This document shows, one piece after another, positions 1 through 64,000 of a stretch of 64,000 bases of DNA. Both the position numbers and the translations under genes were made by a program. Numbering within the stretch: the stretch's first letter is position 1; each line of letters begins with the position of its first letter. The notes under the pieces are model-generated. The model saw only the letters and a program-made list of their open reading frames with translations. It was not told where the DNA came from and searched no databases. The DNA lies in assembly GCA_031835245.2 (NCBI GenBank), contig JAVKOQ020000040.1, forward strand, positions 1 to 64,000, given 5' to 3'. Source of the DNA: Balamuthia mandrillaris (Eukaryota).

Positions 1-191
1 TTGACTACATTGAGTATAGTGGATTATGTAGGAGTGTACTGAGTTGGATACACTGAGTTAAGTGCAGTGACTTAAGTATTTATGATGTTTTAAAAGATGT
101 TTTTATAAACAAGGGGAAAAAATGTTCCACAACATAAAAAATAACCTTGAAAGAACAAACAACAATTAAAACAACTTCAAAATAAAAACAA

Positions 192-2424
192 TTACTTTAG
201 CAAAGGATCTTCCAAACTTTCCCAATAAAGTGTAAGCAAACCACGAGTTCTGCTTGTATCTGGTAGTTGAGTTTCCAAAATCCATACAGGTTGTATTTCC
301 CCTTGATATCTAACTTGAAATGTAGGAGCTGTGTCATCGTCTTGGAATTTGTGGTCCAATATGACTTCCAACAGTTTTCCTTCTTCTTTTTCTTTTTCTT
401 GTACTTCTTCTTCTTCTATCATCAACGAGTCTGTACTATCTTTTACTAGTCTTCTAAGTCTTTTGTGTCTTCTTTTTGGAATTGGTTCTTCTGTTTCCTC
501 ATTTTCCTGTTCCTCTTGTTCCATTTCACCTTCTGTGTCTTTTTGGTGGTCATCATCACTACATTGTTGTAGCCAGTTTGCAAGCAAATCTTCAAAAGTT
601 GGTGCCTGTGAGTCACTTTGCTCTATGTCTTCCAAACTTGAATCTTCCTCCTCTTCTGATTCTCCATCACTCTCCCAAGTTGAAGCTGATACATTGAGTC
701 CTTGTTGAAGTGTTTTTCGGATTCTTTGCACAATCTGTCGGCCTGTCATATGGTCTTGTTGGGCTGAAACTTTGGTGTAGTGCGTCTCATGTGTATTAAA
801 ACTATGAAGCATAGCACGAGCAAGCTTTCGCCTCAATTCATCCGGAAGGTCTATCTCCTTTGCTGCTGTAGCAATAGCAGCTCGAATCTTTCCAGGGGTA
901 ATTCCATTGATTCCACAAAACTTGTACATGAACAAGGACATACGTGTTCCTAGCCGAGTTTGTTGCTTACCAACTGTGTTGCAAAAGAAAAACTGGCTTT
1001 GAATCCTTCGTAATGGCCGAATAACCTTCTGGTAAACACGCATTATAGCTGAAGTCTCTGGTCCAAGCTCTGGGGAATACGGTGGCAAGTTTTGGTTAGC
1101 TGACTTGAAGTGGTGATAAAAAACCTTGTAAGTCTTTGTTTCCTTCTTCCAGTGCAAGGTCTTTCCGCCGATTTCCATATTGTAGAGGTTCTCTGATCGC
1201 AAAGGAACCTCGAACATGCAAAACTTCAACTGAACAAATACCGTCATCATTTGCCATTCATGCCTTGTCAAGTGACCTTTTTCCAAAGCCTTTTCCAACA
1301 GTGGTTTCCAAACTTCCTTTTCCATTCTTTCATAAACCTCCAACAATTCCGTATAGCTAATCCATCTGTTGTGTTCCACAAGATAATCCAAACTGTTCCG
1401 CAGGAGTTTGTTTTGTCTTGCTACATCTCGATGATTCGAAGCTGTTTGAGTAAGCCAAACCGAAAATTCCTCCACCATCTTTTTCCTCACTTGTTTGAAA
1501 TTGGGGTCCTGACGTGCCATTCGAGATAAACCAAAGCAAATCCATCGTTTGAGTGCCCAACAATAATTCCTAATGGTATCAAAACTGACAGGTACTTTGA
1601 CTGCTTCTTCTTCTTCTTCTTCTTCTTCTTTTTTTTCTTTCTTTCCTTCTTGTCTTCTTCTTCTTGCTGGGCAGGAAATCAAGAATGTAGCATTGAAAAA
1701 GTCCACACAGTATCCGATTTCAAAGAACATGGGAAAGTACCGCTGAATTGTTGTTTCATTGGTCCAATCCACTTCTCCATGTCCAGCACTTGGCTGTTTC
1801 CTTTTTGGAGCAGTAGTAGTAGAAGTAGAGGATGATGGTGATGAAGTAGCTGAAGATGAAGCAACTGAGGATGAGGAAGAAGAAGAAGAAGTTGTTTTTC
1901 TGACCGAGACTTGAATCAGTTCAGTGATGTATTCCACATACTTGTTGATATGTGAAAAGTATCCTCGGATGGTGGAAGGCTTTAGTTGAGTTAAGCGAAA
2001 CTGATCCCCCACAGGTTGTCCTTCCCAAGTCTTGTACTCATTCAAGAGTTCTTGCAAAACCAAAGGTATGGACACTGCTCTCATTCTATTTCGTCTCAAT
2101 GGATCTGTAGAGTCTGTCCGAGAACTTGAACGGTTTAGAAGGGCTTGCTTAGCATCTTCAAAATGCCAAGTTTGTTGTCTTTTTGCAACACATTTGTTCC
2201 CCTTCAAGTGTGAAACCAAACTGCTTTTCGTTTTAGTGGATGGAGTAGTTACAATACTCGCAAGTGAAACAGGGCATAGGCTTTGAACTATGCTTGAGCT
2301 TGAAGTGCTTCACTCCAGAGCGCTTGTGCTTAAATGAAGCAGCACATCCATCAAAAGCACAGTCCCACAGTTGTGTAATGGGATTTAAACATGCGTGGTA
2401 CACAGTCTTCTTCCATAATTCTTT
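192..2424 (-). pseudogene. Crypton-like tyrosine recombinase with N-terminal zinc fingers and C-terminal chromodomain-like region; frameshifted at 2237-2244
   Basis: ORF 192..2219 has YR motifs in order: PLRSEN (R), HFKSA (K), TPGKIR (second R), LARAMLHS (H), THY (Y). The C-terminus EVILDHK..TFQVRYQG..PVWILETQL resembles a chromodomain. Upstream sequence 2245-2424 reads, in another frame, WDCAFDGCAASFKHKRSGVKHFKLKH..FTCEYCNYS and joins the ORF frame if one TGGA copy is removed. Putative splice acceptor at 2425-2426; true start not located. Confidence 0.75.
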
Positions 2425-2511
2425 CTAGGTAGGAATAAAATAACAATAACAACAAAAACAACAGTAATAACAATGTAAGCGCTTTTAAAAAACGCTCACT
2501 TGGAAGGCAAT

Positions 2512-3017
2512 GATTAGATAGAGCTTTTTGTGGGCTACAAGTACATATAAAATACTTTACCTTTTCACACTGTTTTTGGTCCACAAACTTGGTTGTAAGT
2601 TATTTGTTTACAGCCGTTCTTTTGCTGCTCAGTGCAACGCAAACGGCAAATTGAGACCGCGATTAAATAGAGCTTTTTGTGGGCTACAAGTACATATAAA
2701 ATACTTTACCTTTTCACACTGTTTTTGGCCCACAAGTGTGATTGTAAACTACTCTTTTTCAGCCGTTCTTCTTCTGCTGCTCGGCGCAACGCAAACAGCA
2801 AATTGAGACCGCAATTAGATAGAGCTTTTCGTGGGCTACAAGTACATATAAAATACTTTACCTTTTCACACTGTTTTTCGCTCACAAGTTTGATTGTAAG
2901 TTATTTGTTCACAGCCAGCCGCTCTTTTGCTGCTCAGAGCAACGCAAACGGAAAACTAAGACCATGGTCAGATAGAACTTCTCATGGGCTACAAGTACAT
3001 ATAAAATACTTTACCTT
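2512..3017. repeat. Tandem array of ~3.3 units of 149-153 bp
   Basis: The 33-mer TGGGCTACAAGTACATATAAAATACTTTACCTT occurs unchanged at 2531, 2680, 2832 and 2985; the intervening segments are homologous but diverged. Confidence 0.95.
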
Positions 3018-3891
3018 GGCACTTGGTTGTAAGCCCACTATTACCTGACTTTTTCTTTTTTGTTTTTTTCCCTTGGAAGTTCCCGCTTTTCCCTTTATCC
3101 CCTTTCACACACACTTGCAGTTTCTTTCTTCTTTCTTTTACTTTTTTTTCTGCTTATTGGTATTCAAACCAAAAATGCCAAAAAATGCCAAATTTTGAAT
3201 GATGGATTATTTGGGATAAATTCCGCTTGAGGTTCAAAAAATTAATTTCTCCGCATCATAGCATTTACTGTTATTAAAAGTAAGTTCGTTGGAAAGAACA
3301 CATTTCATTCTACAAAAACCTTTTTTATTTTATTTTTTACTTGAAATACATCATAATAATTGCTATCCTATCACATTTTTCCATAATGGCTGCTGTTTCT
3401 GCCAACAATTCGCAAAGTCCTAGATTTGATTGGCACCGCTGCGCCAAAACGGTGCAGTCGGCGCAGCCTTTTGCAGCTTCAAATGCTCCATCACATTGTA
3501 TTCACATGCAAAATGGTTGACAATCCCATTATCTACAGCTTTTCCCCTTCAAAAGAATACTTTGTTCAAGATCGTAACTTTAAATGTGATCTAGAAAGGC
3601 TCTTACCAAAAATGGTAATAATCCCCTAACCCTAACAGTTTATAAAACGGATTGCTAGTGGTTTTGAAGGAAAGAATAAAGAGAAACAAATATAACTTCA
3701 CTAGATTGTATTAGAGAAAGAATTAAATCAAATATTGCAACATTTCTAAGAACATGTAGACAAGATTTGTGGGCTGTCTGTCTGAGTTAAAGTGCAAACA
3801 CTTGGGTAAGAGATGTTACTATTTTTTTTGACTCGAGAATGACATTAGTGCAAATGCTAGAGGTACTGTGTGTTAAAAGACAGTCTCTCCT

Positions 3892-6807
3892 TTAAACATG
3901 TTTGTAATTGTCATCACGTTTGTACTTGAGATCAGCAAAGGAATTTGAGGTCATCTTGCGGTAGCCATCCCGCAAAGGGCCGTGGAAATTGATGGTATCT
4001 CCTACAAGATAACCCCAAAGGTTCACCTCTGTAGGATATATAACTACAAGTCGATTCCCATCAACTATGTAAAGTGAATAAGAAAGGAAGAAGGATGAGC
4101 AACCCAAGTTTCCAACGGGAGAGGAGAGGAGAGGAGAGGAGAGCAGAGCAGAGCAGAGCAGAGCAGAGCAGAGCAGAGCAGAGCAGAGAAGAGGAGAGGA
4201 GGGGAGGGGAGAGGAGAGGAGAGCAGAGGAGAGGAAAGCAGAGGAGAGGAGATAACAATCACAAATGAAAACAACACACACGAAAACGTACTGAAGGTGT
4301 TCAACGTTTTGGTGACTTTGCCTGCGTAGGAGAATATGGTCTTCATTGAGCCGTCAGGTTCCTCGCCTTCATTGAGCAAGAAGTAGCCCTTGCCTGGACC
4401 TACCCACAGCTTGTTGACAGGGAAATCAGGATGCCTCAAGCTCTGTAACGCCTCCAAGTCGCCCGAAGGTTCAAAGCTGTGGAAGTGTTCAGGAATCCGG
4501 TGTCTGAACAGGGTCCACTTGGCGTCTTTGAGCAGCTTCAATGCAGCGTTGTAAAAGGTGGAGATCTTGGCCTCCCAAAGAGGAGCACGGAAGGATTCAT
4601 CGGGTGTTAGTCTCACTAACCAACGAGCACCTGCTGTCACAGCCTTTGAAAAGAGAAACGAGAAAAGAAGGAAAAAAAACGAGTCCAGGAGAGAGAGAGA
4701 GAGAGAGAGAGGTGATGTGAAAACAAATTAGGATAGAGTTAGATAAATCACAACGGTATGAGATGTTAAAAGGGTTACTCACATCCTTGGAATCTCCGTG
4801 CTCAACAAGATAGGCCATCACCTTTGGGAGGTTCTGCCGTTCCCACTCTGCCAGCTTGCCCCTGTAATTAGGAACGTCTGCGTAAAGATCGCAGACGGAC
4901 TCCAGCATCTTGCCAAACTGAGCTTCATTCTCAAACCCGGTCTCGCCGTTGATCCTTTCATCAAACTTGCTCAGCACGCTGTTAGCCAGCTCATTGGTGA
5001 GTTTAGGCACATCAGTGGTCAGGCGCTTGACGGTGAAGTGACCAGCCTCCAAGTCGCGGTTGAACTGGTCTGTAATGGTGGCAATATGTGGAGAATCCGG
5101 AACATGCTACAAAGAGAGATGCAGGTAAAACAGGGAAGAGAAAAGAAGAAAGAGATGAGAAAATTAAAAGGGTATGCCAGGTACCTCGGTAGTATACTTG
5201 GCGATGTTGCGCAACGTGTTGGAGACCCAGGAATACTTATTGGTGTATAGTGCTGGAAACTTTTGGGTAAAGGGGATAAAGTTTTCTACGACTTTGTTCT
5301 CTTCGAGCCAAGCCCAAGCGATGTCCCATTCCTCCTTTCCTGCCATCCTATCGAACCACGACATGTACACGAAAGGTTCGACATATCTGGTGTTGTTTCA
5401 AAGCCAAAGGATAAACAAGAAGAAGAAGAAGAAGAACAAGAACAAGAAGAACACGAACAAGCACTTACTCATTAGCAATTTCAGGTTCGGCCTCACCATA
5501 CTGAGCAATCCGTTCGTAGAGAGTGGAGATGACTTCGGGATGATCAAAGATCTTGAGAGTGGGCAACAAGTCTTGCTCAGGGAAGATGGACGACCATGCC
5601 ACGAACTTGGCAACCGCCTGTTTGATGGTGCTGCTGGTGCCGCCGGTGGCCCAAGTGTCTTGCTTGCTATCGACGTCGTCACGTCCTGTGAAGGCCATGA
5701 CACGCTGCAACAAGTCAGAGGTGCTCATCCATGCTTTCGCTCTCTTGAGTCCTGGCTCCATCTTTTATTCAGAGCAAACGAACATGAGCAGACCACAAGA
5801 CACAAAGCTGAAATACGAAAGTGGAATTGAAGAAAGAAGAAAGAAGCTCATAACGGAATAAAGAACAACAGAAAGGCAGCTAACAAACCTTGCTTCCCCT
5901 GGGGCAACGGTTGGCAAATACAGCACGCAACAGCTCCAGGCCGCAGAGGACCTTCAGTGTGTTGTCGCTCTTGGCCAGCCTATCCACGAAATCGTTCAAC
6001 CGATCCAATAGTCCCGAGTCCAACAGCTTGCCATAGTTCTCGGCATCACTCTTACAAATGTTGACCAGCAGCTTAAAGTCGGGAGAGGCGTCAGGAGTGC
6101 CGACCTCCAACACCTCCTCCAAGCCGGCCTTGGAGCACAGTTTAAGGACGCTCTTCTCCTGTTGGTTGCGCTGAAATTCGAAGTGGAGGGCCAGAGTGAT
6201 GGTGCCGGAGACCTCGTCCTCCTTCTTCTTCTTGTTTGTGCCTTCGGGTTTCTTCCTGGGTTGAACCTCAAAGGAACGCTCGAACCTCGGTTGGAGGTCC
6301 CAGGACTCTATCTCTTCAGCCGAGAGGAAGACCTCTCCCATGAAGTCGTCAGTCAGGATGTCTTTATCATACACCTGCAAAGAAAGAATAAGAACGAATG
6401 AAAGGAGAAGAACGAATCAGAAAAGAAAGCTAGATTGAAAAACAAAAGAAGCTAAAGACCTCCAGCTTTAAGCCAACCCATGGCCCATCGTTCAGAGTGT
6501 TGAAAGAGACAGGAGGGTGGTTCCACACGGGGTTCAAGTCCTTGTCGATGACTTGGGTTCGGTGCTCCTGGTTACCGGCAGCCGAGGAGGACCCTCCTTT
6601 GCTCTTCTTCTTGTTCTTTCCCTTCTTCTTCTTGAGGGCGTCCCCTTGGTAGGCCAGGGGAACCAGCCCGAACTTGCAGTAAGGGTCGGAGGTTCCGCCC
6701 CGATCCTTGGCCGCGAGGTCGTTTCCACGCAGCACCTCCACCGTCAGCGTTCCCATTCTTGTGAACGGTTGCGGCTGTGACGACGACGAAGACGAAGCGG
6801 AGGACAT
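3892..6807 (-). CDS. Multi-exon protein with N-terminal C2 domain and uncharacterised helical C-terminal region
   Basis: GTLTVEVLRGNDLAAKDRGGTSDPYCK, TQVIDKDLNPVWN and VYDKDILTDDFMGEV are C2 motifs. Successive minus-strand ORF pieces are linked by GT-AG introns down to the stop at 3892. Confidence 0.8.
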
Positions 6808-7552
6808 TATAGCCAATATATAAGATTATAAAATGGTTAGCTTGTGTTTTGTTTTGCTTTGGTGTGCAGTGTGCTGCAAAGGGAAGAAAGAAGAAGAAGA
6901 AGAAAGAGAAGGAAAAAAAAATAAAGTCCAAGTAAACAAATGAATGGAAAGAAAACGGCAAAAAATGAAAAAGTCGGAAAATAAAGTAAAGGCTTCAGTC
7001 AGGTTGCTGTGGCGGAGATCCTTGCGTTTACGTTCCCAGCAACCAACCTATCTTATCTCAACCAACTTTGGTGTGACGTGTGTTAAGGTGAATTAAGACA
7101 GAATTTTCGATTTTGGAAGCGTTACCACCACCGCTGCCATGGGCCAGATTCAGAACAGCCGCCATACCTTCTTTGCAATGGCTCTGCATAGACACCTTTG
7201 CTGACTTTCTTTCTTTTTCTGTTTCTTCTTCTTCTTCTTGTCTTTTTCCACTTTTCTTCAAACATTCGCTTCAAACACACATACCACAACAGACACAGCA
7301 ACCAGTCGTACTTCTGCTGGACTTTTTGAACGGCTGCTTTTCCATTGAAAGCAAAGCAACTGATTGGCAGCGGTCTTTCTTGCTTTTTCTCCGCCAACCG
7401 GTTCGTCGGTCCTCCTCAGGAGCATCCGGTGGAACCCAACGCCAGTGGATTCAGTTGTGTTCTTAAGTGAACAGCAAAAAATAATAAAAATAACACACCT
7501 TCAATAATGAAATCAGGTATATCACAGAGGCTGTAGAATACGACCGAGAAGG

Positions 7553-8287
7553 ATGTGGGAGGCAACGGAAGAGCAAGGTGATGAGGCATTTGACCTTTTC
7601 GGAATTGAAGTTCCTGCCTTGAAGGAACTCGTGGCTCGTTTCCTTGTGAGCTCACTTCAGGAAATACAAAGTTCCTCTTCTTCTGACGATACAAAACTCC
7701 CTTCTTCCAATTTCGTTCCCAAGTGGAACTTTTGTGAGGATGTTAAACCGGTGCTCCAACGCTTCCTGAGCGTAGAGCAACAACGACAGTTCTTTACCCC
7801 TACTGAAGTCACTCTCTGGCACGAGCTTAATCCCACCTCCAAACGGGTCCAACTTCGTTTCAACGAAAATGACAAGACTACAACAAGTGGAACGCTGCAT
7901 GGTCACCACGCCGTCACCTACTACTACCCTTGTGGAGCCGTTCAAAGCACTCTTTGTTGTGAGAACGGACGACCCCTGCGAGAGTCACATTGGTCTCCGC
8001 ACGGCCAGCTCCTCTTTCAAAGGTGCTTTGAGGGAGTCCGAGAGCACCAACAGCGCTGCTGGATGAACAACACCAACAAACTCGACGCTATTTATATTCC
8101 AACTGTTGCTAGCAGGTTGCTCGATGAGATGAGAACAGAAGAGAAGAGAAATAGAAGACAAAGCACAGAAACACAAGCACTACCGGCAGCTTCATGGCTC
8201 GATCTTTCACATATGCCAAGAGCTCCACTGAAGGGCCCCCCTCCTCCACTCCAAAATCCTCCTTGTTGTCCATGGGAACATCAATGA
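7553..8287 (+). CDS. Hypothetical protein with possible MORN-variant repeats
   Basis: 244-aa ORF of ordinary composition. LHGHHAVTYYYPCGAVQSTLCCENG and HWSPHGQL resemble the MORN_2 pattern (LHG..YY.NG....Y.NG). Confidence 0.45.
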   Translation: MWEATEEQGDEAFDLFGIEVPALKELVARFLVSSLQEIQSSSSSDDTKLPSSNFVPKWNFCEDVKPVLQRFLSVEQQRQFFTPTEVTLWHELNPTSKRVQLRFNENDKTTTSGTLHGHHAVTYYYPCGAVQSTLCCENGRPLRESHWSPHGQLLFQRCFEGVREHQQRCWMNNTNKLDAIYIPTVASRLLDEMRTEEKRNRRQSTETQALPAASWLDLSHMPRAPLKGPPPPLQNPPCCPWEHQ

Positions 8288-8421
8288 ACGTCGAGCAAGA
8301 CAGAGCCTAGAGACACGAAGAGAAGTTGAGGCAAAAATTCACCAACACTTATTCTTAGGAAGATCAACCATCATGGCGTTTTTTGTTACAATGGGAAGAA
8401 CAACTACTACAATTTCAATCA

Positions 8422-9120
8422 TTACCCAGAGAAGCTGACCTCTCCGACATCAATAATATTATGGCTTTCTTGTAGCCTAATAGTTATTAACTGGCTTTTT
8501 TCTTGTTCGGGGCGGCCATAGTTGGTGAATACACTCAATAGAATGGTGGTACCCCCAGTTATGGTTTGACTGCGGCTAGCAAAGTACTTGGCACGTATTT
8601 TGTAGGTACCTTGAGGTGCCTTGCGTATCATATATTCCTCCGGGCCATATCCCTGTAGTAGTAGTTATTATTTATTTTTGTTAATGAGAATAACGGTGAG
8701 AAAAGAATGTGAGCAAGATTACATACATCCATAAAGTCACGAGAGACAAGACCACCATAACTTGTGTTCTTATGCCCAAAGTACGCTTCTTCTCCAGTGG
8801 GTTCTATGACATGGATGTCGATGTCCGTGTTGTCTGTAATACAATTTAGCAATATTACAAAAAACAACAAAATAAAAAAAGCTGACCTGTGTCCCATGCC
8901 ATGGATATCCTAAGGTCAAGGTCGAATCGGTGAATTAACGATTTAGCAATGGGGCAATCCACTGTAATGCCTTCATGTTTGCAAAAGTCAAGAATGCGAT
9001 TTGCTTCCACCAATGCGGTAAGCTCAATCTCCCTAAAGTCATCCCTCCAAGCCCCTAACACTACTTCATTCAAAAGCTCAAGGGCTCTGTAGTGGAATGG
9101 TCTTGATTAAAACCAACGAA

Positions 9121-9159
<39 letters not shown>

Positions 9160-12100
9160 GGTAGAGGAAATAAAAGGGAAACCTTTGGTATTCTTTTCTC
9201 TTTTGAATTACCAGGGCCAAGTCGCGGTAGGATTGAGGTTCCTTCGGCCTTAATGCCAAAACTTTTTCAAATAATAACGCTGCTTGCTCAACTTCTCCTT
9301 TTTGATCCAGCTGTTGTTCAACTATAATGTGAGAAAGTGCTAAAGCAAAGATTATTGAACGTTTATACCTTGTAGCCAACAACTCTGAAGAGTTGAGGAT
9401 TGTCAATACCCAGCTCCAGAATGGTGCTCAGAACACGCAGTCCCAAAAAGTTGTCTTCTTTCTGAAAGAAGTATTCACAGCAATCTAAAAAGAACGCAGG
9501 ACTTGAGCCATAGTCTTCTCGTTGTGCCAGGTACTCTTTATATGAATCGTTAATTTTGGAATGCTTTTTGATGGCTGTCATGTAGGGTGTCTTTGGCTAC
9601 AGATTTCAATAAGCGGTTGTCAGAGAGAGTGAGGGAGGAGAGAGAGAGAGAGAGGGGGGGGCATCCCACGCCTTGAGAGATATGGCAGCAGAGGCGGGTT
9701 TTGGTGCACGGTCACTCTTGCTAGCTGACTCCTTTTTGCGCTTGTTCTTTGCTGCAGAAGGCGCAACACTCTTTTTCTTTGCTGCGGATGGTGCAGCGCA
9801 CTTCTTTTCTTTCTCGCAAGATTCTGAACGGAGCACCTCTCTTTCCACCTCCATTTCTTTTTCCTTTTCAGCAGCAAAACAACAGTCTTCCTCCGCCTCT
9901 TCCTCCGACTCGTCACAATCAGAGTCGTCACAATCGTAACTTCTCGTCACACTTAGCTTCTCACTCGATGTTATTGGAGGGGATTTCCACCATTCTACCC
10001 GGTTACGCCAAAGGCTCTCCACTCTTGACAGCTTATCAGCTCGTCTGGCCTCTTCAGTCTGTGTTTGTTGACGTGCATTTGCCAAATATTGCTCTCTCAA
10101 CTCTGGAAGAGAACGAGGAGGAGCAATATGTTGTTGTTGATACTTAAAAAAAGATAGAAAAAAATGAGAAGGTTACTTTCAATAGCCCGCAAAAGCAAAA
10201 CCAATAGGAGATGCTAACCTCTGCCAAGGATTGAAGAATGAGCAAAGAGGTTCCAGGAGTTGCAAATCCAAATGTACGGCCCAGTTCCATGATTTCTTTT
10301 CGGGATGATGATTAGTTTAGTTGAACAGCATAAAATGTAATTGTTCTTTTACCTTTCTTGTGGTTGTCTGCAAACATGGAGAGTGCAGTTACTTTGCGTT
10401 GAGCCCACTGCCTAGAAATGAGAGACTTGCTAGGGCCGATATCTTTAGCTGATAATTTGACAGTTACCTAAGACAATAAAGTTGAAGGAGGAAGAATCAC
10501 AACAAGATATGAGTTTGATGATACGCAAGAAAGAGTAAAGAACGACTTGGTTACCGATTTAGTGACAGTATTGCCAAACCCGTAGTTCAGCGTTAATGTA
10601 GCTTCATCCACTTTGAGGATACCACTTAACGAAAAGTTTCCTCTGCCATCTTTTGTCGACCAAAATTAGCCTACTAGAGTAAACAAAGGAGGGAAAAAGA
10701 TAACGAACCTGCATCCTCAATCAAGGGCTTCGGGTGAGAAGGATAGACTTCAGTTATCTCTTTAGTGTCATAATCCACTGACAGAAAACTGAACGCCTGT
10801 TTGCCGATAATAGGAAGAACTTGTTCATCAGAAGAGACTTGATTCAGGTCGAAGAAATGGCCTCCGGACTGCTGGGCAACATAACTGAACAACAACAACA
10901 ACAACATTAAACCAAATAAAACGATATGATATCCGTTGTACCAAATATCTTCAACGAAACGAAGGAGGAGAAGCTCAACGTACTTGAGAAGATTTTGGTT
11001 GGTGTTTGGAACAGTGGAAAAGGCATAGATAGGAACTTCCAAAGTGTCTGGTACTGCTTTCCCAATGTTGCCAACGCCGTCAGAGAACAACAAAAAGAAA
11101 TCGTAGGCTGCGCATTCTTCTGCTTCATCCGCAGCTCTGGCTTTGGGAGCTCGAATGGCACCTGTATTTGTTCCTCCATCGAACGGCAGCTTTTCAAGAA
11201 ATGCAATGATTTCTTTGGCTAATAATAATTTCGGAGGAGTACTCGTATGAGCTGGAGAACTTCATAGAAACAGGGCTAAAAGGAAGTACCTGGTTCGCCC
11301 TTTGTCACACTAAACGAAGTAGGTGGCTCCAACACGTTACGAAGGATGAAGACATCGACCAGGATCTGTTTGCATTCAAATTCAGCAAATACGTGGCGAA
11401 ACAGCAAGTCCAACAACTTTTTCTCTCTGTCCAAATCAGCCTGCGCTCTGGATAGCGAAGCATCGAAGATGAGGCCCAAGCAAAGCGTCTCCTTTTGGTT
11501 GCTCTCTGACTGAGTTTCGTATTCCGGAAAGTCGTTGACCAGGAAAAAGGTTCGCTCCTCCGAGTCGTCACTGTCCTCCGCCAGGATGAGTTTTTTCTCC
11601 AGTACAACCTGTGGTGAAGAAGGGGCTGGTTTGTTGGTTGGAACAGCGATCACCAGTGGCTTCTTCAACTCCACGTTGGTCGAGTTGTGCTCCAGCACAA
11701 AGCTCAGTTCGTCCTCTTTTGCAATCAACACAAAGAAAAAACAAGGTGAGTGAAAGAAAAGGAAAGGCCGAATGAACAGATGTTCACAAACTAACCGGAA
11801 AACTCCATGCCACCACCCTCCAAGGAACCAGGGTCTTGGAGTTCCGGCTTGTTGCTGCTTTTATCGCCACCGTCCTGCAGCACCTCTACCCTCAATGACA
11901 TCTTGGAAATAGTTTCGGCAAAGATAAGAGGGAGCACGCACAGGGCAGAACCAGACGAGTCCGAAGAAGGAACGGTGTGACTGAGGTAGGTCACTTGAAC
12001 CGTCTTTGTGTTGTTGGCAGGGATGGGGTACACCCGCACACGGAAGCTGTTGCTGCTGCCCTTGGTGTCTTCCACCAGGCCCGCAGCCTTGCCCTTGCGG

Positions 12101-12706
12101 ACCGCATCCTCAAAGGCAACGCGAGCCTGTTCTTTCTCCACTGGAATAGCGCTCACCAGTTGTCCGTTCACGTCTGTTATTGGCGGTGGGGCATTGTTCA
12201 ACAAGCTTAAGACAGAGCAAAAAAGAAAGGGACAAAGAAGAAAACAGAACTTGCAAGAAAACAACAGCGGCAAGAGGCAAGATGAAGAGCAATGCACGAA
12301 AACAAGCACACAAAGAAGGAGAGACCCAGAAAAAGAAGTAAGTACCCATGGCATAACCGCAAACAACGCCGTCAGCAGGAAGCGGGAGGACGAGGTCTCC
12401 CTCCAGGTTTGAGCTGCGTTTGTTTTGGAAGGTGAGGTCCACAGTGGTCTCCACAATTTGGCCGCTGATCTGTACCCTCACGTCCAGCTGGTCTACGGCC
12501 AGTTCAGCCAGGTGTCTGTCTCCCGGTTCTTGCACGGAGAGATGAGCCGGTTCGAATTGGGTGCCACCCCACGTTACAAAACCGTGCGCTACTCGTCCTT
12601 CATCCTTGCCTTTGGGCGTCTTCACGCTGGGCGGCGAGTCCACCAGCTCTTTTCCCTTCTTCTCCTTCTTTTGCTTTTTGTCCTTGCCGAACCACTTGGA
12701 GAACAT
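8422..12706 (-). CDS. Multi-exon VIT domain / vWA-like / TPR / DUF2135-type protein (bacterial-type architecture)
   Basis: [65 protein letters not shown]. Central IFDASLSR and LFSDGV motifs. TPR-like [21 protein letters not shown]-terminal [37 protein letters not shown] typical of DUF2135 proteins. Confidence 0.8.
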
Positions 12707-13133
12707 GTTGTTGTTGTTGCTAACGTTCAAGTGGTTTGTGTTTGTTTTGCTTTCTTCTCTCTTTCTTTTTCCCAAAGGAACAAATGGATAGGAAGAGAGC
12801 CAACGATAGAACAGGCAGCACTTTGTGTTGGTCAAATTGCGGGTTTGTTGTTCGGGTTCACTTCACCCGTTTTCCTTACTTTATTTTCTTTTATTAGCAA
12901 GCCAATAAAAGGAAAAGTATGACCGTTCGTTATGATCTTTGCGCCGCCTTACCTGTACTGTAATGGAAGAAATTATAAGCATTACTTGGGATGAGGGGTA
13001 CAAGCTCACTCTGGATCTTAATATCGCTGCTGGTGAAGCGCGTAGAAAGAAAAAACATAACCAAAGGAAGCTGCTGAGCTATAAATTACATGAGAAAAGC
13101 ACGCAACAAAAGGAAAGAACGGGTACTGTTTGG

Positions 13134-14931
13134 TCATCTTCTGGCTTTCAACAGGTTACGGAAGAAGACTTTAACTGTGGGAGTGAGCTTGGTGCGATTG
13201 TACTCATCTCCCAGCTGCCTGATAGCCTCTGCTTGGGTAGGATAAGGGTGGATGGTGGCAGCGATGGTGGCCATGCCGGTCTTGGTGACCATTGCTAATG
13301 TGAGCTCGCTGATCATGTCGCCTGCGTGGCTGGCCACGATGGTGGCGCCAAGTATCTTGTCACTTCCATCCCTGGTTATTACTCTAGCAAAGCCTTCTTC
13401 TTCACCGTCCAGGATTGCTCTATCTAGATGAGAGAACTCTCTAAATCGAGATAACCCGCGAGATAGCAGAAGGAGAGAGAGAGAGAGAAGAGAGTGCTAG
13501 TGAGCAAGCAGATTGCGGTTAGATGGTATTGACTGTACAGGACGTACTTGGTGAAGACGCGACACTTGATGCCTTTGTCGTTGCAATCACGTTCGTAGAG
13601 ACCAACGTGGGCGATTTCAGGGTCAGTGTAGGTGCACCACGGGATGGTCAGCGTTTTGACGCTGGCTCTACCAAAGAAGAGAGCATTACGAATAACAATT
13701 CGAGCCATGGCATCTGACATGTGGGTGAATTTGTATTCTGTACAAACATCTCCAACTGCAGAAAGATGTGAGCAAACAGAAAAACAACATAAAAGAAAAT
13801 CCACACACCTGCAAAGACGTTGGTGTTAGAAGTTTGGAGATAATCGTTCACTTGGATGCCTCGTTTGGTGTCATATTTTATGCCTGCAATCTTGAGCCCC
13901 AATCCCTCCACATTTGGCAGCCTGCCAGTTGCAACCAGAATCTCATCCACCAGTATAACTTCATCTTGCCCATCAACCGTAACTCTTAGTACCTTATCAC
14001 TGCCGCTAATCTCGACTGAGTGCAGTTGGGTCTTTCAATAACTCCATTAGCTGTGATACAGTGAAGTAGGGACGGAGGCAAAATCATAATAAAGTCACCT
14101 TTGCACACAATCGAATGCCATCCTTGCGGAAAGCGGCTTCAATGCGAACAACGGCATCGGGATCTTCTCTTGGCATGATGTGCTCCCCTCGGTAGATGAG
14201 CGTTGTCTCTGAACCGAAACGGGCAAATGATTGAGCCAATTCACAGCCGATAGCACCAGCACCAATCACTGCCAACCGTTTGGGTAGAGCAGTCAAGTTG
14301 AAGATGTTTTCATTGGTGAGAAAACCAGCCAGGTGCAAACCGGGCACCGGTGGTATAGCCGCTCTTCCTCCTGTTGCTATGCATGCCTGAGTCATAGAGA
14401 AGAGAAAAAATTCAGATAGAAAGAAAAAGACTTCGTGGAAAGGAAAACAACGAAAGGGGAAGAGAGTTAGATGTTTTGCGTCCCTACAAGCACAATGTTT
14501 ACCTTGGCAAATTTCAACGTATTCCCATTAACTTCAATGGTGTCCTTACCCGTGAACCTGGCTCGTCCAAAGTAAACATCCACCTTGAGATCCGCCAACC
14601 GTTTGGCAGAGTCGTTGGGACTGATCTGAGCCCGCAACTTACGCATGCGTTCCATAATAGCAGCGAAGTCAACCTCCACCGTTCCATTGATCTTGACGCC
14701 AAACTCTTGTGCGTTCTAGTAAACGTCAATCGGTGCTTTCAAGTGGACAGAGGGAAGAAGGGGATGAATGGGCAGACCTACCTTAACATTAGCAACAGCG
14801 CGTGCAGCTCGAATGAGAGCTTTGGATGGTACACAACCGACGTTCAAGCAGTCACCACCCAAAAGATGTTCTTCAATCAATGCTACCTTTAATAATTCAC
14901 AACCCTCATCAATATGCTGAGGAACCAGGAG

Positions 14932-14980
<49 letters not shown>

Positions 14981-15844
14981 ACACGACAAGACAAAGGTAA
15001 AAACCTTCGCTCCAAGCCCAGCAGAGCCAACAGCGGTTACTAAACCCCCAGCACCTGCGCCTATAACCACCATGTTGTATACACCAGAGGGTGTTGGGTC
15101 CTGCCAGACTGCTGGATGCACGTTATCCAGCAGCTTGATGTTGTGTTCGTCGGGTGGTGAAACCTCCAAGTTGATGAAGGAGGCCAGCAGGTCTTCGTCT
15201 TGAGGAGGAAGAGAGGGCTGTAGAGCATCTTTATTCTTGCCAGAGTCTCCACCTTCTTGTGGCAGAAAGTGCGCCCATGATGATAGCTATTCGTAGGACA
15301 AACATCAAATTGAACTGTGTGAGCAAAGAAGAAGGTAACTATGAGAAGGAGAAACCTCTTGCAAGTTGCCAGCAAAGTCGCTTTCATCACAGAAAAACCT
15401 GTAAAACAGATGCTCATCTTTGAAGGTGTGGTCATCCAACACTGGACACAAACAAAAAAGTCAGTCGTTCAAGATGAGAGCTGCGAAAGAGGAAGCGGAG
15501 AGGAGACCATGGTGGAAGACGCCTTGTTGGCGAAGCATCTCCCCGAGCTCGACTGCTTCCTCGCGGGTGCTAGCAAAGCCCTTTGTTACGAACCAACTGA
15601 CGGCCTCTTTGCCAACGAAGCATTTGGGGTAAGAACTGAGCAAGTACTTTCGCTTCTTGATCACTACGCCGTCCTTCGGGTTCCTCATGGCCTCCACCAG
15701 GCGGCCGACTTCCTGTACTCACCAAAACTTTTGAACAGCGTGTGGCTTTTGGCTGGAAGGAAGGGGAGGTACCTCATTCTCAGCCTCTGCTTTGTGTTCC
15801 TCGTCCTCCTCCTCCTTTTGCTTTTCTTTGTCTTTGTCTTCCAT
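13134..15844 (-). CDS. DEP domain fused to class I pyridine nucleotide-disulfide oxidoreductase (MerA-like/LpdA family)
   Basis: DEP: RKYLLSSYPKCFVGKEAVSW..REEAVELGEML..HHVLDDHTFKDEHLFYRF (spliced). FAD motif VIGAGAGG, redox LGGDCLNVGCVPSKAL, NAD(P) motif VIGAGAIGCE, C-terminal IHPYPTQAE. Confidence 0.85.
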
Positions 15845-16244
15845 CCAGCGTCGATCTCTTTCGCGTTTCTCTCTCGGTGTTTTAACCCTAAAAATCTCCC
15901 TGCTTGAAAAGGGATTGGTCGTTTGATTTTCACACCTTGGCTGATTGGTTGATAATGTGCCTATTTGCTCCTTATAGAGGCGAACACACGGTGACCGTTC
16001 TCCATAGATCGTGATTGGGGGAAGAGGAAATGCAACATTACACGCAAGAGCACCGGTGTTTCTTCCCAGTCGATGCAAACTCGCGAGTTCGAAACAAACA
16101 GAGGGTATGTATTTGGTGTTCAAATGGCTAATTACAATATGTGCAGCCGATATGTGAAAGCAGTGTCACCCTCCCACCAACTTTGTTGGAGGCGGAGCAG
16201 ATGATAAGCCGCAAAGGGGGAGAGAGAGAGCCTTTCGTTGTTAG

Positions 16245-17653
16245 TTAATACTCTTCTTGTTCTTCTCCCTCGCTGGTATGACCGTTGACCTCATCGCCAT
16301 CCGTGAGAGGCGCGTCAACAAAGGCACTCGATGTAAGAGAATTAGCAGCTACCACGTCCGAGTTGATGACATCAAAGCGAGTGCCGACGCAATTGGCCCG
16401 TTCCTTGAGGAAGAAGACCCAGCTGACCATGTCCTCCTCCGTGTCGGCTTTCACTTTTTTCACGTAGCTCTGCTTGTTGCCGTAGTGAATGGCGATAACG
16501 TACTTGGCTTTGACGAGCTTTTCCTCCGGCACCTCTATGCGAGCTCCTTTCAGGTCGATGCTGAACTCCGGCGTGGGGCCTAGGTCTTGCTTTGTGTCAA
16601 AGCAGTGCAGAAATGCAGCGTCTGTGAGCACAAAGTAAGCTTCCTTCCAGTTGCTTTTCTTGATCTTTCCTTGACGATGCAGTTTGCCCTCACGATGTAC
16701 AGAAGTCACCTCAGCGCCTGTTTGTTGTTGAGAGGATCAGTTGATTACATTGAAAAGCAGAAAAGTACGAAATGGATTGAAGGAGCAGAGAGCCTTAAGA
16801 TAGAACAGAAAAAAATGAAATCAGTACGGAACGACGTTGGTACCTTTGTAAGGGAAATTAAAGTTGTCTGCTATTTCCATGTTGGTCCAAATGGTGTGAT
16901 CAGTGACGCCAGTCTGAGCAAGGTATTCCTGAAAATCGGATTCAACATTTATTGCGGCAAGAGCGTCTGCCACTTTCTCAAACTCTTTCTGAGAGTTAGC
17001 GTGGTGTTGCTTTATCCATTGAATGAACCCGTTGATCAAAGCCTGCAAATCCTGCATGACAGTGGAATCGAATCTCTCTGTTTCTTCCATAACCTGGTAA
17101 AAAAAATGGGAGTAAGCAGAGAACTACACGAAAATGATGGTATTTGTGTCAAAAACAGGAGAACGAGAAATGGTGCTACCTTCATCATTTCCTGTCTGCA
17201 AGCGTTGAGATGGTTTAGATAGGTGGCGATGAGAGTGCGCAGCTTCATCTCGAGCAGCCAAGGGTCCTTTTGTGTTTTCGCTCCACGTCCTCCTGTTATT
17301 TCATCAAACCTGGTTAGATTTTTTATTGAAAGCATTGAAAGAATCCAAACGTACCTTTGGAGTTGGCCATGGTGCAATGCTTTTCATGACTTTCCATCAT
17401 GCTCAACATATTCTCCAAGTCCCTGCCTCTCTTTAGCTCTGTCTTGACAGCTGATATTCTGCTTTTCAACTCTTTCGCTTTTTTGGCTCGCTTGGCATGA
17501 AGGGCCTCGATATTCATCAGCACGCTCTCACGAATGTGTTGGGCAATAGCGTCGTGATGTCGAGTCATTTTTTGGGCGTAATCTCCCAGTGTATTAATGG
17601 CTTTCAATACCTCCCCTGCAGCAGAGGGAGAGAAGAGAGAGGAGCGAAGCAAG

Positions 17654-17688
<35 letters not shown>

Positions 17689-18090
17689 TTGTAAACAGAA
17701 GGAACAGAGGATTCTAAGCAAAAGTTTAGAACACAAACCAGTGCCAGGCTCCCTTTCTTCTCTTTTGGGGTCACTTTCCATGGTCGCTACAACCTTAGCG
17801 TAGTACTTAGCGGCCTTTGCCTCCACCTTTTCAATTGCTGATGCGGAGAAAAAAAAACAGTGATGAGACACTAAAGTGAGCTATACACACACCTTGGTCT
17901 TACCCGTGAACAATGGAACAAAACGGTTCAAGGTGACCTTCCATTGCCTTATTCTTTTGAATAAAAAGTCTGCCTTCTCTATGAATGTTTCGTCCTTCAC
18001 TCTTTCGTTGTTCTTGACGATGGCTGTGGTAATTGGCCTAAGCTCCTGTCTGGGGGGCAGAGGCGGTTCGATCTCATTTTGACCTTCCAT
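16245..18090 (-). CDS. BAR-like helical region plus C-terminal PH domain (Slm1-like architecture)
   Basis: Last exon is a clear PH domain (REGKLHRQGKIKKSNWKEAYFVLT..ADTEEDMVSWVFFL). Upstream exons are helical/coiled-coil with a KDPWLLE motif. Start codon uncertain. Confidence 0.7.
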
Positions 18091-19008
18091 TTTTACACTT
18101 GGCTCTTTGCTTGTAGTTGAGATCTTGATATTGCCCAGGGAGGGCGAGGGTGAGAGCGACCAGAGCAGTGTCAGTGTGAAGAGAGCAAAACAAAACAAAA
18201 AAAAAAATACACTCACATGCTTCCAGGCAGGTCCCTGTCTCTTATTTTGAAGTTGCTACGCTTGCCAACTGGCCACACAAAAAGCTCACTTCACAAGTGA
18301 GGAGAGGAGGAATAGTGGGCGCTACACTTTTCTTTGCTAAAAAAGTAGCAGCAGCAGCAGCAGCAGCAGATGTCTTCCCTCACTCTCTCGGTTTGGGTGG
18401 AGGCGTAGGCGTAGGGAGGAGGAGGAGAAGGAAGATGGAGAGAAGAGGCCTCGTTTTTTTCCGTTTGTTTTCTGTCATCCTTTTCTGTCGGATATTTAAT
18501 TAGATCCGCAAGGAAATTTCACACAAGGCGAAAATTCCCTCTCTCCTCTCCTCCCTTCTCCCCTCTCTCTCTGTCCTACACTCATTCTCTTCTGTCTCAT
18601 CGTGTCGTTGGAAAGAGCCATGCATGGAGAGGAACTCCCAATTTATTCTTCTCCACTCCTTCTGCGCTGTTCTCTCGTTCTCTTCTCTCCTCTCCCTCAC
18701 TCTCTTTTTGAGGCGTTTTGTGGCTCCTTCCTTGTTGTGCAATGAATGAAATCGCTCCTTTGCGTCGCTGGGGCCCGAATTTACTGCGGCCTTCGGCCGC
18801 CTCTTCCTTGCCTCCTTGCTTTGATATTTTTTGTTATTTGTTACTGAAGTGAGTGGCAGTTGCAAGGAGTTTTCAGTAGGTGTCCTAAAATAGTCATATA
18901 GCCTTTATTTATGTATGTACAATAGCTAGCAAGCAACAAGGACAGCAAGAGTAAAAGCATCATCTTCATCGTCATCATCATCATCATCATCAGTATTGAT
19001 AGCATCCG

Positions 19009-20079
19009 TTAATGATGATCATCAAAGCAGATCTGGAGTTCTTGCGGTGTTTCCTGGGCATATCTCGAGGAAAGCACCAAGGAGCACAGGTCCTTGGTCC
19101 TGCAGTTACGTAGCCTTAGGAGCACTTGGGAAGGAAGCACGGGCAGAGCAAGTAACTCTCTCTCCAACTGGAGAGCAAAGTCACCCCAGAATACCAGCTC
19201 AATCTGGTTTTTTTGTTGTAGTTGCAGCAATGAAGGATGACTGGCCTCATCTTCGTCCTCAGCACCAGCAGCGACCACTCCAGCAGCAGCAGCAGCAGCA
19301 TCGTCATCATGGTCCCATACTTGTATAGTTGCCACAGGGACTTCTGCGTCTGTTGGTGTGGTCACCCAGCGCACAGCAGGCAGTGCTTCCAGCTTGTCAT
19401 CAAGAGAGAGCCTGGCTTCAATCGATACCGCGCAGAACAGGGGCAGGTACTGCACAAGCCCTAGCGGAACCCTTGGAAGCCATTCCCGTTTCTCTTGGAC
19501 TCGCAGCAGGGTAGCCCTTTTCACAGATATCCAACAGTGATGAGGGTAACGGGGCCACCGAGCTGATTGTGCAGCATGCAGTTCGCCACTCTTCCAATCG
19601 TAATTCATCAGCTGAAAGACAGTTCCCAGTTCTAAAGGAGTCAAAAGCTGTCGCAAAGCTCCCCAGGCCACAAGTTGTACCATGGCATGGGTATCTGCTT
19701 CCAGGGCAGCCACGGTTAACGGATGTTTGGGTGGTGGTTGGGATTCTGGCAGACTCGTTGATTTTCCGTTGACAGCAATAACAATCAAGGATAACGGAAC
19801 AGGTTTTTTTGCATCCATCGCTTGTTGCAGTCGGATTGGGTGGGGGGTGACAGAGCGGCCTGAGGAAGAAGAAGAAGAGGAGGAGAAGGAGATGGCAGCG
19901 GCGGTGGCAGCAGCAGCAGCAGCAGCAGCAGAAGAAGAAGTAGAAGCCGAAGTAACTTCAATGGTTTCCTTTCCCTTTGGCTCTGTTTTGGACCTTTTTT
20001 TGGAGTGGGCTGGCGCTTTTTCCTTGCTGCTGCTGCTGTTGTTGTTGTGGTTGACCGTTGTCGTGTCTTTTCGTTTCAT
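19009..20079 (-). CDS. RPA70-like tandem OB-fold ssDNA-binding protein (Helitron gene)
   Basis: 356-aa intronless ORF with two OB-like segments: LEADTHAMVQLVAWG..LELGTVFQLMN and TIQVWD..IELVFWGDFA..VLLRLRNCRTKD..LSS, resembling RPA1 DNA-binding domains. Inside the element and on the same strand as RepHel. Confidence 0.65.
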   Translation of the reverse strand: MKRKDTTTVNHNNNSSSSKEKAPAHSKKRSKTEPKGKETIEVTSASTSSSAAAAAAAATAAAISFSSSSSSSSGRSVTPHPIRLQQAMDAKKPVPLSLIVIAVNGKSTSLPESQPPPKHPLTVAALEADTHAMVQLVAWGALRQLLTPLELGTVFQLMNYDWKSGELHAAQSARWPRYPHHCWISVKRATLLRVQEKREWLPRVPLGLVQYLPLFCAVSIEARLSLDDKLEALPAVRWVTTPTDAEVPVATIQVWDHDDDAAAAAAGVVAAGAEDEDEASHPSLLQLQQKNQIELVFWGDFALQLERELLALPVLPSQVLLRLRNCRTKDLCSLVLSSRYAQETPQELQICFDDHH

Positions 20080-20695
20080 GTTGTTCTTGTTGTTATTAAT
20101 TAACTGATTAATGAATTGGTATTTATAGTTAGTTTGTTATAAACTTTGAAAAAACTTAGAAAAGACACCAAAGAAAGAACACAGAAAAGAGATATGCATT
20201 CTTTGAGGATTAACCATTTCAGACAATCAATCCATAGATATATTCTGGAAAGATTTTGGGAAAAGGATAAAGGAAACACAACCAATAAAAAGAAATTGCA
20301 GTTACAAGTTCATCTGGCAGAACACAAAAGGAACAAACTAGTAACCTCCACATGTATAAAAAAAATATCATCAAAACTTCTTCAATAAAACCAGTTAATA
20401 ATATTCCTTATAATAAGTAATAATAAGTAATAAGTAATAATAATAATAATAATAGCAGTAAAAAAGAGAGCAAATCAAAGAAAGAGAAAGAGAAAGAGAA
20501 AGAGAAAGAGAAAGAGAAAGAGAAACAATGAAAGAGAAACGATGAAAGAGAAAGAGAAAGAGAAAAAGAATATAGAGAAAGAGAATAGAGAAAAAAAAAT
20601 AGAAAAAGAAAAAGAGACATTTGTTCAAAGATGAATATAAATAGAAACAAAAAAAGGAAAACAGCCATCTCATTTTATTAAGCAAGTAGAGTGAG

Positions 20696-21489
20696 TTAGT
20701 TAGAAACAGCGGTGGCAGTGTAAAACATACTTTCATCAGTAAAAAAAACAATGCTGTGACGGGTGCCTGTCCACTCTGTAACCGAGTGCTCTAGCTCATA
20801 AGCTTTTAGAATATAAAAGTCGCCAGGGCGTGCATCAATATATTTGTTGTGGCTGTGTATTTCTACGAGTCCACCTCCCGATTCAAAGTCACCAAAGACC
20901 AGGACACCTACATAACCTTGCTTGTAAAGCTGCTTGTCCCTATGTTTGGTGCTGCGGTGTTGAACGTTTAGGGCTATGGTGGCAAAGGGATGAAAGTAAC
21001 GTTCTTCCTGAGGGACCTGGCTGAAGTCCAGAGCACCAGCATAGCGATCATAGACGTAAGGGCAGGCTTGACGAAAAGTGCGAGCGCACTTGGCCAGCAC
21101 CTTGCGATTGCTGACCAGCCAGGACATGGTCCCTTCCAAACAGGTATCGGGTATGATTTTCACGTGGGGTGAGCTTCGTCGCCAATGGCCCAGCATGATT
21201 TGACTGGAGCCTCTGGTGTTTTTGCCTGTGCCATGTGCTTGCCAATAGGCTGCAAACTCCTCTGTGGATTGGTTGAGGCGCTGGAGTTCGGTTGGACGGA
21301 GCACTGTTGGAAAAAGACGGGCCATCACGGAGGCATCTCGTTCGGAGGCCTGAGGAGCACGCCACTCCGTTACTCCCCCGTTTTGTAATGTGAGAGGAGC
21401 AGCAGTAGCTTTCAAAAGCGCTTTGTAGTGCTTATTGGATTGAGCTCCAGCGTAGGTTTCCAGATGCGGAGGAAGGTTTTTGGTTCGCT

Positions 21490-21578
<89 letters not shown>

Positions 21579-21976
21579 CGCTTTCTAGGAGGCTTCGGCA
21601 GGTTCCACTTGCTGAAGCATGTTGAGCTCTGTAAGGCTGTTGTCTCGGAGAACAACCCAAAAAATAAATAAATAAATAAGTTGGGAAAAAAAGAAAAAGA
21701 TAAAGAAAGAGCCGAAAGAGCACTCGATCCTCCGTAAAAAAGAGGAACCATAGTGAAAGTGAATGAAAGAGAAAAGAAATAAAAAAGAAAAGGAAAACCC
21801 ATACGTGCAGGTGCATAAACAGTGGTTGATGGGGAGACGGAAAAGGCGATATGATCAACTAGCAAAGCAGAACCTGTGGGAGGGGCAGAGGAGGCAGTGC
21901 TGCTCAGCGTGGTCATCTCTTGCATCCGCGCCCAAGCACTGTTACCAGAGAAATCAAATGATGAAGCGGGTTGCAT
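20696..21976 (-). CDS. 2-oxoglutarate/Fe(II) dioxygenase, TET/JBP-family-like (Helitron gene)
   Basis: PFATIALN..KHRD (HxD at 20936-20944), VFGDFESGGGL, PGDFYIL, EHSV (distal His 20786-20788) and TRHSIVFF (2OG-binding Arg followed by SxVFF). A probable in-frame intron at ~21640-21805 (GTATGG donor, pyrimidine-rich). Confidence 0.8.
21491..21577. repeat. (TTG)n microsatellite encoding poly-Thr in the dioxygenase
   Basis: Pure trinucleotide run visible in the sequence. Confidence 0.95.
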
Positions 21977-22337
21977 TTTGGTTGGTTGGTTGGTTGGTTG
22001 GTTGGTTGGTTGGTTGGTTGGTTGGGGTCGTTATTATTGCCTTTCACCTCTTGGTTTGTTAGTTCAAATTCAAGCAATCATTCTCTCACTTTGGTATCCT
22101 AGACACCAAGAAAGAGCATAGATCTCCTAGATTTCTGTCTGGTTTTGGACGAGAATTGAAAGAAAAGGTGAAAAAAAAATAGTTATGTCGACACCAAATA
22201 AAAATAATGGCCTTTTTTTGGCATGATCTTACAAATAAGGAGTTGTTCAACAAACAGACAGATAGCTAGATATCTAGCTATCTATAATCATGGAAGAGAA
22301 CGAGGAAAAGAAAGGACAATTTTTTTTTTTTGTAAAT

Positions 22338-22456
22338 TTAATTTTGTTTTTCTTTGCCCTTGTTTTTTTTCTGTGGCTGTTTTGCTTTTGTTTCCTGATC
22401 AGCAGGGTCCTCTAAGAAGTCCACACGGGGTACATGCCGCCAAAAGGAGAGACCGA

Positions 22457-22496
<40 letters not shown>

Positions 22497-23665
22497 AAAA
22501 GAAAAGGAGGAGGAGGAGGAAGAGAAAGAGGAGGAAGAAGAAGAAAAGCAAGGCAACGACAAAGGCTCGTAGCCAGCAAGCCACGTCAACAGGTCCGCAG
22601 AAGGAGAGAAGTTGTAAAGATGTTGAGTGGAGGAACATTGAAAAGGCAGGATGCGGATATCTGCAGCTTGACGCACCCGCGACAAACCCACGTAGAAGGA
22701 GGCATACTGGAGTTTGGGCAAGAACCGACCCGGCAGAGCGTTGAGGTCCAAGATGACCTTATCCAAGGTGGCTCCTTGGGCCTTGTTGAACGTCATTGCA
22801 AAGGCCATGGTCACCGAGATGTCCGAGCACTTGCAAGAGACAGTAGGGCGTAGGGTCACCTTGCGTTCTTTTTCTACGCGAATGGGAAGCACCACATACC
22901 CCTCTCCTCCACCGGCGCTTCCTGCCCGCTGCTGCTGTCCGAGTTGTGGCGGCGGCGGCGGCTGCTGCTGCTGCTGCAGCAGCTGGGGAAGGAGTTGATG
23001 CATGAGAGCATCGTGGCGGTGTTGAGGAGGGAGTTGAGCCTCCTTGGGCCAGGTGGCCACCCCGCCAGGAGGAAGGCTGCTCGCCATCACCATGACGTTG
23101 ATTGCTCTCGGCGGTTCTGGGGCTTCCACCACCTGCCCTGGAGCGGCAGAGCGCAGCGTGGCTTGCAGCTGTCGGGTGGCGTTGTGGGAAAAGACCAAAG
23201 AATGGAGGATGGCTGCCGTGCCGTTGGCCAACCCCCACATAGGATTGATGTTATGAAGCAACTGAGCGGGCGCCCCCATGACGAAGCAACCCCACAGCTC
23301 GGCCTGGGAGGCATACAGCCTCTCCGTGTCTTGGAGGCTGAGTTTTTGTTGAAGGTCGCTCTGCAGGGGCCGCTTCCACCGGATGACGGGCAGACCTTTG
23401 AGCTTGGCAAAGCTTTTGGCCCGAGAGTAGTTGAGCACCTCCCGTTGACGATTGCCCGTGACCAAAATGGTGGCCGTTTGCCATGCCACCGGATCTGCTT
23501 CCAGGTCCTGGGGTTGTAGCGTTTTGTAAAGTGCATTTGGTCCGGCAAACAGAGCAAAGTTCTGAGGTAGAACCGCCGTCGCCGCCGCCGCCGCTGTGGC
23601 GGATGAAGACGAGGAAGAAGAAGCAGAAGAAGCAGAAAACACAGAAGGTGGAGAAGAGCAAGAGT

Positions 23666-23699
<34 letters not shown>

Positions 23700-24539
23700 A
23701 CCCAGTAGACGTTGAAGGTTGGCATGAGATAACGGCCTTTTGTGAGCAGAGCGACAGGCGTTGACCACCGTGGTGTGAAGGGGATCACGGGCAGCTCTCA
23801 TCTGTTGAGTAAACTCCATCTTATGAAAGCAAGAAAAGAGGTAAGGTCCCCAACAAGTGGCGTTCTTGGGATTGAAGCACGGCCTGGTGCCACGAGACCG
23901 CTGCCTGCCCTTTAGAGTTCTAGGTGGCTGCTGTCGCTGTCGCAGTTGGCAGAGAGCCTTGTAGAGCGCCTCGTCGCCCACGGGAGGGATCTGGAACATG
24001 TCTCCCAGCAGCACCACCACCAACCCACCGAAAGGAAGGCTGGGTTGTTGTCGGATCTGGCGAAGGCGCCAATCGATTTGTGCCAAGAAGCTGGCTCCCA
24101 CCATGGACACCTCATCGATGAGCAGCACCTTGGTGTCCTCTCCCAGCAGGCCACGGAGGCGAGCCAAGCGCACGGCATTGGTGATGGGAGCCCAGGAGGC
24201 GGCTCGCTTGGCTTTGCCTTTATTTTCTGAAGCACGCGTCTCCTGCCGGCCACAGCCAATGAGGGAGTGAATGGTACGGCCGTGTTTGTGATGGGTGGCT
24301 GCCACGCCGGTGGAGGCCGTGGCGCAGATCTTGGAGGAGCCCAGCAGCTTGTGGAGGCATTGCGCGAAAAAGGTCTTGCCCGTCCCAGGGCCACCATGAA
24401 CAAAGAGCAAGGGAGCTGTTCTGTGAGGAAGTGGCGGCGGCAGCAGTGATGGCGGGGGAGATGGCTGTTCTGCTTCCATTATTCGCACCCCAACCGAAGG
24501 GGCCACTCCTTCTCCTTCTCCTTCTCTTCCTTCTCTTCT

Positions 24540-24577
<38 letters not shown>

Positions 24578-26513
24578 CTTGCAGGTTTTCCAGTTGCCAC
24601 ACCCATCGAACCACCATCTCCAAGGCCATCTTTTGTTGAGGTGTGGGTTGTTGTTCCTCCAACTCCTCCTTCAGACAACTCTCCATCAGCAAGCCCACCT
24701 CCTCTTGAGACCACCGATTGCAGAAGGAGGTTCGCTCGTCCTCTTGACTCTCTGTGTATGCATAAAGAGCTCCACGATCTTCTTTGGCAGCTGCAGCTTG
24801 TTGTTCTAGTATTCTGCTATCCAACTCCAGCTGCTCAATGGCGACGGCCATGCTGGCCGCCTGAGTAGCAGGGAAGTGAGAAAGGCTTGCCTCTATGTAG
24901 CTAACCTGTGGTAGGTTGTTGTTGTGGTTGTGGTTGTTATTATTGTTTTCATCATCATCATCATCATCATCATCATCTTGTAACTCGTCACCATCTATTT
25001 GGCTGTTACCTTCTTTTTCTTTTTCTTTTTCTTGTTCATTTTCTTCTAGGTTGGCGTTTTCGAAAGAAGAAGGAGAAGAGGAAGAAGCAGCAGCAGCAGT
25101 AGAAGAATCAGAAGCAAAGAAGGAGTTCATCCACTCTTCCAGGTTGGAGAGATAGGTATGACAAGCTTCGGTCTTGGGATCAGGAGCATCTCCTCTTGCC
25201 TTGATGCGTAACTCCTCAATCACAGCCTTTGCTTTTTGAAGGGCAGCTTCCTCTTCCTCATTGATGATGGTGCTTGCATGCTCATCCCCTTTTGTTCTTT
25301 CACCCTCCGTATCCGCATCATCATTCACCCCCTGGCGGCGAGCAGCAGCTTGAGTTTCTGCTTGGTTCCAGCTAACCACGGCTCGTGTGCGCCATTTGCG
25401 AGTCATCTCTTTGGCCAGAGAGGTGATGTTCATGCCAAGACTCACGTTGTGGATCCAACGAAGATAGCAGGACCCCACAAAGCTGCCCTCTGCTCGCAAC
25501 GCTTTCATCCATTGCAACAAAGACGCGTAGGAAGGGTCCACTGGCTGCTCCTCTGACCACGGGCGAAAGACAGCGGTGATGTAATGTGCCCAATGCTCAG
25601 CAGCACGTCTCCAAGAGGGCTTGTCTCGGAAGGAACCCGCAGGGAAGCGGGGTGCAGGACGGCCTGCCAAGATGGGAATTTGTTGTTTGGATCGCAGCTT
25701 TTGGTGGTGAGTCTGATAGTTAGGATGTGAAGGTGCAAAGGCAAAGATCCGGCTGGCCTTTCTTCCTGCTGCATGTCGTTCTGGAGAAGAGGTGGAGGAG
25801 GAGGAGGAGATGGAGGAAGAAGAAGAAGAAGAAGAAGAAGAAGAGAGTGAAGGCGTCTTTGTGCTTGTTTTGGGTTGGATGACAATGAGTGCACAATAGA
25901 GGTAGAAGCTGAGGTCGGCCAGTTCTTTGCCACGATGCAGATAATTGGTTGCTTGGTTCACAATGTAAGGTTTATGAGTTTCCTTACAGTAATAAACTTG
26001 GCCTACTCCTTCATCTTCCTCTTCCATCTGTTGTTGTTGTTGTTGTTGTTGTTGGTTTGATGAAGTCCAGGAGAACAAGTCTTCAAAGATGTTTATCTCT
26101 TCATTTGCTTTTGTTGTTTCTTGTTCTTCTAATTCTTCTTGTTCTTCTTGTTCTTCTTGTTCTTCTTGTTCTTGTTCTTCTTCTTCTTCTTCTTCTTCTT
26201 TTTCCTCTTTTTCTTTTTCTTTCTCTTTCTCTTTTTCTTGCTTTTCTTCTTCTTCCTCATTATCATCATCTCCTGGTTCCAAGAAGCCCTTTGCTCTGGC
26301 AAGACGGACCAAAGCCTTTACACCAGACCAAGCAAAACAAAACCATGTCTCATGGCTTTTAATGGTAGCATTATAGCCTAAGAGAATGGACATTGCTTGT
26401 GTTGCAGAAATCTGTTGAAACACAAACAAAAGAAAACAAAACAGGATAGGTGGCTTAAGATAATGGTGGGATAATAATAATAACAATAATAACAACAACA
26501 ATAATAATAACAA

Positions 26514-26577
<64 letters not shown>

Positions 26578-28731
26578 AAATAAAATAATAAACAAACCTC
26601 GCAACTTCCACTCAAATTGTTTGCAAGACGTGTGATAAGGTGCTGTCCTGTTCGCTCTGGCGTGCCCGAGTCATCTGCTTGAGAAGGATACTTGTGCACG
26701 GTTCGAAGTGCCTCATGGAAGAGGGAAAGAGAGTTGGTGATGGCCACCGCATCCTTGGTCACGTACTTGACCAGGTAGAAGACTACAGGACGTGCTTGTG
26801 CTTGAGCGCCCAGCAAAGCACAGTTGGTGTTGCAACCGGTGGCGTTGGCCAGCGCTCCTGAGAACTCGGCCACCTTCCCATCCTCAAGCAGCGGTCTTTG
26901 GGTCTCATAGATGATAAAGCGTTCATCTGGAGGAGGAAACGGTTCGCCAGGGTTGATACGCAAACATGGAGGAGGAGGAATGGGTTCATCCGTTTTCTCT
27001 GTTGGCATGCTTTCACCCTCCTTCATTTCGATCCACACTGGACGAGTCCTCTCCTGCACAGCACGATCAAAGCCCAGCCGACAGTAATACTGCCCATACA
27101 TCCCTTTACGACAGGTAGCGCTGTGGGTGTGAATTTGGGTGGCATCTGCAACATGAAACACGCGTTGACGGTAAGCACGCTCCAAGATTGGGTTTTCAGG
27201 AATAATGGGCATGTATAATCCTGCTCGATACACAGGGCCCTTTTCTTCTCGTCGCTTTTTTCCTTTTTTTTTTTTGTTTTTGTTTTTGGTTTTGTTTTTG
27301 GTTTTTTGTTTTTTGTTTGTTTGTTTGAAAGAAAGGATTATTATCATTCATTATTAAAAGAGAAAAGAAACAAAAAGAAAAGAAAAGAAAAGAAAAGAAA
27401 AGAAAAGAAAAGAAATAGAGGTGGTTACCTTCTTCATGGATATAGGCAGGCAAGCAAGAGAGAATCATGCTGTCAATGACAGCACAAACTCGTTCCACCA
27501 GCTCTTGATGATGAGCCACACTTTGGAGAAGCTGTGGCGGTAGGCCTCCCCACACCAAGGCGTGCAAATGCAAAGACCCACGCCCTTGCGTCTCAAACAC
27601 TCCGTAGTAAGCCACTGGGGTTCCCAAGATGCCCTTGGTCCGTGCAGAAACCGGCGGAAAAGAGCGTTTCTTCTTGCCTTGGTGGATGCCAAACAGGTCT
27701 TCCATCACCGCCTCAATCAAGCGATGGAAGAACTGCGCTGCTGCTGCTGGATTACGGGCCAGGATCTGGGCTCGTGCTCGATAGTTTGGCATGGGAATGT
27801 GAAGCTCTATAGCTTCCTCCTCTTCCTCTTTTCCTCTTTCTCCTCCTCCACTGCCGCCGCCGCCACCACTGCCGCCGCCACCGCTGCTGCTTCCACCGGG
27901 CCACGCATTGGAAAGGCGAAGCACCATGGGCGCGCTGATGTCGTCTGGAGAGATAGTCAGGAAGAAAGAAGGCATGCCAAAGCACTGAACCATGCCGTAG
28001 AGTTGACAGAGGCAGTGGCGTCGCTGAGCAGGACCAAAGGGCACCTTCTCTCCAGCCATATGAATATGAGGAAGCAAGAGGCTCATGATCCGTTTGGCCT
28101 CTTTGCTGTCTGGGGCCTGGATGGCCTCCTTCAGTCTCTGCTTGAAACCCGGCTCTGTTACCACGCTGGTGAATGCCGCGATAGAACTGGGATTGGCTTT
28201 GACCTTGGCGGCCACGCACCGGCAGGCCGTGTGGCGGACCAGCTGGTTGAAGAGCAGAAAGGCCAAGGAGGTGCTGTGCGCAAAGCGCAAAGAGAAATGG
28301 CGCATCAGAGAAGAAGTCCAAGAAATGGAAAGAGAGCCTTTCCCTGGAACGCCTTCCCCAAGGACAAAGAGCCAAGGGAAGGCTGCCGTGATGAGGTAGT
28401 CGTTTTGACCAAACTCGTTGATTGGCTCGCTCTCCCATCGTGCAACGATGGTGTTCTTCTTCTTCGTTTTCTTGCTGTGACTTGCTGCTTTGTCACCTTT
28501 CTCCTGCTCTGTGTGCTCGTTAGTGCCCTCTTCACCGCCATCTGCATCATCAGCATCAGCATCATCATCATCAATGGCCTTTGCAATGCTTCTTAAGACT
28601 TGTGCTTCAATGGGGTGATCAGAGACCTATAAAAATGTGAATGAGAAAAGAGAAACAAGAGAGAAATAGAGAGAGAGGACACGAGAGAACATGAGAGAGA
28701 GAGAGAGAGAGAGGACATAAAAAAGAGAGAG

Positions 28732-28774
<43 letters not shown>

Positions 28775-29487
28775 TAATAAATACATACTTGATGAAGAAT
28801 GCGGTTGGTGAGCATCACGTCTTGCAGTCCTGCACTGGCCTCATCTGCTTCTGCATCATCGGGATGGCCTTCTGGGTGAGGACGCGTCCTTGCCACATTG
28901 GAGTTGGAGCACTGTTCAATGCTCAATGTCTCCTCATCCTCAATGCAATGCGTGGTATCCAACAGCCGGTCAGGAATGGCTTGAAGCTGCTGGTTCAGCT
29001 CCTCATCAAAGTCCAGCACTCTGATGTCCTCATACAAGGGGTGCACTTGCTTCAAGACTTCCAACCACCGCTGCACCACCCCCACGCGAACTCTCAAAGC
29101 CTCCAGCCCATCACTCAGCTCGGGTTGACGTTCTCGCCAGGCGGTTGTTGTGGAACGAAACCTCTGCCACGTCTCCTTGGTTCCCAGAAAAACCACGCTG
29201 AGCATGTCTGTCACATCAACGGAGGGCAGGGTCTTGGCCAGTTGAACGGGGCCATCGTGGGGAAGAGCAATGACATGCCCAGAGAGGGCCTGTTGTTGGG
29301 TGCTTTTATCCATGCCTATCAACTTGATGCAGTGGCTGAACACTCTGACCGGCGCGATGATGGCTTTCTCCACCAAGGTCAGCTCTGGCAAGCCTAGTCT
29401 TTCTGGACAGCCCAAGTCACCCGAGTTGGCAATGGAGTAAGTCGGCAGCTTGTCCTTTTATTTATTTTTTATTTATTTTTGGTTTGT

Positions 29488-29559
<72 letters not shown>

Positions 29560-31427
29560 AAGAGAGAAAGAGAGAGAGAAGACCAAACCTTGCTGATTGC
29601 TGTTCTACATGGAAAACAAAGAGTGGCCTTGTTGTCTTTTACTTGCTCCTTGTACAAGTAATAGCCCTCCCCGTTCCACTCTGTCACCGTGAAAATGTCT
29701 TTCAGGCGATGCTCCTTCCAATCCGTGAAGGCATCAGGGTCAAGCTTGAGAAGAGAGAGCTCAGCCATGGGAACTTCACGATAGCACTCCTTTGGCGGCA
29801 CCACTGCATCAAAGTCCTTCGTCCCACAAGCAGCACAGATGTGCATCGGTGCGTTGAAGTCCATCTTCTTGTTGAACTCTCTCGTTCTTTGGGCGATCCG
29901 TTCCGTCGTCACCGTCTCCTCCTCAATCTCTTCGCACAGCTTCTCTGTGGCCTCGTCCATCGTCTCTTGTAGTGGTGGTGGTTCTGCGAGGTAGAAACGG
30001 CCGTAGCCTGTGCTCTCGCAGAAGAAGGAGATGGCACAAGCGACATCTCGCTCGTAGTTTTCCAACTGCTCCGCTGTTGGGGGCTGTCGTTGCGTCAACG
30101 TGGCCTGGTTGTTTTGCCTCCTTTCCCAATCCACACGCTCTAACTCCCGTTTGCGTCGCTTTCGTTGTTCATTCCTTTCTGCTGTTGCTTCTTTTTGTTG
30201 CTCCGCCTGTTGGTTGCATTGTCTTTCAGTCCTCCTTTTCCTCTTTCTTGCTTCCTGAGCTTCTTTCTGTTCTTGTGGCATTTGTTGTTGGCGGAGTTGT
30301 TCACATCTGCGTTTCCTTGTATTTTCGGCTTCTTTTTGTTCGGGTGTTTGATTTGCTCGTTGTTGTTGTTTTTGCTCTTTTCTCTTTTCTTTTTGTGCTC
30401 TCTGCTCTTGGGACGTCATTCTTTGTTTTCGTTGTTGCTCTTGCTCTTTCTTCTTTTCCCTTTGTGCTATCTGCTCTTGGGGCGTCATTCTTTCTTTTTG
30501 TTGTTGCTTTTGCTCTTTCTTCTTTTCTCTTTGTGCTGTCTGCTCTTGGGGTGTCATTCTTTCTTTTCGTTGTTGCTCTTGCTCTTTCTTCTTTTCCCTT
30601 TGTGCTATCTGCTCTTGGGGCGTCATTCTTTGCTTTCGTTGTTGCTCTTGCTCTTTCTTCTTTTCCCTTTGTGCTGTCTTCTCTTGGGGCGTCATTTTTT
30701 GCTTTCGTTGTTGCTCTTGCTCTTTCTTCTTTTCCCTTTGTGCTGTCTGCTCTTGGGGCGTCATTCTTTGTTTTCGTTGTTGCTCTTGCTCTTTCTTCTT
30801 TTCCCTTTGTGCTGTCTGCTCTTGGGGTGTCATTCTTTGTTTTCGTTGTTGCGCTTGTTCCTTTCTTCTTGCTCTGAGGGTCGCAAGTTGTTCAGGAGAC
30901 ATACTTTGTTGTCGCCGTTTGTATCGTTCCAGGTTTTTTTCTCTTTCAACTTGCTTTTGTTCTTCCGTCATTGCTGCTCTCTTCTCTCGTTTTCTTTTCC
31001 GGTCTATTGCAAGCTTTTCCTCCTTTGTTCGTGGCGGAACTGCTCTACTTTGTTTTTCAAGTGGTGGAGACTCGGTAGATGATGTTTGTGTGTTCACACT
31101 TGGGGTTTGTGAGAGCTCGGTGGGGGTTTGAGGTTGTTGTTGCTGTTGCTGTGTGGAAGGAAAGGTTTGGAGATACAAATGTCTTCGAAGAGGATACTGC
31201 GCTATTGCAGCTTGGCGTTCCACAGGAGTTAACAGTAAAAGGGGTAAGGGTGATGATGAAGGAAAAGATGTCAAAGAGGTTAATAAAGATGCAGGTGGTG
31301 CAGATGACGCAGATGACGCAGACAACATCGATGACGCAGATGACGCAGATGACACATATGATGCAGATGACACAGATGATGCAGAAAACGTAGAAGATGC
31401 AGAAAACATAGAAGACGCAAAAGACAT
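22338..31427 (-). CDS. Helitron RepHel transposase (HUH Rep + Pif1-family SF1 helicase), 5 exons
   Basis: Exons about 31427-29589, 29454-28789, 28626-27429, 27262-26598 and 26411-22338 join in frame at GT-AG sites. Cys pairs CAACG..CFPC, DUF6570-like LPELTLVEKAIIA, Rep motifs FFLTISPDD, ETQGRGSLHLHALVW, YLVKYVTK; helicase motifs HGGPGTGKT, LIDEVSMV, GDMFQIPPV, FAMTFNKAQGATL, YVGLSRVR. The start may lie further upstream. Confidence 0.93.
30350..30860 (-). repeat. 60-bp coding tandem repeat (~8 copies; MTPQEQTAQREKKKEQEQQRKQR-like) in the RepHel N-terminus
   Basis: Near-identical units such as TGCTCTTGGGGCGTCATTCTTTGTTTTCGTTGTTGCTCTTGCTCTTTCTTC recur with a period of roughly 60-70 bp. Confidence 0.85.
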
Positions 31428-31750
31428 AGAAGACGCAGAAGACGTAGAAGACGCAGAAGACGTAGAAAAGGCAGAAGATGTAGAAGACGCAGAAGACGTA
31501 GAAGACGCAGAAGACGCAGAAGACGCAGAAGACGCAGAAGACGCAGAAGACGCAGAAGACGCAGAAGACGCAGAAGACGCAGAAGACGCAGAAGACGCAG
31601 AAGACGTAGAAGACGCAGAAGATGTAGAAGACGCAGAAGACGCAGAAGATGAAGAAAAGGCAGAAGACGTAGAAGACGTAGAAGACGTAGAAGACGCAGA
31701 AGACGCAGAAGACTCAGAAGACGCAGAAGACGTAGAAAAGGCAGAAGATG
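31300..31750. repeat. 9-bp minisatellite (GAAGACGCA)n
   Basis: Directly visible; reads (SSA)n on the minus strand in the RepHel frame. Confidence 0.95.
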
Positions 31751-32249
31751 TAAAAGAAAAAAAAAGAGCAAGTAGTTGGTGGTGAATTGCTTGTTATTTG
31801 CTAGGCAGAACAAACAAATCAAAACAAACGAAAAGAAAAGGCAACAAAGGGAAAGAAAAGGCAACAAAAGGAGAACCGAAGTCTGCTTCTTTGACGCGTG
31901 CTGTACATTTTCGTGTGATTCTTTTTCTCTCCTTCAGTCTCCAGGAGCGTGTTTTTCTTCACTTTTTCTCCTCGTTTCTCTTTGTTTCTCTTCGTTGCTC
32001 TTTCTTCGGTTTTGGTGGCTGAGGTCAGCGCAGACGGAGGAGGCGGACGGCTGGCGGAGAGCGGAGACACAGGGTTTGTCTACAAAAAAGAAAATGAAAT
32101 GAAAGGGAAAAACGCGCAAAAGAGAAAAGGGAAAAGGCAAAGAGGCAAAGTAGACAAAAAAGAGCCGCGGCAGAGTCAAAAAAATAAAAGTCGACATGTC
32201 GGGATTAATTTCTGAAGGACCCTCTTACTCTAGCGAGTAAATTCGGGAA

Positions 32250-32585
32250 TGAAATCGCTCCTTTGCGTCGCTGGGGCCCGAATTTACTGCGGCCTTTGGC
32301 CGCCTGCCTGGTTTGCAGGAAGAGCAGTGCAAATGGGGTAGAAAAGGGAAAAGGAAAAAAGGGGAAGTGAGGTAAGCAAATCTCCTAAAATAGTCATGGC
32401 TGAGGTCAGCGCAGACGGAGGAGGCGGATGGCTGGCGGAGAGCGGAGACACAGGGTTTGTCTACAAAAAAGAAAATGAAATGAAAGGGAAAAACGCAGAG
32501 AAAAGAAAAGGGAAAAGTCAAAGAGGGAAAAAAGACAAAAAAGAACCGCGGCAGAGTCAAAAAAATAAAAGTCGACATGTCGGGA
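32250..32585 (-). mobile_element. Non-autonomous deletion derivative of the Helitron, 5'-truncated copy (336 bp)
   Basis: 32250-32304 matches 18747-18801; 32397-32585 matches the segment starting at 32016 but stops at GTCGGGA, ~45 bp before the terminus. Confidence 0.88.
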
Positions 32586-32969
32586 TGAAATCGCTCCTTT
32601 GCGTCGCTGGGGCCCGAATTTACTGCGGCCTTTGGCCGCATGCCTGGTTTGCAGGAAGAGCAGTGCAAATGTGGTAGAAAAGGGGAAAGGAAAAAAGGGG
32701 AGAAGTGAGGTAAGCAAATCTCCTAAAATAGTCATGGCTGAGGTCAGCGCAGACGGAGGAGGCGGACGGCGGGCGGAGAGCGGAGACACAGGGTTTGTCT
32801 ACAAAAAAGAAAATGAAATGAAAGGGAAAAACGCGCAAAAGAGAAAAGGGAAAAGTCAAAGAGGGAAAAAAGACAAAAAAGAGCCGCAGCAGAGTCAAAA
32901 AAATAAAAGTCGACATGTCGGGATTAATTTCTGAAGGACCCTCTTACTCTAGTCGAGTAAATTCGGGAA
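32586..32969 (-). mobile_element. Non-autonomous deletion derivative of the Helitron, complete copy (~384 bp)
   Basis: Has both ends: TGAAATCGC..CCCGAATTTACT plus hairpin on the left, and TTACTCTAGTCGAGTAAATTCGGGAA on the right (inverted repeat at 32956-32967). Confidence 0.9.
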
Positions 32970-33387
32970 ACATCTATAGGTTAGAACACCCACCAACATG
33001 TTTAACATTGTTCCGCTAGACTAAGTTTTAAAACAACAAAACAAACAAACCTTTTCAAGGGCAACCAACGTTGCTGCAGCAGGAGCTAGTGTCCCTTTTA
33101 GAACGATTGGAAGCAAAGATCAAAAACGGCCGCAAAATGGCTTCCAAGTTCCAACCGCGCTAGAGGGAACGACAGGGAAGAGAACAGGTCACCTTTGGCA
33201 TCCGTTCCTGCCGTTTTCTCTTTGGGCGCGATGAACCTTGTTCTTGTTCCCTTGTGTCTTGTCCCCTTTCCTTCCTTGGCTTTGGTGAGCAGGTCGTTAG
33301 GCCCTCGCTACTGCTCATGGCTACCTCACAGGTGCCACTCCATTATCTTTACGTCAGAACAAAATAAAAATACCAAAGAATTGAGAG

Positions 33388-35049
33388 ATGAGGGCAACAA
33401 ACCGGAGCCATGAATCCCCGCAGGCGGTGCGTCAGCGGAGCAGACACGTCCAAGAACGACAACGCCCGCCCCTTTTTTCTAAGAACACGGTGCACATCGA
33501 CGCTTGTACGTACATAAAATCACAATCGATTTGATTGTGATTTGTTTGCCAAATCAGCACTCACTCGATTGGTGTTTGCAGTGTCAGTGTTGAGTTATAA
33601 CGTGTTGGCGGTGAGGTACGCTAGAAAGGGATGGCTCCCTCATGCCAGTCGCAAAGTGTTGGACCCCAACTACCGTCGCCACAACCTGCTTCGTGAGATA
33701 CTCGATGCCCACGCCGACATCCTCTGTCTGCAGGTTTGTTTTTGATTTATTTTTTTGTTTTGCTCCTTTCTTTCTTTCTTCTTTTCTTATTTATAAAAAA
33801 GGAGGTAGATGAGTTCGAGAAAGAATGGAGAGAGCCGCTAGAACAAGCCGGCTATGAGTGTCAGTACAAGCACCGAACGGGCGGCCGCAAGGACGGCTGC
33901 TTGATAGCTTATCTCGCTCGCAAGTTTCGTTTGGTGGAGCGACGCGGCGTCAACTTCAACACCATCGGCAAGAAGGCGAAACGACGCTCGTTTCTCACTC
34001 AGAACGTGGCCCTTATGGTAGAGCTGCAACAGTTATGCAACAACCACGAGAAAGAAGCAAGGAACGAAGAAGAGAGAGAAGGAGAAGGAGAAGAAAGCGG
34101 AACATCATTGGTGGTGGCTTGTGTGCATTTGAATTGGGAGTGGGAGGATCTGAAGTTGCTACAAACGCTGAAATTGATGGAGGAACTGACTTCCTTTCGA
34201 GGCAAGTACATCCATCAGAAGAAGGAGAACAGAGAGCCGCTCCTCCCTCTTCTATTATGCGGAGACTTCAACGCCATGCCTCCGTCTTGTTGCGGCAGAA
34301 CAAACAAGCACGAGAACGAAACCCACAACGAAACCGAACACAAAAGCAAAAATGAAAACGGAAAGCGGAACACAGAGGAGGGTGATGAACACGAGAAACA
34401 GGAGAAAGAAGAGGAGGAGCACACACAGAAGGAAAAAGAAAAGGGGACGGAAAAAGAAGAGAAGGAGGAAAAAGAGGAGAAAAACAATGGAACGGACAAA
34501 GCTAACCAGATGGAAACGGAAATAGATGGAGAGGTTTATCAAATGCTGACTACTGGTGTCATTGACTTGTCAGGATTGGCCCCAAAACTTCGACAGAGAC
34601 TTCGTTTGCCATTGCATGTAACGCTGGCGCAACACAAAGGACACAAAGGAGAAAGTAACGAAGAGCCTACAAAGAGCAGAACAAACACGAAGACAAAACA
34701 GCAAAAGAGGAAGCTTCCTTCTGTAGCAAGCGCCTACAAAGAGGTGTTGGGAATGGAGCCACCTTTCACCAACCGAAAGCCCAACTTTCGTGGTACCTTG
34801 GACTACATATTTTACAGTCGAGACTCGGAAGAAGCAGGAGAAGGAGAGCAAGAAGGAACTCTTCTGGTGCCGACGGCTGTGTTGGATGTCCCTTCGGAGA
34901 AGCTTGTATTGGAACTTGGAGCATTGCCCAATCGTGTGTGGTCCAGCGACCACCTCATGCTCTGGGCCAGCTTTCTCGTTCTTCAACGTTGCGGCCATAC
35001 TGACACGAAACAAGCAATAACCAACAAGCTCAACAACAGCAGTGAATGA
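33388..35049 (+). CDS. EEP-superfamily phosphoesterase, CCR4/nocturnin/Angel/PDE12-like
   Basis: SYNVLA, DILCLQEVD (spliced), DGCLIAY, CGDFNA, TLDYIFY and SSDHL motifs; two short introns near 33507-33581 and 33734-33800. Confidence 0.88.
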
Positions 35050-35130
35050 AGACACGGGACGACGTAAAAATATCAACACTATAACAAAGATGGACACTAT
35101 ATAACACGAAAATGAAAAGATTTTCTCCTC

Positions 35131-37627
35131 TCAGACGACGAGCAAAGAGTCGGAAGAGGCAACCAAATCTGTGGAACTGCTGCCGGACTTGTCTGAGCCC
35201 ACCACTGCATCCACAGATGGCTTTCTCGCCCCTGTTACAGTGAAACTCATGGTTAGTTTTGTTGCTCTGATTGGCATTCTACAAACGTTTAACAAATAAG
35301 AACAAAACAATAGCAGATAAGCAACGAACGTACTGGTTGCTGCGTCTTGCATGCGTTGCATGGAATGCGTTCGAGCTCTTTCTCTTCGATCAATATTTGC
35401 TTTGATGGCTCTCCACTTGCCATCAAGTCCTTTGCCCTTCCATACGTCTCGCAGAAGGTCTCGCCAGAAAGGGAAGACGCTTTTGTTGGTGCCCAACACT
35501 AAGAAGGAGATTGTGCCAAAGTTGCTCAGCACAAACGAGGTCCAAAAGAGGAAGCCGTAGTTCGGTCGTTCTTCCAAACTGCATTCCGCTCCAGTGATAG
35601 CGCTACATCTTATCTGCAACAATAAAGGTACCTTCAGCTCATTTGTAAAGAGAGGCGAGAGAGACAGTCAGTAACTGACCTGGTGTTCAAGTGCACTTTC
35701 AACGGAAGTTTTGATGCCAGTGCCATAAAACCTATATGCAATCACAAAAGAAGAAAGCACCCAGAAACTAGCGAGCAGAATAGCTAATCGGATAAACTGA
35801 GTAACCGGCATTCCACTCTCTTTGCGAAAGTCGTACGTTCGCTGCATCATAAATAGGTTAGCGTTGAATAACAAAAACTAAACAAACCAACCCAGATGCA
35901 GTTACCTTGAGGAGATACGCAATAACAGAAAGAAGAATAAGACTCCCAAAGAACCAACTGCCTGTCACTACATGGTTTCAAGCAAAACGGTTATCATTTC
36001 TGCTCTCTTTATCCCATTCTCCGCAGAAGAAGAAAGAATACCAAGTATGTAAAAGTTGCCGTAGAGCCACCAGTCCGTATCTTCATCATAGATGAAGCAC
36101 CATGGCAAAGTAGGCGATGCCTTCATCTTGTGGGCGGCCAAAGGTACTATAGTACCTATCAACGGCAATCCCCACCCGAACAAATGATACCTTTTCGTAG
36201 GGCAAGAACGCAGAAGAAAGCACAAATACAGGTTATTACATAGATAGATAGACACCAAACAAACGCTGCTAACCATTTTTCAACCTTATTGAGGTTGTCT
36301 CTGCTGAGTTTACAGTTGATGAGAAGCAACATATTAAAACTCAAAATGAACCACCAACAGCTTATTGCTATCCCGCCATACGTAACGCTAATAGCTTCAA
36401 TGAAGAGCATAAACATAAGCAACCAAGCAAGAAAACAAAGACAGGAGCTTTTTTAATAGCGGTACCTTGTAGAACGCACCCGAAACCTCCCTCTTCTCCT
36501 TCCCCCATTTCTTGATAAGTGGTGTCGTCCTCACAAATAATGTTTCTCATGCCACCAGCAAACAATCCCATCATCAAGCCGAATGCAACAGGAAGACCTG
36601 CCGCTGGAAGCATTTGAGGAAGATTTGTCGGAAAGGTTCTGGTTCGAGGATGCAAGAACGCCGTCACGACGTAGAAGAGGGAAAGGAGGAACGAGATCAC
36701 AGAAAAGACGGTGATCGTTGCGAAGAGGGCGTCCCACTCTTCTTCGGAGTAGATGGGGCTTGGGCAGGGAAGCACGCATTGTTGGGTTGGGTCTTGTTGG
36801 ATTTGTTGAGGAGAGAGCGAGTCGGGATGGAAGGTGGTGGGATAGGGACAATCCACTGAAGAGTACGGCACTCCTGATATGGCCAGACGTTTAGTGATAG
36901 AAAGGACAAGGAAGAACCGGAAAGAAAGAAACACAAACTTGTGGCTTCGCCGGCATTATTGCAGGAAGAATTGGAGAATATAGTACAAGGAGGAAGTTGC
37001 GAAAGCTGCCCTGATGCCCTGAAAGGTTCTTCACAATAAGCCCAAGCTTCCTCGCATACTCCAACACACGGCAATTCGACTAAACATACAATCCAACAAA
37101 AAAGCACACGAGAAGAAGAACAAGAACAAGAAGAACAAGAAGAACAAGAAGAACAGAAACGAAGAAGCAGAAGAAGAACAAGAAAAAAAAAGAAAAATAA
37201 ACAAAAAGGAGAACGAATAAAAAGAAGAAAGAAACAAAGATATAAAATGAAAGAAGAAGAAGTTTTAAAAATAAAGAAGCAAAAAAAAAGACCGTTATAC
37301 CGTACATCCAGACTGATCCGTCTTGCAGCGTCGATACGAGAACAAACAAAGAAGACGAAGAGCAGCGTTGCGACATTCGAAAGGAAGACCAACGCCAAGC
37401 ATTACCGTCCTCTTGGCGACCGTTTGAGTGACCGTCAGAACTTCGCTTAGGTCGGAGGCGTAGAGGGAATAGTCCACGAAAGATGCGCACTTGCCGTCCA
37501 GATCCTGAACCTGGTAAAACGCATCTTCGGAGCTGCTGTCGTTCGGCGAGGAAGGAGGGGAAAGACAGGAGGAAGAAGCAGAAACAATCGCCTGCACAAA
37601 GAAACACAACAACAGAAGAAACTTCAT
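35131..37627 (-). CDS. Frizzled/Smoothened-like GPCR (Dictyostelium Fsl-type)
   Basis: Signal peptide MKFLLLLCFFVQAIVSA, Cys-rich ectodomain, CVLPCPSPIY linker, then TM helices with GCVLQG, SCWWFILSFN and YHLFGWGLPLI. Confidence 0.85.
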
Positions 37628-37786
37628 GTCCCTACAGTTAAACGTTACCAACCGTGTGAGTAAACATTCAAGTTTTGTTGCCTTTTAAAAAGAACAAGTT
37701 GTTATACGGTTACAGTAACACGAGGCATTTCGTTATAGGAAACCGTTTTGTTAATTAAAAGAAAATTTGTAGGTCATCTGTTTATG

Positions 37787-40726
37787 TCAGACTTCCTCGT
37801 AGTAAGCGGTGGCTTCGATCAAGCCCCTTTCGGCTTGCTGAAGACGTTCAAAGAGCTCAGCAAAGGAAGGGCGTCGGTCCGGATCTTTGTGCCAACACTC
37901 TGTCATGATGCTGAAGATTGGTTCTGGACAGTCCTTTGGTTTTTGCAACCGTAAACCCCAGTCGCTCACTTGCTCCGCAACTTCTGTGTTTGACCTTTTT
38001 GCACAAGTTGAAAGGAAAAAGAGATGGTGAGAAGAAAGAAAGAAATGAAGAAAAAAACGACAAGAAAGAAAGAAGAAAAGGAAGGACATACAAGCCAAAA
38101 TAAGGCAAAGCGCCATCCGAAAACAGCTCCCAAAGAACGATGCCAAACGACCAAACATCTGACTTGCTGGTGAACCGACGGTGCTTGAACGCTTCGGGAG
38201 CCGTCCATCTCACTGGCACCTTTCCTCCACTTTTGGCATTGTACACCACCTCTTCCCCGACCACCTGGCGGGCCAATCCCAGGTCCGTGACTTTGGGCAT
38301 GAGCGTGCGTTGCTTGCCACGAAAGTCCATGAGCACGTTGCGCAGGGCCAGGTCCCTGTGCACCACTCCATATGCTGCCAAATGTTGCATTCCTTACGAT
38401 GGACATCAGAACCGCAAAGTTATGGAGGAGAAGGATTAAAAAAAACAAGAAGAATAAGCTCAAGAACAATCGTTACCAGCAGCAATGCCCTTTGCGATGT
38501 TGAGTTTTTCATAGTGATCAAACTTGTGGGCTGTAATAAATTTGTCCAAAGAGCCATCCTCGATGAACTCAGTGACAAGGAGAAAGTCGGTTTCTCCGGA
38601 AGAGCCAGCACTACGAATGCATGTTCCCAATGGGAGAATCAAATGTGGATGGGGCTTGATGTTCCTTTTCAAGGAGAGAAGAATAAGTTATATAGAGAAC
38701 GAGAACGAACAAAAGAAAAGTGATAAGAGAGAGCATCTGTAAAGAAATAAAAGAGATGTACATCAATAGCTCAGACTCAGCAAGGAATTCTTTCTTACTC
38801 CTTTCATCACAAAGGTGGGTGTGTAGTTTCTTGATGGCCACAGATGTGGTCCCTCGCCATGTACCCTTAAAAAAGTTAATATGTGCACCTTGCTAGATAA
38901 GGAAGAAGATGACAAAAGAATAAGAAAGGAACTTACTTTCCAGACCTCTCCAAAGTTACCTCGTCCTATCAATTGCACGAAACTCAACTCTGTTTCCTGA
39001 ATGGTTGGCACAAATTCTTCTTTCTCATTTTCTTTTTCTGTTTCCGGTCCTTTTTCTTTTTCTTGCTCTTCTGTTAGACGTTCTTCGTTCTCTTTATCTT
39101 TCATCTTCTTATCGTGTCGTATGAAATTGTTCTCTCGTTCTGGTTCTCCCTTCTCTGTGGCTTGCAACAATGGCTTGATCTTCATGATTTTCAGCCGGTG
39201 GCCAATACTACTCACTTTTGAGATGTGTGTGTTGTGTCAACCTCCAAAAAGAAAAAACAACGAGCGGAAGCAGAAGAAGGAGAAGAAGCAGGAAGGACAA
39301 GAACAACAAACCTCCCAGTTCTTTCAGCGTCTCATCCGTCAGACTGTCAAACACCGATTCATCAATGTCATTTTCCACCAGGGTCTTGGCATACCACCTT
39401 GCTCTCTCTTCATCCAACCCAACTTGTTCCAACAGTCCCACGAACTTTGCCATTGTCTTCTGTTCTGTGTCGATATAAGAGGTTGTTGAAGAAGAGTATT
39501 TACCTGCAGGAGGAGAAGCACCAGAAGAAGAAACAGAGGTGATGGTAGTAGTCCTTGTAGAAGCAGGAGAGAAAGGAGTCAGTTCGTCTGTTAAGCGAAT
39601 AGTTTGAAAGATCGATCCAGAAGGCGGCTGTCTTTGTGGATGGTGTTGTTGAACCGTTTGAACAGGAGGTTGCTGCAGTTGTGGCTGCGCTTGTTGAGGC
39701 TTTACAATTGTTTGGGAAGGTGATTGAAACTGTTGCGCATAGGATGGAGGAAGTGTCTGAACGAGGATGTCCTGAACAGGTGCGTAGTAGTCGATGGAAG
39801 TCAGTTTGTGCTCCATTGAAAACATCACCATGTGTTTCAGAATGGACACCGCATGCTCGCCAAAACCTTGTGAATGGCATTCAGTTTCAATGAAAGTGGT
39901 TCGAAGAAAGGAAGAGGAGAATACAGAACAAGAAACAAGAAGTGAATGAAGACGAAGAAGGGAGATGGTATACCCTCCGCTAACATGGTGTGGTAATGAT
40001 GGTAAAAGAGGTGCATGATAATGCGTGGCAGTCTGCGAAAGAGCTTGTTGCACGCCTCGTCAAACCCGCTTCCTGGAGGAGAGTCTGTACAAAAAGCCAA
40101 CAACAACAACATAAGACAACAACAAAACGAAAGGCAGCGAACAGAACAATAACACAAACATGTAAGAAGAAGGATCCAGAGAACAAGCAAGAAAGAGGTG
40201 GCCAGACGTTCGATATAAACAACGATAGAGGGGAAGAGAGAGAGCAGACAGAACGAGAGAAGCGACAGAGAACAGAGCGTAAAGAAGGGGGAAGCTAGAA
40301 ACCATCCAAGGGAAACAGGCTTTCATCCTCCACCAGCTCTTGCGCCCAATCAAAGAGCCTTTTGATGTACTCGGGGGCAGGCAGGGAGACCGGTCGGCGG
40401 GCGTGCTCCCCCTCCGCCCAAAAGTACTCGTACTTCGCCCCGGCCATCATTTTGGGGCAACTCTGCGAGGTGCACTTGTACTCCATGTTGCCGTAGAGCA
40501 TGGCCAGCATGTTGTAAAAGTTGACCGTGTTCACCTTGAACCACTCCGCTTTGGTGGAGTCGGCGGGGATTTGGACCAGGTTGTCCAGGACTTGGGCGGA
40601 GCATGTCGGCGTGGTGGCCCTGCTGGCCAGGTTGAAGCTCTTGGTTTGTTTGTTGAACGAGAGCGTGGGCTTGGAAGTGCGCGAGGCGCTCAACGTGCTC
40701 GTTGTTTGCAGCTGCTGGCGAAGCAT
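37787..40726 (-). CDS. MOB/phocein - SAM - tyrosine kinase fusion protein, copy 1
   Basis: MOB: EWFKVNTVNFYN..CTSQSCPKMMAG.KYEYFW..LPAPEYI..DESLFP..KLFRRLPRIIMHLFYHH. SAM: LVENDID..LTDETLKELGVSSIGHRLKI. Kinase: IGRGNFGEVWKG, VAIK, HRDLALRN, DLGLAR, PVRWTAPE, SDVWSFG. Confidence 0.88.
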
Positions 40727-41443
40727 CTCTCCCTCTCTCCTCGACTTCGTCGAACAGTGTTCTCGCTACTCGATCATTACAATCGAAAGACTCTGTTGGA
40801 TTGTTTATTGGTCGATCATTACGTTTTCTGATTTTTCATTGGCCATCGAAAAATTGCCAACAAAAAAAAGAAAGAAAGAAAAGAAGAGATGTCGGACAAG
40901 AAAGCCTTCTTTGAGGAGCAGATCAAAGCTCAACAACCTGTGCGTGCTTCCTTCTTTTCCCTTCTTTTGTTGGTTTGAACATTTGCTTATTTTGTTTGCT
41001 TCCTCTCTGCAAACAACTAGAAACCTGTAAAAAAGACATGGAAGACCACTGGTAACAGCGGAGGAGGGGTTAGCGGCTACGAAGGCAAGTACAAGGCCAA
41101 ACCCGACCTTGGGTACGTCTTTACGTTCTTCTCTCTCTCTCTCTCTCTCTCTCTTGTAAAGAAACAACCTTCACTTCTTCCCTCCACCCTTTCGTTTCAG
41201 AGATTACTAATTTTTTTTGCTGGCTCTCTCGTCACAGACCTCCTCCTGCCAAGAAGAGTTTGGCCGATCTTCCCTAAACGGACACCCACCCACCAATGTT
41301 TGAGCCAATACCTTTCTTTTTTTTGCTATTTGTATTCATTGTCTAAAACATAAACTTGTGAACAAGGAGGAGAGGACAAACAGCACTCCACTTTCTGTTT
41401 CCTTTCTCTGCACGCAGGATCTTTCTTTCTCTCTCTTTCTCTC

Positions 41444-42099
41444 TCACTTGCCGTGTTCTTCTTCCTTGGCTGCTTGCATGGCTGCAGCCTTGACCAGCAC
41501 CTCAGCCACGGGGAAGTGGTCCTTGCCAGCGTCGATGGCGATGTTGGCGCCGCTCTCATAGCGGCCGTCATGCCGGCCGACGAACAGCTCCACCAGGAAC
41601 TCCCCGATCTCGCCGCCCTTGCCCGGCCGCCCGGAGGGGTTGTGGGCAGCCGCCACCGTCAAGGGACTCTCCCCAGGACCCAGGGCCTTGGCCGCTCGGA
41701 GGGACAGCTCGCTCTCAAAGAGGTACGGGTTGATGCTGAACACTGAGGAGGAGGAGAACAGGAGCGCAAGGAGGAGGAAGCCTAGTCAACAACAAAGACC
41801 GAAGAGGAGGAAGAAGAGAGCCTCTCCCTGACACACCTACCTTTGATGTTGCGGTCTTTGAACTCGGCAGCGGCGATGCGGGTGACGGCATCGACGGCGG
41901 TCTTGGAGGTGCCGTAGATCCCGAGCGTGGGCGCGGTGATGACGGAGGCGCAGCTGGAGTTGTTGACGATGAGGCCTCCGCCAGACTTGGCCAGCAGCGG
42001 CACCGCGTAGAAGAAGCTGCGGATGACGCTCCTCACGTTGAGGCTGTAAACGCTGTCGTAGAGCCTCGCGGCGTCCTGATGACAGTGAGGGAGAGAAGA

Positions 42100-42140
<41 letters not shown>

Positions 42141-42470
42141 TAAACTTGAGGAAGAAGGGCGAACCTCGTGGTCAAGCGTGACCCACTCGGCAGTGCCAGC
42201 GTTGTTAAAGAGAAAGTCAAGACGACCGTAGGTTTCGATGGTGGTCTCGAAGAGGCGCTTGAGGTCAGCGTCGTTGGTAACGTCGGTCCGCACGAAGGTC
42301 GCTTGGAGGCCTTGCTCTCTTAGCTCGTCCTGCAGGGCCACGCCTTTGTCCTCGCTACGCCCAGCCAGGACAACGCTGAAGCCAGCCTTGGCAAGCTCCG
42401 AGGCAGCCCCACGACCGATGCCGGAGGTGGCTCCCGTGACGATGACGACCTTGCCCTCCACGGTGCTCAT
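41444..42470 (-). CDS. Short-chain dehydrogenase/reductase (classical SDR), spliced
   Basis: TGATSGIG, LFNNAG, NNSS and catalytic YGTSK motifs. Confidence 0.9.
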
Positions 42471-42869
42471 GTTTTTGCCTTTGTGTGCCGTTATTATTGA
42501 GAGGTCCTGTGTGGTACAGCGAAACCAAGGGTGCTTTCAAACAAGGTCCCGCTGTTTATGCTGTTGGTCAACAGAACCGGTGCGTCCCAGGGACTTGCTT
42601 GCTGGGGTCCGCAGAGTTCCACCGCTCACTCAAATGGCCACAACTACCGAGCATTACATCATCCATCGTTATAGGGGGTCATAAACTGGCAGATCGTATA
42701 TAGCGGTAGCCCATTAGGCTCTATGACCTAGAGTTCATTATTGTCTGCCAACCCAACAATGGCTCCTATGGAGAGCAGGCACGCATTGGGGTGGATTGAG
42801 GTGGAGAGGGGTTTTTATGTACATACAAGAAAACGAGAGGATTGCCTGCGAGTGCACAAACTCATCTGG

Positions 42870-43797
42870 CTAGTCCACGTACTCAGCAGTGTCGACGATG
42901 AGATCCTCAATAGCCCGTTGAAGGCGTCCAAAGAGTTCAGCAAAGGAAGGGCGTCGGTCCGGATCTTTGTGCCAACACTCTGTCATGATGCTGAAGATTG
43001 GTTCTGGACAGTCCTTTGGTTTTTGCAACCGTAAGCCCCATTCGCCCACTTGCTCCGCAACTTCTGTGTTTGACCTTTTTGCACAAGAGATGGTGAGAAG
43101 AAAGAAAGAAATGAAAGAAAAAAACGACAAGAAAGAAAGAAATGAAAGGGAAGACATACAAGCCAAAATAAGGCAAAGCGCCATCCGAAAACAGCTCCCA
43201 AAGAACGATGCCAAACGACCAAACATCTGACTTGCTGGTGAACCGACGATGCTTGAACGCCTCAGGAGCCGTCCATCGCACTGGCACCTTTCCTCCACTT
43301 TTGGCATTGTACACCACCTCTTCCCCGACCACCTGGCGGGCCAATCCCAGGTCCGTGACTTTGGGCATGAGCGTGCGTTGCTTGCCACGAAAGTCCATGA
43401 GCACGTTGCGCAGGGCCAGGTCCCTGTGCACCACTCCATATGCTGCCAAATGTTGCATTCCTTACGATGGACATCAGAACCGCAAAGTTATGGAGGAGAA
43501 GGATTAAAAAAAACAAGAAGAATAAGCTCAAGAACAATCGTTACCAGCAGCAATGCCCTTTGCGATGTTGAGTTTCTCAAAGGTGTCAAATTTGTACGCT
43601 TTAATATACTTGTCCAAAGAGCCATCCTCGATGAACTCAGTGACAAGGAGAAAGTCAGTTTCTCCGGAAGAGCCAGCACTACGAATGCATGTTCCCAATG
43701 GGAGAATCAAATGTGGATGGGGCTTTATGTTCCTTATAAGTAGAAGAAATGGTTGAGTACAGAACAAGAATAAGTAACATAGAAGTAATAAGAGGAG

Positions 43798-43847
<50 letters not shown>

Positions 43848-45658
43848 GGCTGTACATCAATAACTCGGATTCAGCAAGGAATTCTTTCTTACTCCTTTCA
43901 TCGCAAAGGTGGGTGTGTAGTTTCTTGATAGCCACTGATGTGGTCCCTCGCCATGTACCCTTAAAATGTGAAGGAGAAAAAGTTTGATTAGATATCAAGA
44001 AGCGCAGAAGATTAAAAGAATAAGAAAGGAACTTACTTTCCAGACCTCTCCAAAGTTACCTCGTCCTATCAATTTGACGAAATTCAACTCTGTTTCCTGA
44101 ATGGTCGGTACAAATTCTCTGTTGTGGTGTTTTTCTTTTTCTTCTTCTCCTTCTTTCTCTTTTTCTTTCATCTTTTTTTTATGCGTTGAGCTATTTTTTC
44201 GTTCTGGTTCACCTTTTTCTTTGGCTTGCAACAATGGCTTGATCTTCATGATTTTCAGCCGATGACCAATACTACTCACTTTTGAGATGTGTGTGTGAGA
44301 GTGTGTTGTGTCAACCTCCAAAAAGAAAAAACAACAACAACAAGAAGAAGAAGAAGAAGAAGAAGAAGAACAACAACAACAAGAAGAAGAAGAAAAAGAA
44401 GAAGAACAAGAAGAAGCAGGAAGGACAAGAACAACAAACCTCCCAGTTCTTTCAGCGTCTCATCCGTCAGACTGTCAAACACCGATTCATCAATGTCATT
44501 TTCCACCAGGGTCTTGGCATACCACCTTGCTCTCTCTTCATCCAACCCAACTTGTTCCAACAGTCCCACGAACTTTGCCATTGTCTTCTGTTCTGTGTCG
44601 ATATAAGAGGTTGTTGAAGAAGAGTATTTACCTGCAGGAGGAGAAGCACCAGAAGAAGAAACAGAGGTGATGGTAGTAGTCCTTGTAGAAGCAGAAGAGG
44701 AGGAGGCGATAGGAGGCGAAGTAAAAGGCACAAGGCCTTCTGTCAAGCGAATAGTGTGAAAGAACGACTCAGCGGGTTGTTGCCTCTGTGGATGGTGTTG
44801 TTGCACCGGTTGCTGTTTTTGCTGCTGTGTGCTATGAGGTCCTTCGGCCGCTTCAGGAGGCGATTGAAACTGCTGCGCGTAAGACAAAGGAAGTGTCTGA
44901 ACGAGGAGGTCGCGAACAGGTGCGTAGTAGTCGATGGGAGTCAGTTTGTGTTCCATCGAAAACATCACCATGTGTTTCAGAATGGCCTCTGCCTGTTCGC
45001 TAAAACCTATAACGTCGTCGGGTTAAAATGGTGCAAGGAAGACGCAAGAAGAGAAGAAAGAGAAAGCAGAATGATAACAAACCACGGTCGAACATCGTTA
45101 GGTAATGATGGTAAAAGAGGTGCATGATAATACGTGGCAGCCTGCGAAAGAGCTTGTTGCACGCCTCGTCAAACCCACTTCCTGGAGGAGAGTCTGTACA
45201 AAAAAGATTATAGACAGTAACGTTAGAAAGCGAAGAGCACAAGCGTCCCGGGGAGGAAGAGAGAAACCATCCAAGGGAAACAGGCTTTCATCCTCCACCA
45301 GCTCTTGCGCCCAATCAAAGAGCCTGCTGATGTACTCGGGGGCAGGCAAGGGGACAGGTCGGCGGGCGTGCTCTCCCTCAGCCCAAAAGAACTCGTACTT
45401 CTCGCCGGCCGTCATTTTGGGGCAACTCTGCGGGGTGCACCAATCCTCCAGGTTGCCGTAGAGCATGGACAGCATGTTGTAAAAGTTGACCGTGTTCACC
45501 TTGAACCACTCCGCTTTGGTGGTTTTAGGGGGAATGAGGACGATGCCGGCAAAGACGTGAGCGGGACGGGGCGGTGTGGAGGCTTTGGTGGCCAACTTGG
45601 CGCTATGGGTTTTGTGTTTGAAGGTAAGGCTGGGCTTGAACGTTTGCGTCGGCTTCAT
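42870..45658 (-). CDS. MOB/phocein - SAM - tyrosine kinase fusion protein, copy 2
   Basis: Same motifs and exon structure as 37787-40726, with long near-identical nucleotide blocks. Confidence 0.88.
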
Positions 45659-46056
45659 CCCGTTCCTGCGTTTAACCCTTTATATTTCTTTTTTGTTTGT
45701 AGGCAACACTCTGTTGGGCCTTTTTGTGTGTGTGTTTGTATTTCGCTTAATTGTAGATTATATTCTTTTTTGGGCCGCTTCGTCCGTCTCTCACAACAAG
45801 CACTGCACCACAAGTCCACCACCGAAAGCACCGCAGCAGGTTCCTCCCATCCAGCAGCAGGCCATCGTTTTCGCCACCACCAGGCAATAACGCGCCGAAA
45901 GGACCCCCAATAGCTCGCGTTTCATTCGTCTACAAAAATTAATTATTGTACACGAATGAAACCTCCCGCGTCGTCACGACCTTTATCCTGAATTGATCAT
46001 GTCGTCGCGACAATCAGGCTTTCCTTTGTGCCCCGCGAAAGACCCGTCGAGGCGCC

Positions 46057-46725
46057 ATGCAGGGGACAGGGAGGAGAGCGTTGGGGTGGTGGCTGTCCTC
46101 CCTCTGGGCCGGGTATGAAAGCAAAGTGGCCTCCCACCCGGTGCTCACCAAGTCGCTGACGAGCAGTGTGCTCTATTTCCTGGGAGATGCTGTGGCTCAG
46201 GGCGTGGAGGGACTCTCCTCCCCCGCCGCAGGCAGCGCTTCGGGAAACTCCGCCTCTGGAGGCGCTGGGGAGGATGAGCATGCCCGCAAAAGCTACAGCC
46301 TGGCTCGGGGAGCGCGCATGGCTGTGTTTGGCTTTTGTTTCACTGGTCCCATGCTGCACTACTGGTATAGCTACTTGGACCGGCGGTTGCCCTCCACTGC
46401 CCCAAAGACGGTCGCCCTCAAGACGGCCATTGACCAAGTGGTGATGGCTCCCGTTTGGACGGTCGCCTTCTTCGGCGCCATGAGCGCCATGGAGGGGCGC
46501 TCGCTGGAGGACACGAAGCTCAAGTTTGAGCACCACTTCCTTCCCACCTTGCTGGTGGATTTTTTGGTGTGGCCTGCCGCCAACGTTGTCAACTTTCGGT
46601 ACGTGCCGCCGCGGCATCGCGTGCTCTACATCAACCTGGTGAACCTGCTTTGGTGCTCCTTCTTGGGCCACATGCAGCACCGGGCCATCCCGCAGAAGCA
46701 ACCACAACAGACAGAAACGCGGTAA
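46057..46725 (+). CDS. Mpv17/PMP22 family membrane protein
   Basis: HPVLTKSLTS..LGDAVAQ, GPMLHYWY, KTAIDQ, VWPAANVVNFRYVPPRHRVLYINLV. Confidence 0.92.
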   Translation: MQGTGRRALGWWLSSLWAGYESKVASHPVLTKSLTSSVLYFLGDAVAQGVEGLSSPAAGSASGNSASGGAGEDEHARKSYSLARGARMAVFGFCFTGPMLHYWYSYLDRRLPSTAPKTVALKTAIDQVVMAPVWTVAFFGAMSAMEGRSLEDTKLKFEHHFLPTLLVDFLVWPAANVVNFRYVPPRHRVLYINLVNLLWCSFLGHMQHRAIPQKQPQQTETR

Positions 46726-47342
46726 CACACACCCAATCAAATCTTTTTTTTGCCACCAGCGGAAAGTTTGTTTTTTTTTTGTCACTACCCAGTTCCTTAC
46801 CATGTGATGACACACAGCACTGTACAGTGAGAGAGAAAGAGAGAGGGAGGGAGGGGGGAGGGATGGAGAGAGAGTGACCAACGTGCTGCATCCTATGGCT
46901 CGGCCCCTTTTGCTGCTCGCAATGTGAGTTCTTCTGGGTTTGGTATCTTCCTCGGTGCCACGTTGTTGGCACAATATGGCAGCATGACCGAAAAGAAATG
47001 GCAAGGGAAAAAGGGCAGCAAAAATGTCCTTGCGCTTCCCTGCTAAGTTATCAGTGTCGACAAGGACCACTATCAAACTGAATCATTGCGCGTCGGTCTT
47101 GCTACATGGGCGCAGTGTTCCTATTTGGGAAACGAAAGAACTGTCAGACCTTGAACTGGCCGGCTCCGATTTTGGACACTCTTCATCTCTGTTCGGTACC
47201 TCATCGTTTTTCCGTTGGCCGATATTTTTTTTTTATTCAAGAGAGAAAAAGGGGGAAAAAAATTGCAAACAAAAAAAAAAAAAGCGCACAAAAAGGAACA
47301 GCAGTTGATTGATTGATTGATCCGACCAGCATCCTCAGCATC

Positions 47343-48018
47343 ATGTCCGCGAGGCCCAAGTTCACCGACGTAACTCTCCGCCAGCTTCCCAACTACCTCA
47401 GACTGCACGTCTTTGGGCTGAGCGACATCCGTCGTCTTGGCTGCTCCTTCGGGAACTGGTACGTCAGGACCCACTTCCACACCAAGCACGGCGGCAACTC
47501 CTTGTTCTTGGTCGAAACCGCAGCCATCGTTACTTTTGTGGCCTTCCTTACCAAGAAACGCGGTCCGTTTTTTCTTGTTTTTTCTTGTTTTGTGTTTCCC
47601 CCTCCCTCTGGTGATTGTTTTCGTTGTTTCGTCGCTATGTGTTATTATTGTATTTTTTTGATTTTTTTGATTTTTAACTCATCACTTTTTCTCTTTCATT
47701 TTATTCTCTCTTCCCTCTCCTGCATGCAAATGTTTTCTCTATTCTGTTCCCTTTTCCTATGTTGTGTGCCCCTTGGCGTCTCCCTTCTCCTCGTCCTTGC
47801 TATCGCATTTCCCTCTTCTTCTCCCCTCTCCCACTCTTTTCTCCCTTCTCTCCTCTCCTCGCTGCTCTCACTTTCTCTCCGCTCTCTCTCCCCGCTCTCT
47901 ATCTCTCTCCGCGCGCGCTCTCTCTCTCTCTCTCTCTCTGCGTATCTATCTGCTCTTGTTCTGCAACCTCACAGAGATCAAACTGAAGGAAGAAGGCGTG
48001 ATCCCCTCTGGCCACTAA
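47343..48018 (+). CDS. Small membrane protein, probable mitochondrial ATP synthase subunit f-like
   Basis: Exons 47343-47562 and 47975-48018 give ~87 aa. DVTLRQLPNYL resembles the subunit f (V)KLGELP motif, followed by an aromatic/basic helix, one TM segment and a short charged tail. Confidence 0.5.
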
Positions 48019-48249
48019 AAACCAGCAAAACCACTCTTTTGCACATTCCTTTTTTCCCCTTCTGTTATTCCTTTCACGACAACAACAACACCACTTGCCT
48101 CCTCCTGCCCTTTATTCGCGTCTCTTTTCTTCTCCCCTTCTTTCTCTCTGTGGTGTTTCATCCACGTCGTCATGATGCAACTCTGTTGTTGGCGACAAAT
48201 TATCACGTCGTCATGATAGTGGTTGCTGGAGCGAGAAGAGAGGCAAAAG

Positions 48250-48961
48250 ATGAGGATGAACAGCCGGTGTGCCGTCCTGGAAGGCACACGCAACTTTGTT
48301 GCTGGTCACATGGCAGGGTTTAGGCCCACAGGGAGCGTCATGCAGCCATTCGTACGGAGAGGGAGCAGTTTCCTCACCGCCACAGGCCCATCGAGACCTC
48401 TACCCAGTCAAACTCTCTTTCGATCTTTGTGAGTAGCGCTGAAGGATTTTTTTTTTGTGGAGTGATTGGTTTGTGTGCAGAGAGTTTTTTACCCACTGCC
48501 TTCTTCTTCTGGTGCAGTTCCTCTCGCAGCATCAAGTGGTTGCATGAACCTCTCAAGACCAAAGGAAGGGCAGCCATCACTGCCACCGCCACCACTACCT
48601 GTAGATCCCTCTTTAGTCTCACCTCCAAGAGAGCGTGTAGCAGCGATGCCCCCTTCCAAGAGCTCCAAGGAAAGGTGAATCCTATGCCAGAGGATGTGCA
48701 GCAGCTTTTCCAACGCTTCTTTGCCTGGCAAAAGCAAACAAAGTCTTTTCAGGTTTTCGTCTCTCCTCTCTCCTGATTATCTTCGTTATGGCTGTTATTG
48801 TCCTCGTCTTCATTCTCTGCTTCTTGTTTTCTTCTTGTACACACGCTTTGTAGCTCTCTCCTCTGTCTCTGTCTCTGTCTCTGTCTCTGTCTCTGTCTCT
48901 GTCTCTGTCTCTGTCTCTCTCTGTCTCTCTCTCTCTCTGTCTCTCTCTCTGTCTCTCTCTG

Positions 48962-48995
<34 letters not shown>

Positions 48996-50123
48996 TCTCT
49001 CTCTCGTTCTTCATTCGTTCCATTGCTGCTCCTTCGTTCTCATCCCACAAGCGTAAATGCAGATAGCTGGAATACATGTACCAAAGTTTTGGCTATTGTG
49101 GGCCGCGTTCTCCATCCACCAAGGGATATCCATGTTCACAACACTGCGCAACGATAGCCCTGCTCACCTCGGTAGGCCTCGATGGGTGAGCACACAAATG
49201 CGAGAGGGCTTCGTGCTGCAAAACGCCATCCTTCCAGTTGGCCTGGACAAAAACTTGTTCTACTTCCTTTTCTTGCCGTTCCTTAGTATTGCGTTTGCTG
49301 CCTCGGTGGGTATCTTGTGGGCAAGAATGAGGACAAACAGGGACTGGCAGAAGTTCATCACCACTCATCATGGTTACAAAACTTTTTCCGCTGCTCTTCT
49401 CGCTTTACTTTCTATTCCTCTAGTTCTTTCTTATGTATTTTCTTTGCAACCAACAAATAGGAGGTGAGTTAGGCCAACTTTTTGAGCGAGCTCCCAAACA
49501 GGCCATCGAACAAGCGAAACAACTTGTTATCTCTGCTTCCACGGTCAAGGTAATTAACTACCGCTCAATCTTCCTCCATCATTAACCTCCTTTCTCTTCG
49601 CCCCGTTTTCTCTTCTTTACAGACTGCAATAGCAGCGAGCATGATCTCCTCTCTCACTCTCGGTCTGGAATATAGCAGCACCAAAGCCTCCTCCAGCAAC
49701 TACATCAACTTTATGACGGCTCGCCAGTGGCACTATCCCCCTCTCCGAGAAGCCACAAAAGAGGAGCTGGACGCGCTCGACTCCGTGCTGCCCTCTCCCG
49801 GAACGCTCCTACTCAGCAGAGGAGCGGTCCTCCTGTTGGGGGCTGTTGCCATGTTAGCTGCTCTCTCTTACTCGCCTTATGTCTTTCTTCCCATGTCGGC
49901 TTCCATCTTTCCGTTGTTGACTGCTTTGCTGGAATCCCCTGCAAAGATTAGGTTTTGGGGTATGATGCAACCTCCCTCTCCCTCTTCTTCTCAACGCAAA
50001 CACATGGAGGAAGCGCATGAAGAACGTGATGAAGGAGAAAAAGAACGTTGGGGGAATGAAGAGATAACGGAATCACAAGAGGCACCCGTGGAACCAGAAG
50101 GAGATTGGCGAGATAGAAGATGA
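48250..50123 (+). CDS. Hypothetical multi-exon membrane protein
   Basis: Plus-strand ORF segments with hydrophobic helices separated by GT-AG introns, one (CT)n-filled; no family recognised. Confidence 0.5.
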
Positions 50124-50128
50124 GGTGA

Positions 50129-50159
<31 letters not shown>

Positions 50160-50347
50160 AGCAAGATAGCAAAGTGAACACACAACCATATATAAAAAAG
50201 ATTGGAACAATAGAGTTTCTATGAAATTACGATTGTGGCCAACACAAGTGTACAAACAACAAAAAAAAGAAGAAACACAATAAAGAAAGAGAAAGAAGGC
50301 AGAAACAAACCAACAAACAACTAGCTTCAACGAAGCTGCTCAGCATT

Positions 50348-53258
50348 TTAAGCAAAGGAATCATCAGAGCCGAACCAATCGCCACCTCCTTTCACTTCTA
50401 CCACGCCAGAAGAAGTGGAGCTTCCGTTCACCTGCGAACCCGTGGAAGGCAACGCCGCTCCAAAACTGCTAAAGTTGAAGGACGACGAAGAAGAAGAAGC
50501 GGATGGACTCGCTGCGCCTCCTCTTCCCCCAAAGGAAGAAGCTCCGAAAAAGTCGGCCGTCACATTCGAATCTACACCTCCAGAAGCTGCCGACCCGAAA
50601 AAGTCGCCTCCTTGTTGTTGAGGTGGACGATAAGCTGCCGCCGAAGCAGAAGGAGAACCGTAACCGGATCCTCCTCCGAAAAAGTCGTTCGTGGATGAAG
50701 AAGCAGCCGCTTTGTTACGAGCGGCGAGTTGAGCTCTTTCTCTCTCGACAGCTGCCATTTGCTCGGCGAGAAGCTTGCTTTGAGCGGCGGCGTTGGCTGC
50801 CTGTCCCTCCAACAACATAACTTCTTGTTGGAGTTTAGCGCTGCTCTCCTGCAAGGAGAATAGCTGCTTCTGCTGCTGTTGTTGAGTTTTGTGCAGCTCG
50901 GCGCTTTTGTTTTTCAGCTCCTCGCGTTTTCTTTGGGAGGCGGCGATGGCGTCGTCCAAGTTCTTCATTTCTTGCTTTTGGCGGTTGACGATGTCCTGAT
51001 TCTCCTTGATTTGTTGCTGTAGCATTTGCTCCAGTTTGTCAGCTTCTTGCTTTTGCTTCAATCGTTCCTGTTATTTTTGTATTACATTAAAATTTTTGTT
51101 TACACAACAGAGAGAGAGAGAGAGTGAGTGAGAGAGCAGCGAGGGGAGAGGGACAAAGGGAGAAGATGAGTAAACAAAAGGAGAGACGAAAGATTGAACG
51201 TACGTCATAAAGTGACTTAAGAGACTTTCTTTGCTCCGTCAAACCATCAATCTGTTGCTTCAACAAGTCAGCATTGGCCTTGGCTGTGGAACTGCGTTTC
51301 TTCTCCGCCTCCAAATCGCTCTGCAGCTTTTGCACTTCGCTGTTGAGCTTTTGGAAGGTGCTGTTCAAGGCGTTGAGCTCAGCTTCGATCGCTTCTCTTC
51401 TCTTTCTCTCCTCTTCCACTTTCCTTCTCTCTTCGTCTCGCTTCTTCTGCTCTGCAGCGACCATCAGTTTGACATCCTCCAGCTTTTTCATTCTGGGCTC
51501 TTCTTCTTTCGGGACGCTGGCAAAGGAATCGCTTGAAGGGAAGAACGAGGAAGCAGCAGCAGAGGATGAAGAGGAGGACGGAGGATGGTAGGAAGGAGAA
51601 GAGAAAGAAGGAGGTGCGCCGGAAGAGGGAGCAGGGGAGTGATAAGGATTCAATGTTGGAGGCAAAGTGTCCGGAAGGGCGAGACCCTTAAGCTTCGCGT
51701 TGATGAGGAACATGGCCACCATGAACTCTTCCTTGTTTAGTTGGCCGTCCTTATCGATGTCAGAGAGAGCCCAGATCTTGGCGAGGTCTGACACGCCCAA
51801 GTTGGAGCGGCTAAAGAGGGTGCGGGCTTGTTCGCCGGTGATGCGACCAGCTTTGGTCTCATCAGCTCTTTCAAAGATGCTCTCGTACTTTTGTCGTTGG
51901 TCCGCTGTTATCACCCATTGCTATTGCACGAGTGAGAGGAGGGAAAGGGTTAGATGAAGGATTTAAAACTTGCAAAAAACAGCGGGGAAAAAAACGTACG
52001 TCATCAGCAGAAGGGACAGGAACAGGATGAGAGAATCCAAAAGAGCCCGGAGGCGTCAACCCACCGCTGCCGGCAGCAGCAACAGAGCTGCCATGGGAGG
52101 TCAAAGGACTGCCCCTTGATGCCGGTTGTGCGATCGTCTTGGTGGCAGCTCCACTCCATGTGGCTGCTGCAGAGTGGAGATCAGTTCCATGAGGAAGCGA
52201 AGAGGGAGGAGCCGCTCCCCAAGAACCAGGTGGAGCTCCACCTGCCCCTTGCGACAATGGAGATGGTTGGAAACCAAGGGGAGCGCCACCAGAAAGAGGC
52301 GCCGCCATCGTCGAGGGACTGCTTCCACTGTTGAGAATGGAGGCGGGCAACACGTCGGGAAGGGTTCTGCCTTTGAGGCGAGCGTTGATGAGATACATGG
52401 CGATGATGAACTCTTCCTTGTCGAGGCGGCCATCTTTGTTTTGGTCAGAGAGGGTCCAGATCTTGCCAAGGTCGCCGCGGTCGAGGCCAGAGCGGCTAAA
52501 GAGGTCTCTGGCGTGGGCACCCGTGACAAAGCCGGTCTTCTTCTCGTCTGCCTTCTCAAAGATCTCGGTGAACTTGGCTCTTTCCTGTGGTGAAATGACC
52601 CAGTCCTCTTCGCTGGCAGGTTTGGAGTTAGAGAGAGGAGCACCTGAGTTGGAGCCTGGAGCATTAATGCCTACGGTGGTTACTTCCGGCGCGAAGAAAG
52701 CTGGCGAACAGAGGGAAAAAAAGGTTAATGCTTTGGGAGAGAGGAGAAGAGCATAGAACAGCGCAAAGCAGAGGAAGAGGAAGAGAGAGTAGAAACAACA
52801 AGGCAAACGAAGAGAGAAAGTAGAGAAGAGGGAAAAGAGCATACGAGGGGCATGCTGAGGGGCGGTCAAAGGCTTGCCCTGACGAGCCAAAGAAATAAGG
52901 CGAAGGGCGATGTAGAAGGCTTCTCTGTCCAAACTTCCCTTTCTCTGACTGTCTGCTAGTTGCCAAATCTGTCGATTTAAAAAAAACAAAAGTTAGTTTT
53001 GATCTTTTTTGTTCTGCAACACACACACACACACACACACATCGAAGAGAAAAAAAAGATTTTGTTTGTTTGGATGGGTGTGTGTGCTGTTTGAGGTACC
53101 TCACTCAATTTCTTCTTTTCGAGGCCAAACTGGAGGAGGAACTGGGCGTCGGCAGGGCCAATGCGCCCGTCCTTGTCGCCATCCGCCAGCAGGAACAGAG
53201 CGTCGTAGTGCTCCTTCTCTTGTGGCAACAGGTGCTGCGAAATATTGCCACTGGACAT
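50348..53258 (-). CDS. Eps15/Ede1-like endocytic scaffold: three EH domains, coiled coil, DFF-motif tail
   Basis: Repeated EH signatures (LAKIWALSDIDKDGQLNKEEFMVAMFLI, LGKIWTLSDQNKDGRLDKEEFIIAMYLI, IWQLADSQRKGSLDREAFYIALRLI), heptad region, and DFFG/DWFG motifs. Confidence 0.9.
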
Positions 53259-53629
53259 CTCTCTCTCTCTCTCTCTATGTGTGTGCAAAAGTTTTTTTTG
53301 TGTTGCGCTTTGCTGCCTCTCCCTTTGGCCTCTCTCCTCTTTATCGCGCCACACAATTTTTTTGTGTTGGCAACCAAAAAAAACTAAAAAATAACAAAAA
53401 ATTTTCTTGTTTTGTATAAACCGATCGATATATTGTTGATCTTTTTGAAAAATTCGAGACTTTTGATGGAGCAGGACAATATTTATATATTCAGAAAACC
53501 AATAGAAAATCGATCTGAATCTGTCGACAACCGATCGTGAAGTTGATCTGATCGATTTGATTTCAAAAGAGCCACTCCAAAATCAAACAATTACGTTAGG
53601 AGAAGATTGATCTTTGGCGGAAGACAGAA

Positions 53630-53939
53630 ATGAAGTATGGAGAGAATGAGTTGACGAAGAAGCTGGTCCTGGCCGGTATCAAGGAAGAGAGGGCCTTGGC
53701 TTACGCGCAGATTCTTCTGCACCACAAGGTTCACGACGATGAAGCCCTGTTGGGCCTGACCCATCAATCCCTCAAAGACATCGGTTGGAGTTCCTCCAAA
53801 CTTTTTTGTTTGGTGCTTTTTGTTGTCGTTTATTCATCAATGCTTTTCTCTCCTCTCTTCCAATGGGTAGGCATCACCTCTGTTGGACACAGGCTACGTG
53901 TGCTCAGCCTTAAAGGTTACGTTCTTCTCAATTTTTATG

Positions 53940-53970
<31 letters not shown>

Positions 53971-54752
53971 ACCTTTTGCCCTTCGCCATGCTTTGTTCTT
54001 CTCTCTTATGTTCTCTTTTTGTTTTGTTGCAATGCCTCTTGCCTTCAACAGAAAAACTGAAAGTGAAAAAGGTGCTTGAAACGTTTTACTTCTTCCACGA
54101 CTCTATCATTCGTTCACTTTCTGCCAACGGCTTCATATTCACAACCTTCTGTCAAAACCAAACAACCAATCCAACATGAACAGTTGGCGGATGCTACGGT
54201 TGGATCTTCTGTGGACGATCGGCTGAAAAGTTGGCAACAGTACATTGACTTTCTTGTGGAGAACAATGTAACACGGTGCCTTATTTGCAGCAGGAAAGAT
54301 GGCACCCTCTGGGCCTCTTCTTGGGGCGTCTATAGCACCCCTGTTCGTAACATCTTCCTTCTCTTCCCTCCATTCTTGTGTTTGTTCCCTAGTTTCTCTC
54401 TCTCTCTCTCTCTCTCTCTCTTGCTATCTCTTCAAGTTACGCTGCTGACTGGCTTTATTTCTAATAGATAACAAAAGAAGAAAGAGCTGCGCTTTGTGAA
54501 TTGTTCAACAAACCAGAGGAACAACGAGCACAAACCGACCTAACATTGGACAAAGTCATTTACCAAGCGCGTTACTTGGAGAAGAGCCCAAATGGTTGCC
54601 TCTGTGTGGAAGGTCGCAGCCTACAGGCATCTTCTGAGAAATGGGTTTGTTACGGGAGCAGAGATGCCCTGGTGTTTGGCTTCTACGCTGGGGACGTTAC
54701 CTTGCGGATCGTAGAGCACATCGCTGGTCACTTGTACGATTATGGCTACTGA
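53630..54752 (+). CDS. SAM domain fused to a divergent profilin-like domain
   Basis: SAM: LLGLTHQSLKDIGITSVGHRLRVL (spliced). Profilin-like: SWQQYID.LV..CLICSRKDGTLWASS..ALVFGFY..VEHIAGHLYDYGY-stop. Confidence 0.72.
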
Positions 54753-54940
54753 GAATCTCCCATATTGTCGATACGAGTTAATAATTGTCGACAAAAATGT
54801 ATTCGCCAATGTGAATTCAAACGAGTGAAGCCTTTTGAATTTTTGTTGGTTATTAGCAATTGTCGACAACGATAATTATTTGGTTCACCAAAAAAAAAAT
54901 GAAAAGAAATAAAAGAAAAAGAGAAGAGAAAAGAAAAAGA

Positions 54941-55727
54941 ATGGCATCCACTTCAACCCAATGGAGAGGCCCGTTTACCAAGCGACAGTTCTGTCAGGGC
55001 GCCGGCCTGGTCGTAGAAGGCAAGATCAAGGAAACCCGGGTCCACTCCATGTTCCTTTCCGCCGATACCCAATCCTCCACCATTGAGCGACAGGAGGACA
55101 ATTTGCCCACCCGTTTCCACGTTTTCGTGATGGAGGTGGAGAAGGCCTACCCTCGCCTATTCGTGGAGAAACGGGGAGAGCAGGCGGAAGTGGACTATGT
55201 GTCTAATGAGCCGGGGGTAAGCGGCTACGTGGCGCCCGCTACCATCTCCATGGACGCCCTCAAGCAAAAGGTTGGCGGCGGCTCTGGACATGCCCTCCCT
55301 AATGGCCTGCTTGACTCTCGCCGTGGTTTGTGTTTTATTTTTTTTTGTGTGTGTGCGCTTGTTTCTGTGCTGTTTACTATCTCTTCTTGTTCTTCTTTGC
55401 TCCTTGGCTTATACTTTGGGTATCATGCTAGGAAACCTTCACCCGCGTGTCCCCAAGCTGTTCGAGTTTTGGTGCGACAGCGCCAAACCTAGAGCCAAGG
55501 ACGTATCTGCCGGTCACGAGCTTCGCGTGCTGACCTTGGGCGACTCCATCTTTGTGGACGGCTTCCAAATGCTCAACGCCAAGGTCAACCTCTTCCAACG
55601 CGGAATGGGTGAGGGCGGGCAGGCGCTCAGCGATGCATGGACCAGCGGAGTGTTGGAGTATAAGGAGGACGAGACCCTGGAAGCGGACCTGCGAGAGGGC
55701 TGCGATGAGGATGAATGGTCGGACTGA
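54941..55727 (+). CDS. Hypothetical protein (two exons)
   Basis: Two GC-rich coding-like segments separated by a T-rich GT-AG intron (~55325-55431); no family recognised. Confidence 0.55.
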
Positions 55728-56028
55728 AACCTTCCGAACTCGAGAAGAAGGAAGAGAAAGGAATGGGTAATGCTTCTTTCTTCGATTATTGCTGTTGAAC
55801 TCTTTTTGTCGATTAATCGGAATCATTGTTAAAAGATTGGAATTGAATCGCCAATTTGTAAACAATCGCGAAAATTACGAATTATTCAAGTTTTTATCCA
55901 TCCCCGAAAATACTTTCCAAAGAAAGGAAAAATATTAAATTAATATCCGAATTGTTGAAAAAACCGGAATGCAAGAATGCACTCCTTCGTAAAAGAAGAA
56001 CAAAAACAACCACAACAAAAATAAAAAG

Positions 56029-56656
56029 ATGGCCTCCCAGCCCTCCATGCTCTGCGTTACGTTGCCTCTCGGTTTCCTCCTGCTCCTCACCTCTTTCTTT
56101 GTCTTCTTTCCAGCCCCTACAGCAGCGACCAACCTCATCCATAATTCCATCGGTAACGCTCCGCGAGAGACCCTGCTTCAAAAGCTGTATGCCACCGTGC
56201 AAGGCTCGCAGTACAAGAAAGACCAAAGCTACTCCCCTCCCTTTTGGTTCGAGCAAAAGGGACTCTTTCACAGCGACATCCACCTTAACGTGGCCGGAGG
56301 GGAGGCCATGGCCCTCTTCCGAAACTTGCTCAGCATTCCCGATATGAACTTCTTCACCACTGCTTTTATTCTAGAGAGTGTTTTCGAGGCACAACGCCTT
56401 CGTGAGGGTTTTTTGAAGAGAACGACACCGGAGGAGAACTGTTGGTATAGTTCGTTGGGGAAGGAGCAGGTGTTGGATGCTGTCAACGCCATGAGTGGCT
56501 ATTGGGACAGAAATGAGGGACCTGGTACTCCTATGAGAACGTTTTGGCCCCAAGTGAAGGTATTTTCTTTCTCTCTTTATACCTTTTCTTCTTCTCTCAG
56601 CTTCTTTCTCTTTCTTTCTTCTTCCAGCTTTCTTTTTGTTTTCGTTTCCGTTTCCC

Positions 56657-56691
<35 letters not shown>

Positions 56692-58540
56692 TCTCTCTCC
56701 CTCTCTCTCTCTCTCTCGTTTTCCTTACTCTCTAAAAACTACAAACAAAGGAGAATGGAACGTGGGTAACACGTCCCATCAACATCTACAACCTGATCCT
56801 CACCGAAGGCAGTTTCGCGAACGCCATTCACACGCTGTTGGACGACCTCGGATTGGACTTTCTCTGGCAAAAGATAGCCACCGTTTTGGACACTCCGCAT
56901 TTCTATTTGCACGCCTTTTATCTTCCTTGTGACTTTGATGACAGCGCTGCAAACATCGCAGTTGGTGCATTGCTGAAGCATCACCAACAGTGTTACCCAG
57001 AGGCATTTGATGCTTGGAATAAGGGTGCTTTTCTTTCGTTTTTTGTTGTTATTCTTTTCTTCTCTGCTTCTCTTCTCTCATCTTGCTTCTTCTTTTTCGT
57101 GTTTTCTTCTTCTCGCTCTCTTTCTTGGATTAACCCTATGAAAAGGAAACAACAACTTAACAGCATTCGCTGAGAAAATAAAGCGGTACTCCTATCAACC
57201 TTTCAGCAAAAACCTTGACAACAACGCAATAGATCCACGTACCTACTATTTCATGCACGAATACCTGGAGCAGAAGCAGAACCAAGCCAAGCAACGCGGT
57301 GAGGTTCCCGATGTTCGTCTTGTGGCCACTTGGTCGCTCAGCCTTAGCGAAACCACCAAAATGGCTCCTATTCCCGGAATGCCGGGCAATGTAAGTGTTT
57401 GCTCTTCTTCTTCTTCTTCTTCTTGTTCTTGTTCTTGTTCTTGTTCTTTTTTATTTTTCTTCATCTCCTCCTTCTTCTTGATGTTGTCACTCTTGTAGTC
57501 CTTATGTTTCTTCTGCTTGTTTTTCGCTCTTCCTTCTTCTCCTTTTCTTTTGTTCGATGCTTAAACTCAATTTCTTTCGATAATAATAATAAACAGATAA
57601 ACAACGTAGACGCTAGTGTTGCTGCAAACACTATCTATGGTATCACCACCGCGCTTCTCTTCAATCTTTCTTCATCATCGCCTTCCAAAGGTGGAAACAA
57701 TGATGAATGGTTCGACAAAGAACTTCAGCAGATCTACCAAGACTCAGCAGAGTACGTCCGTTGGACGATTACAAGCGGTCAAATGGTGAAACGGCCTGAC
57801 ATCGGATTGCTCTACTATCCTTCCCTGTACGACCATTACTGGTTCATCGCCCGTCTGGTGTTCCTATTGGACACGTCTTCCCCATCTTCTGTTAAGGCTC
57901 TCTACGCACGATTTCCGGTTGTTCAAAGAGTGAAGAACATGTTTGAAGAAGTGATGAGCTCTGCTGGAACCAAGCAGTTGATCAGCTTGGCTACTGTTGA
58001 GGAGGGTAACGGATATATCTATTGGGACGACTTCCTTGGCGATGGAGATATAGGCAAGTCTCTCTGCGTATCGTTCTTTGTTTTTGTTCTATTCTCTAAT
58101 CGTAAAGGCATGCAGACATATTCGGTCAACCGCTGAAAAGAGGTGAAGACAGACTGTTCTCGACAGCGATAAGTGTTATTGCTCTCATTGACACTTGGAC
58201 AACGCCCGGTGCTGGCACGAATTCTCCAAAGTTACAATGGAAGAGCGGCACTCCCGCACAGGTGAAAGATTACCTGCCAAGAGCAGTCAAATTCTTAGAA
58301 GACAACATATACTCTTGGAGCTATCGCGTATCCAACGCATTCTTCTCAGGTGCATTCGTCCTCTCCTCTTTTTTTTTCCATCGAAAAACTAACCATCACT
58401 TTAGGATCTATCAAGGGGTTGTCAACGTTATCTTTCTTTTATCCACTCAACTTTGCCATGTGGGCGAATGGAACCATGATCAAAAACTTGACTTTGGAGG
58501 ACATTCTGGAGGGAAAACATCCTACCGTAGGAGTATCGGG

Positions 58541-58587
<47 letters not shown>

Positions 58588-58847
58588 TATGTCTAACATG
58601 TTTTGCAACAAAAGGATTCATTTCATCCGATGTGTACCAACAGATGATTGACAATCCTCGCTTTCCAGGCTATCCCGTGCCTCAAACTTTTCCTGGATAC
58701 AACCACCAGGAAGGGGATATCTTTATCTTGTTTCCTTACTGGTCGAGCGACCCTTTGACCTACTCCATGACTGCATTGGCCATCACCAAATTTTCAGCCA
58801 TACCTTCTACTGCCAACGGTGATAACATTTCCACAATCACTGTCTAA
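56029..58847 (+). CDS. Hypothetical secreted protein, multi-exon
   Basis: N-terminal signal-like hydrophobic stretch; consecutive spliced ORF segments (DFDDSA, NNVDASVAAN, LLYYPS, WDDFLG); function not recognised. Confidence 0.65.
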
Positions 58848-58923
58848 TAGCTCAAAGCCCTTCTTCTTTATTTGTAGTTTGTATTGTGTATTCTTGGAGT
58901 ATTGAAGAAAAGACTTCTTCCTG

Positions 58924-60999
58924 TTAGCATTGCCACCATTTCTCTAACACGCAGTTGATGGCTACTCCTAGTCCCATGCTCCTGTAATTTGATAGGGCTC
59001 TCTGGTCCATGGGGCAATCGTTGTTGTACAGATAGTGCAGTACTGCCAATCTGCTCTTTGTTGCTGCTGCGGTGAAGGCGCTTGCTTCACATGGGGCGCC
59101 ATGTCCACGCAACCACTGCAAAGCCTCCAAGTGGCCACCAGCTGCTGCCTCCGCGCAAGCTGCTTCATTCCAAGGGCATCCAACCTTCCGAAGCCATTTC
59201 ATTACCTCCAGGTGGTTTCCATTCGCAGCAAGCTGAAACATAGCAGCACTCCACGGATGCCCAGCTGTTCTCATCAGCTTGAACAACTCGAAGAGCTCCT
59301 GTTTGCTTAACACCACGCTTTCGAGCACAATGGGAATGGGGTGATCGCCCTCTGCCCAGTGAGGAAGCCACGGGTATAAGTTGTCCACTGCCCAACGGAC
59401 CACATCCAAATGTCCGTTCTGCACAGCAGCGTCACAACTCTGGGGATCCCACCTGCATCCATTCTCCACTGCCCATTTCAGCACGTTTAGGCATCCCTCT
59501 TGAGCCGCTATGTTTGCTGTTTCTGCAGTCCATGGGCAGCCCGCCTCTCGTGCCCATTGCAGTACCTCCAAGTGGCCGTTTCTGGCAGCATTGAAACAAA
59601 CCTTGTCGTCCCAAGGACATCCGTTTTGTCGTAACCATTTGAGAATGTGCAGCTGTCCCTTCAAAGCAGCCTTGGCACATGTAGTAGTGCTCCAATCACA
59701 GCCTTGCTCTCTGGCCCATTGCAAAATGTTTAAGTGGCCCGCCTCTGCTGCTCTGCCACATGTAGCGGCGTTCAATGGAAAGTTGTTTTCCCTTGCCCAG
59801 AGTAGAACATCCAACTTCCCTTGCTTGGCGGCAGCGGGGCAAACAACTGCACGTGCTGCAGGTCCGAAAGGTGGTCCACCCCAGTTATCAACCACCCATT
59901 TCAAAACGTCTAAGCCGCCTACCACAGCGTTCCGCAGAAGCCTGACCTGTGCTTCAATGGCTATCTCCCATTCAAAGCCCATGTCCTTCGCCCAGTTGAG
60001 CATTGCAAAGTTCCTATTTTTTGCTCCCCATTCATAAATCTCATGCTGGTCGTGGTAAGGAGGTCCCACCTCCTTCACCCACCAACGAAGCATGTCCAGG
60101 TTGTCTGCCCTTGCTATGAATTGAATTCCTTGATTACCATGCTCAGCAAAGTCCCTCTCGGCATAGTAGGAGACAATCCACTTCACAATCTCCATGTCTG
60201 ATGATTCCATGGCGTAGATGAGCATGGTTTCAGGTCTGCACGGACAGCCGTTCTCCACCGCCCAACGCACCACCTCTAGGTGTCCCTGTTGCGCAGCAGA
60301 GTTCACCGTGAACTCATCCCAAAGGCAGTCATGTTTGCGAAGCCACTTGAGCACCTGCAAGTGGCCGCCTTCCCCTGCGGCTGCGCACACCTCTTCGTCC
60401 CAAGGGCAGCCGTTCTTCCTCGCCCATTTGAGCAGCTGCAAGTGGCCCATTACGGCTGCTCTGATGCACGTTCTTCGGTCCCAATGACCGCCGTTGGCTC
60501 GCGCCCATTTGAGCAGTGCCAACTGGCCGGTCAAGGCTATTGCTGCTGAGACGTCTCTGTCCAGAGGGCAGCCATTGTCCACTGCCCATTGCAAAAGGGG
60601 CATGGAGCTGCACACTGCTCGTTGGGACAGTCGGTTGCGTAGCTTTGGCGGAGCACCAACAAACCAAGCACGGCAGGTCCTTGCGGCGATCGCCACGAAA
60701 GCAGGAGGCAACGCGCTGAACAAGGCGACCACCAATTCCTCTGGTAGCTCTTCCCAACGCCCACTTCCCTGCAGCAAGGTGAACGCCTCTTTCTCTTCTC
60801 CTTCGTCCCTCTCTTCTTTCATGGAAGAAGCAGCACAAACTCCGGCTGTAGCCGAACTCGACGAAGGCGTGCTGCTCACTCCTGGTTTGTTCTGTCCATG
60901 CAGGAGTTGGTGTTCCAGCGAGCGTACTTTCTCCTGAAGCCCAGCGACAGACTCGGCCAAGGAGCGCACCTCCTCTCGCAGATCCTCGTTCGCGGCCAT
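58924..60999 (-). CDS. Intronless F-box-like + ankyrin-repeat protein (GHLxxLxWARxxGCPW type)
   Basis: 691-aa uninterrupted ORF; WEELPEELVVALFSALP is F-box-like; more than 10 repeats of AAxxGHLxxLxW(A/L)RxxGCPW. Confidence 0.9.
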   Translation of the reverse strand: MAANEDLREEVRSLAESVAGLQEKVRSLEHQLLHGQNKPGVSSTPSSSSATAGVCAASSMKEERDEGEEKEAFTLLQGSGRWEELPEELVVALFSALPPAFVAIAARTCRAWFVGAPPKLRNRLSQRAVCSSMPLLQWAVDNGCPLDRDVSAAIALTGQLALLKWARANGGHWDRRTCIRAAVMGHLQLLKWARKNGCPWDEEVCAAAGEGGHLQVLKWLRKHDCLWDEFTVNSAAQQGHLEVVRWAVENGCPCRPETMLIYAMESSDMEIVKWIVSYYAERDFAEHGNQGIQFIARADNLDMLRWWVKEVGPPYHDQHEIYEWGAKNRNFAMLNWAKDMGFEWEIAIEAQVRLLRNAVVGGLDVLKWVVDNWGGPPFGPAARAVVCPAAAKQGKLDVLLWARENNFPLNAATCGRAAEAGHLNILQWAREQGCDWSTTTCAKAALKGQLHILKWLRQNGCPWDDKVCFNAARNGHLEVLQWAREAGCPWTAETANIAAQEGCLNVLKWAVENGCRWDPQSCDAAVQNGHLDVVRWAVDNLYPWLPHWAEGDHPIPIVLESVVLSKQELFELFKLMRTAGHPWSAAMFQLAANGNHLEVMKWLRKVGCPWNEAACAEAAAGGHLEALQWLRGHGAPCEASAFTAAATKSRLAVLHYLYNNDCPMDQRALSNYRSMGLGVAINCVLEKWWQC

Positions 61000-61136
61000 A
61001 CACCTTTATAACTTTTAGCAATAAAAATCGAGAGTTACGAATTTATCGTTGCCGAACCGCTAATTTTTAATAATCATAATATTTTCAATGTTATTCATAT
61101 TTATCGGCAATCGCAAGAAAAATATTGGAGAAGAGA

Positions 61137-61201
<65 letters not shown>

Positions 61202-61236
61202 CAAGTGTTGCTCGTTCGAGGTTGGCTGTTGTTGGT

Positions 61237-61871
61237 TTAGGCGACGCTATCCACTCGGGTCACTTTGTACAAACGAATGCCCAGAAAGATGGCCACAATG
61301 ATCGCCACTATGGCGATGGTCCATCCGAAAGCGAGTCCCACCGCCAATCCTTTTCTGTCAGCACCACCATCACCACCGTCGTGATGGTCCTTATCATCGG
61401 TGTCAACATCATCAGCATCATCGGAGGAAGAAGAGGCGGAGGATGCAGAAGCGGTGGAAGAGGAAGAGGCAGAGGTGTCTTCGCAATCGCGGCTGCGAAA
61501 ATCGTTGTTGATGTTCAGCGTGGTAGGAGGAACAAGCTCATCAAAAGACTTTTGAGGATCAGCTACTCCGATCACTCCCATCATTAGTCTTGGTCCTGGT
61601 GAACCTGTTTGCCAAAAAATAAATGGGTCAGCTCCATGAAGGACAGCCACGAAGCGGACAACAAGAACAGACCATTAGCATCGCAGCCCTTGCCATCGCC
61701 ATGATCCCTATCGTCGAAGATGACGATGGATCGACCAATGATGTCGGACAAAGACTTGATGTTGGGTTCGTCTCTCATATACCAGGCAACACCCTCCGAA
61801 TCATAACTTTGGATATTGCCCTTTTAATAAGAAAGAGGATAGTGTAAGAAATCAAGAGTACAAACAGAGAA

Positions 61872-61916
<45 letters not shown>

Positions 61917-62056
61917 ATACAGAACATACCAAATCACCCCAAGGACGAGGTACAACAGGGGGCAAGTGATGAGCATGAGCATCAGGATTGTATCTCTCTC
62001 CAGCAGTATTTCCTGCAGAATCGCTGACATCGCCATTCTGAATGAAGCCACGTAAA

Positions 62057-62099
<43 letters not shown>

Positions 62100-62408
62100 T
62101 GAGAAACACGAACGTGATGAATGCCGATGGCATGAACGGTTCCAGCCTTCAGTCCTTCAATTCGAGCAATTATTTGTAACACTCCTGAATTCTGTTAAGC
62201 AACATAAGTAAACCAACAAACAGAACATCAAAACATAACTATTGAAAGGGTGTTACCTTTCTGCGAATAAGCACGGTTCCAGATAGTTGCAGGTTGCGTT
62301 CCCTTGCACGTCTCAACGGCTGAAGAACAGCAACAGCCTGTCTGATGTTTTCATCTTCCACTGCATTTCAACATTAGACCTTTTTTCAGGAACAGCGAGA
62401 AGAGACAC

Positions 62409-62446
<38 letters not shown>

Positions 62447-62952
62447 CATGGAAGAACGAACGAGAAGCTCTGTTGAAGTCCTGAGCAGCAACACCGATAA
62501 CGCAGATCCCAAGACGTCCGCCAGCATTACCGACTGGCTGCCCGCAGTCATCCGCACGTTCGTGAACTACAACCGATCTTCCCAAAATCGAGTCCTCGCC
62601 CGTAAGTTCCAACAGGTCCAGATCTCTGTCCTCTGTAATTCTTCTTTGAACGGCAGTCCAGTTTCCCTTTATTTTTCGTGGAGACTTTCTTTAGAACGCT
62701 GAAGGGAAAGAAGAAAAAGACACAAAGAAGAAAGGAGAAAGAAAGAATAAAGGACACATTAGCACAAACCATGTCACCCGCGTGTCTTTCAGGGTTGGGA
62801 GGGCATCCATGATCGATGGAACCACCACCCACAAAGTGGCCACCTGTGCTCAGACCTGATTCTTTGTCGCTGATATCTCCAAACTACAGTTTCAATACCT
62901 CAAAGTTAGCAAAGTGCGGGAAGAGCTGCAGGGAAGAGGCCACACCGATAAC

Positions 62953-62995
<43 letters not shown>

Positions 62996-63045
62996 GAGAG
63001 ACGAGAGACGAGAGAAGAGAGAGAAGAGACAGACGAGAGAGGATA

Positions 63046-63076
<31 letters not shown>

Positions 63077-63147
63077 AGAGACAGACGAGAGAAGGAGAGG
63101 GGACAGACGAGAGAAGAGAGAAGAGAGAGAGAAGAAAGGAGAGGAGG

Positions 63148-63182
<35 letters not shown>

Positions 63183-63526
63183 AAGAGGAAAAAGAAAAAG
63201 AACCTCGTGGACATGAATGGCATGGGTTTGAAGGTTAAAGCCCTCGATTTGGACGGAAACGGTGGTGATGTCCCTGGGGTCGTCGTTTTGCTCCTTTCTA
63301 AAGATGATGCTGCCAGTAAGTCGGTGCTGTTCTCCAGCCTCCGTGGCCATAAGTTGACAGTGCCCCACAAAGGCTTTATCTGCACATCGGAAACAAAAAA
63401 TATAAGAAAAAAGAAAAACAAAGAGAAAAAGAGAACAAAGAGAGTACTTTGCAGTTGAGCAGACGACAGGCTTGATAGAGCCACCACCAGGACCACCAAA
63501 CAGAGACAACACCTCCACATTGTCAT
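61237..63526 (-). CDS. Secreted, membrane-anchored protein with two Cu/Zn superoxide dismutase-like domains
   Basis: Signal peptide; domain 1 HAIHVHE-FGD..TGGHF..DHGCP..RHAGDMGN..GRSVVVHERADD..GNAGGRLGICVIG; domain 2 HAIGIH..AGERYNP..RPWGDLGN..IIGRSIVIF..GPRLMMGVIG; Ser/Asp linker; C-terminal TM (GLAVGLAFGWTIAIVAIIVAIFLG). Confidence 0.85.
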
Positions 63527-63566
63527 CTCTTTCTTTCTTAGTCGAGGTTTTGTTTGAGGCAACAAC

Positions 63567-63598
<32 letters not shown>

Positions 63599-64000
63599 GG
63601 AGAGAGAGAGAGAGGGAAAAAAAAGGTTTCCTTTGTGTCACAAACAAAAATAACCCAAACAAAAAAAAACGAAAACAAATATTTAAAAAAAAAACAAAGG
63701 AAAAAAAAGGCTTGTTAGTGAAACATTACTGGAACGGCCTTCCTTTTCCTTTTTCTGTTTTTTGGTGCATGCTCACAGCATGCCTGGCCTTGCCCCTTCT
63801 TTCAAAGGCCTTTCTTTTTCCTTCCAGATAATCGCTGGAGATTTTCTCCTTTTTTTCTGCAAAGTTTCGGCCTAAAATGTGCTCTCTTTTCCTTCGAATT
63901 TCTTGCTGCGCATTTTTTTCGGGGAAGCAGTTGACGTGAGTTCGAACCCAAATGCGCGCAACCATTTTTTTGGCAGGAACCCATTGACGTGCGTTCGATC

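What the first reader, a model, noticed from the sequence alone, without database searches (positions are those of the whole stretch)
18747..32249. Apparently intact three-gene Helitron2-type element without an endonuclease domain
Seen: RepHel splices into one uninterrupted frame over 5 exons with HUH, YxxKY and helicase motifs intact, both accessory ORFs are open, and both ends are present. The protein ends after the helicase with no AP-endonuclease. Known: asymmetric terminal inverted repeats and insertion in T runs characterise Helitron2/Helentrons rather than TC..CTRR Helitrons. Inference: a potentially active protist family encoding initiator, helicase, SSB and DNA modifier, like a minimal replicon.
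Basis: partly seen in the sequence, partly recalled or inferred. Interest (0 to 1): 0.7.

Follow-up and report, generated by a model that had tools for sequence, protein, structure and literature searches.

The report
Intact amoeba Helitron2 with altered TET
An amoeba genome holds an intact 13.5-kb rolling-circle jumping gene, missing from this spot in two other samples of the species, that also carries a likely single-strand DNA-binding protein and a TET-type DNA-base oxidase whose base-reading residues differ from those of known methylation erasers, so it may act on a different base.

Summary
Observation confirmed. 18747-32249 is an endonuclease-less HLE2 (Helitron2-group) element; the host is Balamuthia mandrillaris by the source name of its TET protein. 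RepHel splices into one open frame with all catalytic motifs; an intronless relative confirms introns 1 and 4. DUF6570, the motif-2 serine and 12-bp asymmetric inverted repeats place it in HLE2. Corrections: two non-autonomous minis (32250-32969) sit head-to-tail at its 5' end, so the proposed circle junction is already chromosomal; the 3' hairpin lies inside, not outside, the inverted repeat. Contigs of two other samples skip the whole array. The cargo is a TET/JBP dioxygenase and a likely OB-fold protein. That pairing is known from Agaricus and Chlamydomonas Helitron2 elements, so 'minimal replicon' overstates it. New here: an amoebozoan host, and a TET that keeps its iron and 2-oxoglutarate ligands but has Leu where 136 of 149 relatives have Asp (the 5mC-reading slot) and Asp at the His297 slot. 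Its substrate is open; thymine is a live option. No spliced read was seen.

The parts
18747..32249 (-). Full-length HLE2 element, 13,503 bp
18747..18773 (-). 3' terminal 27 nt, identical in all three 3' ends; no stem longer than 3 bp. The last 5 nt may equally be target sequence
   Evidence: joints at 18751
18774..18785 (-). 3' asymmetric inverted repeat (12 bp)
18786..18800 (-). GC hairpin, 6-bp stem, 3-nt loop, directly upstream (inside) of the 3' repeat; stem kept in both minis while the sequence next to it has diverged
18883..18897 (-). 15-nt motif shared with both minis at a similar distance from the 3' end; marks the minis' deletion junction
19009..20079 (-). ORF3, 356 aa, likely tandem OB-fold ssDNA-binding protein (POT1/RPA-like)
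   Evidence: ESM Atlas 0.94, 168 of 256 features, 10 of 10 best named hits in one clan, but recognition score under the bar; no Pfam or PDB hit
20696..21976 (-). ORF2, TET/JBP-family dioxygenase; HxD 20944-20936, distal His near 20788, Arg 20761; probable in-frame intron 21637-21804
   Evidence: Pfam Tet_JBP E 1.3e-8, 34.7 bits against cut-off 34.9; Atlas 0.97; PDB best hits CcTET and NgTet1
22338..26411 (-). RepHel exon 5: end of Rep, Pif1 helicase motifs I-VI, stop
26598..27262 (-). RepHel exon 4 with YxxKY (26777-26763); acceptor at 27262 or 27220
27429..28626 (-). RepHel exon 3 with HUH motif (27594-27562), Helitron_like_N
28789..29454 (-). RepHel exon 2, DUF6570
   Evidence: E 5e-23
29589..31793 (-). 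RepHel exon 1 (open from 31793, first ATG 31427): 9-bp repeat 31300-31748, 69-bp (23-residue) repeat 30362-30870, CxxC..CxxC pair
32225..32249 (-). 5' end: TT, 12-bp inverted repeat (32247-32236) and an overlapping 6-bp hairpin (32240-32225)
32250..32585 (-). Mini B, non-autonomous, lacks the first 45-46 nt; begins at an internal TCCCGA that mimics the 5' end
32586..32969 (-). Mini A, complete 384-bp non-autonomous internal-deletion derivative; outer 5' end of the array

Best explanation
This is an intact endonuclease-less HLE2 (Helitron2-group) transposon with two short non-autonomous relatives stacked head-to-tail at its 5' end, and it has likely moved recently by rolling-circle transposition while carrying a likely ssDNA-binding protein and a TET/JBP-family base oxidase predicted to protect it from silencing. 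Shown: open RepHel, ends, cargo ORFs, the array, and its absence at this site in two other samples. From known HUH/Helitron biology (inferred here): the two-tyrosine Rep nicks before the T of the 5' end, the Pif1 helicase peels off one strand, the OB protein coats it, the hairpin plus inverted repeat signal the second nick, and the 3' end is joined to a T in the target. Inferred from the junctions: every 3' end is joined to a T, and two of three to the element's own 5' motif (TTCCCGA, or its internal mimic TCCCGA), so existing 5' ends act as preferred landing or cutting sites and build polar arrays. Least certain: the oxidase most likely modifies a 5-methylpyrimidine on element DNA; whether 5mC or thymine is open, because both base-reading residues are changed.
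For: One open frame, intact motifs. Intronless relative L001 matches exons 2-5 in order; exon 4 and exon 5 hits abut at L001 3415|3416; removing intron 4 raises the score against 7 of 7 homologues, and intron 1 removal aligns without a long gap. DUF6570 is an HLE2 marker (PMC11417382); motif 2 has the S of the Helentron group (PMC4067079). Ends repeated in three and two copies. Runs X16 and X13 each have a contig joining 18751 to the right flank (32968, 33043), and no RepHel exon-4/5 cover; X13 has a further 3' end that matches from exactly 18747 and continues in other letters. 9 of 18 listed runs (3 studies) hold RepHel, 6 runs of the same species label hold next to none. Run X9 (RNA by guess) has RepHel pieces with 0-3 differences and no depth on the right flank. 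TET identity. A second, truncated 85%-identical TET copy lies on another contig of the species (P0052). Mini B starts at the only internal TCCCGA of the 384-nt mini. Acanthamoeba, a relative, has DNMT1/3 and repressive 5mC on repeats (PMC12344493).
Against: No read or contig spans a splice junction. Introns 2 and 3 lie in variable regions; homologues do not fix the intron 3 acceptor (P0006 favours 27262 by 21 points, the other 6 are within about 10 points either way). X9 shows no depth on TET or ORF3. The letters at the empty site were not seen, and both joints keep 18747-18751, so the 3' end is uncertain by 5 nt and the other alleles may hold other DNA between the flanks. The 3' hairpin is on the wrong side of the repeat for the original Helitron2 definition. 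No labelled HLE1/HLE2 phylogeny was run. The OB call rests on one method. TET has Leu at a slot that is Asp in 136 and Asn in 6 of 149 relatives, which could be decay; 7 changed codons against the X13 copy are 3 silent and 4 replacing, which shows no clear constraint. In Acanthamoeba DNA transposons are not enriched in 5mC overall; 5mC in this species was not tested; CpG o/e of the element (0.63) equals the left host flank (0.65).
Confidence: 0.78

Rival explanations
1. A recently inserted but no longer mobile copy: frames are still open because decay has not had time to show, and the TET gene is a dying passenger whose Asp-to-Leu change destroyed base recognition.
For: Leu at the slot occurs in 0 of 149 relatives; P0052 is a truncated copy; no TET or ORF3 depth in X9, no element reads in X10; variant codons show no clear constraint.
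Against: The Leu codon CTT is two changes from any Asp codon, yet HxD, distal His, Arg and the stacking Phe are kept and the ORF is open; RepHel keeps its frame through 11 homopolymer runs of 6 or more residues.
Confidence: 0.3
2. The mobile unit is the whole 14.2-kb composite 18747-32969, with several termini, made by end bypass or by rolling past a terminator, rather than by separate insertions of minis at a 5' end.
For: Other samples lack the entire array; multiple termini and tandem copies are described for FoHeli.
Against: The minis differ from each other at 13 of 338 columns and from the full element at 7 of 235 and 10 of 189, and their 3' interior is unlike that of the full element, so they are not products of one copying event.
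Confidence: 0.25
3. A plasmid-like minimal replicon that multiplies outside the chromosome.
For: Initiator, helicase and likely SSB in one unit; joined-end amplicons are reported for FoHeli1.
Against: It is integrated, has four or five spliceosomal introns and non-autonomous derivatives; RPA/Ssb-like OB cargo is common in ordinary HLE2; the junction here is chromosomal. Copy number could not be measured.
Confidence: 0.06
4. The tandem minis are an assembly artefact.
For: No contig shown spans the junctions.
Against: The copies differ by many substitutions and indels, and mini B has a precise non-terminal start.
Confidence: 0.05

Closest known systems
TET/JBP-carrying Helitron2 elements: Agaricus bisporus (Kojima 2025, PMC12730594; abstract, passages, section 3.4 read) and Chlamydomonas Helitron2-2/-3_cRei (10.1101/2022.06.16.496473; passages read)
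   Same: HLE2 transposase plus a separate TET/JBP gene; proposed escape from methylation silencing
   Different: Amoebozoan host; HxD rather than the HxE of the PE type found in Agaricus; also carries a likely OB protein; Leu/Asp at the two base-reading slots
FoHeli1/2 and FoHeli3-5 of Fusarium oxysporum (PMC5148889; passages read)
   Same: No endonuclease, 12-bp asymmetric inverted repeats, 5' T start, 5' hairpin, a GCC-GAA-GGC hairpin core, self-insertion and multiple termini; motif 2 context YYG.xE.xxRGS like the fungal Hirsutella proteins
   Different: The 3' hairpin abuts the repeat from inside instead of including it or being absent; 13.5 kb with two cargo genes; about 30% protein identity to named fungal relatives
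Helitron2 as defined by Bao and Jurka 2013 (PMC3627910; passages read)
   Same: 5' repeat 0-2 bp from the end and part of a 5' hairpin; 3' repeat 20-30 bp from the end; starts with T
   Different: No hairpin downstream of the 3' repeat; target is T|TT, not TTTT|T/C
Helentrons and HINE/DINE-1 (PMC4067079; passages read)
   Same: S in motif 2, TT target, deletion-derivative partners, RPA-type cargo in some families
   Different: No AP endonuclease, no OTU; the F/Y-x-R signature before motif 2 reads YYG; HELIANO places HLE2 RPA upstream of RepHel, here the OB gene is downstream
NgTet1, CcTET, human TET2 (PMC4678852, PMC11804724; passages read)
   Same: HxD..H iron triad, 2-oxoglutarate Arg, stacking Phe (F295 slot)
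   Different: H297/H1904 slot is Asp (aligned); D234/N1387 slot is Leu (by spacing five residues after the first His; the His numbers of NgTet1 and TET2 are recalled)

Membership tests
HLE2 (Helitron2/Helentron group, broad sense) | RepHel with HUH, YxxxY and Pif1 motifs in one ORF | tested here: met
HLE2 (Helitron2/Helentron group, broad sense) | DUF6570 marker domain | tested here: met
   E 5e-23, above cut-off; marker per PMC11417382
HLE2 (Helitron2/Helentron group, broad sense) | Short asymmetric inverted repeats (11-18 nt) | tested here: met
   12 bp, 2 nt and 27 nt from the ends
HLE2 (Helitron2/Helentron group, broad sense) | Insertion between T and T, no target duplication | tested here: inconclusive
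   Flanks read T|element|TT; empty-site letters not seen, joints at 18751 leave 5 nt open
HLE2 (Helitron2/Helentron group, broad sense) | Groups with HLE2 in a labelled Rep/Hel phylogeny | not testable with these tools
   No labelled references on hand; an unrooted tree of 20 sequences puts it among unnamed metagenomic proteins
Helitron2 sensu Bao and Jurka 2013 | 5' hairpin involving the 5' repeat | tested here: met
Helitron2 sensu Bao and Jurka 2013 | Hairpin downstream of the 3' repeat | tested here: not met
   Best stem in the last 27 nt is 3 bp; the 6-bp hairpin is upstream
Helentron | C-terminal AP endonuclease | tested here: not met
Helentron | S in motif 2 and F/Y-x-R before it | tested here: inconclusive
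   S present, R absent
HLE1 (canonical Helitron) | 5' TC, 3' CTRR, A|T target | tested here: not met
TET/JBP dioxygenase family (PF12851) | Fold and HxD..H..R ligands | tested here: met
   Pfam 34.7 bits, 0.2 under cut-off; Atlas 0.97, 28 of 30 hits Tet_JBP, TM 0.79; 17 of 18 scanned relatives hit Tet_JBP
5mC-oxidising TET enzymes | Asp/Asn and His that read N4 and N3 of 5mC | tested here: not met
   Leu and Asp; roles from PMC4678852 and PMC11804724
5mC-oxidising TET enzymes | Activity on 5mC DNA | not testable with these tools
   needs an assay
OB-fold ssDNA-binding proteins (RPA/POT1) | OB fold | tested here: inconclusive
   Atlas supports; Pfam, PDB, PHROGs blank; fold failed, pLDDT 36.5

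The most novel reading that the evidence does not exclude
The element's TET/JBP enzyme is a re-tuned writer rather than a 5mC eraser: with Leu and Asp at the two base-reading slots it oxidises thymine (or another base) on the element's own DNA, and amoeba Helitrons use a self-written base mark, on arrays that grow by landing on their own 5' ends, to evade or redirect host silencing. In TET2 the hydrophobic change N1387I and the change H1904Q both shift activity towards thymine (PMC11804724), and a second two-copy TET family of this species also has non-standard residues (HxN, Gln at the His slot; P0070).
Probability: 0.18. Interest if true: 0.78.

Novelty: new variant of a known kind. Interest (0 to 1): 0.45.

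Why it matters
It extends HLE2 elements, and the transposon-plus-TET partnership, to Amoebozoa: Heringer and Kuhn (PMC8788227) found no RepHel in the amoebae they checked, Acanthamoeba included, and Kojima's survey covers fungi. Unlike the decayed TET-bearing Helitrons noted elsewhere in this scan, every ORF and both ends are whole, so the open questions (how HLE2 ends are read, what TET cargo does for a transposon) can be tested with natural sequence. The altered pocket offers a natural test of what sets 5mC versus thymine choice. The insertion differs between samples and sits between two divergent host genes, so it may serve as a strain marker.

Tried and rejected
No whole genome was held, so copy number and other insertion sites could not be counted. 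No RNA holder is listed on record; X10 (3 in 100 of the run read) gave only repeat-derived reads and none on unique flank, so it says nothing. The empty-site letters and flanks of other copies remain unseen. Single-sequence AlphaFold models of ORF3 and ORF2 failed (pLDDT 36.5, 37.8); no fold search was run on them. The Exo_endo_phos gene at 33697-35049 was rejected as a Helentron endonuclease: it is outside the ends and on the other strand. The 23-residue repeat recalls STPR by period (recalled) but Pfam gives no STPR hit. TpA or CpG erosion: Tyr 1.9% and codon use like host ORFs, CpG o/e like host; rejected. TET relatives: none kept from viral contigs or found in phages; 8 of the 9 nearest non-self relatives looked up are unnamed and one is 'hypothetical', so origin is unresolved. 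Exon 3 against PDB gave only linker matches. Exon 4 in metagenomes: 0 of 157 candidates. L001-L006 carry no TET or ORF3 match; L001's ends could not be found. Literature: 9 searches listed no report of a Helitron in Balamuthia or another amoebozoan, but only the top 7-25 rows were seen and one search missed papers that one search found. PMC10471605 has no occurrence of 'transpos' or 'Helitron'. HELIANO's held supplement has no amoebozoan genus searched for and no Tet_JBP; it may be cut. Repbase, Thomas and Pritham 2015 and bioRxiv supplements were not seen. Two papers sought by id were not held.
Full report
Verdict. The region is an intact, endonuclease-less HLE2 rolling-circle transposon with two cargo genes and two non-autonomous relatives stacked at its 5' end. 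The gene set is a known kind; the host lineage, the terminal layout and the TET active site are new variants. Interest 0.45.

Host. The only close match of the TET ORF among 143 candidates is P0001, 100% identical, named by its source as a hypothetical protein of Balamuthia mandrillaris. No whole genome was held.

RepHel. Five exons joined at GT..AG introns of 134, 162, 166 or 208, and 186 nt give one frame of 2921 codons (2799 residues from the first ATG; 2813 with the longer exon 4) and one stop. Pfam finds DUF6570 (E 5e-23), Helitron_like_N (2e-24) and PIF1 (6e-23), no endonuclease. Alignment with 19 of the 33 homologues shows the HUH, YxxxY and helicase motifs in register. An intronless 1990-residue relative on metagenomic locus L001 has the same three domains and matches exons 2-5 in order; the exon 4 and exon 5 hits abut at L001 3415|3416. 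Intron 4 is in frame and stop-free, but removing it raises the score against 7 of 7 homologues; removing intron 1 aligns with only a 5-residue gap. Intron 2 is forced by a stop at its acceptor. The intron 3 acceptor is open: five in-frame AGs exist, P0006 favours 27262, the other six homologues do not decide. No spliced read or contig was seen.

Ends. On the gene strand the element starts TT, then a 12-bp repeat that overlaps a 6-bp hairpin; the inverted copy ends 27 nt before the 3' end and is directly preceded by a 6-bp GC hairpin; the last 27 nt hold no stem over 3 bp. Random window pairs give such an inverted match 10 times in 20,000. This meets the broad HLE2 description (PMC11417382, passages) and the 5' features of Helitron2, but not its hairpin downstream of the 3' repeat (PMC3627910, passages). 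Fusarium elements vary in the same feature (PMC5148889, passages). Motif 2 has the serine of the Helentron group but not the F/Y-x-R before it (PMC4067079, passages).

The array. The 3' end occurs three times and the 5' end twice. Mini A (32586-32969, 384 nt) is 234 nt of 5' end joined to a 3' part whose last 56 nt and a 15-nt motif match the full element while the part between does not: a deletion derivative of a sister subfamily. Mini B lacks the first 45-46 nt and starts at the only internal TCCCGA, a mimic of the 5' end. A and B differ at 13 of 338 columns, so they are separate copies. Inference: 3' ends are joined to a T, and the element's own 5' motif is a preferred site.

Other samples. 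Of 18 listed runs, 9 from 3 studies hold half or more of the RepHel words and 6 of the same species label hold next to none; the best holder may be the source of the window. Four runs were laid. X16 and X13 each have one contig joining 18751 to the right flank and skipping 14.2 kb; the letters between are not given, and record lengths would allow up to about 240 and 100. Both joints keep 18747-18751, so those five bases may be target as well as end. X13 also holds a 3' end that matches 18747-18816 and runs on in other letters, and a TET-like piece with 9 differences in 225 nt, without RepHel cover at 90%. X9, guessed to be RNA, has depth in every bin from 22332 to 32411 and near-exact pieces, none on TET, the ORF3 core or the right flank: consistent with RepHel transcription, not proof.

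Cargo 1, TET/JBP. Pfam Tet_JBP 34.7 bits against a cut-off of 34.9; Atlas 0.97 with 28 of 30 hits Tet_JBP and TM 0.79 to an Ascomycota cluster; best PDB hits are CcTET and NgTet1 at E 0.006-0.02. A full search found 154 relatives at E up to 0.001, 150 listed. In an alignment of the 149 non-self hits the iron and 2-oxoglutarate ligands match the query (H 147, D 145, H 144, R 144), but the slot five residues after the first His is Asp in 136, Asn in 6 and Leu in none, and the query has Leu; the His297 slot is His in 84, Asp in 16, and the query has Asp. These two residues read N4 and N3 of 5mC in NgTet1 and TET2, and changes there, N1387I and H1904Q among them, shift TET2 towards thymine (PMC4678852 and PMC11804724, passages). 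The Leu codon is two changes from Asp. So family membership is met, membership of 5mC erasers is not. Three further proteins of the species appeared: a truncated 85% copy on another contig (P0052) and a distant two-copy family (P0070, P0201); their context is unknown. Selection on TET is inconclusive: 3 silent and 4 replacing codons against X13 (8 of 9 differences listed).

Cargo 2. ORF3 scores 0.94 to POT1/RPA-type OB clusters, all ten best named hits in one clan, but below the tool's recognition bar; Pfam, PDB and PHROGs are blank and the fold failed. Likely, not shown.

Mechanism. Shown: anatomy, array, absence in other samples. From established HUH/Helitron biology, inferred here: nick at the 5' T, helicase displacement, OB coating, termination at hairpin plus repeat, joining to a target T, possibly through a circle as reported for FoHeli1. 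Inferred: TET protects the element from silencing; my odds are about 45% 5mC-directed, 20% thymine or another base, 35% inactive or binding only. Acanthamoeba has DNMT1/3 and repressive 5mC on repeats, though not enriched on DNA transposons (PMC12344493, section read); this species was not tested, and CpG content gives no signal.

Comparison. TET-bearing Helitron2 elements are described in Agaricus bisporus (PMC12730594) and Chlamydomonas (10.1101/2022.06.16.496473); RPA, Ssb-like OB and 2OG-Fe(II) oxygenase cargo are described for HLE2 (PMC11417382, section read). Heringer and Kuhn report no RepHel in the amoebae they searched (PMC8788227, passages). My nine searches listed no amoebozoan Helitron; their limits are given under Tried and rejected. 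Earlier unchecked notes of this scan list decayed TET-bearing Helitrons in a diatom and another protist, which lowers the novelty of the pairing further and leaves intactness and the altered pocket as the distinctive points.

Noticed in passing
window 192-2309 (-): 705-codon intronless ORF with a weak phage-integrase SAM-like hit (E 3e-4), tyrosine-recombinase-like catalytic motifs and a chromodomain-like end (both read by eye, recalled patterns), beside a 149-bp tandem repeat at 2504-3038; possibly a tyrosine-recombinase transposon.
   Followed up: partly
window 17300-18750 and 32970-35049: The array sits between divergent host genes: a BAR-like gene on the left (-) and an Exo_endo_phos, CCR4-like (recalled) gene on the right (+); it may affect their shared promoter region.
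   Followed up: no
window 37839-40673 and 42919-45638: Two copies of a 2.8-kb stretch, 82% identical; the two ORFs scanned have no Pfam hit.
   Followed up: no
window 33167-33400: A contig of run X16 changes strand here, suggesting an inversion next to the insertion site.
   Followed up: no
proteins P0070 and P0201: A second two-copy TET/JBP family of the same species, about 31% identical to ORF2; P0070 has HxN in place of HxD and Gln at the His297 slot.
   Followed up: partly
window 30362-30870: 7.4 copies of a 69-bp (23-residue) repeat in the RepHel N-terminus, STPR-like in period only.
   Followed up: partly
L001 677-6649 and 7158-8588: Intronless 1990-residue RepHel of the same clade followed by a 476-codon acidic ORF without a Pfam family.
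   Followed up: partly

What the first reader, a model, noticed from the sequence alone, without database searches (positions are those of the whole stretch)
20696..21976. Helitron carries its own TET/JBP-like DNA dioxygenase
Seen: an intact ORF lies inside the element ends, between RepHel and the RPA-like gene and co-oriented with both. It has the full metal/2OG set (HRD, distal H, R-H-S-I-V-F-F) plus FATIALN, GDFxxGG and PGD motifs. Known: this motif pattern marks TET/JBP enzymes, which oxidise 5mC or thymine (some members act on 6mA), and fungal TET/JBP genes travel with KDZ/Plavaka-type transposons. The Helitron accessory genes I know of are RPA, AP endonuclease and OTU protease, not TET/JBP. 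Inference: a rolling-circle element that edits DNA marks, for example erasing host silencing methylation on itself or marking its ssDNA/circular intermediates. I cannot confirm novelty without a search.
Basis: partly seen in the sequence, partly recalled or inferred. Interest (0 to 1): 0.92.

Follow-up and report, generated by a model that had tools for sequence, protein, structure and literature searches.

The report
Amoeba Helitron carrying a TET-like enzyme
An intact rolling-circle jumping gene in the amoeba Balamuthia carries a gene for a TET-type DNA-base oxidase, a pairing already known from fungi and a green alga; it likely helps the element undo host methylation silencing, though changes in its base-binding pocket leave the target base open.

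Summary
ORF 20696-21976 (-) is a TET/JBP dioxygenase: best fold matches are NgTET1, CcTET and TET2 (Z 21.5/20.5/17.5; best non-TET row 14.0), with an intact HxD…H…R set. It lies inside a 13.5-kb Helitron2 (HLE2) of Balamuthia mandrillaris, between an unbroken ≥2,813-aa RepHel and an RPA/OB-fold gene, bounded by a 12-bp asymmetric inverted repeat. A contig of another DNA run joins the flanks across the block (weak joint).

The pairing is not new: TET-carrying Helitrons are published for fungi (PMC12730594) and Chlamydomonas (10.1101/2022.06.16.496473), and this scan noted similar cases on other DNA. I found no amoebozoan case in print.

The added point: both residues that read 5mC in NgTET1/TET2 are replaced (Leu350 for Asp234, Asp414 for His297). 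The same paired swap recurs in relatives (4 of 6 vs 13 of 139). Most likely it oxidises 5mC against silencing (0.45); thymine oxidation (0.22) and a decaying passenger (0.2) remain. New member of a known kind; interest 0.4.

The parts
20696..21976 (-). TET/JBP-family Fe(II)/2-oxoglutarate dioxygenase gene; probable in-frame intron 21804-21637; about 370 aa spliced
20759..20944 (-). Catalytic set: His345 (20944), Asp347 (20938), His397 (20788), Arg406 (20761)
   Evidence: conserved in 147/148, 145/148, 144/146 and 144/146 relatives covering the column
20927..20929 (-). Leu350, at the NgTET1 Asp234 / TET2 Asn1387 / CcTET Gly331 position (5mC N4 reader)
   Evidence: relatives have Asp in 136/148 and Asn in 6/148
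20735..20737 (-). Asp414, at the NgTET1 His297 / TET2 His1904 position (5mC N3 reader)
   Evidence: relatives have His in 83/145 and Asp in 16/145
21490..21578 (-). (ACA)n tract encoding poly-Thr in the low-complexity N-terminal part of the TET protein
22338..31427 (-). RepHel transposase: DUF6570, Helitron_like_N/HUH Rep, PIF1 helicase; four GT-AG introns (29588-29455, 28788-28627, 27428-27263, 26597-26412) give 2,813 aa without internal stops; true start may lie further upstream
   Evidence: a spliced contig spans the 27428-27263 intron
19009..20079 (-). RPA/POT1-like tandem OB-fold ssDNA-binding protein gene
   Evidence: ESM Atlas features 0.92-0.94 and structure TM 0.40-0.49 to RPA70 clusters; no Pfam hit; own single-sequence model unusable
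32236..32247 (-). 5' terminus and left arm of the 12-bp asymmetric inverted repeat, preceded by TT; overlapping 6-bp hairpin 32240-32225
18786..18800 (-). Perfect 6-bp GC hairpin with 3-nt loop, directly before the right arm
18745..18785 (-). Right arm of the inverted repeat (18785-18774) and the last ~29 bp; end at about 18745
   Evidence: 98% match to the unit ends at 32305-32247 and 32639-32585; a flank contig of run X15 stops at 18751
32248..32584 (-). Non-autonomous unit 2 (lacks the first ~45 bp), head-to-tail with the autonomous element
32585..32967 (-). Non-autonomous unit 1: the element's first 235 bp joined to a family 3' end; outer 5' end of the array at 32967, preceded by TTT
   Evidence: X15 joint lands at 32968

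Best explanation
This is an intact Helitron2 (HLE2) transposon of Balamuthia mandrillaris carrying a TET/JBP dioxygenase gene as cargo, and the enzyme likely oxidises 5-methylcytosine so that the element would escape host methylation silencing. Shown: element ends, gene inside them, TET/JBP fold, intact metal and 2-oxoglutarate ligands, unbroken RepHel and RPA-like genes. Inferred: (1) the host marks transposons with 5mC, as Acanthamoeba does; (2) the protein is made and active; (3) it flips out 5mC and hydroxylates the methyl group, leading to demethylation and continued RepHel transcription; (4) Asp414 takes over cytosine reading from the lost Asp234-equivalent, as Asp337 does from another position in CcTET.
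For: Fold: VIA Z 21.5 (rmsd 3.1, 212 aligned) NgTET1, 20.5 CcTET, 17.5 TET2, then FTO 14.0 (model pLDDT 86). Foldseek lists only TET-family entries down to rank 26. Relatives' profile hits NgTET1/CcTET at E 2e-14 to 2e-13, prolyl hydroxylases at 0.03 or worse. Location: ends on both sides; one X15 contig joins 18751 to 32968. The subfamily is mobile cargo elsewhere: a 30%-identical relative lies in a Polinton-like viral contig, L001. Precedent: TET+ Helitrons in fungi; Chlamydomonas TET genes on Helitron2, CMD1 loss doubles 5mC; polymorphic Helitron TET insertions. 5mC is confined to transposons in Acanthamoeba (PMC12695648); its closeness to Balamuthia is recalled. The subfamily mostly has the NgTET1-type Asp/His pair, and loss of Asp/Asn co-occurs with an acid at the His position in 4 of 6 relatives vs 13 of 139 (Fisher p=0.002, query excluded, not corrected for kinship), which fits compensation better than random decay. 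That carboxylates read cytosine N3/N4 in C5 methyltransferases is recalled.
Against: Both direct 5mC readers are gone (Leu350, Asp414) and the CcTET Asp337 position is Val356. In TET2, most substitutions at Asn1387/His1904 cut 5mC oxidation 10- to 40-fold; in CcTET a hydrophobic residue at 337 abolishes 5mC activity. 5mC and DNMTs were not shown for Balamuthia (searches found nothing). CpG o/e in the element (0.64) lies between the flanks (0.65, 0.75) and says nothing. The protein is on a long branch (1.69) and scores under the Pfam cut-off. Two Balamuthia paralogs have HxN instead of HxD and one is truncated, so decayed forms exist. Only one full copy was examined. The X15 joint has 25 letters on its short side, under the tool's bar of 31, with unknown letters between.
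Confidence: 0.45

Rival explanations
1. The enzyme has switched to thymine and would make 5-hydroxymethyluracil, JBP-like, on the element or its rolling-circle intermediates. Leu350 would remove the group that reads cytosine N4, and Asp414 would accept the thymine N3-H.
For: TET2 N1387I oxidises T about as well as N1387T (20-fold gain), H1904Q 5-fold, and NgTET1 D234A enhances T oxidation (PMC11804724). The paired swap recurs in relatives.
Against: The natural thymine hydroxylase JBP1 keeps Asp at the Asp234 position, and TET2 N1387A/D/E/Y gain nothing. T activity of the mutants stays low (kcat/Km 35-139 vs 6,370 for wild type on 5mC). No partner glycosyltransferase gene lies in the element. 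No benefit to a Helitron is known.
Confidence: 0.22
2. The gene is a captured passenger now drifting: active site partly eroded, with little or no activity.
For: Long branch; a residue that is Asp/Asn in 142 of 148 relatives is Leu here; poly-Thr expansion; truncated and HxN paralogs in the same species; only low contig depth on the gene in spliced data sets.
Against: No stops or frameshifts; 13 of 14 columns conserved at 90% or more are kept (partly circular, as relatives were found with this query); Asp to Leu needs two base changes (codon CTT) and is paired with the recurring acid swap; RepHel beside it is unbroken.
Confidence: 0.2
3. The enzyme acts on 6mA, as CcTET can, altering the adenine mark that flags active genes.
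For: Loss of the Asp/Asn side chain at this position permits 6mA in CcTET and in TET2 N1387G; a hydrophobic residue at 337 keeps 6mA activity. Acanthamoeba has genic 6mA.
Against: CcTET makes room with Gly; Leu is bulky. 6mA marks expressed genes, so removing it would not obviously help a transposon.
Confidence: 0.07
4. The gene is a host gene that merely sits between Helitron fragments.
For: Balamuthia has other TET/JBP genes whose context I could not read.
Against: The family 3' end lies beyond the TET and RPA-like genes; X15 flank contigs stop at 18751 and start at 32968 and one contig joins them.
Confidence: 0.03

Closest known systems
TET/JBP-carrying Helitron2-2_cRei and Helitron2-3_cRei of Chlamydomonas reinhardtii (10.1101/2022.06.16.496473; 10.64898/2026.10.09.758095)
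   Same: Helitron2-type element with TET/JBP cargo; present in some strains and absent in others.
   Different: Amoebozoan host; one full copy seen rather than 4-8; this protein is structurally far from CMD1 (Z 11.8 vs 21.5 for NgTET1). The Helitron TET sequences themselves were not compared.
TET+ Helitron1 (Puccinia graminis, Pezizales) and Helitron2 (Agaricus bisporus) of fungi (Kojima 2025, PMC12730594)
   Same: TET/JBP gene inside a complete Helitron; same anti-silencing proposal, not validated experimentally.
   Different: Not PE type (HxD, not HxE); not AG type (no Gly/Ser at 331, no Asp at 337); PU type not compared. The paper covers fungi only.
Naegleria gruberi NgTET1 and Coprinopsis cinerea CcTET
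   Same: Closest solved folds; HxD…H triad, 2OG Arg and stacking Phe align.
   Different: 16% identity; Asp234 and His297 equivalents are Leu and Asp.
Tet-like genes of Polinton-like viruses (10.64898/2026.06.19.733378)
   Same: Mobile-element cargo proposed to counter host silencing; a same-subfamily relative sits in Polinton-like contig L001.
   Different: Virus rather than Helitron; the L001 protein keeps Asp at the Asp234 position.
Fusarium oxysporum FoHeli1/2 and HLE2 (PMC5148889, PMC11417382)
   Same: 12-bp asymmetric inverted repeat with the 3' arm 20-40 bp inside the end, hairpins at both ends, DUF6570, tandem arrays.
   Different: Larger (13.5 kb vs 5-6 kb); the 3' hairpin precedes the right arm; carries TET and RPA-like genes.

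Membership tests
TET/JBP dioxygenases | DSBH fold closer to TET/JBP than to AlkB or prolyl hydroxylases | tested here: met
TET/JBP dioxygenases | HxD…H iron triad | tested here: met
   His345, Asp347, His397
TET/JBP dioxygenases | 2-oxoglutarate Arg on the last strand and base-stacking aromatic residue | tested here: met
   Arg406 = NgTET1 Arg289; Phe412 = Phe295
TET/JBP dioxygenases | Pfam PF12851 gathering score | tested here: inconclusive
   33.2 vs 34.9 bits, E 3.7e-8; 8 of 9 relatives scanned pass, the miss being the truncated P0003
TET/JBP dioxygenases | Oxidation of a methylated base in DNA | not testable with these tools
   needs biochemistry
Canonical 5mC-reading TETs (TET2, NgTET1, CMD1 type) | Asp/Asn reading 5mC N4 | tested here: not met
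   Leu350
Canonical 5mC-reading TETs (TET2, NgTET1, CMD1 type) | His/Arg donor to N3/O2 | tested here: not met
   Asp414
Fungal AG-type (CcTET-like) TETs | Gly/Ser at 331 and Asp at 337 | tested here: not met
   Leu350, Val356
Fungal PE-type TETs | HxE motif | tested here: not met
   HRD
Fungal PU-type TETs | Sequence clustering with Pucciniomycete TE TETs | not tested
   one sequence seen in a supplement row, not aligned
Helitron2 / HLE2 | Rep (HUH + YxxxY-type tyrosines) fused to PIF1 helicase | tested here: met
Helitron2 / HLE2 | DUF6570 marker domain | tested here: met
   45 bits vs cut-off 24.3; marker per PMC11417382
Helitron2 / HLE2 | Short asymmetric terminal inverted repeat (12-16 nt) | tested here: met
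Helitron2 / HLE2 | Terminal hairpins | tested here: inconclusive
   6-bp stems at both ends, kept in the non-autonomous units, but folding z only -0.8 to -1.5
Helitron2 / HLE2 | Insertion between T and T | tested here: inconclusive
   T runs at both ends; exact empty-site letters not read
Helitron2 / HLE2 | RepHel groups with HLE2 in a tree | not tested
   only 4 unnamed metagenomic relatives found
Helitron1 / HLE1 | 5'-TC and 3'-CTRR termini | tested here: not met
Helentron | AP endonuclease domain in the element | tested here: not met
   none in the RepHel ORFs scanned; the EEP gene at 33697-35049 is outside the ends and on the other strand

The most novel reading that the evidence does not exclude
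A recently mobile amoebozoan Helitron2 carries a TET/JBP enzyme whose pocket has switched from 5mC to thymine through a recurrent Asp-to-hydrophobic plus His-to-Asp swap, so a eukaryotic transposon writes 5-hydroxymethyluracil on DNA rather than erasing methylation. The swap would define a natural thymine-specific branch among mobile-element TETs.
Probability: 0.2. Interest if true: 0.75.

Novelty: new member of a known kind. Interest (0 to 1): 0.4.

Why it matters
It extends TET-carrying Helitrons from fungi and green algae to Amoebozoa, with a TET type that fits neither fungal type testable by motif (AG, PE). That supports repeated capture of demethylase-like genes by mobile DNA. The anti-silencing role of such genes is still untested for any Helitron in the papers I read. 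The natural Leu/Asp pocket bears on the open question of what makes TET/JBP enzymes choose 5mC or thymine, and it can be tested in a harmless model enzyme.

Tried and rejected
No whole genome was held, so copy number, paralog context, dN/dS and host DNMTs could not be examined. Word-based searches found only the protein itself, itself plus one relative, and 4 unnamed RepHels. No RNA holder was listed by the run search. Raw RNA runs X9-X11 gave no reads on the TET gene, but 3-5% of each was read, flanking host genes had only about 0-2x depth, and the reads differ from the window in the flank, so this is uninformative. Lack of cover inside the element in X12 has no joining contig and is not counted. 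The 11 listed variants over the TET gene give 5 synonymous and 6 non-synonymous base changes; they resemble the truncated paralog P0003 and come from a cut table, so no selection test was drawn. The TET tree (66 rows, quick method, careful run unfinished) leaves the query unplaced. Context of relatives: of 20 relatives looked up, 18 lie on contigs under 4 kb; the metagenome scan gave 4 loci, two ~1-kb true relatives and two weak hits not examined; the viral scan gave 2 loci, neither with a Rep, helicase or RPA match to this element. So I found no second Helitron with this TET subfamily, and the test was weak. The single-sequence model of the RPA-like protein had pLDDT 35 and its matches were discarded. 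PMC13229309 gave nothing on pocket residues. Considered and rejected: AlkB or prolyl hydroxylase; the EEP gene as a Helentron endonuclease; the second intron of the public gene model (non-GT donor, and it removes a motif shared with paralogs P0021/P0168).

Full report
Observation. The ORF at 20696-21976 (-) is open for 426 codons and holds every motif named. An identical protein is annotated in Balamuthia mandrillaris as QOT17_006035. Residues about 58-113 look like an intron read in frame: GT at 21804, AG at 21637, 168 nt. Splicing there gives 370 aa and keeps a motif shared with two Balamuthia paralogs. No spliced read confirms this.

Enzyme family. Pfam Tet_JBP gives E 3.7e-8, just under the cut-off. 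The top four PDB sequence hits are CcTET and NgTET1. HMMER found 163 relatives at E up to 0.001 among 1.84 billion representatives and listed 150. I aligned 65 of them with the C-terminal 257 aa. That profile hits NgTET1 and CcTET at about 1e-13, TET2 at 1e-3 and prolyl hydroxylases at 0.03 or worse. The model (pLDDT 86) matches NgTET1 Z 21.5, CcTET 20.5, TET2 17.5, then FTO 14.0; Foldseek and the ESM Atlas agree.

The element. RepHel runs from at least 31427 to 22338; four GT-AG introns give 2,813 aa with no internal stop, with DUF6570, Helitron_like_N and PIF1. After the TET gene comes a 356-aa ORF whose nearest Atlas clusters are RPA/POT1 OB folds (TM under 0.5, no Pfam hit). The 5' end at 32247 begins with a 12-mer whose reverse complement lies at 18785-18774, after a perfect 6-bp hairpin and about 29 bp before the end. 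Two non-autonomous units with the same ends lie in tandem upstream, to 32967. This matches Helitron2/HLE2 as described in PMC5148889 and PMC11417382 (passages). In DNA run X15, flank contigs end at 18751 and start at 32968, and one contig joins them, skipping 14,216 bp. The joint has 25 letters on its short side and unknown letters between, so it is weak alone, but it falls within 7 bp of ends found independently. I read the insertion as polymorphic and probably recent. Runs X3 and X4 contain spliced contigs; both carry long exact RepHel pieces, one in X3 across an intron, so RepHel is transcribed. Contig depth over the TET gene there is about 1.5-2; contigs cannot rank expression.

What is known. 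Kojima 2025 (PMC12730594; parts 1-4 of 7 read; one supplement row) reports TET+ Helitron1 in Puccinia graminis and five Pezizales species and TET+ Helitron2 in Agaricus bisporus, proposes escape from methylation silencing, and notes no experimental validation. The Chlamydomonas v6 preprint (passages) places most of its TET genes in Helitron2-2/2-3_cRei. A 2026 preprint (passages and section 10) finds polymorphic Helitron TET insertions; its appendix could not be seen and may hold more detail. Polinton-like viruses also carry Tet-like genes (passages). 'Helitron' with 'Balamuthia' gave 0 papers; 'Helitron/TET/amoeba/JBP' gave 21, of which 15 were listed and none showed an amoebozoan case by title or abstract start. 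The library lacks most subscription journals and Repbase. An earlier scan note (e1-7548484) gave me the green-alga lead and describes a dead TET-bearing Helitron in another protist genome.

The pocket. In TET2, NgTET1 and CMD1, 5mC N4 is read by Asn1387/Asp234/Asp350 and N3 or O2 by His1904/His297/Arg418 (PMC7854593, passages). Here the positions hold Leu350 and Asp414; the alignment is ungapped at both. Of the 149 non-self hits, 148 cover the first position and 142 have Asp/Asn; 83 of 145 have His at the second. Among 145 covering both, an acid at the second position occurs in 4 of 6 lacking Asp/Asn and 13 of 139 having it (p=0.002; kinship not corrected, and the tree is too weak to correct it). 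This suggests a coupled swap. It could be compensation that keeps 5mC as substrate, as CcTET's Asp337 does (PMC11040006, passages), or a shift to thymine, since TET2 N1387I and H1904Q and NgTET1 D234A raise T oxidation (PMC11804724, passages and section 6). Against thymine, JBP1 keeps Asp at that position and the gains are small. Against 5mC, most such substitutions cut 5mC activity 10- to 40-fold.

Mechanism. I commit to anti-silencing 5mC oxidation (0.45). The subfamily is NgTET1-like, it rides on other mobile DNA (L001), a transposon-borne TET lowers 5mC in Chlamydomonas, and Acanthamoeba confines 5mC to transposons (PMC12695648, section 9). Host 5mC in Balamuthia, protein expression and activity are all unshown. 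Thymine oxidation 0.22, decaying passenger 0.2, 6mA 0.07, host gene 0.03.

Verdict. A real, well-bounded, intact TET-carrying Helitron2. The class is published; the new points are the amoebozoan host and the unusual pocket. New member of a known kind, interest 0.4. A thymine-writing enzyme (probability 0.2) would deserve 0.75.

Noticed in passing
window 192-2084 (-): 630-aa ORF that looks by eye like a tyrosine recombinase with a C-terminal chromodomain-like tail (Crypton- or virus-like; label recalled); only a weak Phage_int_SAM_5 hit, E 0.0015.
   Followed up: no
window 32248-32967 (-): Two non-autonomous units head-to-tail in front of the autonomous element; fits rolling-circle concatemers or insertion into its own ends. 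Run X12 holds diverged copies of these ends.
   Followed up: partly
P0021, P0168 (QOT17_004295, QOT17_021502): Balamuthia TET/JBP paralogs with HxN in place of HxD, sharing an N-terminal motif with this protein; context unknown.
   Followed up: partly
P0003 (QOT17_023790); window 21138-21362: A second copy, 85-88% identical over about 85 residues and cut off before the catalytic domain; matching variants occur in runs X1 and X12.
   Followed up: partly
L001:488-18268: Polinton-like viral contig (rve integrase, A32 ATPase, double jelly-roll capsid, GIY-YIG) with a TET gene of the same subfamily at 8175-9041.
   Followed up: partly
window 29455 and 27263: Two RepHel introns end in A-rich rather than pyrimidine-rich acceptors; one is spanned by a spliced contig.
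   Followed up: no
window 33697-35049 (+): Host EEP-family nuclease/phosphatase gene next to the insertion, covered in runs X15 and X12 too.
   Followed up: no
window 33104-33450: Contigs of X1 and X15 show strand-switch joints just outside the element's 5' end, possibly a small inversion.
   Followed up: no
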